Assembly (NCBI GenBank): GCA_022819825.1
Contig: JAJEGM010000010.1
Coordinates: 2,318 to 66,317 of the forward strand
Origin: Acidimicrobiia bacterium
Lineage (GTDB): Bacteria > Actinomycetota > Acidimicrobiia > Acidimicrobiales > Bin134
DNA length: 64,000 nt
Direction: 5' to 3'
A model generated the notes under the pieces. It did not search any database. It worked only from the letters and a program-made list of their open reading frames with translations, and was not told where the DNA came from. How positions within the stretch are numbered: the first letter of the stretch is position 1; each line of letters begins with the position of its first letter. Below are positions 1 to 64,000 of the stretch, in pieces. The translations under genes and the position numbers were made by a program.

Positions 1-117
1 GGCGTCCAGAGACTCGCCTTCGGCCGATTTAACGGCCAGGTGGCCTTCGATCTCGAACAGCCGCTCAGAAATCCAGGCCAAACCGCCGCAGGCGTCGGCC
101 GACTGCTCGATGTCCAT
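1..117 (-). CDS. hypothetical protein, N-terminal fragment running off the window start
   Basis: ATG at 117..115 sits 2 nt after the stop of a mini-ORF (TGAGGATG). It translates as MDIEQSADACGGLAWISERLFEIEGHLAVKSAEGESLDA. No recognisable motif; too short for the ORF track. Confidence 0.3.
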   Translation of the reverse strand, partial: MDIEQSADACGGLAWISERLFEIEGHLAVKSAEGESLDA

Positions 118-119
118 CC

Positions 120-202
120 TCAGTCCCCACCCCGGTAGCGACTAAAGCACCTAGCTCGCGTTTCTTGGAGTCCGATAGCCATCAGTCCCCACCCCGGTAG
201 CG
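120..202. repeat. 21-bp perfect direct repeat duplicating the 3' end of nadE
   Basis: TCAGTCCCCACCCCGGTAGCG occurs at 120-140 and again at 182-202. On the minus strand each copy encodes RYRGGD plus a stop. Confidence 0.9.
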
Positions 203-1837
203 GTTGGTGATGGGCAAGCGGCGGTCGCGGCCGAAGGCCTTGGCGGTGATGCGCACCCCGGGGGGGTTCTGGCGGCGCTTGTACTCGGCACGGTCCACCA
301 AGCCGGTGATACGGGTCACCAACTCGGGGTCGTAGCCCTGGCCGCACAGGTCGGCGGGGGTGAGGTCGCCCTCCACATAGACCTCCAACAGCGGATCGAG
401 CACGTCGTAGGGGGGCAGGCTCTGGTCGTCTCGCTGGTCGGGGCGAAGCTCGGCCGATGGCGGTTTGACCAGCACATTCTCGGGGATCAAGTCGCGACCG
501 GCCCGCTGGTTGCGGTAGCGGGCGAAGGCGTACACCTGGAGCTTCCACAGGTCTTTGATCACGGCATAGGCCCCAGCGGTGTCGCCGTACAGGGTGGAGT
601 AGCCCACCGCGCTCTCGCTCTTGTTCCCGGTGGTCAAGATGAGCCAGCCGAACTTGTTGGACAAGGCCATGAGCAGCGTCCCCCGAATGCGGGACTGCAC
701 GTTCTCCTCGGCCAGGTCGGGGTCGAGCCCGTCGAACGACGGCGCCAGCATGTTCAGGAAGGCCTTATGGCCGGGCTCCACTGGTATGACCCGATGGTCG
801 ATGCCCAGGTTCCGGCACAGTGCCTCGGCGTCGGCCACCGAGTGATCGCTGGAATAGCGAGAGGGCATCAACACGCCGTGCACATGGTCGGCACCCAGAG
901 CGTCGGTGGCGATGGCGGCCACCAGCGAGGAGTCGATTCCCCCCGACACTCCGATACCCACATCGGTGAAGCCGTTCTTGTGCACATAGTCCCGGGTGGC
1001 CAGCACGAGGGCCTCGTACTGCTCGTCGAGCTCGTCCAATCCAGGATCCACCTTGTTGATCTCCTGGGGAATGGCCGGCGGGGACGACAGTTCAGGCCGG
1101 TCGGCCACTTCTACTTCGGCGATCAGCAGATGCTCTCGGAAGGGGGGTGCCTGGGCAATGACGCGACCGTCGGCGTCCAGCATCAGCGATGCGCCGTCGA
1201 AGACCAGCTCGTCTTGACCTCCCACCAAGTTGGCATAGGCGACGGCGCACCCCGTCTCCGAGACCCGCTGGCGGAGGACCTCCAAACGTTGGTCCAGCTT
1301 GCCCACGTGATAGGGCGAGGCGTTCAGATTGAAGATGACCTCAGCACCGGCTGCGGCCATCTGGCTCATCGGACCCCCCGACACCCACGCGTCCTCGCAG
1401 ATCGACACGCCGACGGCGACGCCGGCCACGTCGTGCAGCACGGGATCGCCAGTGCCGGGGAGGAAGTAACGGCGCTCATCGAACACCCCGTAGTTGGGCA
1501 GCTCCCGCTTGTGGTAGACGCCCTCAAGTCGGCCATTGGCTGCGACGCCAGCTGCGTTCTGGCACCCATCGGCACCATCTACAAATCCCACCACCGCGGC
1601 ACACGATTCCGACTGGGCCGCAATATGCTCCATCGCATCACGGCTGTCCTGCACAAATCGCCGCTTGAGCACCAAGTCCTCCGGGGGATACCCGGTAATC
1701 GCCAGCTCCGGGAAAACCGCAGCCTGGCACCCGGCCTCTTCGGCGGCAGCCAGCGCAGAGAGAATCCGCTTGGTGTTGGCGTCGATATCGCCAACCACTG
1801 AGTTGATCTGGCACAGGGCCACCCGCAGCTTGGCCAC
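182..1837 (-). CDS. nadE: glutamine-dependent NAD+ synthetase (CN-hydrolase domain plus NAD synthase domain)
   Basis: 551 aa. The N-terminal nitrilase-type domain has FPELAITGYPPEDL and ICED. The C-terminal domain has the ATP-PPase SGGIDSS motif. Confidence 0.93.
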   Translation of the reverse strand: MAKLRVALCQINSVVGDIDANTKRILSALAAAEEAGCQAAVFPELAITGYPPEDLVLKRRFVQDSRDAMEHIAAQSESCAAVVGFVDGADGCQNAAGVAANGRLEGVYHKRELPNYGVFDERRYFLPGTGDPVLHDVAGVAVGVSICEDAWVSGGPMSQMAAAGAEVIFNLNASPYHVGKLDQRLEVLRQRVSETGCAVAYANLVGGQDELVFDGASLMLDADGRVIAQAPPFREHLLIAEVEVADRPELSSPPAIPQEINKVDPGLDELDEQYEALVLATRDYVHKNGFTDVGIGVSGGIDSSLVAAIATDALGADHVHGVLMPSRYSSDHSVADAEALCRNLGIDHRVIPVEPGHKAFLNMLAPSFDGLDPDLAEENVQSRIRGTLLMALSNKFGWLILTTGNKSESAVGYSTLYGDTAGAYAVIKDLWKLQVYAFARYRNQRAGRDLIPENVLVKPPSAELRPDQRDDQSLPPYDVLDPLLEVYVEGDLTPADLCGQGYDPELVTRITGLVDRAEYKRRQNPPGVRITAKAFGRDRRLPITNRYRGGD

Positions 1838-1895
1838 AAGAACAGGCTAGAAGGGCCGCAGCCCGAACACAGATTGGAGCTGTAGAGGTGTCCGG

Positions 1896-3320
1896 TTAGA
1901 CGGAGTAGTACATCTCGTACTCGAGGGGATGGGGCCGCAAGTTGACAGCGTCCACCTCCTCTTGCTTGACCTCGATGTACGACTCGATCAGCGATGTGTT
2001 GAACACATCGCCAGCCAGCAGGAAGTCGTGGTCGGCTTCGAGAGCACTCAGCGCCTCGGCCAGTGAACCAGGCACGGTCTCAATGCCGGCGGCCTCGTCA
2101 GGCGGCAAGTCGTAGATGTTCTTGTCGAGCGGCTCGCCCGGATCCATCTGGTTTTGGATGCCGTCGATTCCGGCCATCAACATGGCGGCGAACGCCAGGT
2201 AGGGGTTGGCGCTGGGATCGGGGCAGCGGAACTCCAGGCGCTTGGCCTTGGGGTTGTCAGAGATCAGCGGGATGCGGATGGCCGCGGAGCGGTTCCGCTG
2301 GGAGTAAGCCAGGTTCACCGGGGCCTCGTAGCCGGGCACCAGCCGCTTGTAGGAGTTGGTGGTGGGAGCGGCGAAGGCCAGGATCGCCGGGGCGTGGGCC
2401 AGCAGCCCGCCGATGTACCAGCGAGCCAGATCAGACAAGCCGGCGTACCCCCGCTCGTCGTACATGAGCGTGTCGCCGTCCTGCCACAGCGACTGGTGGG
2501 TGTGCATCCCCGAGCCGTTGTCGCCGTAGATCGGCTTGGGCATGAACGTGACGGTGCGACCGTGCTCGCGGGCCACGTTCTTCACCACGTACTTGTAGAG
2601 CTGCACTTTGTCGGCCATGGCCAGCATCTCGTCGAACACCATGTCGATCTCGGCCTGGCCCGCAGTGCCCACCTCGTGGTGTTGGACCTCGATGGGGATG
2701 CCCACCGATTCGAGGGCTACAACCATCTCCGAGCGCAGATCCTGGAAGGTGTCCATCGGCGACAGCGGGAAATACCCTCCCTTGTAGGGAATGCGGTGGC
2801 CGGGACTGGGAGCTCCGGTCACCGAGGGGCGACCGCTCTCGAAAATGCCCTCAGCCGAGCGAATCTGATAGCCGGCTACGTCGGGCTGGTTCTGGAAGGC
2901 CACGCTGTCGAAGATGAAGAACTCGGCTTCCGGCCCGAAGTAGGCGGCATCGGCGATTCCGGTGCTGGCCAGATAGGACAGGGAGCGGCGCACCACGCCC
3001 CGGGGATCTTTGCCGTACATCTCGCCGGTCACGGGATCCTTCACGTCGCACAGCAGCACCAAGGTCTTGCGCTTCATGAACGGGTCGAAGATCGCGGAGT
3101 CGGGATCGGGGATGAGGAGCATGTCGGAGGCGTCGATGGTCTGAAAACCGCTCACCGAAGAGCCGTCGAATCCGAGACCCTCCTCAAATACTGCTTCGGT
3201 CAGCTCGCGGATGGGCAGCGAGAAGTGGTGCTGCACACCGGGAACGTCGGTGAAGCGCATGTCCACGAACTCCGCTCCCTCAGATGCGGCTAGAGCAATG
3301 ACTTCTTGGGGAGTTGACAC
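1896..3320 (-). CDS. glnA: glutamine synthetase type I
   Basis: Contains the GS motifs FDGSS, GSGMHTHQS and NPYL. I moved the start to GTG 3320, which is preceded by AAGGAGG (rc of 3327-3333). The ORF-track extension to 3380 is rejected. Confidence 0.93.
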   Translation of the reverse strand: MSTPQEVIALAASEGAEFVDMRFTDVPGVQHHFSLPIRELTEAVFEEGLGFDGSSVSGFQTIDASDMLLIPDPDSAIFDPFMKRKTLVLLCDVKDPVTGEMYGKDPRGVVRRSLSYLASTGIADAAYFGPEAEFFIFDSVAFQNQPDVAGYQIRSAEGIFESGRPSVTGAPSPGHRIPYKGGYFPLSPMDTFQDLRSEMVVALESVGIPIEVQHHEVGTAGQAEIDMVFDEMLAMADKVQLYKYVVKNVAREHGRTVTFMPKPIYGDNGSGMHTHQSLWQDGDTLMYDERGYAGLSDLARWYIGGLLAHAPAILAFAAPTTNSYKRLVPGYEAPVNLAYSQRNRSAAIRIPLISDNPKAKRLEFRCPDPSANPYLAFAAMLMAGIDGIQNQMDPGEPLDKNIYDLPPDEAAGIETVPGSLAEALSALEADHDFLLAGDVFNTSLIESYIEVKQEEVDAVNLRPHPLEYEMYYSV

Positions 3321-3487
3321 AGTGGGTTCCTCCTTGTTTCGCGCCCTTACTTTCCCACAAGCGACAAGGGCACTTCGCATCGTGCCAAAGCCGAGTTTCC
3401 AAAGATTTTCTCGATTGTGAAAGCTCTGTGAACGTCACCAATGGGCTGGCGTTGAAGGCGGGTGACGGGGCACTCTGGTGGTCTCCT

Positions 3488-4822
3488 ATGGAACCGCAAA
3501 AGGACTATGTGCTTCGCACCGTGGAGGAGCGGGGGGTGCGCCTCATCCGGCTCTGGTTCACCGATGTGCTGGGCCAGCTCAAGTCGGTGGCCATCTCCCC
3601 GGCGGAGTTGGCCGACGCCTTCGACGAGGGACTGCAGTTCGACGGCTCGGCCATCGACGGCTTCTCCCGGGTGCAGGAGAGCGATGTGCTGGCCGTACCC
3701 GACGCGTCCACATTCGAGCTGCTGCCGTGGGCCGACCCCGAAGAGCCCTCCGGACGCGTGTTCTGCGACATCCGCAACCCCGACGGTACCCCCTTTGAGG
3801 GCGATCCCCGCTGGGTGATGCGCCGCAGCCTGGCCAAGGCGGCCGAGATGGGCTACACGTTCTACACCGCTCCCGAAGTGGAGTTCTTCTACTTCCGGCA
3901 TGGCGATCCCGACCAGCCGCTGACGCCGCTGGACAACGCCTCCTACTTCGATTTAACCACTGCGGATGTGGCCAGCCCGCTGCGTAAACGCACCATCACC
4001 ATGTTGGAGGCCATGGGCATCCCGGTGGAGTACTCCTTCCACGAGGACAGCCCCAGCCAGCATGAGATCGACCTGCGCTACACCGAGGCGCTGAGCATGG
4101 CCGACAATGTGATGACACTGAGGCTGGTGGTGCGCAAGCTGGCGCTCGACCGGGATCTGCACGCCACGTTCATGCCCAAGCCGCTCAACGGCGTGCAGGG
4201 ATCGGGCATGCACACCCACATGTCGCTGTTCGAGAACGACATCAACGCCTTCCACGACGCCGGAGACGACTACGGCCTGTCGAAAACGGCCAAGGCCTTT
4301 ATCGCCGGTCTGCTGCACCACGCCCGGGAGATCACCGCGGTCACCAACCAGCTGGTGAACAGCTACAAGCGGCTGGTGGCCGGTGATGAGGCGCCCACCT
4401 TCGTGTCGTGGGCCCGCAACAACCGCTCGGCGCTGGTGCGGGTGCCGGTGGTGAAACCGGGCAAGGAATCGTCCACTCGAATCGAATACCGGGCGCTCGA
4501 CTCGGCGGCCAACCCCTATTTGGCGTTCTCCGCGGTGTTGGCCGCCGGCTTGAAAGGAGTGCAGGAGGGCTATGAGCTGCCTCCTGAGGCAGCAGCCGAC
4601 CTCTACACCATGACCAGGGGCCAAGCTCGGACCAAGGGTTTCGAGGAGCTGCCCATGTCGCTGTCGGAGGCCCTGGACGTGCTGGAGGAATCGCCGCTGA
4701 TGGTTGACGTGTTGGGCGAGCACATCCACGAGTGGTTCTTGCGCAACAAGCGGGCCGAATTCGCCGAGTACCGCCGGGAGGTCACGCCCTTCGAGCTCCG
4801 CCGGTACTTGAACACCTGGTAG
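3488..4822 (+). CDS. glnA2: glutamine synthetase, second GSI-type paralog (GlnA2-like)
   Basis: Contains FDGSAIDGF, GSGMHTHMSLF and NPYLAF. I moved the start to ATG 3488 (MEPQKDYVLR...). The gene is divergent from glnA. Confidence 0.9.
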   Translation: MEPQKDYVLRTVEERGVRLIRLWFTDVLGQLKSVAISPAELADAFDEGLQFDGSAIDGFSRVQESDVLAVPDASTFELLPWADPEEPSGRVFCDIRNPDGTPFEGDPRWVMRRSLAKAAEMGYTFYTAPEVEFFYFRHGDPDQPLTPLDNASYFDLTTADVASPLRKRTITMLEAMGIPVEYSFHEDSPSQHEIDLRYTEALSMADNVMTLRLVVRKLALDRDLHATFMPKPLNGVQGSGMHTHMSLFENDINAFHDAGDDYGLSKTAKAFIAGLLHHAREITAVTNQLVNSYKRLVAGDEAPTFVSWARNNRSALVRVPVVKPGKESSTRIEYRALDSAANPYLAFSAVLAAGLKGVQEGYELPPEAAADLYTMTRGQARTKGFEELPMSLSEALDVLEESPLMVDVLGEHIHEWFLRNKRAEFAEYRREVTPFELRRYLNTW

Positions 4823-4827
4823 CTGCT

Positions 4828-5493
4828 GTGACTGAGCCGCTGCTCGTTTTTCCCGATCCGCCGCCGCCGGAACTGGTGCGCACGCTGGACTTGGGGGGCT
4901 ACAACTGGAAGGCGGTGGGCAGCGCCCAAGAGCCGGAGGGCCGGTGGCTGGGCGCGGTGGTGGCGGTGGATGAGAACCCCGAAGACGCATTCGGATTCTG
5001 TCGTTCACTGAACCGAAGGGGCTTGGACATCCCGGTTCTGCTGCTTATCTCCGGTGCTCGCCTAGACGAACTGGAGATGCGCGACGACCTCTACACCGAC
5101 TTCTGCCTCACCCCATTCCACCAGCGGGAATTGGAAGCCCGGCTGGCCCACCTGGTGTGGCGATCGGGCACCGCGCTGCGCCCGGAGCTCATCGAATACG
5201 GGCCGCTGGTGCTGAACGTGGAGACCTATCAGGCCACCATCACCGGCCGGCCGCTCGACCTCACCTACATGGAGTACGAATTGCTGAAGTTCCTGGCCAG
5301 TTCGCCCGGCAAGGTATTCACCCGCGAGACGCTGCTCAGCCGGGTGTGGGGCTACGACTACTTCGGCGGCGCCCGCACTGTGGACGTCCACGTTCGGCGT
5401 CTGCGGGCCAAACTCGGCGAAGAGCACGCCGGCCTCATCACCACTGTGCGGTCTGTCGGCTACCGCTTCGGCCTCTCCCGCTGGGAGCGGTAA
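4828..5493 (+). CDS. OmpR/PhoB-family winged-helix regulator with degenerate receiver domain (GlnR-like position)
   Basis: The C-terminal wHTH has LTYMEYELLKFL...VDVHVRRLRAKL...VRSVGYRF. The receiver lacks the acidic DD pair (VFPDPPPP) and the conserved Lys (LTPF instead of KPF). GTG start at 4828, 6 nt after the glnA2 stop. Confidence 0.75.
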   Translation: MTEPLLVFPDPPPPELVRTLDLGGYNWKAVGSAQEPEGRWLGAVVAVDENPEDAFGFCRSLNRRGLDIPVLLLISGARLDELEMRDDLYTDFCLTPFHQRELEARLAHLVWRSGTALRPELIEYGPLVLNVETYQATITGRPLDLTYMEYELLKFLASSPGKVFTRETLLSRVWGYDYFGGARTVDVHVRRLRAKLGEEHAGLITTVRSVGYRFGLSRWER

Positions 5494-5497
5494 CCAC

Positions 5498-5845
5498 TCA
5501 GCCGGAGTAGGCCCAGAGTTCGATTTCCACGAGGGCGCCGAGGGGGAGGGCGGCGACGCCTACGGCGGAGCGGGCGGGGCGGTTGTCGCCGAAGCACTCG
5601 ATGTAGGCCTGGTTCATGGCGCCGAAGTCGTCCATGTGCAGCAGGAACACTGTGGCCTTCACCACGTCGTCGAGCGTGGCCCCCTCGGTGGCCAGCACCG
5701 CCTCGGCATTGGCCACCGCTTGGCGGAATTGCGCGATGAGCCCACCGGGCACCAGCGATCCGTCGGCGATACCGATCTGACCGGAGCAGATGAGAAAATC
5801 ACCGGCGCGAACGATGGGGGAATACGGTCCGACTGGGGTGCTCAT
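5498..5845 (-). CDS. ridA: RidA/YjgF/L-PSP family enamine/imine deaminase
   Basis: 115 aa with the typical YjgF pattern: PVGPYSPIV...GQIG...TVFL...R(P)ARSAVGVAALPLGALVEIE. Confidence 0.85.
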   Translation of the reverse strand: MSTPVGPYSPIVRAGDFLICSGQIGIADGSLVPGGLIAQFRQAVANAEAVLATEGATLDDVVKATVFLLHMDDFGAMNQAYIECFGDNRPARSAVGVAALPLGALVEIELWAYSG

Positions 5846-5915
5846 GTCTGAGAAGAATACGGGCCTTGAGGGGTGCTCGTGTCTGAGAAGAATACGGATC
5901 TTCAGGAGTGCTCAT
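5811..5915. repeat. 35-bp tandem repeat, three copies; the innermost copy is the true 5' end of ridA
   Basis: Read on the minus strand, the three copies are ATGAGCACCCCAGTCGGACCGTATTC (gene start, 5845 downward), ACGAGCACCCCTCAAGGCCCGTATTC (5880 downward) and ATGAGCACTCCTGAAGATCCGTATTC (5915 downward). Plus-strand units 5836-5870 and 5871-5905 differ at 4 of 35 positions. Confidence 0.85.
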
Positions 5916-8634
5916 AGCATGGGACCATATGGAAGCTGAAGGCCGAGATCAGCCGAACCAAGACATCGAGCACCTGATTGCCACCAGTCCATGGCCGGAG
6001 GATGCCCGTTCCCTCATCGACGACCTCAGCATCACCGACGAGCGCCGAGCCCGGGCTGCGGCCATGCTGGCCGGAGCTTCTCGCAGCATGAGCAAGGCGG
6101 TGCGGCGCGATCCCAGTCTGCTCGGAGTGCTCGACCCGCCCGCCGACTTCGCCACCGAGAAAATCTCGCTGACCGCCCCCGACGACGATGATGCCCTCGA
6201 CGGCCTGCGGCGGTGGAAGCGGCGCCAGCTTCTGCGTATCGCGCTGCGCGATCTGCTGGGCGAGGCCGACCTGGCCACCGTGGGCCGAGAACTATCGCTG
6301 TTGGCCGACGCTTGTTTCGTCCGTGCCTTGGAGATCGCCGACGAAGGACCGCCGTTGGCCATCATCGGGATGGGCAAGCTGGGCGGCAACGAGCTGAACT
6401 ACGCCAGCGATGTCGACATCGTCTTCGCCCACGATGGCGACTCCACCGCGGCCGCCCGTCGAGCCCGGAAAGTGCTGGACATCCTCACCGCGTTCACCCC
6501 CGAGGGGCAGGTGTACCGGGTGGACATCGAGTTGCGGCCCGAAGGAGGCGCTGGAGCGCTGAGCCGCACCCCAGAGGCGTTCGGAACCTACTTCGATCGC
6601 TGGGCAGTGCCCTGGGAGCGCCAGGCCTACATCAAGACTCGGCTGTCAGCCGGCGATCCTGAATTGGGCAATGCCTTTTTCGATGCCATCAAGCCCGGGG
6701 TGTGGGGCGAGAACCTCGAAGCCGACACGGTGCCCCACCTGCGAGCCCTGAAACTGCGGGTGGAGGAGTCGGCCAAGCTGAAGGGCGACCGGGAGCTCAA
6801 GAAGGGCCCTGGGGGTCTGCGAGACATCGAGTTCACCGTGCAGCTCCTGCAGTTGATTCACGGCCGCACCGATCCCACCATCCGCTCCCCCAACACCCTC
6901 ACTGCCCTTCGGCAGCTGAGTTGGGGGGAGTACATCGACCAGGCCGACGCCGTCCACTTCACCACCGCCTATATCCATCTGCGCACGGTGGAGCACCGCG
7001 TGCAGCTCCGCGACGAGCGCCAGACCCATGAACTGCCCACCGCCGATGCCGACCGGGAATGGGCGGCCCGAGCATCCGGATTCGAAAGCTTGGAGGCATT
7101 CCAGGACTCCCACACCCGCCATCAGACCTCGGTTCGGGAGATCCACCAGCGGATCTTCTACCGTCAAACCCTCGACCGGATGCACGAGACCGGACTGGTG
7201 AGCGAGCTGCTTCCCGCTCACCTCGGGCAGCTGGGTTTCGCCGATCCCGATCGGGCCGCCGCCACTATCGAGCGCCTTACCGAGAACCTCGGCCGGCGGG
7301 CCAACGTGATGCAGCAGGTTCTGGTCATCATGGTGGAGGCTCTGGCCACTACCCCCGATCCCGACCTAGGACTCGTCCGCCTGGCCTGGCTCTTAGACGG
7401 CTCCTTCCGAGTCGGCACCATTCTCCCGGTTTTGCGCGACTCCCCCATTGCCATCAGCGACATCGCCCGATTGCTGGGTTCCAGCCGGGTGGCGGCGGGA
7501 TGGATGCGCAACCACCCGGAGTTCGCCCGCTCGCTGATGAACCCCGAGGAGCTGGCCCATGCCCGCACTGCGGAGGCCCTGGTTGCCGAGGCCACCGAGG
7601 CCATGCAGTCAGCCGCTGGCGATCACGACCTCCAGATGGCCGAGCTGCGGCGGTTCGTGCGGCGCGAGCAGCTTCGGGTGGCGGCCCGAGACATCCTGGG
7701 GCTGGCCTCGATCATCGAGATTCCCCAGGAGCTGACCCTTATCGCCGACGCCGCGGTGGCGGCCGCCGTCGACTCGCTGGCCCCAGAGGTGCCCTTCGCC
7801 GTGATCGGAATGGGGCGCTATGGGGGCCTTGACCTTTCCTATGCCTCTGATCTGGATGTGATCTTCGTGTACGAGGGGGCGGGCTCTGATGATGCCCGGG
7901 CGGCCAACCGCACCGCCCGGGGCCTGCTCAAAGAGATCGGGGCTCAAACCGCCGAAGGCCGAGCCTGGGAGATTGACGCTCGGTTGCGCCCTGAGGGCGA
8001 AAACGGACAGCTCGCCCGATCGCTGGAGGGGTACCAGCGGTACTACGAGGAGCGGGGTCAGCTATGGGAGCGCCAGTCTCTGCTGAAGCGCCGCTTCGTG
8101 GCGGGAGACGCCGATTTGGGAAACCGATTTCTCCAGTTGGCCGACAAGTGGTGCTATCAGCCCGAGTTCAGCGAGGCCGAGGCTGAAGAGATCCGAGCGA
8201 TGAAGCGCCGCATCGAAGCTGAGCGCCTGGGCACCGGCAGCAAGGCCCGGGATGTGAAGCTCGGCGCGGGCGGGCTCAGCGACATCGAGTTCACTGTGCA
8301 GCTCATGCAGCTTCAGCACGGATTCGGAAGGACTTCGATCCGCGACAATCGCACGCTGCCGGCGCTGGCCGGGTTGTCGGAACACAACCTGCTGGACATC
8401 GGCGACCGGGCCACCCTGGATGTGGGCTATCGCTTCTGCCAGCGGTTCCGCAACGCCCGCTACCACCTCTCAGGACTGTCGTCGGACGTGTTCCCCGACG
8501 ACGACCACGAGGAGCTGTTGCTGGCCCGACGACTCGGCTATCCCAGCAACCGGGACTTGGAAGCCGACTACCAGGAGATCACCGACGCCGTTCGAGAAGT
8601 GACCGACCGGCTGCTCTACGGAGAGTCTGACTGA
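5908..8634 (+). CDS. glnE: bifunctional glutamine synthetase adenylyltransferase/adenylyl-removing enzyme
   Basis: 908 aa with two nucleotidyltransferase halves, each carrying G(M)G(K/R)xGGxELxYxSDxD(I/V)xF (IGMGKLGGNELNYASDVDIVF and IGMGRYGGLDLSYASDLDVIF). The start may be ATG 5929 instead of GTG 5908. Confidence 0.93.
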   Translation: MLIAWDHMEAEGRDQPNQDIEHLIATSPWPEDARSLIDDLSITDERRARAAAMLAGASRSMSKAVRRDPSLLGVLDPPADFATEKISLTAPDDDDALDGLRRWKRRQLLRIALRDLLGEADLATVGRELSLLADACFVRALEIADEGPPLAIIGMGKLGGNELNYASDVDIVFAHDGDSTAAARRARKVLDILTAFTPEGQVYRVDIELRPEGGAGALSRTPEAFGTYFDRWAVPWERQAYIKTRLSAGDPELGNAFFDAIKPGVWGENLEADTVPHLRALKLRVEESAKLKGDRELKKGPGGLRDIEFTVQLLQLIHGRTDPTIRSPNTLTALRQLSWGEYIDQADAVHFTTAYIHLRTVEHRVQLRDERQTHELPTADADREWAARASGFESLEAFQDSHTRHQTSVREIHQRIFYRQTLDRMHETGLVSELLPAHLGQLGFADPDRAAATIERLTENLGRRANVMQQVLVIMVEALATTPDPDLGLVRLAWLLDGSFRVGTILPVLRDSPIAISDIARLLGSSRVAAGWMRNHPEFARSLMNPEELAHARTAEALVAEATEAMQSAAGDHDLQMAELRRFVRREQLRVAARDILGLASIIEIPQELTLIADAAVAAAVDSLAPEVPFAVIGMGRYGGLDLSYASDLDVIFVYEGAGSDDARAANRTARGLLKEIGAQTAEGRAWEIDARLRPEGENGQLARSLEGYQRYYEERGQLWERQSLLKRRFVAGDADLGNRFLQLADKWCYQPEFSEAEAEEIRAMKRRIEAERLGTGSKARDVKLGAGGLSDIEFTVQLMQLQHGFGRTSIRDNRTLPALAGLSEHNLLDIGDRATLDVGYRFCQRFRNARYHLSGLSSDVFPDDDHEELLLARRLGYPSNRDLEADYQEITDAVREVTDRLLYGESD

Positions 8635-10172
8635 GCATCCAGCCGACCGGTTGGCCAGTCGGGGGGATGGCCGGCGGCCCGCCAGGTGGCTGCGGCCACG
8701 GCGGCGAACACGGCGTCGGAGCAGTTGACCGGCGGGCCGCCGGACGGCTCGATCTCCACCTCCACCGGGGGCATCCGAGATGCGGGCACGACGCCGAAAG
8801 AGCGGATAGTGAGGTCGTGGACCTCGCCGTCGGGGCCGACGGTGAGCGCCTCGGAGGTCACCCAGCTATAGGCCATATGCGCGGCGCCGATGCAATAGGA
8901 GCGCAACACGACCTCATCCAGCGGTTCGCCGCCGTACACCTGAATCCGCAGGCTGCTTCCATGCCACTCGGCTCGGGCCGAGCCCCCGCCGGGAGAGGTG
9001 ATCGGATGAAAGCCATCGCCCAACGCGCTCAGCGCTACGGCGGCCTCAACCCACCCTGCGCCCCGAATGGCGACCGAGGTGGGAGGTCCGGCAATGTCCA
9101 CTTCTTCTACCGTCAGGGCAGAGGAAACCGACGCGACGGCCTCGGCCACCCCCGGCGTGCGCACTACCCGAACCACCCCTTGGCCATCGGCATTGATCCC
9201 AATGGCCACCGGCGGGCGTTTGGGGCCGTGCCGCACGGTGTCCTCACGAGACCACAGCACCCGCACCGGACGGCCGTGCTCATCGGCCAACCGACGGGCC
9301 ACTTCCGGGAGCGGAGACGCAAGCTTGGCGCCGAATGCGCCGCCGTTGGCCAGTGGGCTCGCCGGTTCGCCGCCGGGTACACACCACGAAGCGTCGGTTT
9401 CCAGATAGGCGGGCTCCACCCACGAGGTCCGAAGGCGCACTGCCCAGTCGCCTTCCGGGAATTCCAACGGCATAGGCAGCTCTGTCGGCGTGCGTCGGCC
9501 CTGCACTTTTCCCGCTACGGCCCGGGCTTCGGCCACCGTCTCTCCCAGCACCCAACCGCCTCGGCCATCGGACAGCGCCACCAGCGCCCCGTTGGGCCCG
9601 GTGTCGTCGGCAAAGCCACCCTCTCCTAAGGCCACCTCCGGCCCCACGGCCTGGGCAACGCCGCCCTCGATCTCTGCTCGTCGGGCCGCCGCGGCCCAAT
9701 CCCGACCGGGGGCAGCGCCACCAAAGTGCTCCCACGCCTCCAAGATGGTCTGCCATCCCGTGCACCGACACAGATGGGCCGCGAGCGCGGTGGCCGCAGA
9801 TGAGCGGGGGCGATCCTGGTCCAGTCGGGCATCCAGACCGGCGAGGCGCATGATGATGCCGGGAGTGCAGAAGCCGCATTGGCTGGCGCCGGCCGCGCAA
9901 AACGCCTCCCCCCAAGCGGCGCAGGTGTCGGAAGGCAGCCCGGCCAGGGTGGTGATCGCCCGTCCGGCCACCCGGCGGGCGGGGGTCACGCAAGACACTC
10001 GAGGCTTCCCATCAACCCACACGGTGCAGCAACCGCATTGTCCTTGCGGGCTGCATCCGTCTTTCACTGTGCGGATGCCAAGCCGGTCGCGCAACACCTC
10101 CATGAGCGAAGCGCCGTCGTCGGGCACTTCCACGGAGCGACCGTCGACGGTGAACTCCAAAGCGGCGGCCAT
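8616..10172 (-). CDS. fusion of a double [2Fe-2S] CoxS/XdhC-small-subunit-like domain with a shortened XDH/aldehyde-oxidase Mo-subunit-like region
   Basis: The N-terminus has GCSPQGQCGCCTV...C and QCGFCTPG...CRCTG cluster motifs. The C-terminal ~350 aa keeps GGAFGAK (compare GGGFGGK) and RPVRVLWSREDT, but is about half the normal length. Confidence 0.7.
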   Translation of the reverse strand: MAAALEFTVDGRSVEVPDDGASLMEVLRDRLGIRTVKDGCSPQGQCGCCTVWVDGKPRVSCVTPARRVAGRAITTLAGLPSDTCAAWGEAFCAAGASQCGFCTPGIIMRLAGLDARLDQDRPRSSAATALAAHLCRCTGWQTILEAWEHFGGAAPGRDWAAAARRAEIEGGVAQAVGPEVALGEGGFADDTGPNGALVALSDGRGGWVLGETVAEARAVAGKVQGRRTPTELPMPLEFPEGDWAVRLRTSWVEPAYLETDASWCVPGGEPASPLANGGAFGAKLASPLPEVARRLADEHGRPVRVLWSREDTVRHGPKRPPVAIGINADGQGVVRVVRTPGVAEAVASVSSALTVEEVDIAGPPTSVAIRGAGWVEAAVALSALGDGFHPITSPGGGSARAEWHGSSLRIQVYGGEPLDEVVLRSYCIGAAHMAYSWVTSEALTVGPDGEVHDLTIRSFGVVPASRMPPVEVEIEPSGGPPVNCSDAVFAAVAAATWRAAGHPPDWPTGRLDAQSDSP

Positions 10173-10213
10173 TGGATGAGGGTAGCCAGCGCCGGGCGGC
10201 GCGGCGATGGGGG

Positions 10214-10540
10214 TTAGCTAAAGCTCTGTCCGCAGCCGCAGGTGCGCTGAGCGTTGGGGTTGGTGATGGAGAACCCTGCTTCGGTCAGACCGTCTTTGTA
10301 GTCAAGCACCGCGCCCTCCAGCAGGGCGGCGCTAGAAGAGTCAACCACCACCTTGACATCGCCAAAGAGAACTTCCTGGTCTTCGGAACCGAAGTCGGCG
10401 TCGAAATACATCTCGTAGCTGAATCCGGAGCAGCCGCCAGGGCGAACCGCCACCCGCAGGGCCAGTTCCTCGTCGTCGGCCTGCTCTTGGCGAACCAGAT
10501 CTCCGACTTTGCTGGTTGCTGAATCTGTGAGTGTGATCAC
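10214..10540 (-). CDS. HesB/IscA/ErpA-family iron-sulfur cluster insertion protein
   Basis: 108 aa with GGCSGFSY and a C-terminal CGCGQSF motif. GTG start. Confidence 0.9.
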   Translation of the reverse strand: MITLTDSATSKVGDLVRQEQADDEELALRVAVRPGGCSGFSYEMYFDADFGSEDQEVLFGDVKVVVDSSSAALLEGAVLDYKDGLTEAGFSITNPNAQRTCGCGQSFS

Positions 10541-10664
10541 AAACTTCTCCCTACTCGGTGCTGCGACGCGTCATCAGTTTACCCGCAGAAACGGTTGCCC
10601 AACACACCCAACCGCGGCGCACGCCTGTAGAGCCTCACACCCCTACCCGTTAGCATCATTGAGT

Positions 10665-11855
10665 GTGAGCGACGGATCGGCTTCCAATCAGCCAACGGTC
10701 GACGATGTGATGGCCGTGCTGCGCGGGGTTATCGACCCTGAATTGGGCAGCGACATTGTTGAACTGGGCATGGCGCGAGGCGCGGTGGTCAATCCCGACG
10801 GTCTCGTCGAGGTGACGGTGGCGCTCACCACCGCGGGATGCCCGCTGCGGGCCCAGATCCAGCGAGATGTCCGCAGCCGGGTGGGCGGGTTGCCCGGCGT
10901 GGAGAAGGTCAAGATCCACTGGAGCGAGCTGACCCAGGAGGAGAAGGCCGCGGCCATGGCCAAAGCCCGCTTCAACGTGGCCCAGAACGCTCCCGACACC
11001 GCGGTGCCCCCCACCGCCAAAGTGGTGATGGTGGCATCGGGCAAAGGCGGGGTGGGCAAATCCACCGTGACGGTGAATCTGGCTGCCGAACTGGCCCGCC
11101 GAGGCATGCGGGTCGGGGTGATGGACGCCGATATCTGGGGCTACTCGGTGCCCCGAATGCTGGGAGTGGAAGGCCGTTTGGCGGGGGCCGAAGACGAGAA
11201 GAAGATCGTTCCCAACGAGAAACAAGTGGGCGATGGCACCCTGGAAGTGGTGTCGATGGGCTTCCTTGTCGACCGAGAGGAGACCGCGCTGATGTGGCGG
11301 GGCCTCATTCTGAACCGGGCGGTCCAGCATTTTCTCGAGGACGTGCGCTGGGGTCCGGTGGACTATCTGCTGATCGACATGCCGCCGGGCACTGGCGATG
11401 TGCAGATGGGTATCGCCAAAATGCTCCCTCAAGCCGAGATGGTGGTGGTGACCACCCCGGCTCTCAGTGCCCAGAAGGTGGCTACCCGGGTGGCCTCAAT
11501 GGGGCGTTCCAACTATCTCCGGATCGCCGGGGTGATCGAGAACATGAGCGCGTTCGTGGCTCCTGATGGGGCGTCGTACGAGATTTTCGGCCAAGGAGGC
11601 GGACAAGAGCTCGCCGACGAACTCGGTGTGCCCCTGCTCGGTCAGGTGCCCATCGACGGTGCCGTGGCCCCTGGCGGGGACGAGGGGGCGCCGGTGGTGC
11701 TGGAAGACGCCCCTGGTCCCGCGGGTGATGCGTTGCGAACCATTGCCGATCGGCTGTTGGAAGAGATCCCCCCGGTGGATATGGCCTCTTGTACCGCTCG
11801 GATTTTCGAGGCCGCTGAAGAGGCCCTGGCCAAACTCGACATCGTCTCGTCGTAG
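10665..11855 (+). CDS. mrp: Mrp/ApbC/NBP35-family Fe-S cluster carrier ATPase with N-terminal DUF59-like domain
   Basis: Has the deviant Walker A SGKGGVGKST, DMPPGTGD, and an N-terminal VIDPELGSDIVELGM. The start is uncertain: GTG 10665, TTG 10659 or a later ATG. Confidence 0.88.
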   Translation: MSDGSASNQPTVDDVMAVLRGVIDPELGSDIVELGMARGAVVNPDGLVEVTVALTTAGCPLRAQIQRDVRSRVGGLPGVEKVKIHWSELTQEEKAAAMAKARFNVAQNAPDTAVPPTAKVVMVASGKGGVGKSTVTVNLAAELARRGMRVGVMDADIWGYSVPRMLGVEGRLAGAEDEKKIVPNEKQVGDGTLEVVSMGFLVDREETALMWRGLILNRAVQHFLEDVRWGPVDYLLIDMPPGTGDVQMGIAKMLPQAEMVVVTTPALSAQKVATRVASMGRSNYLRIAGVIENMSAFVAPDGASYEIFGQGGGQELADELGVPLLGQVPIDGAVAPGGDEGAPVVLEDAPGPAGDALRTIADRLLEEIPPVDMASCTARIFEAAEEALAKLDIVSS

Positions 11856-11876
11856 GACTCAGCAAAGGAACTCGCC

Positions 11877-12305
11877 GTGGTCGTCTGGTTGGTGCTCCTG
11901 TTCATTGCGGTGCCACTGGTGGAGCTGTATGTGATTGTGGAGACCGCCCGAAGCATCGGAACGCTGGAGACCATCGGCCTGTTGATCGTAGTGAGCGTGG
12001 TGGGGGCGTGGATGGTGAAGGCCCAGGGGCTGGCGGTGCTCTGGCGGGTCAGGAGCAAGCTGGGCGAGGGCGTGATGCCCGGCCGGGAGTTGGTGGACGG
12101 TGCCTTGGTGCTGCTGGCTGGGGCACTCATGCTCACCCCTGGATTCGTGACCGACGCGGTGGGCCTGCTCTTGTTGTTCCCCCCCACCCGAATGGCGATC
12201 CGCCCGTTCATCATCCGCCGTTTTCGCCATCGCGTGACCTACATCGGTCCCGAGGGCACTCGGCCGGGAACCATCCACGACACCGATCTGGCCGATGGGG
12301 ATTGA
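11877..12305 (+). CDS. fxsA: FxsA family membrane protein
   Basis: 142 aa with an FxsA-type N-terminus (PLVELYVIVE) and LTPGFVTDAVGLLLLFPPTR. Confidence 0.85.
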   Translation: MVVWLVLLFIAVPLVELYVIVETARSIGTLETIGLLIVVSVVGAWMVKAQGLAVLWRVRSKLGEGVMPGRELVDGALVLLAGALMLTPGFVTDAVGLLLLFPPTRMAIRPFIIRRFRHRVTYIGPEGTRPGTIHDTDLADGD

Positions 12306-12351
12306 CCGGCTACAGATGACGGCATACCGCTAGCGCCATACGCTGAGACCC

Positions 12352-13623
12352 GTGAGACCCCCTTCGGTGGATGCCCTGGCCCGGTCTTTGACCGACACCG
12401 GGCTTCCCCATCCCCTGCTGGTGGACGCCGCTCGGGCGGCTATCGCCGACGGCGACATAGAAGGAGTGGAGGAGCGGGCCCGTGCCCACGCTCACGCCGC
12501 GGCTCGGTCGCTGCTTCAGCCCGTGGTGAACGCCACCGGGGTCCTGTTGCACACCAACCTGGGACGGGCGCCGCTGGCCATCGCCGCCGAAGCGGCCTAT
12601 ACCAACCTGGAACTGGATCTGTCCTCGGGCCGAAGGGGATCCCGCCACGCCCGTGCCGCGGCGCTGCTCGCCCGGCTGTGCGGCGCCGACGACGCCATCG
12701 TGGTGAACAATGGGGCGTCGGCAGTGCTGTTAGTGCTGGCCGCGTTAGCCGCCGGACGAGGAGCGGCGGTGTCGCGGGGCGAGTTGGTGGAGATCGGCGG
12801 CGGGTTCCGGGTTCCAGAGGTCATGGAGCAGTCGGGGGCGCGGCTTGTGGAGGTGGGTACCACCAACCGCACTCGCATGGCCGACTTCGCATCGGCCGTG
12901 GAGAATCCGGCCAACGACACCGCGCTCGCTCTCAAGGTGCACCAGTCGAACTACCGCATCGTGGGGTTCACCGAACATGTGACCGTGGCCGAGATGGCCT
13001 CTCTCTCCGTCCCGGTGGTGGCCGACATCGGATCGGGATTGGTGGATGCCGCCTGCCCGTGGCTGGCCGACGGCCCACCAGCGTGGCTGGCCGGCGAGCC
13101 CGCGGCCCGCCAGACCCTGGCCGACGGGGCGGCGCTGGTGGTTTTTTCCGGCGACAAGCTGTTCGGCGGTCCCCAAGCCGGGATCATCGCCGGGCGAGCC
13201 GACCTGGTGAGCCAATGCGCTCGACACCCCCTGGCCCGAGCGCTGCGACCGGGAAGCCTGGTGCTGAACGCCCTCCAACAGGTGGCCTTGGCCTATCTGC
13301 GGCGAGACGGACAGGCCATCGAATTCTGGCGAATGGCATCGCTGACCACCGCCGAGCTGGAACGCCGGGCCCATGCGGTGGTGGCCGAGTCGGGGGCGGG
13401 CGAGGTGGCCGAGATGGCGTCAGTGCCCGGCGGCGGCACGCTTCCCGGCACCGAGATCGACTCGCTCGGTGTGGTGTTGGACGGCGATCACTCGGCTCCC
13501 CTGCGCGCCGGGTCACCTCCCATCATCGCCCGAGTGAGCGACCACCGCACTTGGCTCGACCTGAGGACGGTGGCTCCTGACGACGACCAGCACGTGATCG
13601 CCGTTCTGAAAGCCCTTGGGTGA
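12352..13623 (+). CDS. selA: L-seryl-tRNA(Sec) selenium transferase
   Basis: Contains VVNATGVLLHTNLGRAPL and the PLP-lysine motif FSGDKLFGGPQAG. GTG start. The N-terminal tRNA-binding region is shorter than I remember it being in E. coli SelA. Confidence 0.88.
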   Translation: MRPPSVDALARSLTDTGLPHPLLVDAARAAIADGDIEGVEERARAHAHAAARSLLQPVVNATGVLLHTNLGRAPLAIAAEAAYTNLELDLSSGRRGSRHARAAALLARLCGADDAIVVNNGASAVLLVLAALAAGRGAAVSRGELVEIGGGFRVPEVMEQSGARLVEVGTTNRTRMADFASAVENPANDTALALKVHQSNYRIVGFTEHVTVAEMASLSVPVVADIGSGLVDAACPWLADGPPAWLAGEPAARQTLADGAALVVFSGDKLFGGPQAGIIAGRADLVSQCARHPLARALRPGSLVLNALQQVALAYLRRDGQAIEFWRMASLTTAELERRAHAVVAESGAGEVAEMASVPGGGTLPGTEIDSLGVVLDGDHSAPLRAGSPPIIARVSDHRTWLDLRTVAPDDDQHVIAVLKALG

Positions 13624-15338
13624 GCATCACCATCTCCACCGCCGGCCATGTGGACCACGGGAAGTCCACGCTGGTGGAGGCGCTCACCGGGGTTGACCCC
13701 GACCGATTTGCCGAGGAGAAGGCTCGAGGGTTGACCATCGACCTGGGCTTCGGCTCCGCGCCGCTGCCTTCGGGCCGGTCGGTATCGATCATCGACGTTC
13801 CCGGCCATGAGCGGTTCATCCGCAACATGCTGGCCGGGGTGGGCGCAGTGGATGCCTGCCTGTTTGTGATCGCGGCCAACGAAGGGTGGATGCCCCAGTC
13901 GGAGGAGCACCTCCGCATCCTGGAACTTCTGGGGGTGTCGCACGGATTGATTGCCCTGACCAAGGTGGGATTGTGCGATCCCGACATCGCCGAACTGGCT
14001 CGTTTGGAGGTGGAAGAGCGAGTCGAGGACACATTCTTGGCCGGTGCTCCGGTGGTGGAAACCGACGTGGTGGATGGTTTGGGCGTTGATGAGCTCCGCG
14101 CCGAGTTGGACGATTTGGTGGATCGAACCCCCGCGGCTGCCGACCAGCGCCGTCCCCGGCTGTGGGTAGATCGGGCGTTCGCCGCCCGAGGGGCAGGCAC
14201 GGTGGTGACCGGCACCCTCACCGGCGGGCAAATCCGGGTGGACGACGAGTTGGAACTGCGGCCCAAGGGCGCGGCGGTGCGGATCCGGGCGTTGCAGAGC
14301 CACCACAGCCAGCGCACCAAAATCGGTCCGGGCAACCGGGTGGCGGTCAACTTGTCGGGCGTCGGCCACCAAGAGGTCGCCCGTGGCGATGTGCTCGTCC
14401 GGACCGGTCAGTGGCATCTCACCAATCGGTTCGACGCCTCTTTGACGGTGTTGAGCACTCTGGACCACGAAGTATCCCGTCGAGGGGCCCACGCCGTTTA
14501 TGTGGGCGCGTGCGAGCTGCCGGCCCGAATGCGCATCCTCGGGCTTGAGGCGCTGTCGCCGGGCGAAACCGGACTGGTGCGGCTGCATCTCCCCCGCCGG
14601 CTGCCGCTTCTACCCGGAGACCGCTTCGTCTTGCGGGAGAGCGGCCGGGCCGAGACCATCGGGGGCGGCACCGTTCTCGATGTCGACCCGGTGCTACCTG
14701 CTTCGAAGGCCAAGCCCGACCTGTCTGTTGACCGAGTGGTGGCCGAGCGGGGATGGGTGGAGGCTGATCAACTGACTCTGCTTACCGGGCAACGGCGAGA
14801 ACCCGATGTCGGCCGGTGGGTGGTGAGCGCGACCGTGCTGGAGGATGCTCAGACTCGGCTTCGGAACGCGGTGAAAGACGCTGGTCCGCTTGGGTTGGAC
14901 ATCGCCGGATTGGACGAACGAGATCGAGCGGTGCTCAGTCTCATGGTGGACGTGGCGGCCGAGGGAGGCCGAGTTCGCCTCGTCGGCCAGTCGGACCCGT
15001 TCGAGAATCACCGGTACACCGCGGCACTGGAGGCGGCGCCGTTCACCCCACCCGACCCCGAAGCCGTGGGCGTGGACCGAAGCGAGGTGCGGGAGTTGGT
15101 GAAGCGAGGCTTGATCGTGGAGCAAGATGGGGTGTTCTTTGCCGCCGCAGCAGTGGAGGGGGCTCAATCGGTGCTGGCCGAGATGTTGGCATCCCAGCCC
15201 GATGGAGTCACGGTGGCTGAGGTGCGAGAACGCTTGGCCACCACGCGCAAGTACGCTCTGCCGCTGCTGGCGTGGATGGACGGGCATGGCGCGACCCGCC
15301 GAAGAGGTGATGTGAGAATCGCCGGCCCCCGCCTATGA
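13620..15338 (+). CDS. selB: selenocysteine-specific translation elongation factor
   Basis: The GTPase domain has GHVDHGKSTL, DVPGHERF and TKVGL, followed by a C-terminal winged-helix extension. GTG start overlaps the selA stop (GTGA). Confidence 0.9.
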   Translation: MSITISTAGHVDHGKSTLVEALTGVDPDRFAEEKARGLTIDLGFGSAPLPSGRSVSIIDVPGHERFIRNMLAGVGAVDACLFVIAANEGWMPQSEEHLRILELLGVSHGLIALTKVGLCDPDIAELARLEVEERVEDTFLAGAPVVETDVVDGLGVDELRAELDDLVDRTPAAADQRRPRLWVDRAFAARGAGTVVTGTLTGGQIRVDDELELRPKGAAVRIRALQSHHSQRTKIGPGNRVAVNLSGVGHQEVARGDVLVRTGQWHLTNRFDASLTVLSTLDHEVSRRGAHAVYVGACELPARMRILGLEALSPGETGLVRLHLPRRLPLLPGDRFVLRESGRAETIGGGTVLDVDPVLPASKAKPDLSVDRVVAERGWVEADQLTLLTGQRREPDVGRWVVSATVLEDAQTRLRNAVKDAGPLGLDIAGLDERDRAVLSLMVDVAAEGGRVRLVGQSDPFENHRYTAALEAAPFTPPDPEAVGVDRSEVRELVKRGLIVEQDGVFFAAAAVEGAQSVLAEMLASQPDGVTVAEVRERLATTRKYALPLLAWMDGHGATRRRGDVRIAGPRL

Positions 15339-15363
15339 GGATGGGATCAGATCAACGGTGTGA

Positions 15364-15627
15364 TCAGTTCCGGCGGCCGTTGAGGATCTCCCGGCGCTCC
15401 AACTCGTTCAGGCCGCCCCAGATGCCGTGTTGCTCGCGAATTTCCAGGGCATATTCGCGACATTCGTCAATGACACTGCATTCCTCGCAGATGGCCTTTG
15501 CCCGACCTTCCCGCTCGAGCTTCTCTTCTTTGCGCTCAAAAGAGGGGGGCGGGAAGAACACAGCCGCGTGCGGTCCACGACAGGCTGCCTTGACTTGCCA
15601 GGCCCTCTCACTGGTAACAGCGCTCAC
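15364..15627 (-). CDS. whiB: WhiB-family redox-sensing transcription factor
   Basis: 87 aa with four Cys (C16, C47, C50, C56; C16-x30-C-x2-C-x5-C) and the GIWGG turn. Confidence 0.9.
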   Translation of the reverse strand: MSAVTSERAWQVKAACRGPHAAVFFPPPSFERKEEKLEREGRAKAICEECSVIDECREYALEIREQHGIWGGLNELERREILNGRRN

Positions 15628-15726
15628 TCTTGCCTACCCCCTTTTGGCGGACCTTATAGGCGAAGTTGGCCGCGCACAAGATGAGGACAAAGCAATCGAA
15701 GATCACTTTTGGCTGATTTTCGGGGT

Positions 15727-17133
15727 TCAGGACGGCCCGGAGTCCTTTCGGCGGGGCTCTCGGTAGTCACGAGCGGCGCCCTCCAAAGGCTCCACTTCCA
15801 GCCACAAACCGTCAATTTCAGCCACTCTGACCTCGTCACCAGCGGTTACCGGCGTTGCCCGGTTGGCTCGAGCCCGCCACAGGGCACCGCGAATTCGCAC
15901 CACCCCGTCGGGGGAGACGTCTTCGACGACCTCTCCCCGTTCACCGATCATCCATTCCCGGCCAATGGTGGGCGTGGAAAAGCGGGTGCGCACCATCGAC
16001 GGCATCCCCGAGAACATGGCCACCGCCACCGCCCCGGTCATCACCACCATGGGAATCCACGACATGGACACGCCGTCGTAGAGCCACCATGTTCCCGCCG
16101 CGAACATGACCAGTCCAGCGCCGATCCAAAACCGGGGAACCGAGGTTTGGATGTCGATGCCGAACGCCACCATCGATAACCCCAACAGGACCAATGCCCA
16201 AGTGTTGTGGGGCAGCACGGAGAGTCCGTAGCCGGCCAGGATGAACAGCACTGCGCCCACGACTCCGGCAACTCCGATGCCCGCGGTGAAGAACTCGAAC
16301 AGCATCAGGCCCATGCCGATGCTCAGCAGCAGATAGGCCACCGGGGGACTGGCCACGGTGTGGAACAACTGGTGGGCGAGCGACAAACCTCGGAACTGAA
16401 CCTGGGTAATCGGCTCCAGACGAGGCTGACCGTCCACATTGACCAAGTTGGACACGAAGCCGAGATGGTCGAGGTCAACCAGGAAGTCGCCGATGAGCGG
16501 GGCCACGCACTGTTCTTCTTGAGGGGGAACCCGAACGGTTTGGGGATCGAAGGGGATGCCAGCCTCGTTGTACCGATCTCGAAGATCGTCGATGGTGAGG
16601 GGCTCACAGGCGATCACCCCCTCGGAGATGAGCTGTCGCCAACCGAGTTTCTGGTCTCGGATCAGGTCTTGGTTGGCCCAGGCGACGGGATAGTCGGCCA
16701 GCATCGGAAGCGGGGGGCCAAGATCACCCACGCCGGTGCCGGGGGCTATGCCCACCTCATCGGCAGTAGCGAAGAGCTGGGCGACTCTGCCTTCCAGAGA
16801 AGCACCGTTCGGGCCGACCCAAACCGCGATTGGCACCGGCGAGGTGGCAATGGCATGAGCCAGTTCGCCCAGGCGCTCGTCAGAAACCACCGAGCGATTG
16901 CTGTCGACTCTGAAAACCAGAAGAGTGGCACCCGCGTCGGCAGCATCGGCCACCGTGTTCTCAATGAGCTCGGCCATGACCGGGTCCAAAAGGCCGGTGA
17001 CCTCGACTACCACGGCCACGCCGGGATCAGCAGGATCGCTGGACACCGCCGCAGTAGCCGTCGAGCCGAACTGAACCAACACTGCGCCTCCGACGAGGCA
17101 GGCAGCAGCCAACTTCAACCGCGGGATTCGCAC
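15727..17133 (-). CDS. nfeD: NfeD-family membrane-bound ClpP-class serine protease
   Basis: Has a signal peptide, a ClpP-like N-terminal domain, a multi-TM core and a C-terminal NfeD OB-fold (VVRIRGALWRARA...VRVAEIDGLWLEVEP). Confidence 0.8.
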   Translation of the reverse strand: MRIPRLKLAAACLVGGAVLVQFGSTATAAVSSDPADPGVAVVVEVTGLLDPVMAELIENTVADAADAGATLLVFRVDSNRSVVSDERLGELAHAIATSPVPIAVWVGPNGASLEGRVAQLFATADEVGIAPGTGVGDLGPPLPMLADYPVAWANQDLIRDQKLGWRQLISEGVIACEPLTIDDLRDRYNEAGIPFDPQTVRVPPQEEQCVAPLIGDFLVDLDHLGFVSNLVNVDGQPRLEPITQVQFRGLSLAHQLFHTVASPPVAYLLLSIGMGLMLFEFFTAGIGVAGVVGAVLFILAGYGLSVLPHNTWALVLLGLSMVAFGIDIQTSVPRFWIGAGLVMFAAGTWWLYDGVSMSWIPMVVMTGAVAVAMFSGMPSMVRTRFSTPTIGREWMIGERGEVVEDVSPDGVVRIRGALWRARANRATPVTAGDEVRVAEIDGLWLEVEPLEGAARDYREPRRKDSGPS

Positions 17134-17141
17134 TGTTGGAT

Positions 17142-17498
17142 CTACAACGCCTCAGGTGATTCGTCGCTGAGCAGTGAGGCCAGCGCTTCTTCAGGGGTCT
17201 CAGCCACGGGAACAATCCGGTCGAAGCCGGTTGTATGCAGCAGCCGGGCCAATGCCCCTTCACCGCAGGCCACTACAACCTCACCGTCGGAATCGCGAAT
17301 CCGGCGGATGCCGCCGATCAGCGCCCCCAATCCAGCGGAGTCCATGAACGGGACCGACCCCAAGTCGATGAGCAGGCGGGGTTCAAGGGCCAAGTCGCCG
17401 ATCCGCTCCCGAAATTGGGCCACGGTGTAGGCGTCGATCTCACCACTGGGGCGAAGCACCGTGTGAGTGTCTAGATTTTCGACGTCGATCTCGAGCAA
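17142..17498 (-). CDS. STAS-domain anti-sigma-factor antagonist
   Basis: 118 aa with the SpoIIAA/RsbV pattern GEIDAYT...L..V.FMDSAGLGALIG. Apparent TTG start. Confidence 0.82.
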   Translation of the reverse strand: MLEIDVENLDTHTVLRPSGEIDAYTVAQFRERIGDLALEPRLLIDLGSVPFMDSAGLGALIGGIRRIRDSDGEVVVACGEGALARLLHTTGFDRIVPVAETPEEALASLLSDESPEAL

Positions 17499-17644
17499 TG
17501 CGCCTCCCCTTGACCGTCCCTGATGCTAACGCGACACAGCCCCAATGCCATCGCCAAGCCTCGCAGGCCCACGCCATGGTCCGTCAGTCCCAGCCACATT
17601 TCCCCAGCACGCTGAGGCCATATCGATTTGGATACCATCGTGGT

Positions 17645-18010
17645 GTGACCCACGTGCTCTTGGCCACTGACAGCGATTCCGTGTTCAACGCGGTAGATGC
17701 TGCTTTGGGCAGTGATGCCTCCGAGATCAGCAGGGTGCGGGCGGGGGTGGAAGTGCTGGACGCGGTGCGGGAGCAGAAGCCAGACGTGGTGATCTGCGAT
17801 CTTCAGATCGGGAACATGGGGGGGATGGCGACTTGCCTGGATCTGCGTTTGGAGGCGGAAATGGGGCGGGCGCCGGAGACTCGGGTTTTGATGTTGCTGG
17901 ATCGTGAGGCTGATGTATATCTGGCGAAGCAGGCCAGGTCGGATGGGTGGTTGGTGAAGCCTTTGGACGCGGTGAGTGTGCAGCGGGCGGTATTAGCTGT
18001 TTTGAGCTAA
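17645..18010 (+). CDS. single-domain response regulator (receiver only)
   Basis: Contains [23 protein letters not shown] and LVKPLD. I moved the start to GTG 17645; the upstream 49 codons of the ORF have no receiver-like sequence. Confidence 0.78.
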
Positions 18011-18029
18011 GCCGATATATTTGAACGTA

Positions 18030-18103
<74 letters not shown>

Positions 18104-18106
18104 CCC

Positions 18107-19390
18107 TGTGATGTGTCAAGACATCGGAAAGGCGTGAACCTGCGCGGGCGGGTGTTTTTCATGGTTTGGGTTGGGGTTGGTAGTCGCGTTGGGGGTTGAG
18201 GACGAGGGTGCGGAGGAGTTCGCCGGTGGTGTGGTCGATGACGCGGATGTGGGTGCCGGCGACCAGCAGGGTTACGGGGGTGTGTTTGTGGGCTCGGCCG
18301 ATGCCGATGTGGTGGAGTCTGCCGTTGTGGCGCAGGGTGACGGTTCCTGATTTGTCGATGCGGTCTTTGCGGACTCGGAAGTGGGTTCGGTCGCGGTTGT
18401 GGTCGGGGCCGGTTTTGGGCAGGCGGGTGTAGGCGGCTGCTGGTGTGGTCCGGTCGAGTGCCCGGTGGGGGCGGTGGTGGTTGTAGGCGGCGGTGAATTC
18501 GTCGATTTGGGCCTGGAGGGCGTCGAGGCCGTCGGCGGGGGTTCGGGCTTTGAGCCATTTTTTGAGGGTTTGCTGGAACCGCTCGACTTTCCCGCAGGTG
18601 GTGGGCCGGTTGGGCGCGGAGTTCTTCTGTTCGATCCCGTGGTCTGCCAGGAGCGCCTCCAAGGCGTTGCGCCCGCCTTTCCCGCCGGCGAGGCGGGTGG
18701 TGTAGACCATGGCGTTGTCGGTCAGCGTCGAGGCGGGGAGCCCGTGCTGGTCTGCGGTTTCGCGGAAGGTGTCGGCGACGGCGGGGCCGGTTATGCGCCG
18801 GTGGGCGCTCACCGACAGGGCAAAGCGGGAATGGTCGTCGAGCCAGGTGATGATCTCGGCGTCGGACCCGTCGGCGAGGCGCCAGTGCGTGAAGTCCGAC
18901 TGCCAGCACTGGTTGGGCAGGTCGGCCTCGAACCGCACATAGGACGACTTCGGGCGCTTCTTCGGGTTGGGCTCGACCAGGCCCAGCTCGACGAGGCGGC
19001 GGCGGATCGTGGACGGCGACACGGTGATGCGGTGGCGCTGCTGGAGGTGCCAGCAGATGGTGTGCGGCCCCGCGTCGAGCCCCTGGGCGGCCAGCTCTGA
19101 GCGCAGGTTCACCGCCAGCTCGATGACCGGGTCGGGGACCTTGGCCGGCGATGTATGGGGCCGGCGCGACCGGGGCTCAAAAGCAGCGGGGCCCTCAGCG
19201 CGGTAACGGGCCACGAGCTTGGAGACCCAGCCCTGAGACACCCCATAGAGCCTGGCAGTCTCGGCCTGGGACAGGCCCTCCAGGACAACCGACAAGACGA
19301 TCGCTTGAGCCTTCGACACCGCCAACCATCACCCACACCGACTTTCCCATGTCCTGACACACCCCATTCCCATGTCCTGAACCAACACAC
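18107..19390 (-). mobile_element. IS481-family insertion sequence
   Basis: A single DDE transposase gene is flanked by imperfect inverted repeats. Left: TGTGATGTGTCAAGACATCGGAAAGG (18107-18132). Right: rc of 19342-19364, GGGTGTGTCAGGACATGGGAAAG. A second, outer partial copy of the right IR lies at 19365-19390. Exact ends are uncertain and I saw no target duplication. Confidence 0.75.
18159..19325 (-). CDS. IS481-family transposase (HTH plus rve/integrase-core DDE domain)
   Basis: 388 aa. The N-terminal HTH has LSQAETARLYGVSQGWVSK. The DDE core has WQSDFTHW, LTDNA and the KVERF...YNHHRPHRAL tail typical of IS481/IS3-type integrase cores. Confidence 0.88.
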   Translation of the reverse strand: MAVSKAQAIVLSVVLEGLSQAETARLYGVSQGWVSKLVARYRAEGPAAFEPRSRRPHTSPAKVPDPVIELAVNLRSELAAQGLDAGPHTICWHLQQRHRITVSPSTIRRRLVELGLVEPNPKKRPKSSYVRFEADLPNQCWQSDFTHWRLADGSDAEIITWLDDHSRFALSVSAHRRITGPAVADTFRETADQHGLPASTLTDNAMVYTTRLAGGKGGRNALEALLADHGIEQKNSAPNRPTTCGKVERFQQTLKKWLKARTPADGLDALQAQIDEFTAAYNHHRPHRALDRTTPAAAYTRLPKTGPDHNRDRTHFRVRKDRIDKSGTVTLRHNGRLHHIGIGRAHKHTPVTLLVAGTHIRVIDHTTGELLRTLVLNPQRDYQPQPKP

Positions 19391-19465
19391 TGTCTCGGGC
19401 TCTGCGTGAATCCCTCCACCGGCGGAGATGGCTAACCTCGCGGCAATCATTGGAGGGGATTCGCC

Positions 19466-20605
19466 ATGGCCGACGAGCCAGCCTGGTCGATCGGGATAGA
19501 GGAGGAGTACCTCCTTGTTGAGCAGGAGAGCGGAGAGCTCATCACCGAGCAGCCGTCCGGGATCCTGAAAACGGTGACCAACCTGCACCACGGTCTCGTC
19601 GCCAGGGAGCTATTCAGCTCGCAGCTCGAGATCGGCACCGGCATCTGTACTGACTTCAAGCATCTGCGGGCCGACATCGGACTCCTGCGCCTTGCGGTCA
19701 CCGAGGCCGCGGCCGAATACGGACTGGCGCCCATCGCGGCCTCCTCCCACCCGTTCGCTCGCCCGCACGAGCAGAAGGTGACCGAAGGAGAGCGCTATCG
19801 GGCTTTGGCTGAGGATCTCCAGGGCGTGTCCCGCGGGCTGGTCATCTCCGGCCTGCACGTTCACGTCGGCATCGAAGACCCCGACCTTCGGATAGACCTG
19901 ATGAACCAGGTCTCCTACTTCCTGCCCCACTTGCTGGCCCTTTCCACCTCATCGCCGTTCTGGGAGGGCCGCAACACCGGTCTCAAGAGCTACCGCATGG
20001 CGGTGTTCCGGTCGCTGCCCCGCACGGGGCTGCCGGAGAAGTTCGACTCGTGGGCCGAGTACCGGCGCCATGTGGACGTGCTGGTGCGAGCCGGGGTCAT
20101 CGAGGACTCCACCAAGGTGTGGTGGGACATCCGCCCGTCGGAGCGCTACCCCACTTTGGAGATGCGGGTCACCGACCTGCCCACGAGGATGGAGGACACG
20201 GTTGCCGTCGCCGCCATGTACGTGTGCTTGCTGCGGATGCTGTGGAGGCTCAAGCTTGAGAATCGCCGGTGGCGCAGTTACGCCAACTTCCTCGTGGCCG
20301 AGAACCTGTGGCGGGCCGAGCGCTACGGGATCAGCGACCGCCTCATCGACTTCGGCAAAGGCGAGATGGTGCCGATGCCCGACCTGGTGGAGGAGATGAT
20401 CGAATTGGTCCGGCCCGACGCTGAGGCCTTGGACTGCGTGTCGCAAATCGAGCACACCCGCACCATCTGCAAACGGGGCACCTCAGCCGACCGCCAACTG
20501 GCCGTCTACCACGAGGCACAAGAGGAAGGCGCCACCGAAGAAGAAGCGCTCCACGCCGTCGTTCAAACCCTCATCGCCGACACCATCGCCCCACCCCAGA
20601 CCTAG
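19466..20605 (+). CDS. carboxylate-amine ligase, glutamate-cysteine ligase family 2 (YbdK-like)
   Basis: 379 aa with a GCS2-type N-terminus (SIGIEEEYLLV), LHVHVGI and WWDIRPS..YPTLEMRV. Confidence 0.85.
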   Translation: MADEPAWSIGIEEEYLLVEQESGELITEQPSGILKTVTNLHHGLVARELFSSQLEIGTGICTDFKHLRADIGLLRLAVTEAAAEYGLAPIAASSHPFARPHEQKVTEGERYRALAEDLQGVSRGLVISGLHVHVGIEDPDLRIDLMNQVSYFLPHLLALSTSSPFWEGRNTGLKSYRMAVFRSLPRTGLPEKFDSWAEYRRHVDVLVRAGVIEDSTKVWWDIRPSERYPTLEMRVTDLPTRMEDTVAVAAMYVCLLRMLWRLKLENRRWRSYANFLVAENLWRAERYGISDRLIDFGKGEMVPMPDLVEEMIELVRPDAEALDCVSQIEHTRTICKRGTSADRQLAVYHEAQEEGATEEEALHAVVQTLIADTIAPPQT

Positions 20606-21489
20606 CAGTCCGGCTGGCGGTGGCGGGCTACTTCGAAGCAGCCAATGGCGGTGGCGGCCGCTGCGTTGAGGGAGCTGAGGTGGCCCATGAGGGGGATGGT
20701 GGCCACCACGTCGCAGCGCTGCCGAGAGAGGCGGGACAGGCCGCGGCCCTCGCTGCCCACTACCAGGGCCACGGCTTCGGCGGCCACGCTTATTTCGTAT
20801 ACCGACGTGGGCGCGGCCACGTCCAGGCCCACCGTCCACACCCCGAGCTCTCCCAGGCGGGCCAGGGCGTTGGGGATGCCTGGCACCACCGCCATCGGTA
20901 CGTGCTCGATGGCGCCCGCCGCCGCCTTGGTTGCGGCGGGGGTGATGTGGGCCGAGCGATGGCGCCCCAGCACCGCCCCGGTGACTCCCGCGCACTCGGC
21001 GGTGCGCAGGGCGGCGCCTACATTGCCCGGATCGGTAACACCGTCGAGCACCAGCAAGAACGGGGAGCTGCCGTCGGGGGGACGGGCCAGCTCTTCCAGG
21101 TCGTGCTCGGCCAGGGGGGCAGCCCGGGCGATCACTCCTTGGGGGGCTTCGGTGTTGGCCATCGACTCGAACTTGGACCGGGCCACTTCTTTCACAGGCA
21201 CCCGCAGCTCGGTGGCCAGCTCCACGATCTGGGCTAGAGCTCCGGTTTGGTTCTGCCCCGTGGCAATCACAACCTCGTGTGCCGGGCGGGTGCCGGCCAG
21301 CAGTAGCTCCCGCACCGCTTGGCGGCCCTCCACCCGATCACCGCCCAAGCCAGCCCGCTGGCGGCGGCTGCGCTGATCGCCAGGCGGTCGGCCTTTTCCG
21401 TGACCCTTGTTGGGGCCCCTGTTGGCACCCTGGTTGGGGCCACCGCCCCGGCCTCGCCGGTTGCCGCCTCTCGGGCCCTGTGCGCTCAC
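20602..21489 (-). CDS. rlmB: 23S rRNA (guanosine-2'-O)-methyltransferase RlmB/TrmH family with Arg/Gly-rich N-terminal tail
   Basis: The SpoU/TrmH motifs are present (LVLDGVTDPGNVGA, ALVVGSEGRGLS, IPLMGHLSSLN). Start set to GTG 21489, which overlaps the ispF stop (GTGA). Confidence 0.85.
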   Translation of the reverse strand: MSAQGPRGGNRRGRGGGPNQGANRGPNKGHGKGRPPGDQRSRRQRAGLGGDRVEGRQAVRELLLAGTRPAHEVVIATGQNQTGALAQIVELATELRVPVKEVARSKFESMANTEAPQGVIARAAPLAEHDLEELARPPDGSSPFLLVLDGVTDPGNVGAALRTAECAGVTGAVLGRHRSAHITPAATKAAAGAIEHVPMAVVPGIPNALARLGELGVWTVGLDVAAPTSVYEISVAAEAVALVVGSEGRGLSRLSRQRCDVVATIPLMGHLSSLNAAAATAIGCFEVARHRQPDC

Positions 21490-21968
21490 TGGCGTTCGAT
21501 CAGCGCCACCGCCCAGCAAGCCAGGCCCTCACCCCGGCCCAGCGCCCCCATCGCCTCGGCCCGCTTGCCCTTCACCGTCACCGGGGCACCAACCACGTCG
21601 CTGAGCCGGGCTTGCATCTGTTCACGTTGGGGCGCAATGCGGGGGGCCTCGGTTACAACGGTGCAGTCGGCGTTCACCACCCTCCAGCCCTTGTCGGCCA
21701 GCCGAGCCACCGCGTCGGCGAGCAGCCCAATGCTGTCGGCACCGGCCCACTTGTCGTCGGTGTCGGGGAACAGCACGCCGATGTCGCCCAAGCCAGCAGC
21801 ACTCAGCAGGGCGTCGGTCACGGCATGGGCCACTGCATCTCCGTCGCTGTGGCCAACCAAGCCCGGCGCACCCTCAAACTCGACTCCGCCCAGGATCAAG
21901 GACCGGTCGGGATCGTCGCTGAACCGGTGGGTGTCGAACCCGTGGCCTACTCGGATCTCCCCACTCAT
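21486..21968 (-). CDS. ispF: 2-C-methyl-D-erythritol 2,4-cyclodiphosphate synthase
   Basis: Contains GHGFDTHRF and GHSDGDAVAHA. ATGA overlap with ispD. Confidence 0.93.
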   Translation of the reverse strand: MSGEIRVGHGFDTHRFSDDPDRSLILGGVEFEGAPGLVGHSDGDAVAHAVTDALLSAAGLGDIGVLFPDTDDKWAGADSIGLLADAVARLADKGWRVVNADCTVVTEAPRIAPQREQMQARLSDVVGAPVTVKGKRAEAMGALGRGEGLACWAVALIERQ

Positions 21969-22603
21969 GTCGCCAACCAGGCTTCGGCCGCGGCCAAGTC
22001 GTCGGGGTGAGTGATCTTGATGTTGCGGGAATGGCCTTCCACCGCAACCACGGAGTAGCCGGCCGCCTCCACCAGGCTGGCATCGTCGGTGGCATCAGCG
22101 GCATCGGCGTGGGCCGCCCGCAACAGCTCGGCCCGGAAGGCCTGCGGGGTCTGCACGGCTTGCAGGGTGCTGCGATCTACCACTCCCCCGTCCACCCTGC
22201 GGATGGTATCGGTTACCGGCATCACCGGCACCGCACCGGCCGCCCCTGAGCGCACCTCCTGAACCACTCGCTCATAGACGTCGGCACCGGCCAGGGGCCG
22301 GGCGGCGTCGTGGACGCAGATGATGGCCGCGTCGTCGGGCACCGCCTCAAGCCCATTGCGCACCGAAGCGGCCCGGCTCGCCCCACCGGCCACCACTGCG
22401 CTGGCGGCCAACCGGGCCGATTCGGCTTCTACGTCCCCGCCAGGAACCACCACCACCACCCCGTCGCTCACCTGGGCGGCTACTGCCACGCTGCGGTCCA
22501 CTACCCGGGCGCCGGCCAATTCCAGGTACTGCTTGGCGCCGCCGAAACGGGTGCCCGACCCGGCGGCCACGATGACCGTCCAAACCGAGGGCCGGGTTGC
22601 CAT
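21965..22603 (-). CDS. ispD: 2-C-methyl-D-erythritol 4-phosphate cytidylyltransferase
   Basis: Contains VIVAAGSGTRFG, VHDAARPL and VQTPQAF. Confidence 0.92.
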   Translation of the reverse strand: MATRPSVWTVIVAAGSGTRFGGAKQYLELAGARVVDRSVAVAAQVSDGVVVVVPGGDVEAESARLAASAVVAGGASRAASVRNGLEAVPDDAAIICVHDAARPLAGADVYERVVQEVRSGAAGAVPVMPVTDTIRRVDGGVVDRSTLQAVQTPQAFRAELLRAAHADAADATDDASLVEAAGYSVVAVEGHSRNIKITHPDDLAAAEAWLAT

Positions 22604-22608
22604 CGCCG

Positions 22609-23259
22609 CTATTGGCTCAGGAACTCGATGACCCGAGCCCAGGCGTCGGCGGCATCATCGGGACGGTGGGCAGGACGAACAGGATCGTGAACGAATCCAT
22701 GGTCGGCGCCCTCGTAGGACACGATCTCTGCCCCAGCCGCCCCCAGCGCGGCCACATCCTCGGCCGGTGTGAACGGATCCTCGGTGCCAATGATCGCCAA
22801 TAGCGGGCACGGATTGCCCTGGGCCAACAGATCCAGCGGCTCGCCCTGGCCGGGACCCTTCCAGTGCTCGGGTAGGCGAATCATCCCGTAGAAGGCGGCT
22901 GCCCGGTGGAACCGCCCGGTGGCTGCGGCCTTGATGGTGTACATGCCGCCCATGCAGAAGCCGGTGAGCACGACCGTCTCGCATTCGGTGGCGTCGGCTG
23001 CGGCCAGCACGTCGGCCAGCACCTGCTCGTCGACCAACTCGCAAACCGCGGCCATCCGCTCTTCAGCCGCCAAGTGTTCCCGACCGGCGAAAACCTGGGG
23101 AGCGCACACCGTCCAGCCCTGCTCAGCGGCAAGGCGGGCCACATGGTCGTCGAACAGAGACCGCAGCCCCATCAGATCCGGAATCAGCACCAGCCCCCGG
23201 TCGGCATCGGCGACCGGGACCAGCTCAGCCGGTGTTCCCGTCGACAACTCGATGCGCAT
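22609..23259 (-). CDS. dienelactone hydrolase family protein
   Basis: 216 aa with the DLH-type layout: VLIPDLMG, nucleophile elbow GFCMGG, and a C-terminal GADHGF. Confidence 0.75.
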   Translation of the reverse strand: MRIELSTGTPAELVPVADADRGLVLIPDLMGLRSLFDDHVARLAAEQGWTVCAPQVFAGREHLAAEERMAAVCELVDEQVLADVLAAADATECETVVLTGFCMGGMYTIKAAATGRFHRAAAFYGMIRLPEHWKGPGQGEPLDLLAQGNPCPLLAIIGTEDPFTPAEDVAALGAAGAEIVSYEGADHGFVHDPVRPAHRPDDAADAWARVIEFLSQ

Positions 23260-23305
23260 AGCCCTTGTTTAGCCGCAACCCGGCCATAGATGGGAGCATA
23301 GGGGC

Positions 23306-24292
23306 ATGGCGCATCCGCATTTGGAGCTCACGGCTCGGCCCCGGCGCAACCGGCGCACCGCGGCCATTCGCGACATGGTGCGCGAGACCGAGCTCAGCCC
23401 AGCCCATTTCGTGCTGCCCCTGTTCGTACACCGGGGTCCCGACGAGCCCATCGACTCGATGCCCGGCGTGAACCGCTGGAGCGTCGACGGCCTGGTGGGC
23501 GAGGTTGGCCGGGCCGCTGATCTGGGGGTCCGGGCGGTGGTGCTGTTCGAGGCCGCCCCCGACGAATTGAAGACCCCGACCGGCGATGAGGCGTGGAACC
23601 CCGACGGGCTCATCCCCCAGACCATCGGGGCTATCAAGGCCGCCCACCCCGACACGGTGGTGATGACCGATGTAGCCCTCGACCCCTACAACAGCGACGG
23701 CCACGACGGCATCGTGGCCCCCGACGGCACCATCGTCAACGACGAGACCGTCGAGGTGCTGTGCCGCCAGGCTCTGACCCACGCCGACGCCGGGGCCGAC
23801 ATCGTGGCCCCCAGCGACATGATGGACGGCCGGGTAGGAGCCATACGAGAGACGCTCGACCACCACGGGCACACCGAGGTGGGCATCTGCGCCTACACCG
23901 CCAAATACGCCTCCTCGTTCTTCGGGCCGTTCCGGGGAGCGCTCGACTCGGCGCCCCGCTCCGGCGACAAGAAGACCTACCAGATGGACCCGGCCAACAG
24001 CCGCGAGGCCCTGCGAGAAATGGAGTTGGACATCGCCGAGGGCGCCGACATGGTCATGGTCAAGCCAGCCGGGCCGTACTTGGATGTGGTGAGGCGCTTC
24101 GCCGATGCCTCAGTGGTGCCAGTGGCCGCCTACCAGGTGAGCGGCGAGTACCTCATGGTCAAAGCAGCCGCAGAATCGGGATGGCTGGACGAGCAGGCCA
24201 TCATCACCGAGACCCTGTGCGGCATCCGTCGAGCCGGCGCCGACGTCATCTTGACCTACTTCGCGGTGCAGGCCGCCCAGATTCTCAGCTAG
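23306..24292 (+). CDS. hemB: porphobilinogen synthase (delta-aminolevulinate dehydratase)
   Basis: Contains RPRRNR..AIRDMVRE, the active-site region DVALDPY..DGHDG (Asp-rich, non-zinc type) and VKPA..YLD. Confidence 0.93.
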   Translation: MAHPHLELTARPRRNRRTAAIRDMVRETELSPAHFVLPLFVHRGPDEPIDSMPGVNRWSVDGLVGEVGRAADLGVRAVVLFEAAPDELKTPTGDEAWNPDGLIPQTIGAIKAAHPDTVVMTDVALDPYNSDGHDGIVAPDGTIVNDETVEVLCRQALTHADAGADIVAPSDMMDGRVGAIRETLDHHGHTEVGICAYTAKYASSFFGPFRGALDSAPRSGDKKTYQMDPANSREALREMELDIAEGADMVMVKPAGPYLDVVRRFADASVVPVAAYQVSGEYLMVKAAAESGWLDEQAIITETLCGIRRAGADVILTYFAVQAAQILS

Positions 24293-24308
24293 CCGACCGG
24301 GCTCCGAG

Positions 24309-25745
24309 TCAGGAGCGGGGCCGGCGACGGAAAAAGTCGGAGAAGCTCGTCACCACCGCGTGGCCCGGGGTCTCGCCCTCCTTGGGGCGAGCATCGGCCA
24401 GAAGGGCGGTGGACATCCCCAACGCCTGGGCGGCGTCGAGACTCTCAACCCTCACATCCACCAGCAGCGCGTTCTCGTAGGGAACCGACGTTGTCCGGCG
24501 CAGGGCCTCGTAGATTCCGGGAGCGGGCAAGCACACGCCGACGTCGCTGCTCACGATCCAGGTGTCAACGCCGGTGATGTCGTGCCTGTCTCTCAGCTCG
24601 GTCGACCACGAGGCGATGTCATTGGTCAAACAGGCCACCGGCAGGTCCCGGCGACCCATCTCAGCCATGAAGTCCCGAACCCCGGATCGCACGGTGTACT
24701 GGTCTAAGAACTGCTCGGTGAGCTCGTCGGGGTCGTCGTCCAAACCGATCCCGGCCCACAATTCCACCGGGGATATCCGGCCGAGTGCCGCCTGGTGGTG
24801 GAGCTGCTCCACATCTTCCTCATCCACTTCAAGGCCTCTTTCGGCCGCGAAAGAAGCCAGAAGCCGGGCCGGCTCCTCGATCGGCTCGAACAGCACCCCG
24901 AGGGGGTTCAGCACCACCAGCCGCAGCCGCCTCTGGGGTGGCTGTGCCGCAGTGGGACCGGTAGCCCGAATCATCGACTCCTGAGTAATGGTTGGATCGG
25001 TGCTGCGGTCTCGGGCCCTGCGCTCCAGAAGATACCCGGCCACCGCGATCAGCACCGACAAGCCCACCAGCGCAAACGCGGCCCAGGCCACCCACCGCAG
25101 GGTCACCGCGGTAACGCTCTCCTCTTGGGCCGTCATCTCGATTCTCTCTGCACCCTGCCCGAGCTGCAATTCCACCTGCTCCTCCGCGCCCACCGGCAGA
25201 TCCAGAACAATTCGCACCGTCACTCCCGCCAGTGCAGCCGCCACATCGGGTATCGGCTCGCCGAAAGGCTCGCCGCCCAGTCGATCGGTGAGCTCGGGAT
25301 CGGTGAACAGGTCAAGTCCGTCTGACAGGTCCACCACGCCGGTCACCCGATAGTCGGTCTGGGCGAAGGAGGTGTCGCGCTCAAACGTGAAGTCGCGGAA
25401 TACCTGTTCGGAGCCGAAGATCTCGGCCAGCACCGACTCGAGTTGGTGGATCGACCCGAAGGGCTTCGAGGCGGAGAAGCTTGTGCGGCCCTCATCGTCG
25501 ATGCGGGGGTCGTTGTACGACCAGCCCGAAGCCGGGTTTTCGATGTCCTCGGTCAATAGCAGCGATGTGATGTCGTCGGTCTGCGCCATGGCCTCCTGGT
25601 CGAGCGCCACATCCACCGTGACCACCCCGGAGCCGTCCTCGTTGAAGCCGATGCCCACCTCGATGTCCACCTGGCAAGCGGTCAGCGCGAGAACCAGCGC
25701 CAGCAGAGGCACTGCTGTGCGCAATCGCTTAAGCCTGCTGACCAT
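24309..25745 (-). CDS. lipoprotein, single TM helix and HAD-like domain fusion, function unknown
   Basis: Has a signal peptide with lipobox LALTAC, an extracytoplasmic ~220-aa domain, the TM helix WVAWAAFALVGLSVLIAVAGYLL, and a C-terminal HAD-like fold (CLTND, LLVD). HAD motif I is degenerate (VVLNPLGVL instead of DxDxT). I moved the start to M19 of the ORF. Confidence 0.55.
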   Translation of the reverse strand: MVSRLKRLRTAVPLLALVLALTACQVDIEVGIGFNEDGSGVVTVDVALDQEAMAQTDDITSLLLTEDIENPASGWSYNDPRIDDEGRTSFSASKPFGSIHQLESVLAEIFGSEQVFRDFTFERDTSFAQTDYRVTGVVDLSDGLDLFTDPELTDRLGGEPFGEPIPDVAAALAGVTVRIVLDLPVGAEEQVELQLGQGAERIEMTAQEESVTAVTLRWVAWAAFALVGLSVLIAVAGYLLERRARDRSTDPTITQESMIRATGPTAAQPPQRRLRLVVLNPLGVLFEPIEEPARLLASFAAERGLEVDEEDVEQLHHQAALGRISPVELWAGIGLDDDPDELTEQFLDQYTVRSGVRDFMAEMGRRDLPVACLTNDIASWSTELRDRHDITGVDTWIVSSDVGVCLPAPGIYEALRRTTSVPYENALLVDVRVESLDAAQALGMSTALLADARPKEGETPGHAVVTSFSDFFRRRPRS

Positions 25746-25804
25746 TGAGGGCAGGCTAGCCCGCCGCCTCTCAGCCCCCCTGCCAACCCCTCCGGGCATG
25801 TCGA

Positions 25805-28318
25805 TTATGCGCCGGCCAGTTCTTCCACCGGGGGTGGTTCGAACCCCTCAACCGCCTTGAAGCAGATCCGCTCCGCGCCGGGTTCATCGGGGTCGTCTTC
25901 AGCGTCCACCAGAATCGTCTCGCCGGCCCGGAACTCCTTCCACAAGAGCCGCTCCGACAGCGGGTCTTCCACCAGCCGCTGGATGGCCCGGCGCAGAGGT
26001 CGAGCCCCCAACGTGGGGTCGTAACCCCGCAGGGCCAGCAGCACCTTGGCTGAATCGGTGAGCTCCAGCCCGATGCCCTGGGCTTCGAGCTGGTTCTGCA
26101 ACCGCTTGATCATCAAGTCGACGATCCGGGTCACCTCTTCCCGAGTGAGCTCGTGGAACACGATGACCTCGTCGATGCGGTTCAAGAACTCGGGGCGGAA
26201 GTGGTCCTTGAGCGCATCGGTGACCTTCTCCTTCATGCGCTCATAGGTGATGGCCTCATCAGCCTTGGTGAACCCCAGGTTGGCCTTGCGCAGGTTCTGG
26301 GTGCCCAGGTTGGAGGTCATGATGAGCACGGTGTTGCGGAAGTCCACCGACCGGCCCTGGCTGTCGGTGAGGCGGCCCTCTTCCAGGATCTGCAAAAGGG
26401 TGTTGAACACATCGGGGTGGGCCTTTTCGATCTCGTCGAACAGGACCACCGAGAATGGCTTGCGACGCACCGCCTCGGTGAGCTGCCCGCCCTCCTCATA
26501 GCCGACGTAGCCCGGAGGCGAGCCCACCAGCCGGCTGACGGTGTGCTTCTCCATGTACTCCGACATGTCCAGGGCGATGAGCGCCTGCTCGTCGCCGAAC
26601 AGGAACTCGGCCAGCGTCTTCGCCAGCTCGGTCTTGCCCACTCCCGACGGGCCCAAGAAGATGAACGACCCGCTGGGCCGCTTGGGGTCCTTGAGCCCGG
26701 CCCGGGTGCGGCGGATGGCCTGTGACACCGCCTTGATGGAGTCCTCTTGGCCCACAACCCGCTTGTGCAGCTCGTCTTCCATGCGCAGGAGCTTGGCCGT
26801 CTCCTCCTCGGTGAGCTTGTAGACGGGAATGCCGGTCCAGATGGACAGCACCTCGGCCACCGCCTCCTCGTCCACCTCGTCGAACAGATCCACGCCCTTG
26901 GCCCGGATCTCCTCTTCCATCTGCTCCTTGCCGGCCAGCAGCTCCTTCTCCTGGTCCCGCAGCCGTCCGGCCTCTTCGAAGTCCTGCTGCTCCACCGCGC
27001 TCTTCTTCTGGGCCACAACCTGGGAGAGCTGGGTCTCGAAGTCCATGTACTCGGTGGGGGTGTCCATCCGCTTGATGCGCAGGCGGGAGCCGGCCTCGTC
27101 AATGAGGTCGATGGCCTTGTCGGGAAGGTGGCGGTCGGAGATGTAGCGGTCGGCCAGGTTGGCCGACGCCACGAGGGCCTGGTCGGTGATGGTCACCCGG
27201 TGGTGGGCCTCGTAGCGGTCTCTTAGCCCCTTGAGGATCTCGATGGTGTGGGCGATGGTGGGCTCGTCCACCTTCACCGGCTGGAACCGGCGCTCCAGCG
27301 CGGAGTCCTTCTCCAAGTGCTTGCGGTACTCGTCCAGGGTGGTGGCCCCGATGGTCTGAAGCTCGCCCCGAGCCAGCATGGGCTTGAGGATGGAGGCGGC
27401 ATCGATAGCCCCCTCAGCCGCACCCGCACCCACCAGGGTGTGCAGCTCGTCGATGAACAAGATGATGTCGCCCCGGGTCTTGATCTCCTTGAGCACCTTC
27501 TTGAGGCGCTCCTCGAAATCACCCCGATAGCGAGACCCGGCCACCAGCGCACCCAGGTCGAGGGTGTAGAGCTGCTTGTTGCGGATGGTCTCAGGCACGT
27601 CGTCGGCCGCGATCTTCTGGGCCAGGCCCTCCACAATGGCGGTCTTGCCCACACCGGGCTCGCCTACTAGCACCGGGTTGTTCTTGGTGCGCCGAGACAG
27701 CACCTGCATCACCCGTTCGGTCTCCCGCTGGCGGCCGATCACCGGGTCGAGCCCGCTGTCTTTGGCCAGCTTGGTGAGGTTGCGACCGAACTGGTCGAGC
27801 ACCAGCGAGCCTGATCCAGTCTCGCCGCGGTCGCCGGGAGAGGTGGTGGCCTTATCCGGCGATCCCGAGCCCTGGGGCCCGCCATAGCCCGACAAGAGCT
27901 GGATCACCTGCTGGCGGACGCGCGACAGGTCGGCCCCTAGCTTCACCAGCACCTGGGCGGCCACCCCCTCGCCCTCTCGGATCAGGCCTAGCAGGATGTG
28001 CTCGGTGCCGATGTAGTTGTGGCCGAGCTGCAATGCCTCCCGCAGCGACAGCTCCAGTACCTTCTTGGCCCGGGGGGTGAACGGGATGTGGCCCGACGGC
28101 GACGACCCGCCCTGGCCGATGATCTCCTCAACCTGGTTGCGCACCGCCTCCAGGGAGATGCCCAGCGACTCCAGCGATTTAGCCGCCACGCCCTCGCCCT
28201 CGTGGATCAGGCCCAGCAGGATGTGCTCGGTGCCGATGTAGTTGTGGTGGAGCAGGCGCGCTTCTTCCTGGGCCAGCACAACAACCCGGCGGGCACGATC
28301 TGTGAATCTCTCGAACAC
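25805..28318 (-). CDS. clpC: ATP-dependent Clp protease ATP-binding subunit ClpC (ClpC1-type)
   Basis: 837 aa with duplicated Clp-N repeats ([12 protein letters not shown] twice), two AAA+ modules ([16 protein letters not shown]) and a UVR-like linker. Confidence 0.95.
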
Positions 28319-28499
28319 GGCAAACTCCCGATAGAGGGCTCAACTCTGAGTGTAACCATCCCACCCTCGCATTTTGTTCCTGAAGCCCCAACCGCTTCTC
28401 TGACCGGCCAATTCGATGCCGGTTCTGGATGGGGGAAACAGCCAATGGTGCCACTACGCTTGCTCCGTGGTTCGCAGCCCCCTCGACCTGATTCCCACC

Positions 28500-29462
28500 A
28501 TGGCGCGCGACCTCGAACGGCTGGAACTGCGCCTGGAAGGCTCGGTGCAAACCCAAGACCCGTTCCTCACCGAAGTGGCCAGCCATCTCATTCGGGCGGG
28601 GGGCAAGCGGGTCCGACCGGGGTTCGTGATCGCTTCGGCGGCCATCTCCCAGAACCAGCCGGTGCCGGCCGCCGACGACGTGCTCACCGGCGGTGTGGCG
28701 GTGGAGTTGGTCCATTTGGGATCGCTGTACCACGACGACGTGATGGACGAGGCCCAGGTTCGGCGCAACGTGGCCAGCGTGAACGCCAAGTGGGGCAACC
28801 TGCGGGCCATCCTGGCCGGCGATTTCCTGCTGGCCCGGGCATCAGAACTGGCCGCCTCCCTCGGCACCGAGGTGGCCGGGCTGCTGGCCGCCACCATCGG
28901 ACGGCTGTGCGAAGGCCAGGTGCGGGAGTTGCAGGACACCGGCAACCCCGACCGCGCCGAGAGTTCCTACACCGACTCCATCGAGGGCAAAACCGCCTCG
29001 TTGCTGGCCACCTCGTGTCGCATCGGCGGCCTGGTAGCCGGACTGGATCGGCCGACGGTGGACACCCTCACCAAGTTCGGGCGCTACTACGGGCTGGCCT
29101 TCCAGGTGGTGGACGACATCTTGGACATCGTGGCCACCGACGAGCACCTGGGCAAGCCCTCGGGCAACGACCTCCACGAGGGGATCTACACCCTGCCGGT
29201 GATCCGGGCGCTGCACTCCGACTGCGGCCCCCAGTTGCTGGAACTGCTCGGCGGAACGCTGTCAGACGCCACCGTCCGCTCTGCCCTTCAGCTAGTGCGG
29301 GCCAGCGGCGGCGTGGAAGAAGCCCTCGATGTGGCCCGGCAGTACGTCCAGCAGGCCTCCACCAGCCTGCACTCGCTACCCCCCACCACGGCCACCGCCG
29401 CCCTTCAGGTGGCCACCGACCATCTGATCGACCGAGCCCGAATCCCCCTCGGCGACCGCTAG
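28500..29462 (+). CDS. polyprenyl diphosphate synthase (trans-IPPS, medium/long chain)
   Basis: Has the two Asp-rich motifs LYHDDVMDEA and FQVVDDILD. Start placed at ATG 28500 but could be further upstream. Chain length cannot be inferred. Confidence 0.85.
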   Translation: MARDLERLELRLEGSVQTQDPFLTEVASHLIRAGGKRVRPGFVIASAAISQNQPVPAADDVLTGGVAVELVHLGSLYHDDVMDEAQVRRNVASVNAKWGNLRAILAGDFLLARASELAASLGTEVAGLLAATIGRLCEGQVRELQDTGNPDRAESSYTDSIEGKTASLLATSCRIGGLVAGLDRPTVDTLTKFGRYYGLAFQVVDDILDIVATDEHLGKPSGNDLHEGIYTLPVIRALHSDCGPQLLELLGGTLSDATVRSALQLVRASGGVEEALDVARQYVQQASTSLHSLPPTTATAALQVATDHLIDRARIPLGDR

Positions 29463-29464
29463 CT

Positions 29465-30928
29465 CTATCTCTCCGATGGGGTTGGGCGCTCTGGGGGCTC
29501 GGGGCGGAGGGTGGGGAACAGGATTACTTCGCGGATGCTGGGGACGTCGGCCAGCAGCATGGCCAGGCGGTCCATGCCGACTCCGAGACCGCCGGTGGGG
29601 GGCAGGCCGAACTCGAGGGCCCGCAGGTAGTCCCAGTCCACGGCCATGGCCTCGGCATCGCCCGCGTCCCGGTCGGCGGCCTGGTCTTCGAAGCGGGCCC
29701 GCTGCTCGTCGGGGTCGGTGAGCTCGCTGAAGGCGTTGGCCAGCTCCCGGCCGGCCACGATGGCCTCGAATCGCTCCACCCAGCCGGGGTGGTCGCGGTG
29801 CTCCCGGGCCAGCGGCGACACTTCCTTGGGGTAGTCGCACACGAACACCGGACCCCACAATTCGGCTTCGGTGGTCTTCTCGTACAGCTCCAGGAGGAGC
29901 TTGCCCGGCCCCCAGCGGTCTTCCACCGGGATCTCCCGCTCAGCACAGTGCGACCGCAGCTCGGCCACTGGAGTGTCGAGGTCCACCTCCAGGCCGCTGT
30001 GCTCGGCCAGCAAGTCGACGAATCGGGATCTGGGCCACGGCGGGGTCAGGTCCAGCTCCCGCCCGCCGTAGCTGATAACGGTGGCGCCCTTCAGCTCCAG
30101 AGCCAGATGCGCCACAAGCTGCTCGACCAGCTCCATGATGTCGCCGTAGTCGGCGTAGGCCCAGTACAGCTCCAGCATGGTGAACTCGGGATTGTGGCGG
30201 GTGGAGATCCCCTCGTTGCGGAACACCCGGGCAATCTCATACACCCGCTCCAACCCGCCTACTACCAGCCGTTTCAGGTACAGCTCGGGAGCGATCCGCA
30301 AGAACAGCTCCATGTCCAGCGCGTTGTGATGGGTGCTGAACGGCCGGGCCAGCGCGCCGCCGGGCACCGGGTGGAACACCGGCGTCTCCACCTCCACGAA
30401 ATCCCGATCCTCCAGCCAGCGCCGGGTGAGCGACATCATCTCCGAGCGCAGCCGGAAGGTCTCGCGGGCCTCCTCGGTCACCCACAGGTCCACATAGCGC
30501 TGGCGGAACCGGATGTCGGGATCCGACAGCCCGTGCCACTTGTCGGGGAAGCTCCTACGGGCCTCGGCCAGCAGCTCCCACTGCTCCACCTTTACCGACA
30601 GCTCCCCTTTCCGGGTCTTCATCACCTCGCCGCGCACGCCCACCCAGTCGCCCAGGGAAAGAGTGCAGAACCCGTCGTAGTCGGGGGTGACCTTGGCCGG
30701 GGCGAACAATTGGATGCGCCCGGTGGCGTCTTGCAAAGTGGCGAACGCCAGTTTGCCCTGCACCCGCCGCAACATGATCCGCCCGGCCACCGACACCGCC
30801 TGGCCGGTCTCAGTGCCGGCCTCGATTTCGCCGTGGCGCTGTTGGCACTCGGCGGCGGTTGCGGTGGTCTCGAACCGGTAGGGGGCGCTCACCGGCCGGC
30901 CTACTGGTTGCGCCCGTGGACCAGCCAC
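29465..30928 (-). CDS. lysS: lysine--tRNA ligase, class II
   Basis: The OB-fold anticodon-binding region has GRIMLRRVQGKLAFATLQD. Class II motifs are present (FRNEGIS..HNPEFT, GGLGVGMDRL). The start may be GTG 30892 rather than 30928. Confidence 0.92.
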   Translation of the reverse strand: MAGPRAQPVGRPVSAPYRFETTATAAECQQRHGEIEAGTETGQAVSVAGRIMLRRVQGKLAFATLQDATGRIQLFAPAKVTPDYDGFCTLSLGDWVGVRGEVMKTRKGELSVKVEQWELLAEARRSFPDKWHGLSDPDIRFRQRYVDLWVTEEARETFRLRSEMMSLTRRWLEDRDFVEVETPVFHPVPGGALARPFSTHHNALDMELFLRIAPELYLKRLVVGGLERVYEIARVFRNEGISTRHNPEFTMLELYWAYADYGDIMELVEQLVAHLALELKGATVISYGGRELDLTPPWPRSRFVDLLAEHSGLEVDLDTPVAELRSHCAEREIPVEDRWGPGKLLLELYEKTTEAELWGPVFVCDYPKEVSPLAREHRDHPGWVERFEAIVAGRELANAFSELTDPDEQRARFEDQAADRDAGDAEAMAVDWDYLRALEFGLPPTGGLGVGMDRLAMLLADVPSIREVILFPTLRPEPPERPTPSER

Positions 30929-31695
30929 AGGCCGTGGAGGGTGAGATAAGGCTCGACGTACTGGATGGTGTCGGACAGGGGGGCGATGAGATGGGCCAGC
31001 CCGCCGGTGGCGATCACAACCGCCTCGCCGTCCAGCTCCTTCATGAAGCGGGTCACCATGCCGTCGATCTGGGCGACGAACCCGTAGATAACGCCCGATT
31101 GGATCGACTCTATAGTGGTCTTGCCGATCACATTGCGGGGCTCGGTGAGCGCCACCGGCCCCAAGGCGGCGGCCCGGCCCACCATGGCTTCCAGGCTGAC
31201 CTCGATTCCCGGCCCGATGGCCCCGCCCATGAACTCACCGGCCGCGGAGATCACATCGAAATTGTTGGTGGTTCCAAAGTCGACCACCACTGCGGGACCG
31301 CCGTAGAGGTGGTGGGCGGCCACCGCGTTGGCGATGCGATCGGCGCCCACCTCGCGGGGGTTGTCGTACAAGATGGGGATGCCGCTGCGGGTGCCGGGCT
31401 CGATCACCACCGGGTCAAACTCGAAGTAGCGCTGCACCATCATCCGCACGCTCTCGCGGATCTGGGGCACCCCGGAGCACACCGCCACCCCGGTGAGGTC
31501 GTCCTCCATGGCCACGTCAACGCTGTCCAGCAGGCTGCGCAGCAGCACGGCCACCTCGTCGGGGGTGCGCTCGTGCACCGTGGACAGGCGCCAATGCTCT
31601 ATCAGGCCGTCGTCGGCCCGGCAGTCCTCGGCCCGTTCGGCCTCATACAGGCCGACCACGGTCTGGGTGTTGCCGATGTCGAGGGCCAACAGCAT
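30901..31695 (-). CDS. coaX: type III pantothenate kinase
   Basis: Contains MLLALDIGNT, VVDFGT and ATGG. Confidence 0.9.
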   Translation of the reverse strand: MLLALDIGNTQTVVGLYEAERAEDCRADDGLIEHWRLSTVHERTPDEVAVLLRSLLDSVDVAMEDDLTGVAVCSGVPQIRESVRMMVQRYFEFDPVVIEPGTRSGIPILYDNPREVGADRIANAVAAHHLYGGPAVVVDFGTTNNFDVISAAGEFMGGAIGPGIEVSLEAMVGRAAALGPVALTEPRNVIGKTTIESIQSGVIYGFVAQIDGMVTRFMKELDGEAVVIATGGLAHLIAPLSDTIQYVEPYLTLHGLWLVHGRNQ

Positions 31696-31707
31696 AGGAA
31701 CCCCTGT

Positions 31708-32583
31708 TTACTCCTCTTCTGCGCTGACCGGAACATTGCCAACATCTAGCCCGATGTCAAGCACCGGAGCCGAGTTGGTGATGCGGCCCACCGAAATGAA
31801 ATCCACGCCGGTGGCTGCGTACTCGGCCACCGTCTCCAGCGTGATGCCGCCGCTCACCTCCAAGAGGCAGTCATGTCCGGCAGCCTGGGCCACGCAGGCC
31901 TGAACCGCATCGGGAGCCATGTTGTCCAGCAGCAGGGCATCGGCCCCCGCCGCCAATGCCTCTTCAACCTGTTCGATGCGGTCGCACTCCGCATAGACAA
32001 TGCGATCCGGCCAGCTCCTGCGGGCGGCCGCCACCCCGTCGGCAATGGACATCCCCGCCAGATGGTTGTCTTTGAACATGACCCATTCCGACAGTCCCAT
32101 CCGGTGGTTGTCGCCCCCGCCGGCCCGAACCGCGGCCTTCTCCAACACCCGCAGACCGGGCGTGGTCTTGCGGGTGTCCCGGATGCGGGCTCGGCCCTCA
32201 CCGGCCGACGCCGCGGCCGCCACGTACCGGGACACCTCGGTGGCGATACCCGACAGGTGGCTCAAAAAGTTCAATGCGGTGCGCTCGGCAGTGAGCACTG
32301 AGGCCCGAGGCCCGACAACTGCGGCCAAGCACTGACCAGGGACCACCGGGTCTCCGTCGGCGGCATGCCACTCCACCGTCACCGAGGGGTCCACCTGCCG
32401 GAACACTTCGGTGACACAGGCCCGCCCCGCCAAACGACCAGCGTCTCGGGCGGTGATCTCCGCAGTGATATCTCCCGGGGGGACAAGCGACGACGTGAGG
32501 TCGCCCTCCGGCCCCACGTCCTCGGCCAAGGCCAATTTCACCGCGGCGTGAACCACTTCGGACGGAGGATCAAAGCCGGGCAC
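31708..32583 (-). CDS. nadC: nicotinate-nucleotide diphosphorylase (carboxylating)
   Basis: Contains ALAEDVG.GDLTS, RKTTPGLR, DNH and LLDNM..LEVSGGI. I moved the start to GTG 32583; the ORF-track N-terminal extension is rejected. Confidence 0.88.
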   Translation of the reverse strand: MPGFDPPSEVVHAAVKLALAEDVGPEGDLTSSLVPPGDITAEITARDAGRLAGRACVTEVFRQVDPSVTVEWHAADGDPVVPGQCLAAVVGPRASVLTAERTALNFLSHLSGIATEVSRYVAAAASAGEGRARIRDTRKTTPGLRVLEKAAVRAGGGDNHRMGLSEWVMFKDNHLAGMSIADGVAAARRSWPDRIVYAECDRIEQVEEALAAGADALLLDNMAPDAVQACVAQAAGHDCLLEVSGGITLETVAEYAATGVDFISVGRITNSAPVLDIGLDVGNVPVSAEEE

Positions 32584-33442
32584 AGTCAACACCCAGATTG
32601 TCGATGAGGCGGGCTCTACCGACGCGGGCCGCCACCAGCAGGCGCAACTCGCCAGCCAGCACATGGGGCCGATCCAGAGTGGCGGCGTCAACCACGGCGG
32701 CGTAGTCGGGAGACGCCTTGGGCTCAGCGGCCAGCACCGCGGCCATTACCGCCTCCACCTCGTCGGGGCTCCGGCTGCCCTTCACCACCGCATCCCGCCC
32801 GGCTTGCAGCGACCGCCACAGCACCGTGGCCGCGGGCCGCTCCTCGGCGGTCAGGTACACGTTCCGGCTCGACATGGCCAGGCCGTCTGACTCTCGGAAT
32901 GTGGGACAGCCCACTACCTCCACCGGCAGGGACAAGTCGGTGGTCAACCGGCGGATAATGGCCAGCTGCTGGTAGTCCTTCTCTCCGAAATAAGCCCGAC
33001 CCGGCCCCAGCATCGCGAACAGCTTGGCCACCACCGTTGCCACTCCATCGAAGTGGGTGGGACGAACCCGCCCCTCCAATACGGCGTTGAGCCCTTTGAC
33101 CGTCACCGAGGTGATCGGGGTCTGCGGATACATCTCGTCGGCGGGAGGAGCAAACACCAATCCGGCCCCCGCTGCGGCACACATCTTCCGATCCCGTTCA
33201 AGGTCCCGGGGATAGGCCCCGTAGTCCTCCCCCTCGGCAAATTGAAGCGGGTTCACGAAGATGCTCACCACGGTCAGGTCGTTCTCGGCCGCCGAGCGGG
33301 TCACCAGAGACTGGTGGCCCTCGTGGAGATACCCCATGGTGGGCACCAAGCCGACCGAACCACCCTGGGCGCGAGCGGCCCCCACTGCGTCCCGCAGCTC
33401 AGATACCCGCTCAACCAGGGGAATCTCGGCACCGGCGCTCAC
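32570..33442 (-). CDS. panC: pantoate--beta-alanine ligase
   Basis: Contains VPTMGYLHEGHQSL, SIFVNPLQF and GEKDYQQ. I moved the start to GTG 33442, which overlaps the folK stop (GTGA). Confidence 0.92.
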   Translation of the reverse strand: MSAGAEIPLVERVSELRDAVGAARAQGGSVGLVPTMGYLHEGHQSLVTRSAAENDLTVVSIFVNPLQFAEGEDYGAYPRDLERDRKMCAAAGAGLVFAPPADEMYPQTPITSVTVKGLNAVLEGRVRPTHFDGVATVVAKLFAMLGPGRAYFGEKDYQQLAIIRRLTTDLSLPVEVVGCPTFRESDGLAMSSRNVYLTAEERPAATVLWRSLQAGRDAVVKGSRSPDEVEAVMAAVLAAEPKASPDYAAVVDAATLDRPHVLAGELRLLVAARVGRARLIDNLGVDCARL

Positions 33443-33921
33443 GAAATGCCCTTGCCTGTTCGAGGGACGAACTCGTCCCAATCCCCCAATCGGTGGCAGC
33501 CGCCGGTGTCGGGATCGCTCCACCCCTCGAACAGATCGGGGGCCAATTCTCCGATGGGCACCATCACGAAGGCCCGCTCGAACATCCGGGGATGGGGTAC
33601 CACCAGGTCGGGCTTGTCCACAGTCTCGCCGTCCACCCACAAGACATCGACATCCAGCGTACGGGGGCCCCAGCGCACTTCCCGCACTCGGCCCGCCGAC
33701 GCCTCCAACGCCTGGCAAAGCTCCAATAAACCTCGGGCCGACCGACTGGTGTCCAGCTCGGCCACCACGTTCAGGTAATGGCCCTGGTCGGGGCCGCCCA
33801 CCGGATCGGTCTCATACACCCCGGATACTGCGACGCAGTCGTCCATGGCCGCCACCGCGTCTTCGAGGTAGCCCATGCGGTCGCCCATGTTGGACCCCAA
33901 GCCCAGAAAAGCTCTGGTCAT
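33439..33921 (-). CDS. folK: 2-amino-4-hydroxy-6-hydroxymethyldihydropteridine diphosphokinase
   Basis: Contains AFLGLGSNMGDR, RWGPRTLDVD and PHP. Start ATG 33921 overlaps the folB stop (ATGA). Confidence 0.9.
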   Translation of the reverse strand: MTRAFLGLGSNMGDRMGYLEDAVAAMDDCVAVSGVYETDPVGGPDQGHYLNVVAELDTSRSARGLLELCQALEASAGRVREVRWGPRTLDVDVLWVDGETVDKPDLVVPHPRMFERAFVMVPIGELAPDLFEGWSDPDTGGCHRLGDWDEFVPRTGKGIS

Positions 33922-34286
33922 TGCCGGTGGCGAGTAATGCGAACACCGCTGGTCGAGAGCTCCTGGGGCACCGGTGGGCGGAGCTTGCGGACCTCTACGG
34001 TCACCCACACCACCCGTCGGTCTGCGCCCAGGCACACCGAGGCCACCCTCTGGGCCATGGCCTCCATCAGGGTGAACTGCTCGCCCTCGGACGCCGCAGC
34101 CACGGCGGCGCACACCGCCCCGTAGTCGACAGTGTCGCCCAAGTCGTCGGAACTGCCCGACGGCGCCAGATCGGCGCCGATCTCGATGTCCAACTCAAAC
34201 GGCTGAACCCGGTCCCTCTCCTCGGGAAGTGCCCCGCACAGAGCCATCACCCGAAGGCCCTGAAGCAGTATGCGGTCTTCAGTCAT
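33918..34286 (-). CDS. folB: dihydroneopterin aldolase
   Basis: Contains ILLQGLRV...G..PEER...Q.FELD and DTVDY. Start ATG 34286. Confidence 0.88.
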   Translation of the reverse strand: MTEDRILLQGLRVMALCGALPEERDRVQPFELDIEIGADLAPSGSSDDLGDTVDYGAVCAAVAAASEGEQFTLMEAMAQRVASVCLGADRRVVWVTVEVRKLRPPVPQELSTSGVRITRHRQ

Positions 34287-34854
34287 CTTCGGGGATCTCT
34301 TCTCGTTGTCCCTCTTGCTCCTCGAGATCTTCAACGGGGGAGAGCTCTACTTCGGGTTTGGGGAGCGCGGCGGCCGCGTTCACAATGCGGCGGCCCACCG
34401 AGCCGATCGGACGCTCGGTCATCTTCTCCATCGCAACCACCGCTTGCGACTCGCTGGAGACCATTCCTGTCCACACCAGATAGCCCGCCAATAGACCGCA
34501 CACCTCGTCGCTCAGGCCACGGCGGTGCACCAGCAGCTTCTCCCCTCTGGCTAGCAGTGACTGCAACTCAATGAACAGCGGGCCGAGTCGGGTGGAGTAA
34601 TCCTCGTTGTCAGCGATGGGCCAGTGGCTCCAGGCGATGTTCTGCTCGCTGTAGTTGTGGAGGTTGTGGGTGGAGGGAATCAGCGATACCACCCGAGTAA
34701 AGCCCTGCTGGCGGATCCAATTGATCTCCTCGGTGCGCCGAACCCGCCGATGGCTTTCCCCCCTGCCTCCCGGACGCTCGCAGATTGCCAATCGGTCCTT
34801 CATGATCCAGTAGAAGTTGCGCGGTTGGATTCCCGCGGCCCACTTGCCCTTCAC
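34279..34854 (-). CDS. dual-specificity-phosphatase-fold protein with a dead P-loop (pseudophosphatase), embedded in the folate operon
   Basis: 191 aa. It aligns with bacterial DSPs across NFYWI...LA..RPGG, GFTRVVSL and PIAD. The HCxxGxxR P-loop instead reads VHRRGLSDEV, so Cys is replaced by Arg and Arg by Glu. Acidic C-terminal tail. Confidence 0.6.
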   Translation of the reverse strand: MKGKWAAGIQPRNFYWIMKDRLAICERPGGRGESHRRVRRTEEINWIRQQGFTRVVSLIPSTHNLHNYSEQNIAWSHWPIADNEDYSTRLGPLFIELQSLLARGEKLLVHRRGLSDEVCGLLAGYLVWTGMVSSESQAVVAMEKMTERPIGSVGRRIVNAAAALPKPEVELSPVEDLEEQEGQREEIPEDD

Positions 34855-34891
34855 GGCGCCACCGCCCTCGCGCTGCCGCTGCCCTCACGCC

Positions 34892-35689
34892 TCACGCCGC
34901 CACCACCTTCATGGTCCCCACGGTGGCGGCCACGTCGTGAACCCGGACCACCGCAGCCCCCTGGGCAAACGCCCAGGCCGCAGCAGCCAGCGACCCCTCG
35001 AGCCGGTCGTCGGTCGGCACTTCCCCCCGGTCGCCGCCATCGCTCATGGCGTGCAGCTCCCCGATGAAGCGCTTGCGACTGGCGCCCAAAACCACGGGTG
35101 ATCCCAGCGTGGTGAGCTGTCGCAAGTTGGCCAGCAGCTCCAGGTTGTGGCCGGTGGTCTTTCCGAAGCCGATTCCCGGATCGATCCACACGTCGGGAAC
35201 TCCCACAGCTCGTCCCCGCTCAACGGCCTCGACCAGAAAATCACGCACCTCAGCCACCACATCGCCGTAATGGGGGGCGATCTGCATGGTGGCAGGGGTG
35301 CCCTGGCGATGGACCGCAATCCAGGTCACATTCAGCTCGGCGGCCACCTCGTGCAGTGAGGCAGAGACGTCGTTCAGGATTTCCGCCCCCGCGGCCACCG
35401 CGGCCCGGGCCACCTCGGGTTTGGTGGTGTCGATGGAGACCCGGCCGTGCGGGGCCAATCCGGCCACCACATCCACCACCCGAGCCAGCTCTTCGTGTAC
35501 CGGCACTGGCTCGGCGCCTGGACGGGTGGACTCGCCGCCCACATCCACCACCGCGGCGCCCTCGTCGAAAAGCTTGCGGCCTCGGACGACGGCTGCCTCT
35601 GGCGAGGAGAATCGGGCGCCGTCGGAGAACGAGTCGGGCGTCACGTTGACGATGCCCATGACCATCGGCCCCGTTTCCAGTGTCTCCAC
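34892..35689 (-). CDS. folP: dihydropteroate synthase
   Basis: Contains MGIVNVTPDSFSDG, VDVGGESTRPG, DPGIGFGK and SRKRF. Confidence 0.93.
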   Translation of the reverse strand: METLETGPMVMGIVNVTPDSFSDGARFSSPEAAVVRGRKLFDEGAAVVDVGGESTRPGAEPVPVHEELARVVDVVAGLAPHGRVSIDTTKPEVARAAVAAGAEILNDVSASLHEVAAELNVTWIAVHRQGTPATMQIAPHYGDVVAEVRDFLVEAVERGRAVGVPDVWIDPGIGFGKTTGHNLELLANLRQLTTLGSPVVLGASRKRFIGELHAMSDGGDRGEVPTDDRLEGSLAAAAWAFAQGAAVVRVHDVAATVGTMKVVAA

Positions 35690-35749
35690 GGCCTCAGAGT
35701 ACCGCCGAATTTCAGGGTGCCACTATGCCAAGTGGCTCTAGGGCAGCGA

Positions 35750-36334
35750 TTAGCGGTCGATAAACCGCATCGCCTCGGCTCGGGTGGCGATGTCGGTGCG
35801 GAACAGACCCCGCACCGCCGAGGTAACCGTGTTGGCCCCCGGTTTGCGGATGCCCCGCATCGACATGCACAGGTGCTCGGCCTCCACCACCACCAGTACG
35901 CCCCGGGGGTCGAGAGCGTTTTCGATGGCGTCGGCAATCTGAGTGGTGAGCCGCTCCTGCACTTGGGGCATCCGGGAGTAGCCCTCCACCACCCGGGCCA
36001 GCTTCGACAGCCCGGTGATGCATCCATCCTTGTTGGGGATGTAGCCCACATGGGCCTTGCCCAGAAACGGGATCAGATGGTGCTCGCACAGCGAGTACAA
36101 GGGGATGTCTCGCACCAGGATCATCTCATCGTGGTCGGCCTCGAACTGGCGGGTCAGGTGGGCGGCCGGGTCTTCGTGAAGCCCCCCGCAGATCTTGGCG
36201 TACATGCGGGCCACCCGCTCCGGGGTGTCCAGCAGACCGTCTCGGTCGGGGTCTTCGCCGATGGCAGCCAGGATCTCCCGCACTGCGGCCTCGATCCGAG
36301 GCTGGTCCACCGCGCCCTTCTTGTCGTCGCCCAT
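35750..36334 (-). CDS. folE: GTP cyclohydrolase I
   Basis: Contains [17 protein letters not shown] and [11 protein letters not shown]. Confidence 0.93.
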
Positions 36335-36404
36335 CGGCCACGACGGTAGCCCGGTAGTGTCGCAAACTCATGGTTGGGCGTTAGTCCGGTAATCTCGAAA
36401 ACTC

Positions 36405-38840
36405 ATGGTTGAGCGGCCCGCGCTGGACGGCGTTCGGATAGTCGATCTGGGCTGGGGCATCGCCGGGGGCTACGCCACCAAGCTGTTGGCCGACGCCGGG
36501 GCCGAGGTGGTGAAGGTGGAGTTGCCCGACGGCGACCCGCTGCGGGACTATTCGGCCTCCTTCGCCGCCGCCGACGGTTACGGGCCGCTGTTCCGTTTTC
36601 TCAACACCACCAAGCAGGGGGTGATGCTGGACTACCGAACCGCGGCGGGCCGCGACCGGCTGCTCGATCTGTATGCCACCGCCGATCTGGTGATGGAGCG
36701 GTCGGAGCCGGGAGAGCTAGAGGATCTGGGGGTGGGCTGGGAGGCGTTGGCCGAACGACGGCCCGACGCCACCATGGTGTCGGTGTCCAACTTCGGGCGG
36801 GGCGGCCCGTGGAGCCAGCGCCCGGCCAACGAGTTCACCCTGATGGCCATCGCCGGTTCCACCGCCACTCGGGGCCAGCCGGGCCGGATCCCATTCAATG
36901 CCGGGGGACGCATCGGCGAATGGATGGGCGGGGTGACCGCGGCCGTGGCCGCCACCGCCGCGCTGCGCCGGGCTCGCCGCACCGGAGTGGGCGACCATGT
37001 GGACCTCTCGCTGTTGGAGACCATCACCCCCACCTGCACCAACGTGCAGACGCTGTGGGGATCGTTCACCGGCGACTACGACACCAAGGCATTGCTGGAG
37101 GTGCCTTCGGTGGAGCCCACCCGGGACGGCTACGTGGGGTTCTGCGTGTTCACCGGCCAGCAGTGGCAAGACTTCACCGTGCTGGTGGGCCACCCGGAGT
37201 GGGCCGAAGATCCCCAACTGGCCACCATGGGCGGGCGCATCGCCGCCGGCGAGTCCATAGCCGGGGCCATCCGGGAGTGGACCTCGGCGCGCACCACCGA
37301 GGAGGTGGTTCACGAGGCCATCCTGCTGCGCATCCCCGTCGCCCCCATCGGCAACGGCGCCAATCTTCCCGAGTTCGATCAATTCGCCCCGCGGGGGGTG
37401 TACGTGCCCCACCCCGGCGGCGGATTCCTCCAACCCCGGGTGCCGTACCGCAACAGCACCCATCTATCGGTTGCCTTTCGGCCCGCACCACGCCTGGGCC
37501 AGAACACCGACGAGGTGCTGGAAGGGCTGACAGCAGGCGATCGTCCTGTCGGCGCGGCCCGACCGGTCGGCACAGATCCCGAGGCATCGCCCGATGCCCT
37601 TCCCCTCGACGGGGTTCGGGTGGTGGACATGACCGCCTTTTGGGCCGGCCCCTACGCCACATTGGTGCTGGCCACCCTGGGGGCCGACGTGATCCACATC
37701 GAGTCGATGCAGCGCCCCGACGGGATGAGGTTCGGCTCGGCCCGCACCCCGGCCGAGGACCGGTGGTGGGAGTTCGGCCCCACCTTCCAGCACGCCAACG
37801 TGGGCAAGCGATCAATCACCCTCGACCTGAACCGGCCCGAGGGCATGGCGCTGCTGCACCGGCTCATAAGCGTGTCCGACGCGCTGGTGGAGAACTTCTC
37901 CCCCCGGGTCATCGACCAGTTCGGACTCGACTGGGATACGGTCAGCGCCCTGAACCCCCGGATGGTGATGGTGCGGATGCCCGCCTTCGGGCTCGACGGG
38001 CCATGGCGCGACCGAGTTGGCTTCGCCCAGACCATGGAGCAGGTCAGCGGCATGTGCTGGCTGAGCGGCTATCCCGACACCGCCCCCCAGCTGGCCCGAG
38101 GCCCGTCCGATCCGCTGGCCGGCCTGCACGCCGCCTACGCGGTGATCTGCGGGCTGCACGCCCGGGAGCGCACCGGTTCGGGCAGTTTTGTGGAGGCCAC
38201 CATGGTGGAAACCGCGCTCAACGCCGCCGCCGAGCAAGTGGTGGAGCACACCGCCACCGGCCATCTGATGCAGCGGGAGGCCAATCACCACCCCCACGCC
38301 TGCCCCCAAGGCGTGTACCCGTGCACCGACGGCCAGCTCATCGCCTTGTCGGTGGAGACCGAGCAGCACTGGCAGGGGCTGCTGGCTGCGGTGCCCGAAC
38401 TGGGGTTGGACCAGGTGTCGGCCTCGGGCGCATTGGCCGACCGGTACGCCGCCCGCCACCGCTTTGACGAGCTGATCGAGCCATGGTGCGCCAACCTTGC
38501 GGCCACCGATGTCGTCGAACGGCTCATCGCATCCGGCGTGCCCGCCGCCGAATTGGAGATAAGCCGAGGTGGAGACCGCAATCCCCAAGTCAACGCCCGC
38601 GGGTTCTACGAAGCAGTGGAGCACCCGCTGGCCGGCACCCACCGCTTTCCGGCTATGCCGGTGCGCTTTGGTCGCCAGCCCGACCGATGGTTTGCCCGCC
38701 CCGCACCGATGCTCGGCGAGCACAATGCCGAGGTGCTGGGCGGGCTGCTCGGGATAGAAGATGACGAGCTGGCCCAACTGGAGGCCGCGCAGATCATCGG
38801 CACCCGCCCGGCGTTTGCTCCGGCCAGTCCGGCCGTCTAG
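36405..38840 (+). CDS. tandem-duplicated family III (CaiB/BaiF/Frc-type) CoA-transferase, two full domains in one chain
   Basis: 811 aa with two N-terminal-type motifs about 400 aa apart: LDGVRIVDLGWGIAGGYATKLLADAGAEVVKVE and LDGVRVVDMTAFWAGPYATLVLATLGADVIHIES. Each is followed by ENF(S/.)P and a large-domain segment. Confidence 0.82.
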   Translation: MVERPALDGVRIVDLGWGIAGGYATKLLADAGAEVVKVELPDGDPLRDYSASFAAADGYGPLFRFLNTTKQGVMLDYRTAAGRDRLLDLYATADLVMERSEPGELEDLGVGWEALAERRPDATMVSVSNFGRGGPWSQRPANEFTLMAIAGSTATRGQPGRIPFNAGGRIGEWMGGVTAAVAATAALRRARRTGVGDHVDLSLLETITPTCTNVQTLWGSFTGDYDTKALLEVPSVEPTRDGYVGFCVFTGQQWQDFTVLVGHPEWAEDPQLATMGGRIAAGESIAGAIREWTSARTTEEVVHEAILLRIPVAPIGNGANLPEFDQFAPRGVYVPHPGGGFLQPRVPYRNSTHLSVAFRPAPRLGQNTDEVLEGLTAGDRPVGAARPVGTDPEASPDALPLDGVRVVDMTAFWAGPYATLVLATLGADVIHIESMQRPDGMRFGSARTPAEDRWWEFGPTFQHANVGKRSITLDLNRPEGMALLHRLISVSDALVENFSPRVIDQFGLDWDTVSALNPRMVMVRMPAFGLDGPWRDRVGFAQTMEQVSGMCWLSGYPDTAPQLARGPSDPLAGLHAAYAVICGLHARERTGSGSFVEATMVETALNAAAEQVVEHTATGHLMQREANHHPHACPQGVYPCTDGQLIALSVETEQHWQGLLAAVPELGLDQVSASGALADRYAARHRFDELIEPWCANLAATDVVERLIASGVPAAELEISRGGDRNPQVNARGFYEAVEHPLAGTHRFPAMPVRFGRQPDRWFARPAPMLGEHNAEVLGGLLGIEDDELAQLEAAQIIGTRPAFAPASPAV

Positions 38841-38923
38841 TGGCGCTCTCGTTCGCCGACCCCTCCCAATTGGTCGGATTGCACAGCCCCATTGCGAGAA
38901 CTTGCTCCTAGACTGACTTCGAC

Positions 38924-41900
38924 ATGACGGCCACCGAGTCGAACCGCAGCTACCGGCTCTCCGATCGCTTCACCAACGATTCCGGAACGGTCTTCCTCAC
39001 CGGCATTCAAGCCATGGCCCGGCTCCCGCTGGAGCAATTGCGGGCCGACCGGGCGGCGGGGCTGAACACCGCGGCGTTCGCGGCGGGCTATCCCGGTTCG
39101 CCGGTAGGCGGGCTCGACTCCGCTTTGGAGCGGGCCGTGAGGGAATCGGGGGAAAGCGCGGTTGTGCTGCGGCCGTCGGTGAACGAGGAGTATGCGGCCA
39201 CTGCGGTGATGGGCAGCCAACTGGCCGCCTCCCGACCCGATGCCCGCTACGACGGCGTCATCGGGATCTGGTACGGCAAAGCCCCCGGCGTCGACCGGGC
39301 CTCCGACGCCATCCGCCATGCCATGTTCGCCGGTGCCGACCCCAAGGGCGGCGTGGTGATGCTGGCCGGCGACGACCCCAACGCCAAGTCGTCCACTTTG
39401 CCGTCCACCTCAGCCGGGGTGCTGGCCGACCTGCACATCCCGGTGCTCTACCCCGGCGATCCCGCCGACGTGTTGGAATTGGGCCGCCACGCCATAGCCA
39501 TGAGCCGGGCCACCGGGCTGTGGGTGGGGATGAAGATCGTGGCCAACGTGGCCGACGGATCGGCCGATGTCAGCCTCGACCCCAACCGGGTCAATCCGGT
39601 CATACCCCTGCACGAGGGCAAGCCTTACCAACACCGCCCCGACACCCGCCTGCTCACTCCCTACACGTTGGACTTTGAGCGCGAGATCGTGGAGGTCCGC
39701 ACCAATCTGGCCCTTCAATACGCTGAACTGAACCACCTCAATCGTGTGGTGGTGGAATCTCCCAATGCCTGGATCGGGATAATCGCCTCAGGCATCACCT
39801 ACTGGGAGGTGCGGGAGGCGCTGGCGGTGATCGGCTTGGACAGCGACGAGGCGATCTCCAGCGCCGGGATCCGAATGCTGCGCATGGGCTTGCCCATTCC
39901 GTTCAACGCTTCCACCATCAGGGACTTCGCCGCCGGGCTGGAGGAGGTCTTCGTCATCGAGGAGAAGACGCCCAACGTGGAGTCGAGGGCCAAAGACGCC
40001 CTGTACAACACCTCCCACCGGCCCCGCATCGTGGGCGAATTCGACGAATACGACCAACGCCTCATCAAGAGCCATGGCGCCCTGCACGCCGACGACCTGG
40101 TGGGCCCGCTGCGCAGCCGATTGGCCCGTCTGGGCGACCGGCTGACCCCGGAGCCCCCGGTGCGGGAGCGCATCCCCCTGGCGGTGAACCGCACTCCGTA
40201 CTTCTGCTCGGGCTGCCCCCACAACCGCAGCACGGTGACCGACCCCGGCACCGCGGTGGGCGCGGGCATCGGCTGCCACACCATGATCCTGCTGGGGGGC
40301 GAAGAGCGCTACGGCGACATCGCCGGGCTCACCTGCATGGGCAGCGAGGGCACCCAGTGGATCGGCATGGCCCCGTTCGTGGAAACCCCGCACCTGATCC
40401 AGAACATGGGCGACGGCACGTTCTTCCACTCCGGGCAATTGGCCATGACCGCGGCCATCGCCGCAGGAGTCAACATCACCTACAAGCTGTTGTGGAATGG
40501 CGCCGTGGCCATGACCGGTGGGCAGAACCCCACCGGCGGCATCCCCCTCGACCGGGTGTGCCGGTCGCTTCTGGCCCAGGGCGTGGCCCGCATCATCATC
40601 ACCTCCGACGATCCGGCCCGCACCCGCCACCTCGGGCCTCCCTCGGAGGTGGACGTAAGAGACCGCACCGAATTGGCCGAAGTCCAGCAGGAGCTGGCCG
40701 CGGTGGCGGGGGTAACCGTGCTCATCCACGACCAGCGATGCGCCGCCGAGCTGCGCCGAGACCGCAAGCGGGGCAAGATCAGCCCGCCCCAGACCAGGGT
40801 GGCCATCAACCACCGGGTGTGCGAGGGGTGCGGCCACTGCGCTGAGGTATCCAACTGCCTGTCGGTGCAGCCCTTCGACACCCCGTTCGGCCGCAAGACC
40901 ACCATCGACCAGGACAGCTGCAACATCGACCTCTCGTGCTTGGAGGGCGATTGCCCGGCGTTTGTCACCATCACCCGGCCCAAGCGCGCTCGCAGAAAGC
41001 GGGCCTCCACCCCGGCCGATCTGCCGGTGCCCCCTACTCCAATCCCTATCCCGCCGGAGTCAGTCGATGCCGACGTAAACATCCACATCACCGGCATCGG
41101 CGGAACCGGGGTGGTGACCACCGCCCAGCTCATCGGCACCGCAGCCATGCTGGATGGGTCCAACGTGCAGGGGCTCGACCAGATCGGCCTGTCGCAAAAG
41201 GCCGGCCCGGTGGTCAGCGATCTGCGCATCACCCGCCACGGCCGCTCGGGCAGCAACCGGCTGGGCGACCGCCAAGCCGACCTGCTGCTGGCCTTCGACC
41301 TGCTGGTGGCGTCGTCGGCCACCGGGCTGGACGCGTCCGACTCTGCCCGCACCGCGGTGGTGGGCTCGCTCGACGTTGTGCCCCCCGGCGCCAAGACCGC
41401 CCACCCCGAAATCGACATGCCCACTGCCGATGAGCTGTTGGAGCGAGTACGGGCCGAGACTCGAGCCGACGCCCAGTTCTGGGCCAGCGCATCCGACTTG
41501 GCCCAGATGCTGGTGGGCGATGCGGTGGGGGCCAACGTGTTCGTGGTGGGCATGGCCGTGCAGACCGGGCTGCTGCCGGTGACCCCCGAGGCGTTGGAAA
41601 CCGCCATCGAGCTCAACGGAGTGGCCGTAGAGATGAACACCGCCGCGTTCCGATGGGGCCGCTGGTGGGTGGTCGACCCCGAACAGCTTGAGGAGGCCAT
41701 CGCCCTTGCCCCGGCGCCCGATACCCACTCGCCCGATTGGATTGCCGGTGGCGACAACAGTGCGGTGTTGGGGCCGAAGCTGAGCGACCGCATTGCGGGG
41801 CTGGCCGACGGCGACGCCGTACTGGCCGCCGCCCTGGAGTTGTTCGCCTCCGAGTTGGTGCGATTCCAAAACCGAGCCCTGGCCCACCGCTATCTGGACG

Positions 41901-42439
41901 AGGTGGCCGAATTCGCGGCCGTGGAGCGTCGGGTGAACCCCGGCTCTGCGGCGCTGACCGCGGCAGTGGCTGCTGGGCTGTACAAGCTCACCGCCTACAA
42001 GGACGAGTACGAGGTGGCCCGCCTGCTGCTCGACCCCAATGGCCACTATCCCGCCGCCGCGGTTGCCCAGCCCGGTGACCGCCTGGCCTGGAAGCTGCAC
42101 CCCCCAACCCTGCGGGCCTTGGGCCGCAAGAAGAAGATCGCCCTGTCAGTGAACCGCTGGCGACCAGTGGTAGCGCTGTTGGCCAAAGGCAAGCGCCTCC
42201 GGGGCACCCCCCTCGACCCCTTCGGTCGAGCCGAAGTCCGCCGAGAGGAGCGCCGCCTCCCCGCCGAATACCTCACCGCCCTCCGCCAAGCAGTAAACGG
42301 TGCCACCACCCCCGACCGCCTCCAAACCGCCCAAGCCATAGCCGAAGCCGCCGACCTCGTCCGCGGCTACGAAGACATCAAGCTGGCCAATATCGCCAAA
42401 TTCCGCTCCCACCTAGCCGCCCTCGCCCAGACACCCTGA
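38924..42439 (+). CDS. indolepyruvate:ferredoxin oxidoreductase-family protein (fused alpha/beta 2-oxoacid:ferredoxin oxidoreductase)
   Basis: 1171 aa. The N-terminus FLTGIQAMARLPLEQ...GYPGSPVGGLD matches this family. It has a TPP-binding GDGTFFHSG and a ferredoxin-like CxxCGxC...C region (CEGCGHCAEVSNC). Substrate is unknown. Confidence 0.85.
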   Translation: MTATESNRSYRLSDRFTNDSGTVFLTGIQAMARLPLEQLRADRAAGLNTAAFAAGYPGSPVGGLDSALERAVRESGESAVVLRPSVNEEYAATAVMGSQLAASRPDARYDGVIGIWYGKAPGVDRASDAIRHAMFAGADPKGGVVMLAGDDPNAKSSTLPSTSAGVLADLHIPVLYPGDPADVLELGRHAIAMSRATGLWVGMKIVANVADGSADVSLDPNRVNPVIPLHEGKPYQHRPDTRLLTPYTLDFEREIVEVRTNLALQYAELNHLNRVVVESPNAWIGIIASGITYWEVREALAVIGLDSDEAISSAGIRMLRMGLPIPFNASTIRDFAAGLEEVFVIEEKTPNVESRAKDALYNTSHRPRIVGEFDEYDQRLIKSHGALHADDLVGPLRSRLARLGDRLTPEPPVRERIPLAVNRTPYFCSGCPHNRSTVTDPGTAVGAGIGCHTMILLGGEERYGDIAGLTCMGSEGTQWIGMAPFVETPHLIQNMGDGTFFHSGQLAMTAAIAAGVNITYKLLWNGAVAMTGGQNPTGGIPLDRVCRSLLAQGVARIIITSDDPARTRHLGPPSEVDVRDRTELAEVQQELAAVAGVTVLIHDQRCAAELRRDRKRGKISPPQTRVAINHRVCEGCGHCAEVSNCLSVQPFDTPFGRKTTIDQDSCNIDLSCLEGDCPAFVTITRPKRARRKRASTPADLPVPPTPIPIPPESVDADVNIHITGIGGTGVVTTAQLIGTAAMLDGSNVQGLDQIGLSQKAGPVVSDLRITRHGRSGSNRLGDRQADLLLAFDLLVASSATGLDASDSARTAVVGSLDVVPPGAKTAHPEIDMPTADELLERVRAETRADAQFWASASDLAQMLVGDAVGANVFVVGMAVQTGLLPVTPEALETAIELNGVAVEMNTAAFRWGRWWVVDPEQLEEAIALAPAPDTHSPDWIAGGDNSAVLGPKLSDRIAGLADGDAVLAAALELFASELVRFQNRALAHRYLDEVAEFAAVERRVNPGSAALTAAVAAGLYKLTAYKDEYEVARLLLDPNGHYPAAAVAQPGDRLAWKLHPPTLRALGRKKKIALSVNRWRPVVALLAKGKRLRGTPLDPFGRAEVRREERRLPAEYLTALRQAVNGATTPDRLQTAQAIAEAADLVRGYEDIKLANIAKFRSHLAALAQTP

Positions 42440-42456
42440 TCAAGCACAACTTCCAG

Positions 42457-42496
42457 CTGCATCTGACTGCATGCCTGCTACCATGCAGTCATGCAG
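42457..42496. promoter_or_regulatory. putative vapBC operator: nested direct and inverted CTGCAT(G) repeats overlapping the vapB start codon
   Basis: The sequence is CTGCATctgaCTGCATGcctgctaccCATGCAGtCATGCAG. It contains a perfect 9-bp inverted repeat, GACTGCATG (42465-42473) and CATGCAGTC (42482-42490). The last half-site includes the ATG at 42491. Confidence 0.55.
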
Positions 42497-42787
42497 CAAG
42501 TCACCTGGAGAGCAGACAAAGAACTCGTCGCCCGAGTCAAGACGAGGGCTCAGGAACAGGAGGTATCGATGAACGCCTTTCTCACCCAGATCGCGCAGGC
42601 AGCAACCGACCCCTCAAACACATCAAGCGAAGTCGAAGAGATCAGGGCTCGGCTCAAGCTCGCGGGCCTGCTCTCTGATTTTCAGGCCCCCGAAGTGGAT
42701 CCACCTGATGAAGAGGCATTCACCGCGGCCCGTAAGCGGGCAGGGCAGGGAACCCCGCTGTCTGAAATTGTTTGCGACAATCGGTGA
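42491..42787 (+). CDS. vapB: type II antitoxin, VapB-like (ribbon-helix-helix-type N-terminus)
   Basis: 98 aa with a small DNA-binding-like N-terminus and an acidic C-terminal half. Its stop overlaps the start of a PIN-domain gene (GTGA). Confidence 0.75.
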   Translation: MQQVTWRADKELVARVKTRAQEQEVSMNAFLTQIAQAATDPSNTSSEVEEIRARLKLAGLLSDFQAPEVDPPDEEAFTAARKRAGQGTPLSEIVCDNR

Positions 42788-43215
42788 CGGCATTTCTCGA
42801 TTCATCGGCCATAGTCAAGCGCTACGCCGACGAGCCGGAAAGCCACTTGGCGCAGGGCATGTCCGAACCGGTGTTTGCCAGCGATTTGGCTGCCGTCGAA
42901 GTCCCAGCCGCGTTTTGGCGCAAGCACCGCGTCGGAGAAATCTCCGCGTCCGACGCCCAGATCATGTGCCAGCGATTCCTAGCCGATGTCTCCGCTTCAA
43001 GTCTGGAACGGAACACCGTTCTCATGAGGGTGAACGAAGACATCCTCCGCGAGGCAATCAACCTCGTCGCCCGCCATCCGTTGCGGGCATACGATGCAGT
43101 CCAACTGGCGTCTGCGCTGGCAGCGTCTCGCCTCATGGGCGGCTGCACTTTCGGATGCTTCGACCGCCAGCTCTCAACGGCCGCCGCCATCGAAGGCCTA
43201 CCCCTGCTCTGGTAG
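42784..43215 (+). CDS. vapC: PIN-domain ribonuclease toxin VapC
   Basis: 143 aa. The PIN acidic residues are in context: FLDSS (D6), AAVEV, YDAVQLA and CFDRQL. Confidence 0.82.
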   Translation: MTAFLDSSAIVKRYADEPESHLAQGMSEPVFASDLAAVEVPAAFWRKHRVGEISASDAQIMCQRFLADVSASSLERNTVLMRVNEDILREAINLVARHPLRAYDAVQLASALAASRLMGGCTFGCFDRQLSTAAAIEGLPLLW

Positions 43216-43231
43216 GCGCACGTCCGCGTTC

Positions 43232-44293
43232 TCAGATCTGGGCCTCGCGGGGATCCCAGCGCTCGCGGGCCTTGTCGCCCACCCGATTGAGGGCGAACAC
43301 GGTCATGAACATCACGATGCCAGGCACGAACACCAAGTGGGGATGGTCCTGGTAGCTCTCCTGGCCTGCTTCGATCATGTTGCCCCACGTGGGCTCGGGA
43401 GGCTGGATGCCCACGCCCAGGAAACTGAGAGAGGCTTCGGCCACGATCAATACCGCAGTCACCAAGAAGGCATACGACACCATGGGCAGGGCTACGTTGG
43501 GCATCAGCTCCCGGAAGATGACGCGCCGGTCCCCCGACCCCATGGCCTTGGCGGCCAAGACGAACTCCCGCTGGGCGAAGGTCAACGTGTTGGCCCGGGC
43601 CAAGCGGATGTAGGTGGGGATGCCCAGAAGCGACAGCTCCAGCGCCATGGTCCATTGATTTTGGGTGAACACCGTGGCCATGGCCACCAGCAGGATCAGC
43701 GGGGGGAACGCCAGCATGGAGTCGGCCAGAATCCCTACCCCGCTGTCCAGGGGCCCCCGAAAATAGCCCGCAGTGACCCCGATAATCCCGCCGATCAAAA
43801 GACCGATGGCCACGGCCCCCAAGCTGATGATCAGCGAGGTGCGGGCGCCCCACATGACTCCTCCCAGCATGTCAAGGGCCTGGATGTTCGTGCCCAGGGG
43901 ATGATCCGAGAACAGGTCCGGGCGAAGTCTCGGGGTCTCCGTCAGGGCGTTCTTCACCAATTTCGACTCGGGAAGCGGCAGCCAGGCCACGGTTATGGCC
44001 GAGAGCCCAACCAGCATCAGCCAGAAACCCGACAGCCAGGCCGAGGTGTCGAACCTCGATCCCCAGCGCCTCTGACAAAGAGCGTCCAGGCCGAAGTAAC
44101 CGCCCACGATGCCGGCCAACACCAACGCGACCCTTATCTCGGCGGTCATATCGTTTAGCACCATGGTGCCCACGAAGATCGCCGCAATGCCGATGGGCAG
44201 CAGCGGCCAGAGCCAGATCGGCCGAGGCTCGGCGCTGCGAGCTCGGACCTCAGGCTCGCCCTGGGCGATCGCGCCGAACGCCGTCTCAGACAC
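43232..44293 (-). CDS. ABC transporter permease, DppC/OppC-like (peptide/nickel family)
   Basis: Has a BPD_transp_1-type core (ARANTLTFAQREFVLAAKAMG EAA-loop region) and a long N-terminal extension. GTG start overlaps the upstream permease by 8 nt. Confidence 0.85.
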   Translation of the reverse strand: MSETAFGAIAQGEPEVRARSAEPRPIWLWPLLPIGIAAIFVGTMVLNDMTAEIRVALVLAGIVGGYFGLDALCQRRWGSRFDTSAWLSGFWLMLVGLSAITVAWLPLPESKLVKNALTETPRLRPDLFSDHPLGTNIQALDMLGGVMWGARTSLIISLGAVAIGLLIGGIIGVTAGYFRGPLDSGVGILADSMLAFPPLILLVAMATVFTQNQWTMALELSLLGIPTYIRLARANTLTFAQREFVLAAKAMGSGDRRVIFRELMPNVALPMVSYAFLVTAVLIVAEASLSFLGVGIQPPEPTWGNMIEAGQESYQDHPHLVFVPGIVMFMTVFALNRVGDKARERWDPREAQI

Positions 44294-45413
44294 GGCCCCG
44301 CCTGATTCTTGGGTCGAGGTACTGATAGGAGATGTCGATGATGGCGTTCAACAGCACATAGCCCACCGCCAGCACCAGCACACCGCCCTGCACGATGGTG
44401 TAGTTCTTGGGGATCACCCCGGTGCCCACGATCAGCTTGCCCAGCCCATCTAAGCCGAAGATGGTCTCGATGATGACCGTCCCGCCGATGAGCCGGCCCA
44501 GCGTGATTCCGGCCACGGTGATGAGAGAGAACGACGACGGCCGCAGCGCGTCGCGGAACAGTATCCGCCATGTGGGCATTCCCTTGGCCCGGGCGGACAG
44601 CACGAATTGCTCCTGAAGGGTCGACAGCATGTCGGCCCTCAACAGCCGGGTGAACACCGCTATCTCGCTCAAGGCCAATGCCAGCGCGGGCAAAAACAGC
44701 GAGCGAATCTGCTCGCGCCAGTTGTCGTCGTAGCGGTGAGAGGCCGTGCGGGGGAAGTCGGGCCACTGGACGAACACCCACATCATGAGACCGGCCACCA
44801 CCAGCGTGGCAACGGCGTACCCAAGCCACCCCGAGAAGTCGGCCCGGTCCTCGGCCAATCGGCTGATGGCCAGATAGAGCAACCGCAAAACGATCAGGCC
44901 CATGCCGATGACCCAAATCCAACGGGGGATGGACTCCCGGAACACGAAGAAGAAGATGAAAAGAAGGCCGGCCAGAAACGTCGGGACCGATATAAAGCCG
45001 AACATGGTGCCGCTCACCAACCGGTCGACCCGAGTTCCAGCCGCCTGAGCCGACCAGACCCCCAAGAAGATCGCGATGGTGAACGACATTCCCAATGCCA
45101 TGGCCGACAAGCGCAACGTGGGCCCAACGCTGCGCTGGATCAGGTCGGTTACCGGCTCATTGGGAGACCGCAACGACAGACCCAAATCGCCGCTCAGCGC
45201 ACCACTCAGCCAGTCCACGTAACGGTCGGTGATCGGCTTGTCCAGGCCCAGCGACTTTCTGACCGCCTCTAAATCCTCAATTGTGGCGTCAGTACCCAGC
45301 ATGTTCGCGGCCGGGTCGCCGGGAATCAGATCAACCAAGAAGAAAGTGGCCAATGAAACGAGGAAGAGCACCGGCACGAGCCGGACCAGCTTCAAGCCGA
45401 TCACCCGCAGCAC
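44286..45413 (-). CDS. ABC transporter permease, DppB/OppB-like
   Basis: Has the family-typical N-terminus (MLRVIGLKLVRLVPVLFLVSLATFFLV.LIPGDP) and an EAA-loop region (LSARAKGM). It is longer than usual at 375 aa. Confidence 0.85.
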   Translation of the reverse strand: MLRVIGLKLVRLVPVLFLVSLATFFLVDLIPGDPAANMLGTDATIEDLEAVRKSLGLDKPITDRYVDWLSGALSGDLGLSLRSPNEPVTDLIQRSVGPTLRLSAMALGMSFTIAIFLGVWSAQAAGTRVDRLVSGTMFGFISVPTFLAGLLFIFFFVFRESIPRWIWVIGMGLIVLRLLYLAISRLAEDRADFSGWLGYAVATLVVAGLMMWVFVQWPDFPRTASHRYDDNWREQIRSLFLPALALALSEIAVFTRLLRADMLSTLQEQFVLSARAKGMPTWRILFRDALRPSSFSLITVAGITLGRLIGGTVIIETIFGLDGLGKLIVGTGVIPKNYTIVQGGVLVLAVGYVLLNAIIDISYQYLDPRIRRGRV

Positions 45414-45466
45414 GGTGCTCTTCCTCGCTTTAGAGCTTTAGTTGCTCAGAATTGCTCCTTTTGAGC

Positions 45467-47323
45467 TCAGTTCTCGATATAGGCGTTCCCGAACAGGAAG
45501 ATCGTGGCGCCAGCCCGCTGGACACCCTTGATGTTCGGGGCGAGGGCCAAGCCCTCCTCGGTCACCGAGTAGACCATGGCGGGCAGCTGCTCCGACCACA
45601 CGCACTGCACGGCTGCAATTGCGGCCCGCTGGTCATCCACGTTCGCCGCTCCGTAGAGCTCGCCCAGCGCAGCGTCCATGTCCGGGTGGGCGAAAGCCAT
45701 CCGGTTGGAGCCGCTGGTGGACAGGAGGTTGTCGTTGAGCGACGCCACCCAAGTGGCACCGTCGGCGTTGAAGCCCCAACCGGCCATCTCGTAGTCGGCC
45801 TGGATGATGACCCTGGGAATCAGCACGGTTGTGACGGGACCGAGGTCCACCTCAATATCGAAGCCGGCGGCCTCCAGCATTCCCTCTACCGCCTGGGCGA
45901 TCTCGGGTCCGGGATCGGTGTCGGCGTGGACCAGCAGCATGGAGCCGTCCCAGCCAGTGTCAGCCTTCACTTCTTCAACCAGCGCCGCGGCGGCATCGGG
46001 ATCGTAGCTCGGTGCCTGATCGGCGCATTCCTGCAACTCGGGCGACCACAGCAAGGTGCCCTCAGCAGCAATGGCGTTGGTGGTCTTGAGCTTGCCCTCG
46101 AAGGCTCGCTCGTTGATGATGTCCCGGTTGATGGCGTGGTGGATGGCCCGGCGGATCCTGATGTCCTTGCCGATGACATCGGCACCACGGACGCCCTGGT
46201 TGAACAGGAACAGCCCGCCGATGTTCTGATCCTCAGAGCTCAGAATTGCACCGGCCTCCCGAGCGTCGGCAAACACCCGGGGATCACGCAGGAAGGCGGC
46301 GTTGAAGTCGCCGGCCTGGAATGCCTCCCAGTTGGCCACCGAGCTGCCCGGGAAGGTGAACTCGATCTCCTCGATGCACACCGGGCCGCCCCAGTAGTCG
46401 TCCCGGGCCCGCAGCACGGTTCGCACGTTGGGCTCCACCTCGGCCACCTCATAGGGGCCGAAGCTGGCTGCGTTGACCAGTTCGGGGGTTACCGCCATCC
46501 GGTTGCGCACCAGTCGGGCTGCGCTGGTTTCCTCGGTGGCGTTGGCCGCCTCTTCATCCAGAAGCTGGGCGATGATTCGCGGGTTCACGATCATGCCGGG
46601 CTCGTCGCCCAAGAGCGTGTGGAACGTGCTCCACCCTCGATGGAGTCGGAATATCACGGTGCTGTCATCGGGGACTTCGGTGTTGTCGAAGTCGATGAGG
46701 CCCACCGAGCCGGCCGCCCGGTTGTTCATTCCGTCGCCCCGGGAGTCGAAGAACCGGAGCATCGAGTCGACCACATCTTGGGCAATGAACGCGTCGCCGT
46801 TGCCGTAGGTGATGCCCGAGCGGATCTTCAGTGTCCACTCGGTGAAGTCGTCGTTGGGGGTCAGCGACTCTGCCGCATGGCCGTTGGACACGCCAGCCGC
46901 GGGGTCGAACGCCATCAACACGTCCCACACGTTCACTATCTGGGTTCCGCCTACCAAGGCGCCGCTGCTGCCGGTCGGGTCCATGTTGGCGTTGGGTGAG
47001 AACACCGCGTAGTTGACCTTGGTGCCCGGCATTGTGGCTTCGCAGCCATCCATCATCTCATCTTCGGCGGGCGGCTCCTCGCCGTCGTCAGAGGGCTCCG
47101 GCGCGGCAGCGTCATCGTCGCCGTCGTCGGCTGGCGCGGGCGCGTCGTCGCCGTCGTCGGCTGGCGCGGGCGGCTCGTCACCGTCGTCAGACGGCTCAGC
47201 CGGCGCGGGCTCATCCGGGCCAGTGGTTACCCCGTCATCGTCATCGTTGCCACAGGCTGCAGCCACCAGGCCGAAGACCATCAGCAATGCCAGCAGCTTC
47301 AATAGCCATGAACTCATGTGCAT
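45467..47323 (-). CDS. ABC transporter substrate-binding lipoprotein, family 5 (peptide/nickel)
   Basis: Has a signal peptide with lipobox LVAAAC, a ~90-aa acidic Asp/Pro/Ala low-complexity linker, and then an SBP_bac_5-like body. Confidence 0.8.
   Translation of the reverse strand: MHMSSWLLKLLALLMVFGLVAAACGNDDDDGVTTGPDEPAPAEPSDDGDEPPAPADDGDDAPAPADDGDDDAAAPEPSDDGEEPPAEDEMMDGCEATMPGTKVNYAVFSPNANMDPTGSSGALVGGTQIVNVWDVLMAFDPAAGVSNGHAAESLTPNDDFTEWTLKIRSGITYGNGDAFIAQDVVDSMLRFFDSRGDGMNNRAAGSVGLIDFDNTEVPDDSTVIFRLHRGWSTFHTLLGDEPGMIVNPRIIAQLLDEEAANATEETSAARLVRNRMAVTPELVNAASFGPYEVAEVEPNVRTVLRARDDYWGGPVCIEEIEFTFPGSSVANWEAFQAGDFNAAFLRDPRVFADAREAGAILSSEDQNIGGLFLFNQGVRGADVIGKDIRIRRAIHHAINRDIINERAFEGKLKTTNAIAAEGTLLWSPELQECADQAPSYDPDAAAALVEEVKADTGWDGSMLLVHADTDPGPEIAQAVEGMLEAAGFDIEVDLGPVTTVLIPRVIIQADYEMAGWGFNADGATWVASLNDNLLSTSGSNRMAFAHPDMDAALGELYGAANVDDQRAAIAAVQCVWSEQLPAMVYSVTEEGLALAPNIKGVQRAGATIFLFGNAYIEN
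47111..47200. repeat. 30-bp in-frame tandem repeat inside the SBP linker, encoding (A)PAPADDGDD units
   Basis: GTCGCCGTCGTCGGCTGGCGCGGGCG occurs at 47117 and again at 47147. Degenerate copies flank these. Confidence 0.8.
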
Positions 47324-47443
47324 TTCCCCCTCGTGGAACTTGGTTCCGACACTCTAGGGAAATAGGACCATACGGGCAACCGAGACGCCTGGTCTCCCCT
47401 GAATAGAGCCAAGCGGTGAGAGCTGCGACATGTCTGTTTTCGG

Positions 47444-48349
47444 CTAAGCAAGAACCGAGTCGATGAACTCGCGCATGATGGCGGCGCATTCTTCAGGCTG
47501 CTCCAGCTGGAGCATGTGGGTGGCGTCGGGCAAAAAATCGTAGTCCACGCTGGATATGTCGCTGAGGTTCAGCGACGGCAGGTACGAAAAGGGCAGCGTG
47601 GGATCGGCACCGATGACCTTGACGGGACAGCGGACTTTGGCGAAGTCAATGAACACTCCGAACACGCTGGCGTAGTCGACTATCTGAGCTTCGTACTCCC
47701 GAGGGCATCGCAGCTCGAAGCCATCTCCGTCTGGGGATTCACGCAGAGTGGAGTCGGCCAGCAAGTCAATCGTCCCGGGCACCGCTGCCTTGTAGGTGGG
47801 GAATATCCCCCACAATTCGGTGAATGAGTTCTTCGCATTGAACTGATGCGAGCGGCGCCGGGTTGACTTCGCCATGCGGTTTGCGGCTTCTTCAAAGTCT
47901 CGAAAGCTCCTGCCCGGCTTGCACAGAGGGGGGTCGAACAGCACGAGTGCCGAATATTCGCTTCCCTTGGATTCGGACAGAAGGGGTGTGAGCGATGACA
48001 CCGAGTGGAACACGCCGATCTGTGCTTTCTGACCGAATTGCTCGCCGATCTCCTCAAGGATGCGGTCGTGGTCGCGGACCAGCGTCGGGACATTGTGATT
48101 TTCCAAGTCGCCGACCGCATTCCACCCATGGTTTCTCATGTCATGGACGATGAGGTCGAAGTCTTGGGTCAGGAGCGACCAAAACGGATAGTAGAGGTCG
48201 ATGGCCAAACCGTTGCCATGGCTGAGAATCAGTCGAGTTCCATCGGGGTTTCCATGGCGGCGAAGCAATATTGATGATTCATCGTCCACTTTGACTTCGT
48301 GGACGGACAGCGGCTCGGGAATACTCCAGATCGGATCTTGCTCCGTCAC
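47444..48349 (-). CDS. alpha/beta hydrolase (candidate chain-release or editing hydrolase of the PKS operon)
   Basis: 301 aa with an oxyanion-type HGNG, a nucleophile-elbow-like GVFHSVSS and a C-terminal DATHM (His). It is the last gene of the operon, starting 2 nt after the PPTase stop. The release or editing role is inferred from position only. Confidence 0.7.
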   Translation of the reverse strand: MTEQDPIWSIPEPLSVHEVKVDDESSILLRRHGNPDGTRLILSHGNGLAIDLYYPFWSLLTQDFDLIVHDMRNHGWNAVGDLENHNVPTLVRDHDRILEEIGEQFGQKAQIGVFHSVSSLTPLLSESKGSEYSALVLFDPPLCKPGRSFRDFEEAANRMAKSTRRRSHQFNAKNSFTELWGIFPTYKAAVPGTIDLLADSTLRESPDGDGFELRCPREYEAQIVDYASVFGVFIDFAKVRCPVKVIGADPTLPFSYLPSLNLSDISSVDYDFLPDATHMLQLEQPEECAAIMREFIDSVLA

Positions 48350-48351
48350 GG

Positions 48352-49056
48352 TTACGGGCTTACCTCATAGGCGATGGCGGCGGCGAACTCCCTCGTTCCC
48401 ATATCCTCCAAGCACCAAGTCGTCTCGGGGATTTGAACAAACTGGCCAACGCTCTTGGCCGCCCCCCGGCGCATGTCTTCGGGGATCTCCAATTCTGCGA
48501 CTTTCATGGAGAGGCCCTTGCCGTGGGCTTTCACCAGCGCCTCTTTGATCGTCCAGAAACGAAAGAACTCGTGCAGCTTCTGGCACCCGTCAAGCGATTC
48601 CAACTCAGCCTTCTCATGCGAGCTGAACACGCCTTCAATGAGGTTCTCGAGGTTTCGGCGAGAGGCCCGCTCCTCAACATCCACACCTAGGCGGCCCCTG
48701 GGAGCCACGGCAATCAGCCCGTGGTTGCCGCTGTGGCTCACGTTGAAGCTGATGGAAGCAGGCAGGCCGTTGACCAGGGCAAACGGCTTGCCGTGTTTGG
48801 CGGCCTCGAACCCCAGCGATTCGTTTGGACAACCGAATTGGCGGCCAAGAATGGCACGGAGCGCGGCACGGCACAGCACATACCGCCGTTGAGCGGTTGG
48901 GGATTGAAAGCGCTCCCAACGCGAGCGCTCTTCCCCGTCAAGCCACGTAAGGGCCTGGGCTTCGCGCCCCTGATCGGGGATCAGGTCGACGTGGAAGACG
49001 GCAATAGCACCGATGCTCTTGAACCGGCGCAACCAGCTATCTGAGTCGGTGATCAA
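48352..49056 (-). CDS. 4'-phosphopantetheinyl transferase, Sfp type
   Basis: Contains GKPF, FNVSHSG, GVDVEE and FWTIKEALVKAHGKG. Confidence 0.88.
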   Translation of the reverse strand: MITDSDSWLRRFKSIGAIAVFHVDLIPDQGREAQALTWLDGEERSRWERFQSPTAQRRYVLCRAALRAILGRQFGCPNESLGFEAAKHGKPFALVNGLPASISFNVSHSGNHGLIAVAPRGRLGVDVEERASRRNLENLIEGVFSSHEKAELESLDGCQKLHEFFRFWTIKEALVKAHGKGLSMKVAELEIPEDMRRGAAKSVGQFVQIPETTWCLEDMGTREFAAAIAYEVSP

Positions 49057-49295
49057 CCAGAGGATTCGAGGTGGTTGATGAGGTCTTGAGGTGTCAAGAG
49101 CTCGGCAAACTCTTCAGCGGAGATGTCGGTGCCGAACTCCTGGTTCACCATTTGCCAAAAAGCCACGATGTCTGAAGAAGCGACGCCTGCATCGGCAACG
49201 TTGCGAGACAGGTCCAAGGGCTGACCCGCTTCTCGCCCATCAATCTCCAGCGTCTGGTCGACGATGGCCCTGATTCGCTCTTCAGTGGAAGACAT
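49053..49295 (-). CDS. discrete acyl carrier protein
   Basis: 80 aa with a four-helix ACP pattern. The attachment motif reads DAGVASSD, aligned to DLGxDSLD, with Ser40 at the Ppant position. The RBS AAGGAG lies upstream, and the stop overlaps the PPTase start by 4 nt. Confidence 0.78.
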   Translation of the reverse strand: MSSTEERIRAIVDQTLEIDGREAGQPLDLSRNVADAGVASSDIVAFWQMVNQEFGTDISAEEFAELLTPQDLINHLESSG

Positions 49296-49355
49296 TCACT
49301 TGCTCCTTTGCAGCCGATTGAAAGCGGGGAAAGTGTATCAAGGGGAGCGAAAGTG

Positions 49356-52300
49356 TCAATCGTCCTCGGAGCCCCTCGACTGGGGGGGCGCTTCTACCCA
49401 GAAGCGCTGCCGCTGGAACGGGTAGTCGGGCAGCGAGATCCGACGACGCGCCTCGCCCTGGAACAAGCTCTCGAATTGAATCGCCTGCCCATCGGCATAT
49501 TCCGCCGCAATGACTGCAAGCGGGTCATGGCCGCTCTCAGGCGCCGTCACACCGCTCTGAACTCGCTGCTCGCCGACCTCATGGAGAGCGCTGAGTTGCT
49601 GGCGGAGCGACTTGGCGTCGCTGAACACCAACCCAGCCCGATGGGAGAAGTGGCTTCGCCCCATGCTTGCCGTCCACGCCAGGTCGGAGAGCAGCGGATC
49701 GGTTGCCGCACCGGCTGCTGAAAGCTCCTCAGCGTGCTCGTCGAGCCAGGAGAGATACCGCTGGGCCAGCTCTCGCAACGCCGCCGGGGTCTTGGCCGAC
49801 AACGGCAGCAGCCGTCTTGTCGGCGGCTCCGATCCCCCATCGAGCGGCGATTCCCCGGCTGCCGCGGCTTGCGGTGACCCCACCGGTTGCCACGGCCTTC
49901 TTAATCCATCGGATTCATCAGCAGTGGGTTGGTACCCCTCAACCACGATGTGCGAATTGGCGCCGGAGATTCCGAATGAGTTGACCGCGGCCAACGATTG
50001 GCGGCCCCGGTCTCCTGGCCATTCAATCGGCTCGGTGGCCACCCTCAACGGCATCCTCGCCCAATCGATCTCGGGACTCGGCTCGCTGAAGTGCAGGTGC
50101 CTGGGCAGCGTCCCATGCCTCATCCCCAGCACCACCTTGATCAAGCTGGCCATCCCGGCCGCGCCCTCAAGGTGCCCGATGTTGGTCTTCACCGATCCTA
50201 TCCATACCGGGTGGTCTTCCTCGCGCCCCTGGCCATAGACGGCGGCAATGGCGCTGGCCTCCACTGCATCGCCCATTGCGGTGCCTGCTCCGTGGGCTTC
50301 CACATAGTCCACCTCATCCGCTGAGATGCCAGCCCGGGCCAGCGCCTCCACCATGACCCGCTCTTGAGCCCGACCGCTAGGGACGGTGACGGCAAGACCC
50401 GCCCCGGTCTGGCTCACCGCCGACCCTCGGACAACCCCCCAGATCCGATCGCCGTCGGCCTCGGCATCGCCCAACCGCTTCAGCACCACAACGCCGCATC
50501 CCTCGCCGCGCACATAGCCGTCGGCCGAGGCATCAAACGACTTGCACTGCCCCTGCGATGACAGCATGTCGGCCTCGACCAGCGCATTGGTAACCGCAGT
50601 CGACAAGATGACGTTCACGCCTCCCACCAGGGCGATGTCGGTCTCCCCTCGCCGAAGGCCCTCCACCGCTTGGTGTACGGCAAACAGCGACGACGCGCAG
50701 GCCAAGTCCAGCGGCACTGCCGGTCCTTCCATGCCCAGCGAGAACGCCACCTTTCCCACGGTCACGCTTCCCGCGGTGTTGAGATGGCCTCCGGCTCGAC
50801 CGCTCCTCTGGATGACGCCCCGGTATTCGCTGACACCGAGACCGATGTACAGCCCGCTGCGGCTTCCCTTCAGACGTTCGGGATCGATAGCGGCATCCTC
50901 AACCGCCTGCCAGCTGGTCTCCAGCAATAGCCTCTGGAGCGGATCAATCGACCACGCCTCTCTCGGCGCAACCCGGAAGAACTGAGGATCAAAGGCGTCG
51001 AGTCCCTCGATGAACGAACCCCTGCGGTAGATGGCTTCGTCGGCGGCCGGATCGCCGAGGACCCCATCCCATGAACCGCCGTCTTGGCGTCCGTCGGTAA
51101 CCGTGTTCTCGCCGGCCTCCAGCAGGTGCCAAAAGGCCGATAGGTCCTCGGCTCCGGGAAACCGACAGGCCATGCCAACGATGGCGATCCCCTCGTCGTC
51201 CGACTGGACAACCCGGAGCCGGGATACCTCGACCGCTTCTTGGGGTTCGGCCATTTCGCCGGCCTGTCCGAACTCCTGGGACAAGTGCCGGGCCAGTCCG
51301 GTGACGTCCGGGTAGTCGAAGATCGCGGTGTTCGACACGGTGTACTCGCCAGCGAACGCCCGGTTCAGCCGGTTCCGCAGCTCCACCACCATCAGCGAGT
51401 CCATGCCCAGGTCGGCGAACACAGCCGATTCGTTCGGCAGGTCGGGCAACCGCATCACGGCTTGCAGCTCTCGTTGCAAGTGCGAGATCAACTTCTCCTC
51501 GCGCTCTGCGGCGGCGGCATTCCTGAGGTCGTCCAACAGATCGACCGACGATTCCTGGGATTCGCCAGAGGCATCTGCCGACAGCAGATCCTCCAAGAAG
51601 AGCGATTGGGCGTCGGGGCCTTCGGAGACCACCTGCCAGTCGACCGCCGCCACCATGCCCATGGTCACGTCTTGGCGCACCAGATGGTCGAACGCCTTCA
51701 ATCCCTGTTCGGGGGTGAGCCACCCCGTGCCCGCTGCTTCCAGCTGCCCCGCGATCCGCTCCCGGTGCTCTTCGGCCTCACCCAGACCCGACCACGCCCC
51801 CCAGGCAATCGACTGCCCGGGCAGGCCCAGTGAACGGCGGTGGGCGGCGAGCTGGTCCAGGAACGCATTGGCGGCGGCGTGGTTCGACTGCCCTGAATTG
51901 CCCAAGACCCCGGCCACACTGGAGAACAACACGAACAGATCGAGATCACGGTCTTCAGTGGCCCGATGCAGATGCCAGGCCCCCAGCATCTTCGGCCACA
52001 GCACCTCCTCGAACTTCTCCCAGGTCTGGTTGGTGAGCGCGCCGTCGGACAGCACGCCCACGCTGTGGATCACACCCCCGAGCGGCGGTAGATCGGCGTC
52101 GATCCTGGCCAGCATCTGGTCGATGGCGGATGGGTCGGTCACATCGGCCAGCTCGACTTCCACCGCCACTCCCTGTCGACGGAGCTCGCTGATTGCTTCC
52201 TCCGCCTCGGGATCGGGGGGCCGCCGCCCGTTCAACACGATGGCCCCCGCGCCTCGGCCGGCCAGCCAGCCGGCAACCGCGCAGCCAATGCCCCCTAGGC

Positions 52301-55300
52301 CGCCGGTCACCAGATAGGTCCGGTCGTCCCTCAGCCGTCCCGTCTCAAGAGGGGAACCGGCCAGAACCAGCTTGCCGATGTGCCGGGCGGACTGCATGTA
52401 TTTCATCGCCGACCCCGCCTCGGCCAACGACCACCGAGTGTGTACCAGCGGTTCCAGCTCGCCGGCTGCCACCCGGGCCACCACGCGCCTGAGGGCGTCT
52501 CCGGGCACCGCGGGATTCTGTTCTTTGAGAACGTCGAGCTCCAAGATCCAGTAACCCACGTCGGGCCGGGTCGTGGCCATCTCCTCCTGGCTGAGGATGT
52601 CCACCCGAGCCAGCTCCACAAAACGGCCGTTTTGGGCCAAGCAAGACAGGCTGGCGTCGATGAAGCCCGGGCCGGTCAAGCTGTTGAGCACCACGTGGAC
52701 GCCCTCGCCCCCGGTGGCCTCGAGGATTTCCTCCGCGAAATCGGTCTGACGGCTGTCGAATACGTGCTCCACGCCCAGCGACCGCAGATACCCCTGTTTC
52801 GGAGCGCTCGTGGTGGCGAACACCTCGGCCCCCGCCGCCTGGGCCAACTGCACCGCGGTCAGCCCTACCCCTCCGGTTCCGGCGTGGATTAGCACCCGTT
52901 CGCCTGCCTTCAGTTCGGCGAGATCGAAAGACAGCGCAGACGTAACAAAGACGGTGGGCAACGTGGCCAGCGCGGCGGGCGAAATGCCCGAGGGGGCCAG
53001 TGCCACCAACTCCTCGGTGGTAACCACCCCAGAGCCCAGCGTGCCGAACCCCAATCCGGCCACTCGGTCGCCCACCGATACCGTGGACACGTCGGCGCCC
53101 ACCTCAACCACCCGGCCGCAGAACTCCTCGCCCAACAAGCCCGCCCCGATGACGCCCAACGAGCGGAACATGTCCAAGAAGTTGAGCCCGGCGGCTTCCA
53201 CCGCCACTCGTACGTCCCGCTCTCCCAACTGCACTGGCGGGTGAGGCTCTGGCTTGACCCCTTCCAGGGCACCGCCAGAGTCAGCGGCCAGCAACCAGCT
53301 CACTTCTCCCGCCGGATCAGGCAGATTCGGGCGACCCGACCCCACACCAGCCCGATCCAGCCGGGCCGCTTGGCGCAGTCCTTGGCGGTAGGCGATGTGG
53401 GTTTCTGCATCGGGATAGAACAGCTCATTGGCCAAGTCGGAGAGCGGCACCACACCGCCAGGATCCAAATCGATCATCCTGGGGTTGAGGTGAGGCGCTT
53501 CGCGGCCCACCACCTTCCCAAGGCCCCATAGCATGGCCCCGGCGATGCCCTCGGCGGGCTCGTGCTCCAGCACTTGGGCCCCCTGGGTTACCAGCCAAAC
53601 CCCGTTTGTGGGAGCGGCGTCGGCATCACCCATCCCCTGCAACAAGGCCAGCGCGCTCTTGCCTGCCTTCGCTGCGTCTTCCGCAAACTGCTCAGTGGCG
53701 GCCCGCGACCCCCGGCCGTCCAGCGACACCAAGTGGACAACACCGCGGAGTGAGGCATCAGGAGAAAGACTTTCGAAGAATGACTGCCACGACTCCCGTT
53801 GGTTCATCGCCAGGGAAACCCGGACAACTCCGGGCTCGTCCAGCAGGGGCTGATCATTGATCGGAGCGCCGTAGCTAACCAGCGCCACAGTCTGGTTTCG
53901 GGCCGCCAACTCCTGCGCGAGGTTCTCGGCCGAATCGTCAGAATCCGATGCCAAGATCCATACGCCTGGCTGTTCGCTCACCTCTGCGGGCCCCTGGGCC
54001 ACAATCACCCCGCGATCAGGCTGTCGGCCGGTGTCAGGTGGGTCCACACCCAGAACCTCTGCCGCCGGGAAACCGGAGTCTTCCAGCGCCTGGAGCCACA
54101 CGTCGGGACTGGTAAGGGCGTGGTGCGGGCGATAGTGGTCAGAAAACCGCCACCAACCGTCGAGCGGTCCGAAAGAAAGGTCCAGCCAGCCCAGGCCGCG
54201 GAGGGTTTCCAACGCCACCAGATGGCCCGATGGCGCGAGCAGCCGTCGACAATTCCCCAGCGTCTCATCCAGGAACCGGGTGGCGTGCAGCACATTGGAA
54301 GCAATGACCAGGTCGTAGCCGTGGCGGTCGAAGCCCTGCTCCACGGGTTCGACCTCGATGTCCAGCACCCGGTAGTCGATCGACTCCTCCGCACCGCCGA
54401 ATCGCCTCTCCGCCTCGGCGAAAAAACCGGCCGAGATGTCGGTGTAGGTGTAGTCGAAGCGCCCAGCGGGAAGCTCGGGCAGCACCGACGCCGTCGCAGA
54501 ACCGGTGCCCGCTCCCACCTCCAGCACGCGCAGCCGTCGGCCCTCCGGCAACTCGGCCAGCAGCGCTGCCACCGCGTCGCCCAGCATCCGGTTTGAGGCC
54601 TGGGCCATCGGCGCCTTCACATACAGATCGGCGGCGCTGGGCTCACCGCTGCCAAACAGCAGGGTCAGCGGATCGGCGTTGCCCACAACCACCTCGGCCA
54701 ATGCCCCGGCGCATCGCCGAAACAGCCCGATCTCCATGGTTCCGTGCGGGTATTGGCCCTCCATCCAGTCGGCCCGGGCCGCCGGATCGCCGGCCAGCAC
54801 CTCGGGCAGGGGGTCATCGGAGCCGGCTCTCACGGTGAACTCGTCGCCGACTTCCTCCAGCGCGCCGGCTTTGGCCATCATCTCGAGCATCCGGCGGAAC
54901 AGGCGTCCATGCTCGGGGGCAACCCCCAACTGCTCCCTCAGCTCTTCGGGCACCACCGTGTCGCCCGCGGTGCGCACCCACCCCAGCCGATCCAAGGCCA
55001 AACGGGCATACGACCACGCCAGCCGCTCGAGATCGGCCAGAAACCCGACCCGGCTCTCGGCCTCAACCCCCTCTGCCGCCAGGTACTGGGTGAACGGCTC
55101 TGAGCCCGCGGCAATGGCACTCGGTTGGGGCAGGAAATCGGCGGGCAATATCCCTGGGGCGAGAGGGCTGTCTCGCCAGACGATTTCATAGAGGAGATCG
55201 TCGAGGCTCCCGGCGGCCGACAACAGCGCGGCCCGCGTGGCCCGCTTCACCGTATAGCCGCTCAAACCCCCGAGCACGGTGCCGCTCTGGTCGTAGAACA

Positions 55301-58300
55301 CCAGATCTCCGGTAAGAACCTCAGGTGTTCCCTCTGACGCTTCGGCGGCCTCCTTCAGCCGCGCATGGCATACCAACTGGTCGGGCATGGGTCCGGTGAG
55401 CCACAAGCGCTCCCATCCGAAGGGCAGATAGGCCACCCCGTCATCGCCTCCGGCCCCGCTGCGAGCCTCGGCCATGACCTGGAAGCAGCCGTCCAAGAGC
55501 AGCGGATGCACTTCGATGCCGCCTCGGTCAATGGTTTCGGGCAGCGACAATTCGCCCACCGCTTCGCCTTGGGAGGCCCACAGCGCCCGCAGGGTGCGAA
55601 ACGGCGCACCGAGCTCGACCCCTGCGCCCGTACGAGAGCGGTAGAACTCCGAGACGTCTCTGGGTTCCAACCCGGCCTTCAGTCCATCCAAGTCGACGCT
55701 TTCGGCCCCCTCAATCCGCCCGGCCTCCGAATGGGCCAGGCCCTCGGCGTGCTGCGTCCATCCGTCCTCACCAGGGCCCCGGCTGTAGATCTCAAATCGA
55801 GCGGGCGCCCTCGGATCGGCCTCGTCCAAAACGAACTGCACTTGGCGACCCTCGGGCGCCGCCCCTTCATCGGAGTCCGGCTCAGGAAAGACCATCGGGC
55901 TGAACATCTGGAGATCTTCCACCACAAAGCTGCGGCCGGTTGGGGTTGATGGCCGACCGTTTCCATTGGCAGCCAGCGCCGAGACCGCCATGGTCCCGTA
56001 CAGCGCGCCCGGTGTGATCACCTGCCCATACACCCGGTGGTCACTCAGCCACGGCGGATCGGAGGGATCCATTTCCGTCTCAAACTGAAGCTCGCCTCGG
56101 GGGGATTCGTGGCAAATGCCGAGCAATGGGTGCCCCGCGCCGGATCGACGGCGTTTTGCGGCTTCCACCCAGTGGCGTTGGCGTTGGAACGGGTAGCCCG
56201 GAAGCGATAGGCGGCGTCGGGACTCGCCTCCGTACAGGCCCTCAAAGCTGATATCGAGCCCAGACTGGTACGCCCCCAACACCGCGTCGAGGAATCCGCA
56301 GCCATCCTCGGGGGTCGGTGTTCGATCCGATGGCCGCTTCATGCTCGACACCACAGTCGGCTCGGCCACCGCGGCCTGGGCAGGCCAGGACAGAGCCGCC
56401 ATGGGGCCGAGCACCGCCCCCGGGCCGACTTCGATGACCGCGTCCACCCCCAATTCGGCCAGCGCCTGCACGCTATTGCGAAACTCCACTGGTTGGCGGG
56501 CCTGGCGACGCCAATACGCCCCGTCCATCGCTTGGCCATCGTCCAGCACTTGGCCCGTCATGCTGCTCACCACGGTGAGCGAAGGCGCGGCCACCACAAG
56601 CTCGGTGAGCAGCCCCTCAATGCGGTCCAGAATCGGTTCCACCATGGCGCTGTGGTATCCGGCGCTCTTCTCCAGTCGCCGGACCCGCACCTCTTCGGCC
56701 TCAAAACGCTGGAGCAGCGCCTCAACATCGGCGGTCGGTCCGCTCACCATCAAGTGGGCCCCGTTGTCGGCGGCAATGGCCAGCCGCGAGTCACCCGAGG
56801 CGGCGCATTGCTCCTCCACTGCGGCGGCCAGCACTGATGCCGGGGCGAACACTGCGGCCATCGCACCGGGCTCTGGCAACTCCGACATGAGCTTGCCTCG
56901 CCCAGCGGCGAAACGAAGGCCGTCCTCCAGGCTGAGCACGCCCGCGGTGTGAGCCGCCGCGATCTCCCCCAGGCTGTGCCCCACCACCGCATGGGGCCGA
57001 ACCCCCAGGCTCGACCACAGTGCGGTGAGCGCACACTCCAACGCGTATATGGCGGGCTGCGTCCACGCCGGATCGTCCAGGTCTCCGTCGGCGTCGGGCC
57101 ACCCGAACATCACCCCCAGCAGCGACGTGCCCCGCTCGTGGCGAAACACCTCCTCGCAACGATCCAAGATCGCCCGCACCACCGGCTCGCTCTGGTAGAG
57201 CGACTCCCCCATGCCCACCCACTGGCTGCCCTGCCCGGTGTAGGCAAAGGCCACCTTTGGTGCGACCGACGACCCGGCCACCTCATCACCAGATTCCACC
57301 AGCGCATCGAGCTTGTCCCGCAGCGACTCGGCGTCGGTGAACACCACACCGGCCCGATGGGAGAAATGGCTGCGGCCGATCCCGGCCGTCCAGGCAGTGT
57401 CAGCCAGCACCTCCCCCGACGGGGGACCAACATCGTCGTCCAACCATTTGAGATAGCCCTGAGCCAGTTCCTTCAGAGCCTTGTCCGACTTCGCCGACAA
57501 GGGCAGCAGCCTCGCGGAGCGCGCCATGGCGTCCGCCGGTATGGCCACTGCGTCATCCGCGGTGGCGACGGCAACAGGCCGAGGAGGACCTGTCGGCCAC
57601 CGTTCCTCGCCGGGCTGGGCTGGTTCGCAGTCGCCCACCCCATAGGCCTCCACGATGACGTGGGCGTTGGTGCCCGACCAGCCGAACCCGCTCACCCCGG
57701 CGATGGACATGCGGTCGGAATGGCGAGGCCAGGGGGTGGGCTCAGCCGTCACCTTCAGCGGCACCTGGTCCCAGTCGATCGCCGGGGTCGGATTCTCATA
57801 GTGCAGGTGCGGGGGGATCACGCCCTGCTTCATCGACAACATCACCTTGACCAGGCCGGCCACACCGGCGGCCGGCTCCAAATGGCCGACGTTGGTCTTC
57901 ACCGACCCGATGAGCAGCGGCTGATCTGCGTCGCGCTCTTGGCAGTAGGCGCCAACGGCAGCCTCCAACTCAATGGGGTCGCCCACCGGGGTCCCGGTGC
58001 CGTGCGCCTCCAGGTAGTCCACCTCAGAAGGCTGAACCCCCGACCGGGCCAACGCCTCGGTGATCACCAGTTCTTGGGCCACCCCGTTGGGCACAGTCAA
58101 CCCGGTGCTGGCGCCGTCCTGGTTCAGCGCCGATCCCCGGATCACGCCCCAGATCCGGTCGCCGTCGGCCTCGGCATCGCTCAGCCGCTTCAGCACCAGG
58201 ATGCCGCAGCCCTCGCCTCGCACATACCCGTCGGCGGCAGCGTCGAACGTCTTGCACTTCCCATCGGGGGCCAGCATCCCGGCATTGCCCCGCAATTCGA

Positions 58301-58949
58301 ACAGCCGACCCGACAGGATCACGTGTACCCCTCCGGCCAGCGCCAGGTCGGCCTCACCCCGCTGGAGCCCCGATACCGCCTGATGGACCGCGGTCAGCGA
58401 AGAGGAGCAGGCGGTGTCCACCGCCAGTGCCGGACCTTGCAGCCCCAAGGCAAAGGCCACTCGCCCGATGGCGGTGTTGAAGGAGGTGCCGCTCACCGAA
58501 TACAAGCTGACCGCCGCCTCGGACGAGGCGCTGTTGGCCAAAATCAGCGCGCGGTAGTCGTAGTTGCTGATCCCGGCATAAACACCGGTGCGGCTGCCGC
58601 GAAGTTGATCGGGGTTGATTCCCGCGTCCTCCAGGGCCTGCCAACTGGTCTCCAGCATCAACCGCTGCTGGGGATCCAGCAACTGGGCCTCAACAGGGGA
58701 AATCCGGAAGAACGAAGCGTCGAATTGGTCGATGCCGCTGATGAATCCGGCGAAGCGACATGCATCATTCTGAACGTCGGCGTCTTGGAACAACTCTCCG
58801 ATTCGCCCCACACCAGAGCCGGGAACCCCATCGCTTACCGCGTTCTCGCCCGCTTCCAGCAAACGCCAGAACTCCGACAAGTTGCCAGCACCGGGAAACC
58901 GGCAGGCCATCCCGACAACCGCGATCGATTCCCCTGCACGAGAAGTCAT
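49356..58949 (-). CDS. type I polyketide synthase, KS-AT-DH-cMT-(psiKR)-ER-KR-ACP-KS with AT-less C-terminal linker
   Basis: 3197 aa. Approximate domain coordinates and defining motifs:
- KS1 57645-58931: DTACSSS, EAHGTGT, KTNVGH
- AT 56370-57254: GQGSQW, GHSLGE
- DH 55230-56132: HRVYGQVITPGALY, LLDGCFQ
- cMT 54030-54752: LEVGAGTGS
- ER 52359-53237: HAGTGGVG
- KR 51780-52322: TGGLGGIG
- ACP 51270-51512: LGMDSL
- KS2 49935-51194: DLACASS, EAHGAGT, KTNIGH
- KS-AT and post-AT linker remnants 49380-49829. Confidence 0.93.
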   Translation of the reverse strand: MTSRAGESIAVVGMACRFPGAGNLSEFWRLLEAGENAVSDGVPGSGVGRIGELFQDADVQNDACRFAGFISGIDQFDASFFRISPVEAQLLDPQQRLMLETSWQALEDAGINPDQLRGSRTGVYAGISNYDYRALILANSASSEAAVSLYSVSGTSFNTAIGRVAFALGLQGPALAVDTACSSSLTAVHQAVSGLQRGEADLALAGGVHVILSGRLFELRGNAGMLAPDGKCKTFDAAADGYVRGEGCGILVLKRLSDAEADGDRIWGVIRGSALNQDGASTGLTVPNGVAQELVITEALARSGVQPSEVDYLEAHGTGTPVGDPIELEAAVGAYCQERDADQPLLIGSVKTNVGHLEPAAGVAGLVKVMLSMKQGVIPPHLHYENPTPAIDWDQVPLKVTAEPTPWPRHSDRMSIAGVSGFGWSGTNAHVIVEAYGVGDCEPAQPGEERWPTGPPRPVAVATADDAVAIPADAMARSARLLPLSAKSDKALKELAQGYLKWLDDDVGPPSGEVLADTAWTAGIGRSHFSHRAGVVFTDAESLRDKLDALVESGDEVAGSSVAPKVAFAYTGQGSQWVGMGESLYQSEPVVRAILDRCEEVFRHERGTSLLGVMFGWPDADGDLDDPAWTQPAIYALECALTALWSSLGVRPHAVVGHSLGEIAAAHTAGVLSLEDGLRFAAGRGKLMSELPEPGAMAAVFAPASVLAAAVEEQCAASGDSRLAIAADNGAHLMVSGPTADVEALLQRFEAEEVRVRRLEKSAGYHSAMVEPILDRIEGLLTELVVAAPSLTVVSSMTGQVLDDGQAMDGAYWRRQARQPVEFRNSVQALAELGVDAVIEVGPGAVLGPMAALSWPAQAAVAEPTVVSSMKRPSDRTPTPEDGCGFLDAVLGAYQSGLDISFEGLYGGESRRRLSLPGYPFQRQRHWVEAAKRRRSGAGHPLLGICHESPRGELQFETEMDPSDPPWLSDHRVYGQVITPGALYGTMAVSALAANGNGRPSTPTGRSFVVEDLQMFSPMVFPEPDSDEGAAPEGRQVQFVLDEADPRAPARFEIYSRGPGEDGWTQHAEGLAHSEAGRIEGAESVDLDGLKAGLEPRDVSEFYRSRTGAGVELGAPFRTLRALWASQGEAVGELSLPETIDRGGIEVHPLLLDGCFQVMAEARSGAGGDDGVAYLPFGWERLWLTGPMPDQLVCHARLKEAAEASEGTPEVLTGDLVFYDQSGTVLGGLSGYTVKRATRAALLSAAGSLDDLLYEIVWRDSPLAPGILPADFLPQPSAIAAGSEPFTQYLAAEGVEAESRVGFLADLERLAWSYARLALDRLGWVRTAGDTVVPEELREQLGVAPEHGRLFRRMLEMMAKAGALEEVGDEFTVRAGSDDPLPEVLAGDPAARADWMEGQYPHGTMEIGLFRRCAGALAEVVVGNADPLTLLFGSGEPSAADLYVKAPMAQASNRMLGDAVAALLAELPEGRRLRVLEVGAGTGSATASVLPELPAGRFDYTYTDISAGFFAEAERRFGGAEESIDYRVLDIEVEPVEQGFDRHGYDLVIASNVLHATRFLDETLGNCRRLLAPSGHLVALETLRGLGWLDLSFGPLDGWWRFSDHYRPHHALTSPDVWLQALEDSGFPAAEVLGVDPPDTGRQPDRGVIVAQGPAEVSEQPGVWILASDSDDSAENLAQELAARNQTVALVSYGAPINDQPLLDEPGVVRVSLAMNQRESWQSFFESLSPDASLRGVVHLVSLDGRGSRAATEQFAEDAAKAGKSALALLQGMGDADAAPTNGVWLVTQGAQVLEHEPAEGIAGAMLWGLGKVVGREAPHLNPRMIDLDPGGVVPLSDLANELFYPDAETHIAYRQGLRQAARLDRAGVGSGRPNLPDPAGEVSWLLAADSGGALEGVKPEPHPPVQLGERDVRVAVEAAGLNFLDMFRSLGVIGAGLLGEEFCGRVVEVGADVSTVSVGDRVAGLGFGTLGSGVVTTEELVALAPSGISPAALATLPTVFVTSALSFDLAELKAGERVLIHAGTGGVGLTAVQLAQAAGAEVFATTSAPKQGYLRSLGVEHVFDSRQTDFAEEILEATGGEGVHVVLNSLTGPGFIDASLSCLAQNGRFVELARVDILSQEEMATTRPDVGYWILELDVLKEQNPAVPGDALRRVVARVAAGELEPLVHTRWSLAEAGSAMKYMQSARHIGKLVLAGSPLETGRLRDDRTYLVTGGLGGIGCAVAGWLAGRGAGAIVLNGRRPPDPEAEEAISELRRQGVAVEVELADVTDPSAIDQMLARIDADLPPLGGVIHSVGVLSDGALTNQTWEKFEEVLWPKMLGAWHLHRATEDRDLDLFVLFSSVAGVLGNSGQSNHAAANAFLDQLAAHRRSLGLPGQSIAWGAWSGLGEAEEHRERIAGQLEAAGTGWLTPEQGLKAFDHLVRQDVTMGMVAAVDWQVVSEGPDAQSLFLEDLLSADASGESQESSVDLLDDLRNAAAAEREEKLISHLQRELQAVMRLPDLPNESAVFADLGMDSLMVVELRNRLNRAFAGEYTVSNTAIFDYPDVTGLARHLSQEFGQAGEMAEPQEAVEVSRLRVVQSDDEGIAIVGMACRFPGAEDLSAFWHLLEAGENTVTDGRQDGGSWDGVLGDPAADEAIYRRGSFIEGLDAFDPQFFRVAPREAWSIDPLQRLLLETSWQAVEDAAIDPERLKGSRSGLYIGLGVSEYRGVIQRSGRAGGHLNTAGSVTVGKVAFSLGMEGPAVPLDLACASSLFAVHQAVEGLRRGETDIALVGGVNVILSTAVTNALVEADMLSSQGQCKSFDASADGYVRGEGCGVVVLKRLGDAEADGDRIWGVVRGSAVSQTGAGLAVTVPSGRAQERVMVEALARAGISADEVDYVEAHGAGTAMGDAVEASAIAAVYGQGREEDHPVWIGSVKTNIGHLEGAAGMASLIKVVLGMRHGTLPRHLHFSEPSPEIDWARMPLRVATEPIEWPGDRGRQSLAAVNSFGISGANSHIVVEGYQPTADESDGLRRPWQPVGSPQAAAAGESPLDGGSEPPTRRLLPLSAKTPAALRELAQRYLSWLDEHAEELSAAGAATDPLLSDLAWTASMGRSHFSHRAGLVFSDAKSLRQQLSALHEVGEQRVQSGVTAPESGHDPLAVIAAEYADGQAIQFESLFQGEARRRISLPDYPFQRQRFWVEAPPQSRGSEDD

Positions 58950-58968
58950 GCTCTCTCCTACGCCGAGG

Positions 58969-60696
58969 CTAACCCGTGCCTTTGACCTGAACCGTCACCA
59001 CATCCAGGCCGTGGTATTTCTGATGGTGGACCGTTGAGGCGTAGTGCCGCAACAGGCGAAGCGAGATCTCGCCTTCCTCAATCCCCTCGGATTCCTCGCT
59101 CAAATACGCCAGCCGGTCTTCGAGGTTCTCCTCATCGAACACGGCCAGAAACTCCATCTCCACTGAACCGGCATCAGGCCGGGCCTGGATAATCAAACGA
59201 GGGCTTTCGTCGCTGGTTTGGTGCTCCTCCATCCGCAGAAGGCTCATCAGCGTTTCCTCGCCAGCCGAGCGCAGCCGCAGGCTGGAAGCCTCGCTCCAAC
59301 CAATCTGATCAGCTACTCCCTGGAGGAATTCGTCGATCTTCCCCAGCGAGGAGAAGTCGAGCTCAACGGCCAGCCGGCTGGGCCGGTACGGGCTGGTCAA
59401 ATCCAAGAACACGGTCAGCACAACGGAGACAACCGCCCCCACCATCACGCCGTTGTCCAAGAGCGCCCCCCATGTGGTGCCCAGCAAGTCGGCGAATATG
59501 GTCTGGTTCTCCAGCCCGACCCCCAGCGAGAACGCCACCCCCACCACCATCGCCTTCTGGGCGTCGAGTCCGTCGCGCATCACCGTTTGGATGCCCCCCA
59601 CGAACAGGAGCCCGATCGCCGAAAGAACGTAGGCCCCCATCACCGGGCTCGGGATCACCGTCAATACGGCGGTCAGCTTGGGAAAGAATGCCAGCAGGGC
59701 GAACAGCGCCCCGGCGGCGAACCCCACGCTGCGGGCGGCCACCCCGGTCAGGGTGGTCAGCTGCACGCTCTTGGACGAATAGACGGTGGTGGGCGGGGTC
59801 CCGGCCAGGCCGGAAAAGAAGATGCCCAGTCCGTTGGTGTTGAGCGAGCCCTGCACCAGCCGGAAGTCGGTCACCCGCGGCCGGCGCCACGAAGCCTGCT
59901 GGATGGCGACGCTGTCGCTGATGTTCTTGATGCCGCCCACCAGCGTCACCACCACGAACACCGGCAGCAGCGCCCAGAATCCGGCGCCGGGAGTCAGGTC
60001 GAATCCCGGGGCACCGCTGTTGGGCACGCCGAACCAGGGGTCTTCGATAACGCGCTCGAAGTCGAACGCCCCAAAGAACGCTGCGGCCACACAGCCCGCT
60101 CCCATGCCGATGATGGGCGACCAGAGCCGCCAGGCCCCGGTGACCTTCAACGCCAGAACCACCGTTGCGATCAGCGTGACCAGCGCGATGAGCGGGCCGG
60201 CGGCATCTGAGGTGCCCTCGGGCACCTCCGGAACCCGGTCGAGGGCGATGGGCAAGACGGTGGCGGCGATGAGCATGAGCACGGTGCCGGAGACCACCGG
60301 GGTGATGATCCGGCGCAGCAGGGGCAGCCAGAAAGACAACAGGAGATAGAACAGCGAGGAGACCACCACGAGGCTGGCCAGCAGGCTCGGCCCTCCCTCA
60401 TTCAACGCCAGCACTGAGATGGCCACGAAGTTGGTGGTGACGCCCATGAGCAGCACATGGCCGGCGCCGAATCTTCCGATCCGAGTGGCCTGCAAGGCGG
60501 TGAGGGTCCCGGAGATGATCAACGCGGCGAACACCGCCCACGACAGATAGGAGTCTCCCTGGCCTCCCGCCCGTGCGGTGATGGCCACGATCAGCACAAT
60601 CCCCAGCATGTTGGCCATCACGCCCTGGGCACCCACGGCAATAGCCACCAAAGGGGGGCAGGGATCGTCGGGCTCGTAGCGGATGGCCTCGTTCAT
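58969..60696 (-). CDS. NCS2 (nucleobase:cation symporter-2/UraA-fold) family permease with extra ~140-aa C-terminal cytoplasmic domain, paralog 1
   Basis: 575 aa. The membrane core follows my remembered E. coli UraA sequence segment by segment (e.g. LNTNGLGIFFSGLAGTPPTTVYS...IPSPVMGAYVL). The C-terminal domain (58969-59391) is not part of canonical NCS2. Confidence 0.72.
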   Translation of the reverse strand: MNEAIRYEPDDPCPPLVAIAVGAQGVMANMLGIVLIVAITARAGGQGDSYLSWAVFAALIISGTLTALQATRIGRFGAGHVLLMGVTTNFVAISVLALNEGGPSLLASLVVVSSLFYLLLSFWLPLLRRIITPVVSGTVLMLIAATVLPIALDRVPEVPEGTSDAAGPLIALVTLIATVVLALKVTGAWRLWSPIIGMGAGCVAAAFFGAFDFERVIEDPWFGVPNSGAPGFDLTPGAGFWALLPVFVVVTLVGGIKNISDSVAIQQASWRRPRVTDFRLVQGSLNTNGLGIFFSGLAGTPPTTVYSSKSVQLTTLTGVAARSVGFAAGALFALLAFFPKLTAVLTVIPSPVMGAYVLSAIGLLFVGGIQTVMRDGLDAQKAMVVGVAFSLGVGLENQTIFADLLGTTWGALLDNGVMVGAVVSVVLTVFLDLTSPYRPSRLAVELDFSSLGKIDEFLQGVADQIGWSEASSLRLRSAGEETLMSLLRMEEHQTSDESPRLIIQARPDAGSVEMEFLAVFDEENLEDRLAYLSEESEGIEEGEISLRLLRHYASTVHHQKYHGLDVVTVQVKGTG

Positions 60697-60709
60697 GATT
60701 CTGATTGCG

Positions 60710-62476
60710 CTACCGCGAGCCTCGGACCTGCACGGTCACGATGTCCAGCCCGTGGTACTTCTGGTGATGGACCGACGAGGAGTAGTGGCGAAGCAGGCGA
60801 AGCGACTCATCCCCCTCCTGCAAGCCCTCGGCCTCTTCGGACAGGTATGCCAACCGGTCCTCGAGGTTCTCCTCGTCGAACACGGCGAGAAACTCCATCT
60901 CCACAATTGCAGCCTCGGGGCGGGCCTGGATGATCAACCGGGCGGCCTCCTCGGCATCCGCCTCGGGCTGCATCAGGCTGGTCAGCAGCTCTTCGCCAGC
61001 CTCATCGCGCCGCACCAGGCTCAGCAAGGCCTCCTCTCCGGCGGAGCGCAGCCGCTGGGCAGAAGCCTCGTCCCAGCCGCTCCTAGCCGCCAGTTCTTGC
61101 AGGAACCGATCGATCTCAGGAAGCGACGAGACGCTCAGGTCCACTTCCAAGCGGCTGCGCCGCTGCGGGCTGGTCAGGTCCAAGAACACGACCATCGCCA
61201 ACGCGGCCAATGCCCCCATCAGCATGCCGTTGTCGAGCAGCAGACCCCATTTGTGGCCCAGGAGGTCGGTGAAAATGGTCTGGTTGTCGAGTCCCATGCC
61301 CAGCGCGAACGCAACCCCCACCACCAGCGCCTTCTGCCCGTCGAGGCCGTCCTGCACAACCGTGCGGATGCCGCTCACAAAAAGCAGGGCAATGGCCACC
61401 AGTAGATAGGCGGCCACCACCGGGCTGGGAAGGGTGAGCAGGAACGCGGTCAGTTTGGGCAGAAAGGCCAGAGCAAGCAGAGTGCCGCCGATGACATAGC
61501 CGATGCGGCGAGCCCCCACCCCGGTGAAGCTGATGAGCGACACGCTCGTGCCCGAGTAGACGGAGGTGGGCGGAATGCCGAAGATGCCGGCCGACAAGAT
61601 ACCCAGTCCATTGGTGTTGAGTGAGCCCTGGACCAACCGGAAATCGGGAGCTTGGGGGCGAAGCGAGGAGGCCTGCTGTATGGCTACGCTGTCGCTCACG
61701 TTCTTGACCCCACCCGCCAGTGTTACCACCACGAACGCGGGCAGAAGCGACCAGAAACCTGCCCCCGGGGTCAGATCGAATCCGGGGAAGCCGCCAGAGT
61801 CGGGGATGCCCACCCAGGCCGCACCGCCAACCGGGCTGACCTCGTAGGCGCCGAACAACACAGCCACCACGCTCCCGAAGACGATCCCAATGAGCGGTGA
61901 CCACAATCGCCATGCTCCCGATGCCCGCATGTGTAAAAGGATGAACACCGCCAGCGTCACTAAGGCAATGGTCGGTCCCGCGGCCTCGGGCGCGTCGGCA
62001 GGCACCTCTTCCACCCGGTCGAGTGCCACCGGCAAGACGGTGCCGGCGATCAGCAGGAGGACCGTGCCGGTGACCACCGGAGTGACTACCCGGCGCATGA
62101 ACGGCAGCCAGAAAGCCAGCACCAGGTAGAACAACGAGGCCACCACGGTGAGGCTGGCCAACAGCTTCGGGCCGCCCTCGGCCAGGGCCAACACCGAGAT
62201 GGCGATGAAGTTCGGGGTAGGGCCCATGATCAAGATGTGCCCGGCACCAAACCGCCGAAAACGGCTGGCCTGCACCGCAGTCAGCACCCCGGCGATAATC
62301 ATGGCGGCGAACAGCGACCACGAGAAATAACCGGCGGCTTGGCCCCCCGCCCGGGCGGTGACGACCACGATCGACACGATCGGCGCCAACGCCAGCACCA
62401 CGCCCTGAAGACCAGCGACAGCAGCAACGCCCGCCGGGCAGTGGTCGTTGGCCTCGTATCGAATGGCGTCGCTCAC
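60710..62476 (-). CDS. NCS2-fold permease with C-terminal cytoplasmic domain, paralog 2
   Basis: 588 aa, visibly similar to paralog 1 over most of its length, with long identical runs such as VEMEFLAVFDEENLEDRLAYLSEE. The gap to paralog 1 is 13 nt. Confidence 0.72.
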   Translation of the reverse strand: MSDAIRYEANDHCPAGVAAVAGLQGVVLALAPIVSIVVVTARAGGQAAGYFSWSLFAAMIIAGVLTAVQASRFRRFGAGHILIMGPTPNFIAISVLALAEGGPKLLASLTVVASLFYLVLAFWLPFMRRVVTPVVTGTVLLLIAGTVLPVALDRVEEVPADAPEAAGPTIALVTLAVFILLHMRASGAWRLWSPLIGIVFGSVVAVLFGAYEVSPVGGAAWVGIPDSGGFPGFDLTPGAGFWSLLPAFVVVTLAGGVKNVSDSVAIQQASSLRPQAPDFRLVQGSLNTNGLGILSAGIFGIPPTSVYSGTSVSLISFTGVGARRIGYVIGGTLLALAFLPKLTAFLLTLPSPVVAAYLLVAIALLFVSGIRTVVQDGLDGQKALVVGVAFALGMGLDNQTIFTDLLGHKWGLLLDNGMLMGALAALAMVVFLDLTSPQRRSRLEVDLSVSSLPEIDRFLQELAARSGWDEASAQRLRSAGEEALLSLVRRDEAGEELLTSLMQPEADAEEAARLIIQARPEAAIVEMEFLAVFDEENLEDRLAYLSEEAEGLQEGDESLRLLRHYSSSVHHQKYHGLDIVTVQVRGSR

Positions 62477-62543
62477 AACCGGCCCGCCCCGAAGGCTCCG
62501 CGGATTCGCACCACCAAAAACTAACGCGGAATGCCGAGTGGGA

Positions 62544-63611
62544 TTAGAGCTTGGCCTCGCGGGGGTCCCAGAGAGCTCGGAGGGATTCTCCGATGCGGTT
62601 CAGCGATAGCACGGTGAGGAACATCATCACTCCGGGTACGAACACGATGTGGGGCGCTTTTTCCAGCAGATTCGGATCGCGGCCCTCCTGGATCATGTTG
62701 CCCCAAGTGGGCGTGCTGATGGGATCGATGCCCACGCCCAAGAAGGCCAATGAGGTCTCAGCCACGATCACCACGGCCACGACGATAAAGGCGTAAGAGG
62801 CCAACGGCAGAGCCACGTTGGGCATGATCTCCCGGAACAGAATGCGGCTGTTGGACGCGCCCATTGCCTTGGCTGCGGTAACGAATTCCCGAGCCGCGAA
62901 CGTCAGTGTGTTGGCGCGCGACAGTCGTCCCATGGTGGGAATGCTCAACACCGATAGCGCGAGCGTGATCACCAGCACGCTGCCTCCGAAGATGGCCACG
63001 ATGGAAAACAGCAAGATCAGGGCGGGGAAAGCCAAAACGGCGTCGGTAATGATGTTGAAGGTTCCCTCGGTTGCCCCCCGAAAAAAGCCGGCAGCCATAC
63101 CGATAACCGACCCCACCGCCAGGCCGATGCCCACGGCGCCCAGGCCCACGATCAGAGAGATTCGCGCCCCCCGAATGCTCTGGTTCATAACGCTCTTGCC
63201 CAGCCGATCAGTGCCCAAGGGCTCGTCGGTGGTGAACGACGGGGGCCGCTCCCGGTCTTGGAAGTTGGCTTCCAAGCTGTCGAACATCCCACCCAGCTGC
63301 AAGAACACAAACAGCACCAGGATGAACAGCCAAACCATCGATATCCATACCGTCGCATCGACCCGAGAGCCGAATGCTGCTCGGATTAGCTGTCCTACCC
63401 CGGTGAGAATGCCGTATATCCCGCCCAGGGCGAGGATCACCTGAAGCCAGGCAACGCTGTCGTAGGTAACCAAGAGCTGTATCAGCAGCAAGGCCAACCC
63501 GATGATCAGTCGGGCGCTTCCTTCTCGAGCGAGGCGGGCGCGGCGACCTAGTTCGGGATCCACCACATCCTTGGCCTCAGGCTCGGTGACGACGCCAGTG
63601 ATGTCAGCCAC
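62544..63611 (-). CDS. ABC transporter permease, DppC/OppC-like, second copy
   Basis: Paralog of 43232..44293, with similar EAA-loop (SRANTLTFAAREFVTAAKAMG) and C-terminus. I moved the start to GTG 63611, which gives the same 8-nt overlap geometry as the first operon. Confidence 0.83.
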   Translation of the reverse strand: MADITGVVTEPEAKDVVDPELGRRARLAREGSARLIIGLALLLIQLLVTYDSVAWLQVILALGGIYGILTGVGQLIRAAFGSRVDATVWISMVWLFILVLFVFLQLGGMFDSLEANFQDRERPPSFTTDEPLGTDRLGKSVMNQSIRGARISLIVGLGAVGIGLAVGSVIGMAAGFFRGATEGTFNIITDAVLAFPALILLFSIVAIFGGSVLVITLALSVLSIPTMGRLSRANTLTFAAREFVTAAKAMGASNSRILFREIMPNVALPLASYAFIVVAVVIVAETSLAFLGVGIDPISTPTWGNMIQEGRDPNLLEKAPHIVFVPGVMMFLTVLSLNRIGESLRALWDPREAKL

Positions 63612-64000
63612 GTCTAATCCTCGGATCAAGCAGGGCGTAGGTGATCTCCACCAGCATGTTCAACATGATGTAGGCCACTGCCACCACCAGCACCAGACCT
63701 TGCAGCACTACCAGGTCATTGCCGGTGATGGAGTCCACCATCTTGAGCCCCATTCCCGGGAGCTGGAACAGCACCTCGATGATGACGGTGCCACCGATGA
63801 GCCGGCCGGTGCTCACCCCCGCCAAAGTGATGAGCGAGAATGACGACGGTCGCAGGGCGTGGCGAAACAGCACGTGGGCGGGAGACATGCCCTTGGCTCG
63901 GGCCGTCAGCACGAAGTCGTTTTGCAGGGTGGCCATCATGTCGGCCCTCAACAACCGCTGGAACACGGCGATCTCGGTCAGAGACAACGCGACCACCGGC
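63604..64000 (-). CDS. ABC transporter permease, DppB/OppB-like, second copy (C-terminal part; continues beyond window end)
   Basis: The C-terminal region (LTARAKGMSPAHVLFRHALRPSSFSLITLAG...LLDPRIRRG) parallels 44286..45413. Confidence 0.8.
   Translation of the reverse strand, partial: PVVALSLTEIAVFQRLLRADMMATLQNDFVLTARAKGMSPAHVLFRHALRPSSFSLITLAGVSTGRLIGGTVIIEVLFQLPGMGLKMVDSITGNDLVVLQGLVLVVAVAYIMLNMLVEITYALLDPRIRRG

Follow-up and report, generated by a model that had tools for sequence, protein, structure and literature searches.

The sup ("sponge symbiont ubiquitous PKS") genes encode a small mono-modular PKS that occurs only in sponge symbionts, independently of their taxonomy (PMC3908369, PMC4245539, PMC9426513), and has been found across many phyla of these symbionts (PMC9426513). 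The domain set, which includes an MT, suggests that this FAS-like type I PKS makes methyl-branched fatty acids (PMC4245539), and SupE of clone pAPKS18 is a permease (PMC3908369). In high-microbial-abundance sponges, the sup genes are the most abundant PKS genes. The cluster, comprising supA to supE, has reportedly been known since 2007, from work by Fieseler et al. (2007) and by Hochmuth et al. (2010), and the published supA is also said to end in a second KS and to be followed by supB (ACP), supC (PPTase) and supD (hydrolase). We found no experiment in the literature that shows what sup makes or what its extra KS and ACP do.

The swf cluster (SwfA with KS-AT-DH-ER-KR-ACP, SwfB and SwfC) is likewise specific to sponge symbionts, mono-modular and FAS-like; by its description, however, it lacks a cMT, a second KS and the discrete set of ACP, PPTase and hydrolase, in place of which a reductase-sulfotransferase and a radical SAM enzyme are present (PMC3908369). 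The fungal LovB/LovG type and the mycocerosic acid synthase (MAS)-like PKSs are iterative, fully reducing type I synthases with product release by an alpha/beta hydrolase in trans. They share with the locus studied here the order KS-AT-DH-(cMT)-ER-KR-ACP, the lack of a TE domain and the separate alpha/beta hydrolase, and its KS has MAS and LovB among its detectable relatives, but these systems have neither a second KS nor a discrete ACP. A KS with a linker domain (LD, also called flanking subdomain) and a C-terminal LPxYPF..W wrap, and with no AT, is found among the trans-AT KS-LD ketosynthases (PDB 4QYR, 4ZDN, 4Z37, 7ZMA), and in split trans-AT modules the carrier protein resides on another polypeptide.

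In the present work we have analysed a 64-kb stretch of DNA, called the window below, from an acidimicrobial, Ca. Poriferisocius-like sponge symbiont. All features discussed are on the minus (-) strand. Our best explanation, which we hold with moderate confidence, is that the locus belongs to the sup family and that its trailing KS forms, together with a discrete ACP, a split module that has no AT.

Results and Discussion

Gene Cluster and Family Membership

The PKS gene (49356..58949; open reading frame with translation, and Pfam) encodes 3197 aa. The domain order obtained from Pfam is KS1-LD-AT-DH-cMT-ER-KR-ACP1-KS2-LD-(no AT)-post-AT linker, and the same architecture is found in 80 related loci. 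One complete, fully reducing, C-methylating module (KS1-AT1-DH-cMT-ER-KR-ACP1) is thus fused to KS2, which agrees with the initial annotation, where the order KS-AT-DH-cMT-ER-KR-ACP and the second KS had been proposed.

In module 1, KS1 (residues 7–435, 57645..58931; Pfam) has Cys181, His316 and His356 in the motifs DTACSSS, EAHGTGT and NVGHLE, and the Cys-His-Lys-His set is present in 83/83 entries for the family's KS1, some of which are mislabelled KS2. It is followed by the KS-AT linker domain LD1 (residues 478–560, 57270..57518; PF22621/PF22336) and by AT1 (residues 561–880, 56310..57269), which is of the malonyl type with GHSLGE and SAGYHS and was identified by Pfam, tblastn and the family motifs GHS[LVI]GE and xA[YF]HS. 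The post-AT linker, located in the translation (residues 881–935, 56145..56309), ends in ...LSLPGYPFQRQRHWVEA. Next come the DH (residues about 940–1250, 55200..56132; PF21089 and PF14765), the C-methyltransferase (residues about 1457–1627, 54069..54581; Methyltransf_12/23/11/25), the ER (residues about 1910–2196, 52362..53222; ADH_N, ADH_zinc_N and ADH_zinc_N_2), the KR (residues 2211–2387, 51789..52319; PF08659) and the integrated ACP1 (residues 2491–2556, 51282..51479; PP-binding), with a canonical LGMDS(2518)L site whose GMDSL is found in 81/82 relatives.

Three genes follow the PKS gene in one operon. The first encodes a discrete ACP of 80 aa (49053..49295; PP-binding, 3.2e-08) and starts exactly 60 nt past the PKS stop, with a Shine-Dalgarno sequence, AAGGAG, 7 nt upstream of its ATG; the separate carrier gene proposed earlier at this distance is therefore confirmed by both match and coordinates. 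Its stop codon is overlapped by 4 nt by the gene for an Sfp/HetI-like phosphopantetheinyl transferase of 234 aa (48352..49056; PF01648 and PF22624), for which the best NCBIfam match is HetI at 1e-30, below the cut-off. The third gene encodes an alpha/beta hydrolase of 301 aa (47444..48349; Abhydrolase_6). We take these three to be supB, supC and supD. Directly upstream of the PKS there is an NCS2/xanthine-uracil-type, SupE-like permease of 575 aa (58969..60696; PF00860), and then a second, paralogous NCS2 permease of 588 aa (60710..62476; PF00860). A permease adjoins the PKS at many related loci, and in most relatives, as here, the PKS is flanked by ACP, PPTase, alpha/beta hydrolase and NCS2 permeases.

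In SupD, the invariant columns His44-Gly45, Ser116, Asp249 and His278 correspond to a Ser-Asp-His triad and an HG oxyanion motif, which makes the protein a candidate release enzyme. It does not specifically resemble LovG or any characterised thioesterase; a single-sequence search of the PDB gave no relatives, and a profile search gave generic esterases and lipases only.

For comparison, the best 80 of 321 related loci were used. All of these are from MAGs of sponge symbionts, many of them with sponge-derived names (Ca. Poriferisocius, Ca. Spongiisociaceae). Their hosts are Acidimicrobiia, Dehalococcoidia, Gammaproteobacteria, Thermoanaerobaculia, Spirochaetia, Gemmatimonadota and others, and cover at least six phyla. 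The locus itself is about 92% identical at the nucleotide level to two Acidimicrobiia MAGs.

The combination of PKS, ACP, HetI-like PPTase, alpha/beta hydrolase and NCS2 permease with this host range leads us to assign the locus, as a probable member, to the sup cluster, on the basis of secondary descriptions and of the supA–supD gene set. Among the best 80 of 321 loci, the sponge symbionts of unrelated phyla expected for sup are present; the PKS is a small, mono-modular, FAS-like enzyme with an MT and a malonyl-type AT, for which methyl-branched fatty acids are predicted; and of the accessory genes the neighbouring SupE permease is documented (PMC3908369), and the ACP, PPTase and hydrolase match the reported supB–supD set. 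The locus differs from the described sup clusters in its two permease paralogues and in its host, the class of which is absent among those named in the cited sup papers. The name "Sup" was found neither among 4968 SupE-like permease matches nor in exact-cluster look-ups of ten SupB variants.

The sup identity went unnoticed in the initial annotation. The AT-less trailing KS with its separate carrier is real and conserved, but it belongs to the standard make-up of a family already known and is no new oddity, and the finding is much less unusual than was proposed there, since sup is abundant and long known and since a KS-LD without AT is ordinary in trans-AT PKSs.

Absence of an AT in Module 2

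We now turn to the end of the PKS. KS2 (residues 2586–3017, 49899..51194; Pfam and motifs) is followed by a retained linker domain, LD2 (residues 3044–3126, 49572..49820), detected as the second PF22621/PF22336 matches, and, after a "scar" of about 31 residues at the former AT site (residues 3127–3157, 49479..49571; from the alignment of modules 1 and 2), by an AT-less post-AT linker located in the translation (residues 3158–3190, 49380..49478), which ends in ...ISLPDYPFQRQRFWVEA. The stop codon (49356–49358) comes 10 residues past the ...FWVEA motif. In the whole PKS, PF22621 and PF22336 each match twice, but Acyl_transf_1 matches only once, at residues 568–873.

The linker strings of module 1 at residues 481–505 and 525–550 have their module 2 counterparts at 3047–3071 and 3097–3122, and the post-AT strings are at 901–930 and 3158–3187, respectively. 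Alignment of the two KS-linker regions, a check that had been suggested for this locus, gives 51% identity across 609 residues for KS1 plus linker against KS2 plus tail, and the post-AT segments are 54% identical (E=2e-14); both values are far above chance. The linker and the post-AT linker are separated by 35 residues in module 2, compared to about 350 in module 1, which means that some 315 residues, corresponding to the AT, are gone from module 2. In an AlphaFold2 model of KS2-LD, built from a shallow alignment, the LD2 segment has pLDDT values of 72–91, the scar has low pLDDT and KS2 itself has a mean of 45, so that the linker domain alone is confident.

A second AT was not found elsewhere. 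A tblastn search of the 64-kb window with AT1 returned AT1 alone, the next best match having E=0.32, a Pfam scan of the flanking genes gave no AT among them, and the related loci contain no other AT besides dead relics and second sup copies. The earlier proposals that both linkers remain, with about 30 residues between them, and that there is no trans-AT gene are hence upheld.

The AT-less end is shared by about 76 of the 80 listed loci, which are independent genomes with complete chromosomes among them; in these the reading frame stops 153–227 aa past KS2, directly after LPxYPF..W, and in all but 2–4 related loci it ends just past this motif. Two loci, L081 and L083, are informative, as a catalytically dead, internally deleted AT occupies exactly the position of the scar. 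In these relics GQGSQW has become GEEGHR or GEEGAR, GHSLGE has become GAGSGE or GHGVGE, and the small subdomain is deleted. It follows that module 2 truly lost its AT, as the initial annotation had it. The AT of KS2 was first inactivated and then deleted during evolution, leaving behind the structurally required LD and post-AT linker. As a side observation, supA is fragmented in many metagenome assemblies, and a query with the tail gives short fragments of relatives.

Judged by alignment, KS2 with its linker domain and post-AT linker but no AT corresponds to the ordinary KS-LD arrangement of solved trans-AT KSs, and the KS structures of AT-less PKSs align end to end with KS2 plus tail. The similarity to trans-AT PKSs is, however, limited to KS2 and to the carrier on another polypeptide. 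The window and the related loci contain no free-standing AT gene in the sup cluster, module 1 has an integrated AT, and no docking domains are evident. Furthermore, by family tree and bit scores, KS2 appears to lie outside the trans-AT KS clades: it is sister to KS1 of the same protein, a cis-AT KS, and among solved structures both KS1 and KS2 are nearest to the cis-AT CurL. For KS2 the CurL scores are about 421 bits (KS-LD stretch) and 432 bits (whole chain), compared to 369 for PksJ and about 297 per KS for 7ZMA.

Properties of KS2 and SupB

The catalytic residues attributed to KS2, Cys2751, His2886 and His2926, are indeed found, in the motifs DLAC(2751)ASS, EAH(2886)GAGT and NIGH(2926)LE, and are accompanied by Lys2921. 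In the alignment, the Cys-His-Lys-His set is kept in 82/84 family members, with His-to-Asn in L083 only. Non-elongating KS0 domains of trans-AT PKSs usually lack the HGTGT histidine, and in decarboxylating KSQ loaders the active-site Cys is replaced by Gln. With the set kept in 82/84 members, KS2 is not a KS0, which had been named as an outcome that would overturn the original proposal, and the Cys, not Gln, in every KS2 examined rules out a KSQ decarboxylating loading domain.

All 80 KS2 form one clade separate from KS1, that is, KS2 is a monophyletic KS1 paralogue, with a mean identity of 57% to KS1. The dN/dS values are 0.145 for KS2 and 0.13 for KS1, 0.18 for LD2 and 0.105 for the post-AT linker of module 2; the scar is the fastest-evolving segment, at 0.35, and SupB has the lowest value in the operon, 0.042. 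These ratios point to purifying selection on KS2, its linkers and the discrete ACP. Conserved residues, dN/dS and clade taken together, KS2 is predicted to be functional and of the condensing type. In L083, where the first catalytic His is replaced by Asn, SupB was not found nearby, which means that module 2 can decay in some lineages.

SupB has 67 homologues at 63–98% identity. Its attachment residue, Ser40, is in an atypical G-V-x-S, with no Asp ahead of the Ser, and this GVxS is invariant across phyla. In most related loci supB is 43–173 nt downstream of supA on the same strand, and where sup copies occur in tandem, each has its own SupB. At 18/83 loci it was not seen in the fetched DNA; in many of these the PPTase is at the unsampled upstream edge. 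Position, co-duplication, the invariant Ser and the low dN/dS all suggest that SupB is the cognate partner of KS2.

Proposed Mechanism and Alternatives

On the basis of these results, the following mechanism seems the most likely. Module 1 would use malonate to build a saturated, methyl-branched acyl chain on ACP1, and this chain would be handed to Cys2751 of KS2. SupC would convert SupB to the holo form, and AT1, the sole AT in the cluster, would malonylate it in trans or, failing that, the cellular FabD would do so. KS2 would next condense the chain with malonyl-SupB, such that KS2 and SupB constitute a split, AT-less elongation module, and SupD would release the SupB-bound product. This product would be a 3-oxoacyl thioester, unless the KR, DH and ER of module 1 act on the SupB-bound chain. 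Loading by the module-1 AT and a KS used for transfer or release had both been put forward in the initial annotation, and either may apply.

Another option considered is that KS2 is a non-elongating gatekeeper or transacylase, passing the ACP1 chain unchanged to SupB, with no malonyl loading, for delivery to lipid-assembly enzymes or SupD. This would fit a module 2 without AT and the absence of reductive domains past KS2, as well as the very strong constraint on SupB, as for a carrier recognised by several partners, and a type I synthase without TE must have some off-loading route. However, the retention of the Cys, both His and the Lys in 82/84 members across phyla points to selection for decarboxylative condensation, and the ancestral module 2 had its own AT and was therefore an elongating module. 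We consider this alternative rather unlikely.

KS2 and SupB could also be a priming module, in which a starter on SupB feeds KS1; this starter would be malonyl that KS2 decarboxylates, or an acyl group for which SupD serves as the acyltransferase. Discrete ACPs are frequent starter carriers for PKSs with a KS at their beginning, SupA opens directly with KS1 without any loading domain, and the specificity of SupD is not fixed by its sequence relatives. The scenario nevertheless seems quite improbable, as KS2 is C-terminal to ACP1, which is the position of a downstream module, the residue in all KS2 members is Cys and not the Gln of KSQ, and the cluster contains no acyl-activating enzyme (FAAL or ligase).

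That a lost second module has left KS2 and its tail behind as a remnant that is decaying and has no function, next to an unrelated ACP gene, is barely credible. The AT is gone, it has decayed in two lineages, one of them also with the His-to-Asn change, and the rate of evolution is somewhat higher in KS2 than in KS1 (mean pairwise identity 0.64 vs 0.71), but the dN/dS values of KS2, LD2 and the post-AT linker (0.10–0.18) equal those of the working domains of module 1, the catalytic residues are kept across phyla, and SupB co-localises and duplicates with SupA, which comes close to a refutation.

Finally, the chance that an assembly or frameshift error conceals an AT-ACP continuation of the PKS, as the initial annotation had warned, is practically negligible: although noisy long-read metagenome contigs of the relatives do carry frameshift breaks and the KS1/KS2 repeats could mislead assemblers, the ACP gene with its Shine-Dalgarno sequence follows within just 60 nt, AT-like sequence is absent in every frame, and the alike ends of the independent assemblies, closed chromosomes included, refute it.

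Conclusion

The comparative results show no new kind of system. For this family, whose genes swamp PCR screens aimed at drug-relevant PKSs, they provide testable handles on the product and on what the additional KS and ACP do: two lineages preserve an intermediate with a dead AT, KS2 arose only once, the residues for condensation are conserved, and the cognate discrete ACP is under extreme constraint and has an attachment motif that is atypical.

One can speculate that SupA makes only part of the lipid and that KS2 and SupB act as a re-entry ramp from a type I PKS into type II fatty-acid elongation. In this picture a fatty-acyl primer would be lengthened by module 1 with a single C2 unit, methylated and fully reduced; KS2 would then perform the first condensation beyond the new alpha-methyl branch and place the chain on SupB, a discrete ACP open to the type II FAS enzymes. 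This reading is clearly unlikely in our estimate. If it were true, a single module would yield mid-chain, singly methyl-branched fatty acids, and the dispensability of the AT would be explained, as FabD could load SupB, as would the constraint on SupB, which exceeds that on every other protein of the operon.

Domain architecture of the PKS terminus

The PKS gene (49356..58949, minus strand) encodes 3197 aa. Pfam recognizes a single acyltransferase (residues 568-873) and a single PP-binding domain in it, along with DH, C-methyltransferase, ER and KR. The ketosynthase occurs twice, and both KS-AT linker families, the CurL-like PKS_C and the RhiE-like linker, are likewise matched twice. The initial annotation had assigned Cys2751, His2886 and His2926 to the active site of the second ketosynthase, KS2, and all three are present at these residues. 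It had also described both module 1 linkers as recurring in module 2, about 30 residues apart and with no AT between them. This is indeed the case: in module 1 the linker strings occupy 481-550 and 901-930; in module 2 they occupy 3047-3122 and 3158-3187, and are 35 residues apart, compared to about 350 in module 1. Some 315 residues, corresponding to the AT, are therefore absent from module 2. The alignment of the two KS-linker regions that had been proposed gives 51% identity over 609 residues (KS2 region against KS1-AT region, BLASTP), and a separate match between the two post-AT linkers has 54% identity (E=2e-14). The single acyltransferase, AT1, is of the malonyl type (motifs GHS[LVI]GE and xA[YF]HS). 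With AT1 as tblastn query, nothing else resembling an AT came up in the 64-kb window, in line with the earlier remark that no trans-AT gene is visible. A TE domain is absent.

The discrete 80-aa ACP, SupB (49053..49295, minus strand), preceded by an AAGGAG ribosome-binding site, starts exactly 60 nt after the PKS stop codon, the distance originally annotated. The observation on the PKS end is thereby confirmed in full. The start of a HetI/Sfp-like PPTase gene (SupC; 48352..49056, minus strand) overlaps the ACP stop codon by 4 nt, and the PPTase gene is followed after 2 nt by an alpha/beta hydrolase gene (SupD; 47444..48349, minus strand). SupD belongs to the serine hydrolases, and HG, Ser116, Asp249 and His278 are invariant in it; no specific relatives and no close solved or named relative of it were found. 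Its nucleophile elbow, F-H-S-V-S, is unusual in having Phe in place of a normally small residue, and Cys241, Cys288 and a long block (R214-C215-P216-R217...E220-A221) are also invariant.

Just upstream of the PKS are two tandem paralogous NCS2 permease genes of the xanthine/uracil type (58969-62476, minus strand). This family has a huge number of members in the protein database (4968 matches with E<1e-30 among 8000 candidates scored), and the named matches come from Acidimicrobiia, Chloroflexi and Dehalococcoidia MAGs. The G+C content is 0.60-0.635 over 42000-50000, which covers ABC-transporter genes, supB-supD and the 3' end of supA, and 0.65-0.69 in the flanks. The plus-strand genes at 36405-42787 have no evident link to the PKS; they encode a duplicated family III CoA-transferase (811 aa), a small HicB-like ORF and a 1171-aa indolepyruvate-ferredoxin-oxidoreductase-like protein (TPP_enzyme_C, POR, DUF6537).

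Related loci and identity of the cluster

A GTDB scan with each species represented by one genome gave 321 related stretches, of which the best 80 were examined; these come from sponge-symbiont MAGs of many phyla. When the window domains are mapped on them, the order KS-AT-DH-cMT-ER-KR-ACP-KS-LD, where LD is the linker domain, appears in nearly every locus. In about 76 of the 80, closed chromosomes included, the ORF ends 153-227 residues past KS2, right after LPxYPF..W. An assembly or frameshift error, the correction of which would restore an AT and an ACP downstream of KS2, is excluded by this recurrence, and we give such an artefact practically no chance. The window and two Acidimicrobiia MAGs share about 92% DNA identity over 20 kb. 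Metagenomic relatives retrieved with the AT-less tail all stop a few residues past the YPFQR..W motif, and on their contigs the domain order is identical, with ACP, PPTase and hydrolase genes next in line. Long-read frameshifts and contig breaks often divide supA into many short gene calls in public metagenome assemblies (loci L001-L003, proteins P0001-P0012), and protein-database searches with the C-terminal tail therefore give only fragments of 88-257 aa.

Fieseler et al. in 2007 reportedly described supA as ending in ACP-KS, followed by supB (ACP), supC (PPTase) and supD (hydrolase). The sup genes encode small type I PKSs with a single module; they predominate in sponge metagenomes and are limited to sponge symbionts of several phyla, the proposed product is mid-chain methyl-branched fatty acids, and SupE is entered as a permease in clone pAPKS18 (PMC3908369, PMC4245539, PMC9426513, PMC9864124, PMC4210886). 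The window locus agrees with every one of these traits. Database searches with the SupE-like permease and SupB variants retrieved no reference Sup sequence; set against the published descriptions, the locus very probably belongs to sup.

Origin of KS2 and loss of the second AT

Neighbour-joining analysis of 75 KS1 and 80 KS2 domains places every KS2 in a single clade apart from KS1, and a single duplication before the spread of the family therefore accounts for them. This covers part of the phylogenetic placement suggested earlier, while the choice between cis-AT and trans-AT types was made from scores to solved structures. For both KS1 and KS2 the closest of these is the cis-AT CurL KS-AT didomain, followed by other cis-AT modules, with trans-AT ketosynthases scoring below them. 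This makes KS2 a cis-AT-type paralogue of KS1, and its recruitment from a trans-AT system was rejected on the same scores. The apparent top match, 7ZMA, was discarded as closest structure, since its score combines two KS matches, each of about 297 bits.

The AT-less PKS ketosynthases 4QYR, 4ZDN, 4Z37 and 7ZMA match KS2 and its tail end to end, including the post-AT-like LPxYPF..W. A KS that has linker domain and wrap but lacks an AT thus represents an ordinary and stable architecture. Of the structure prediction proposed for KS2 and its linker, one half succeeded: AlphaFold2 gives the linker domain confidently (pLDDT 72-91, construct residues 456-540), while the KS core prediction is unusable, the alignment being shallow.

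In two relatives, the unclassified bacterial MAG L081 (L081:16376-18934) and L083 from Gemmatimonadota (L083:16274-18832), KS2 is followed by about 430 residues. Alignment of these with module 1 of the window reveals the remains of an AT, flanked by the linker domain and the post-AT linker. GQGSQW is replaced by GEEGHR or GEEGAR and the nucleophile motif GHSLGE by GAGSGE or GHGVGE, and the small subdomain bearing the specificity motif is deleted. These ATs are dead and represent stages on the way from a full second module to the AT-free state; the AT of module 2 was really lost. In the KS2 clade the two lineages do not group together at its base, which hints at recurrent complete deletion, a weak point as the internal branches are short. 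Every surviving deletion has kept the linker domain and the post-AT wrap. In KS-AT didomain structures these pack on the KS, which fits their retention. In L083 the next gene is a permease instead of SupB, the fetched DNA contains no SupB-like gene, and module 2 may be decaying in this lineage.

Constraint on KS2 and the discrete ACP

A proper alignment shows Cys, His, Lys and His kept in 82 of 84 KS2 sequences, the exceptions being one truncated sequence and L083, where the first catalytic His is Asn. On this ground we rejected KS2 as a non-condensing KS0, a grouping that the initial annotation had allowed for. The dN/dS values, obtained with 10-12 acidimicrobial relatives, are 0.145 for KS2, 0.18 for its linker domain and 0.105 for the post-AT linker, compared to 0.13 for KS1 and 0.10-0.18 for the other module 1 domains. 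The 31-residue scar at the site of the missing AT is the least constrained segment (0.35), and the discrete ACP is the most constrained protein (0.042). From these sequence patterns KS2 and the discrete ACP are predicted to be functional, and it is highly improbable that KS2 is a functionless relic.

In most loci the discrete ACP follows the PKS on the same strand after 43-173 nt. With a profile it was detected in 65 of 83 loci, and in many of the remaining ones the PPTase borders the upstream end of the sampled DNA. The attachment serine of this ACP (Ser40 in the window) is invariant, in a G-V-x-S motif where the customary Asp is missing; the integrated ACP1 carries the canonical GMDSL. The form G-V-(S/A/P/N/T)-S replaces G-x-D-S in all phyla, and the HetI-like PPTase is dedicated and always nearby. 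The motif and this PPTase together may reflect the need for a specialised PPTase.

Some symbionts have several sup paralogues. Two clusters stand in tandem in Acidimicrobiia MAG VYDF01000110 (L014:1-13560), and two complete PKS genes, arranged supA-supB-supD-supA', in Ca. Aldehydirespirator MAG OZ241894 (L038:700-20411). Each PKS in these tandems is followed by its own ACP, which argues for KS2 and ACP being putative cognate pairs. The second PKS of the Acidimicrobiia pair lacks the C-methyltransferase (DH-to-ER spacing about 750 nt versus about 1900 nt); it retains KS2 with its linker domain and its own divergent SupB (56% identity to that of the window). The KS2/ACP unit is therefore independent of methylation.

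Proposed role of KS2 and SupB

The cluster has a single complete module, reducing and methylating, whose AT is of the malonyl type, as well as an intact KS2 fused after ACP1 and a dedicated ACP and PPTase; nowhere does it have an AT for KS2. By collinearity, the chain built on ACP1 would pass to KS2, which would condense it with malonyl-SupB. AT1, or else housekeeping FabD, would malonylate SupB in trans, and SupD would release the product.

Alternatively, KS2 could transfer the chain without elongating it. We consider this unlikely, since the ancestral AT of module 2 and the retained decarboxylation residues of KS2 both favour elongation. Lower in probability is that KS2 and SupB hand the singly methylated chain back to type II FAS elongation, and marginally below this comes a role of the pair as a priming module.

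The PKS end is very probably the standard architecture of a known gene cluster of great abundance, found here in an acidimicrobial host. The remaining interest is the role of KS2 and SupB, a question sharpened by the dead-AT intermediates and the selection data; a return of the chain to type II FAS, if true, would explain the mid-chain branches.
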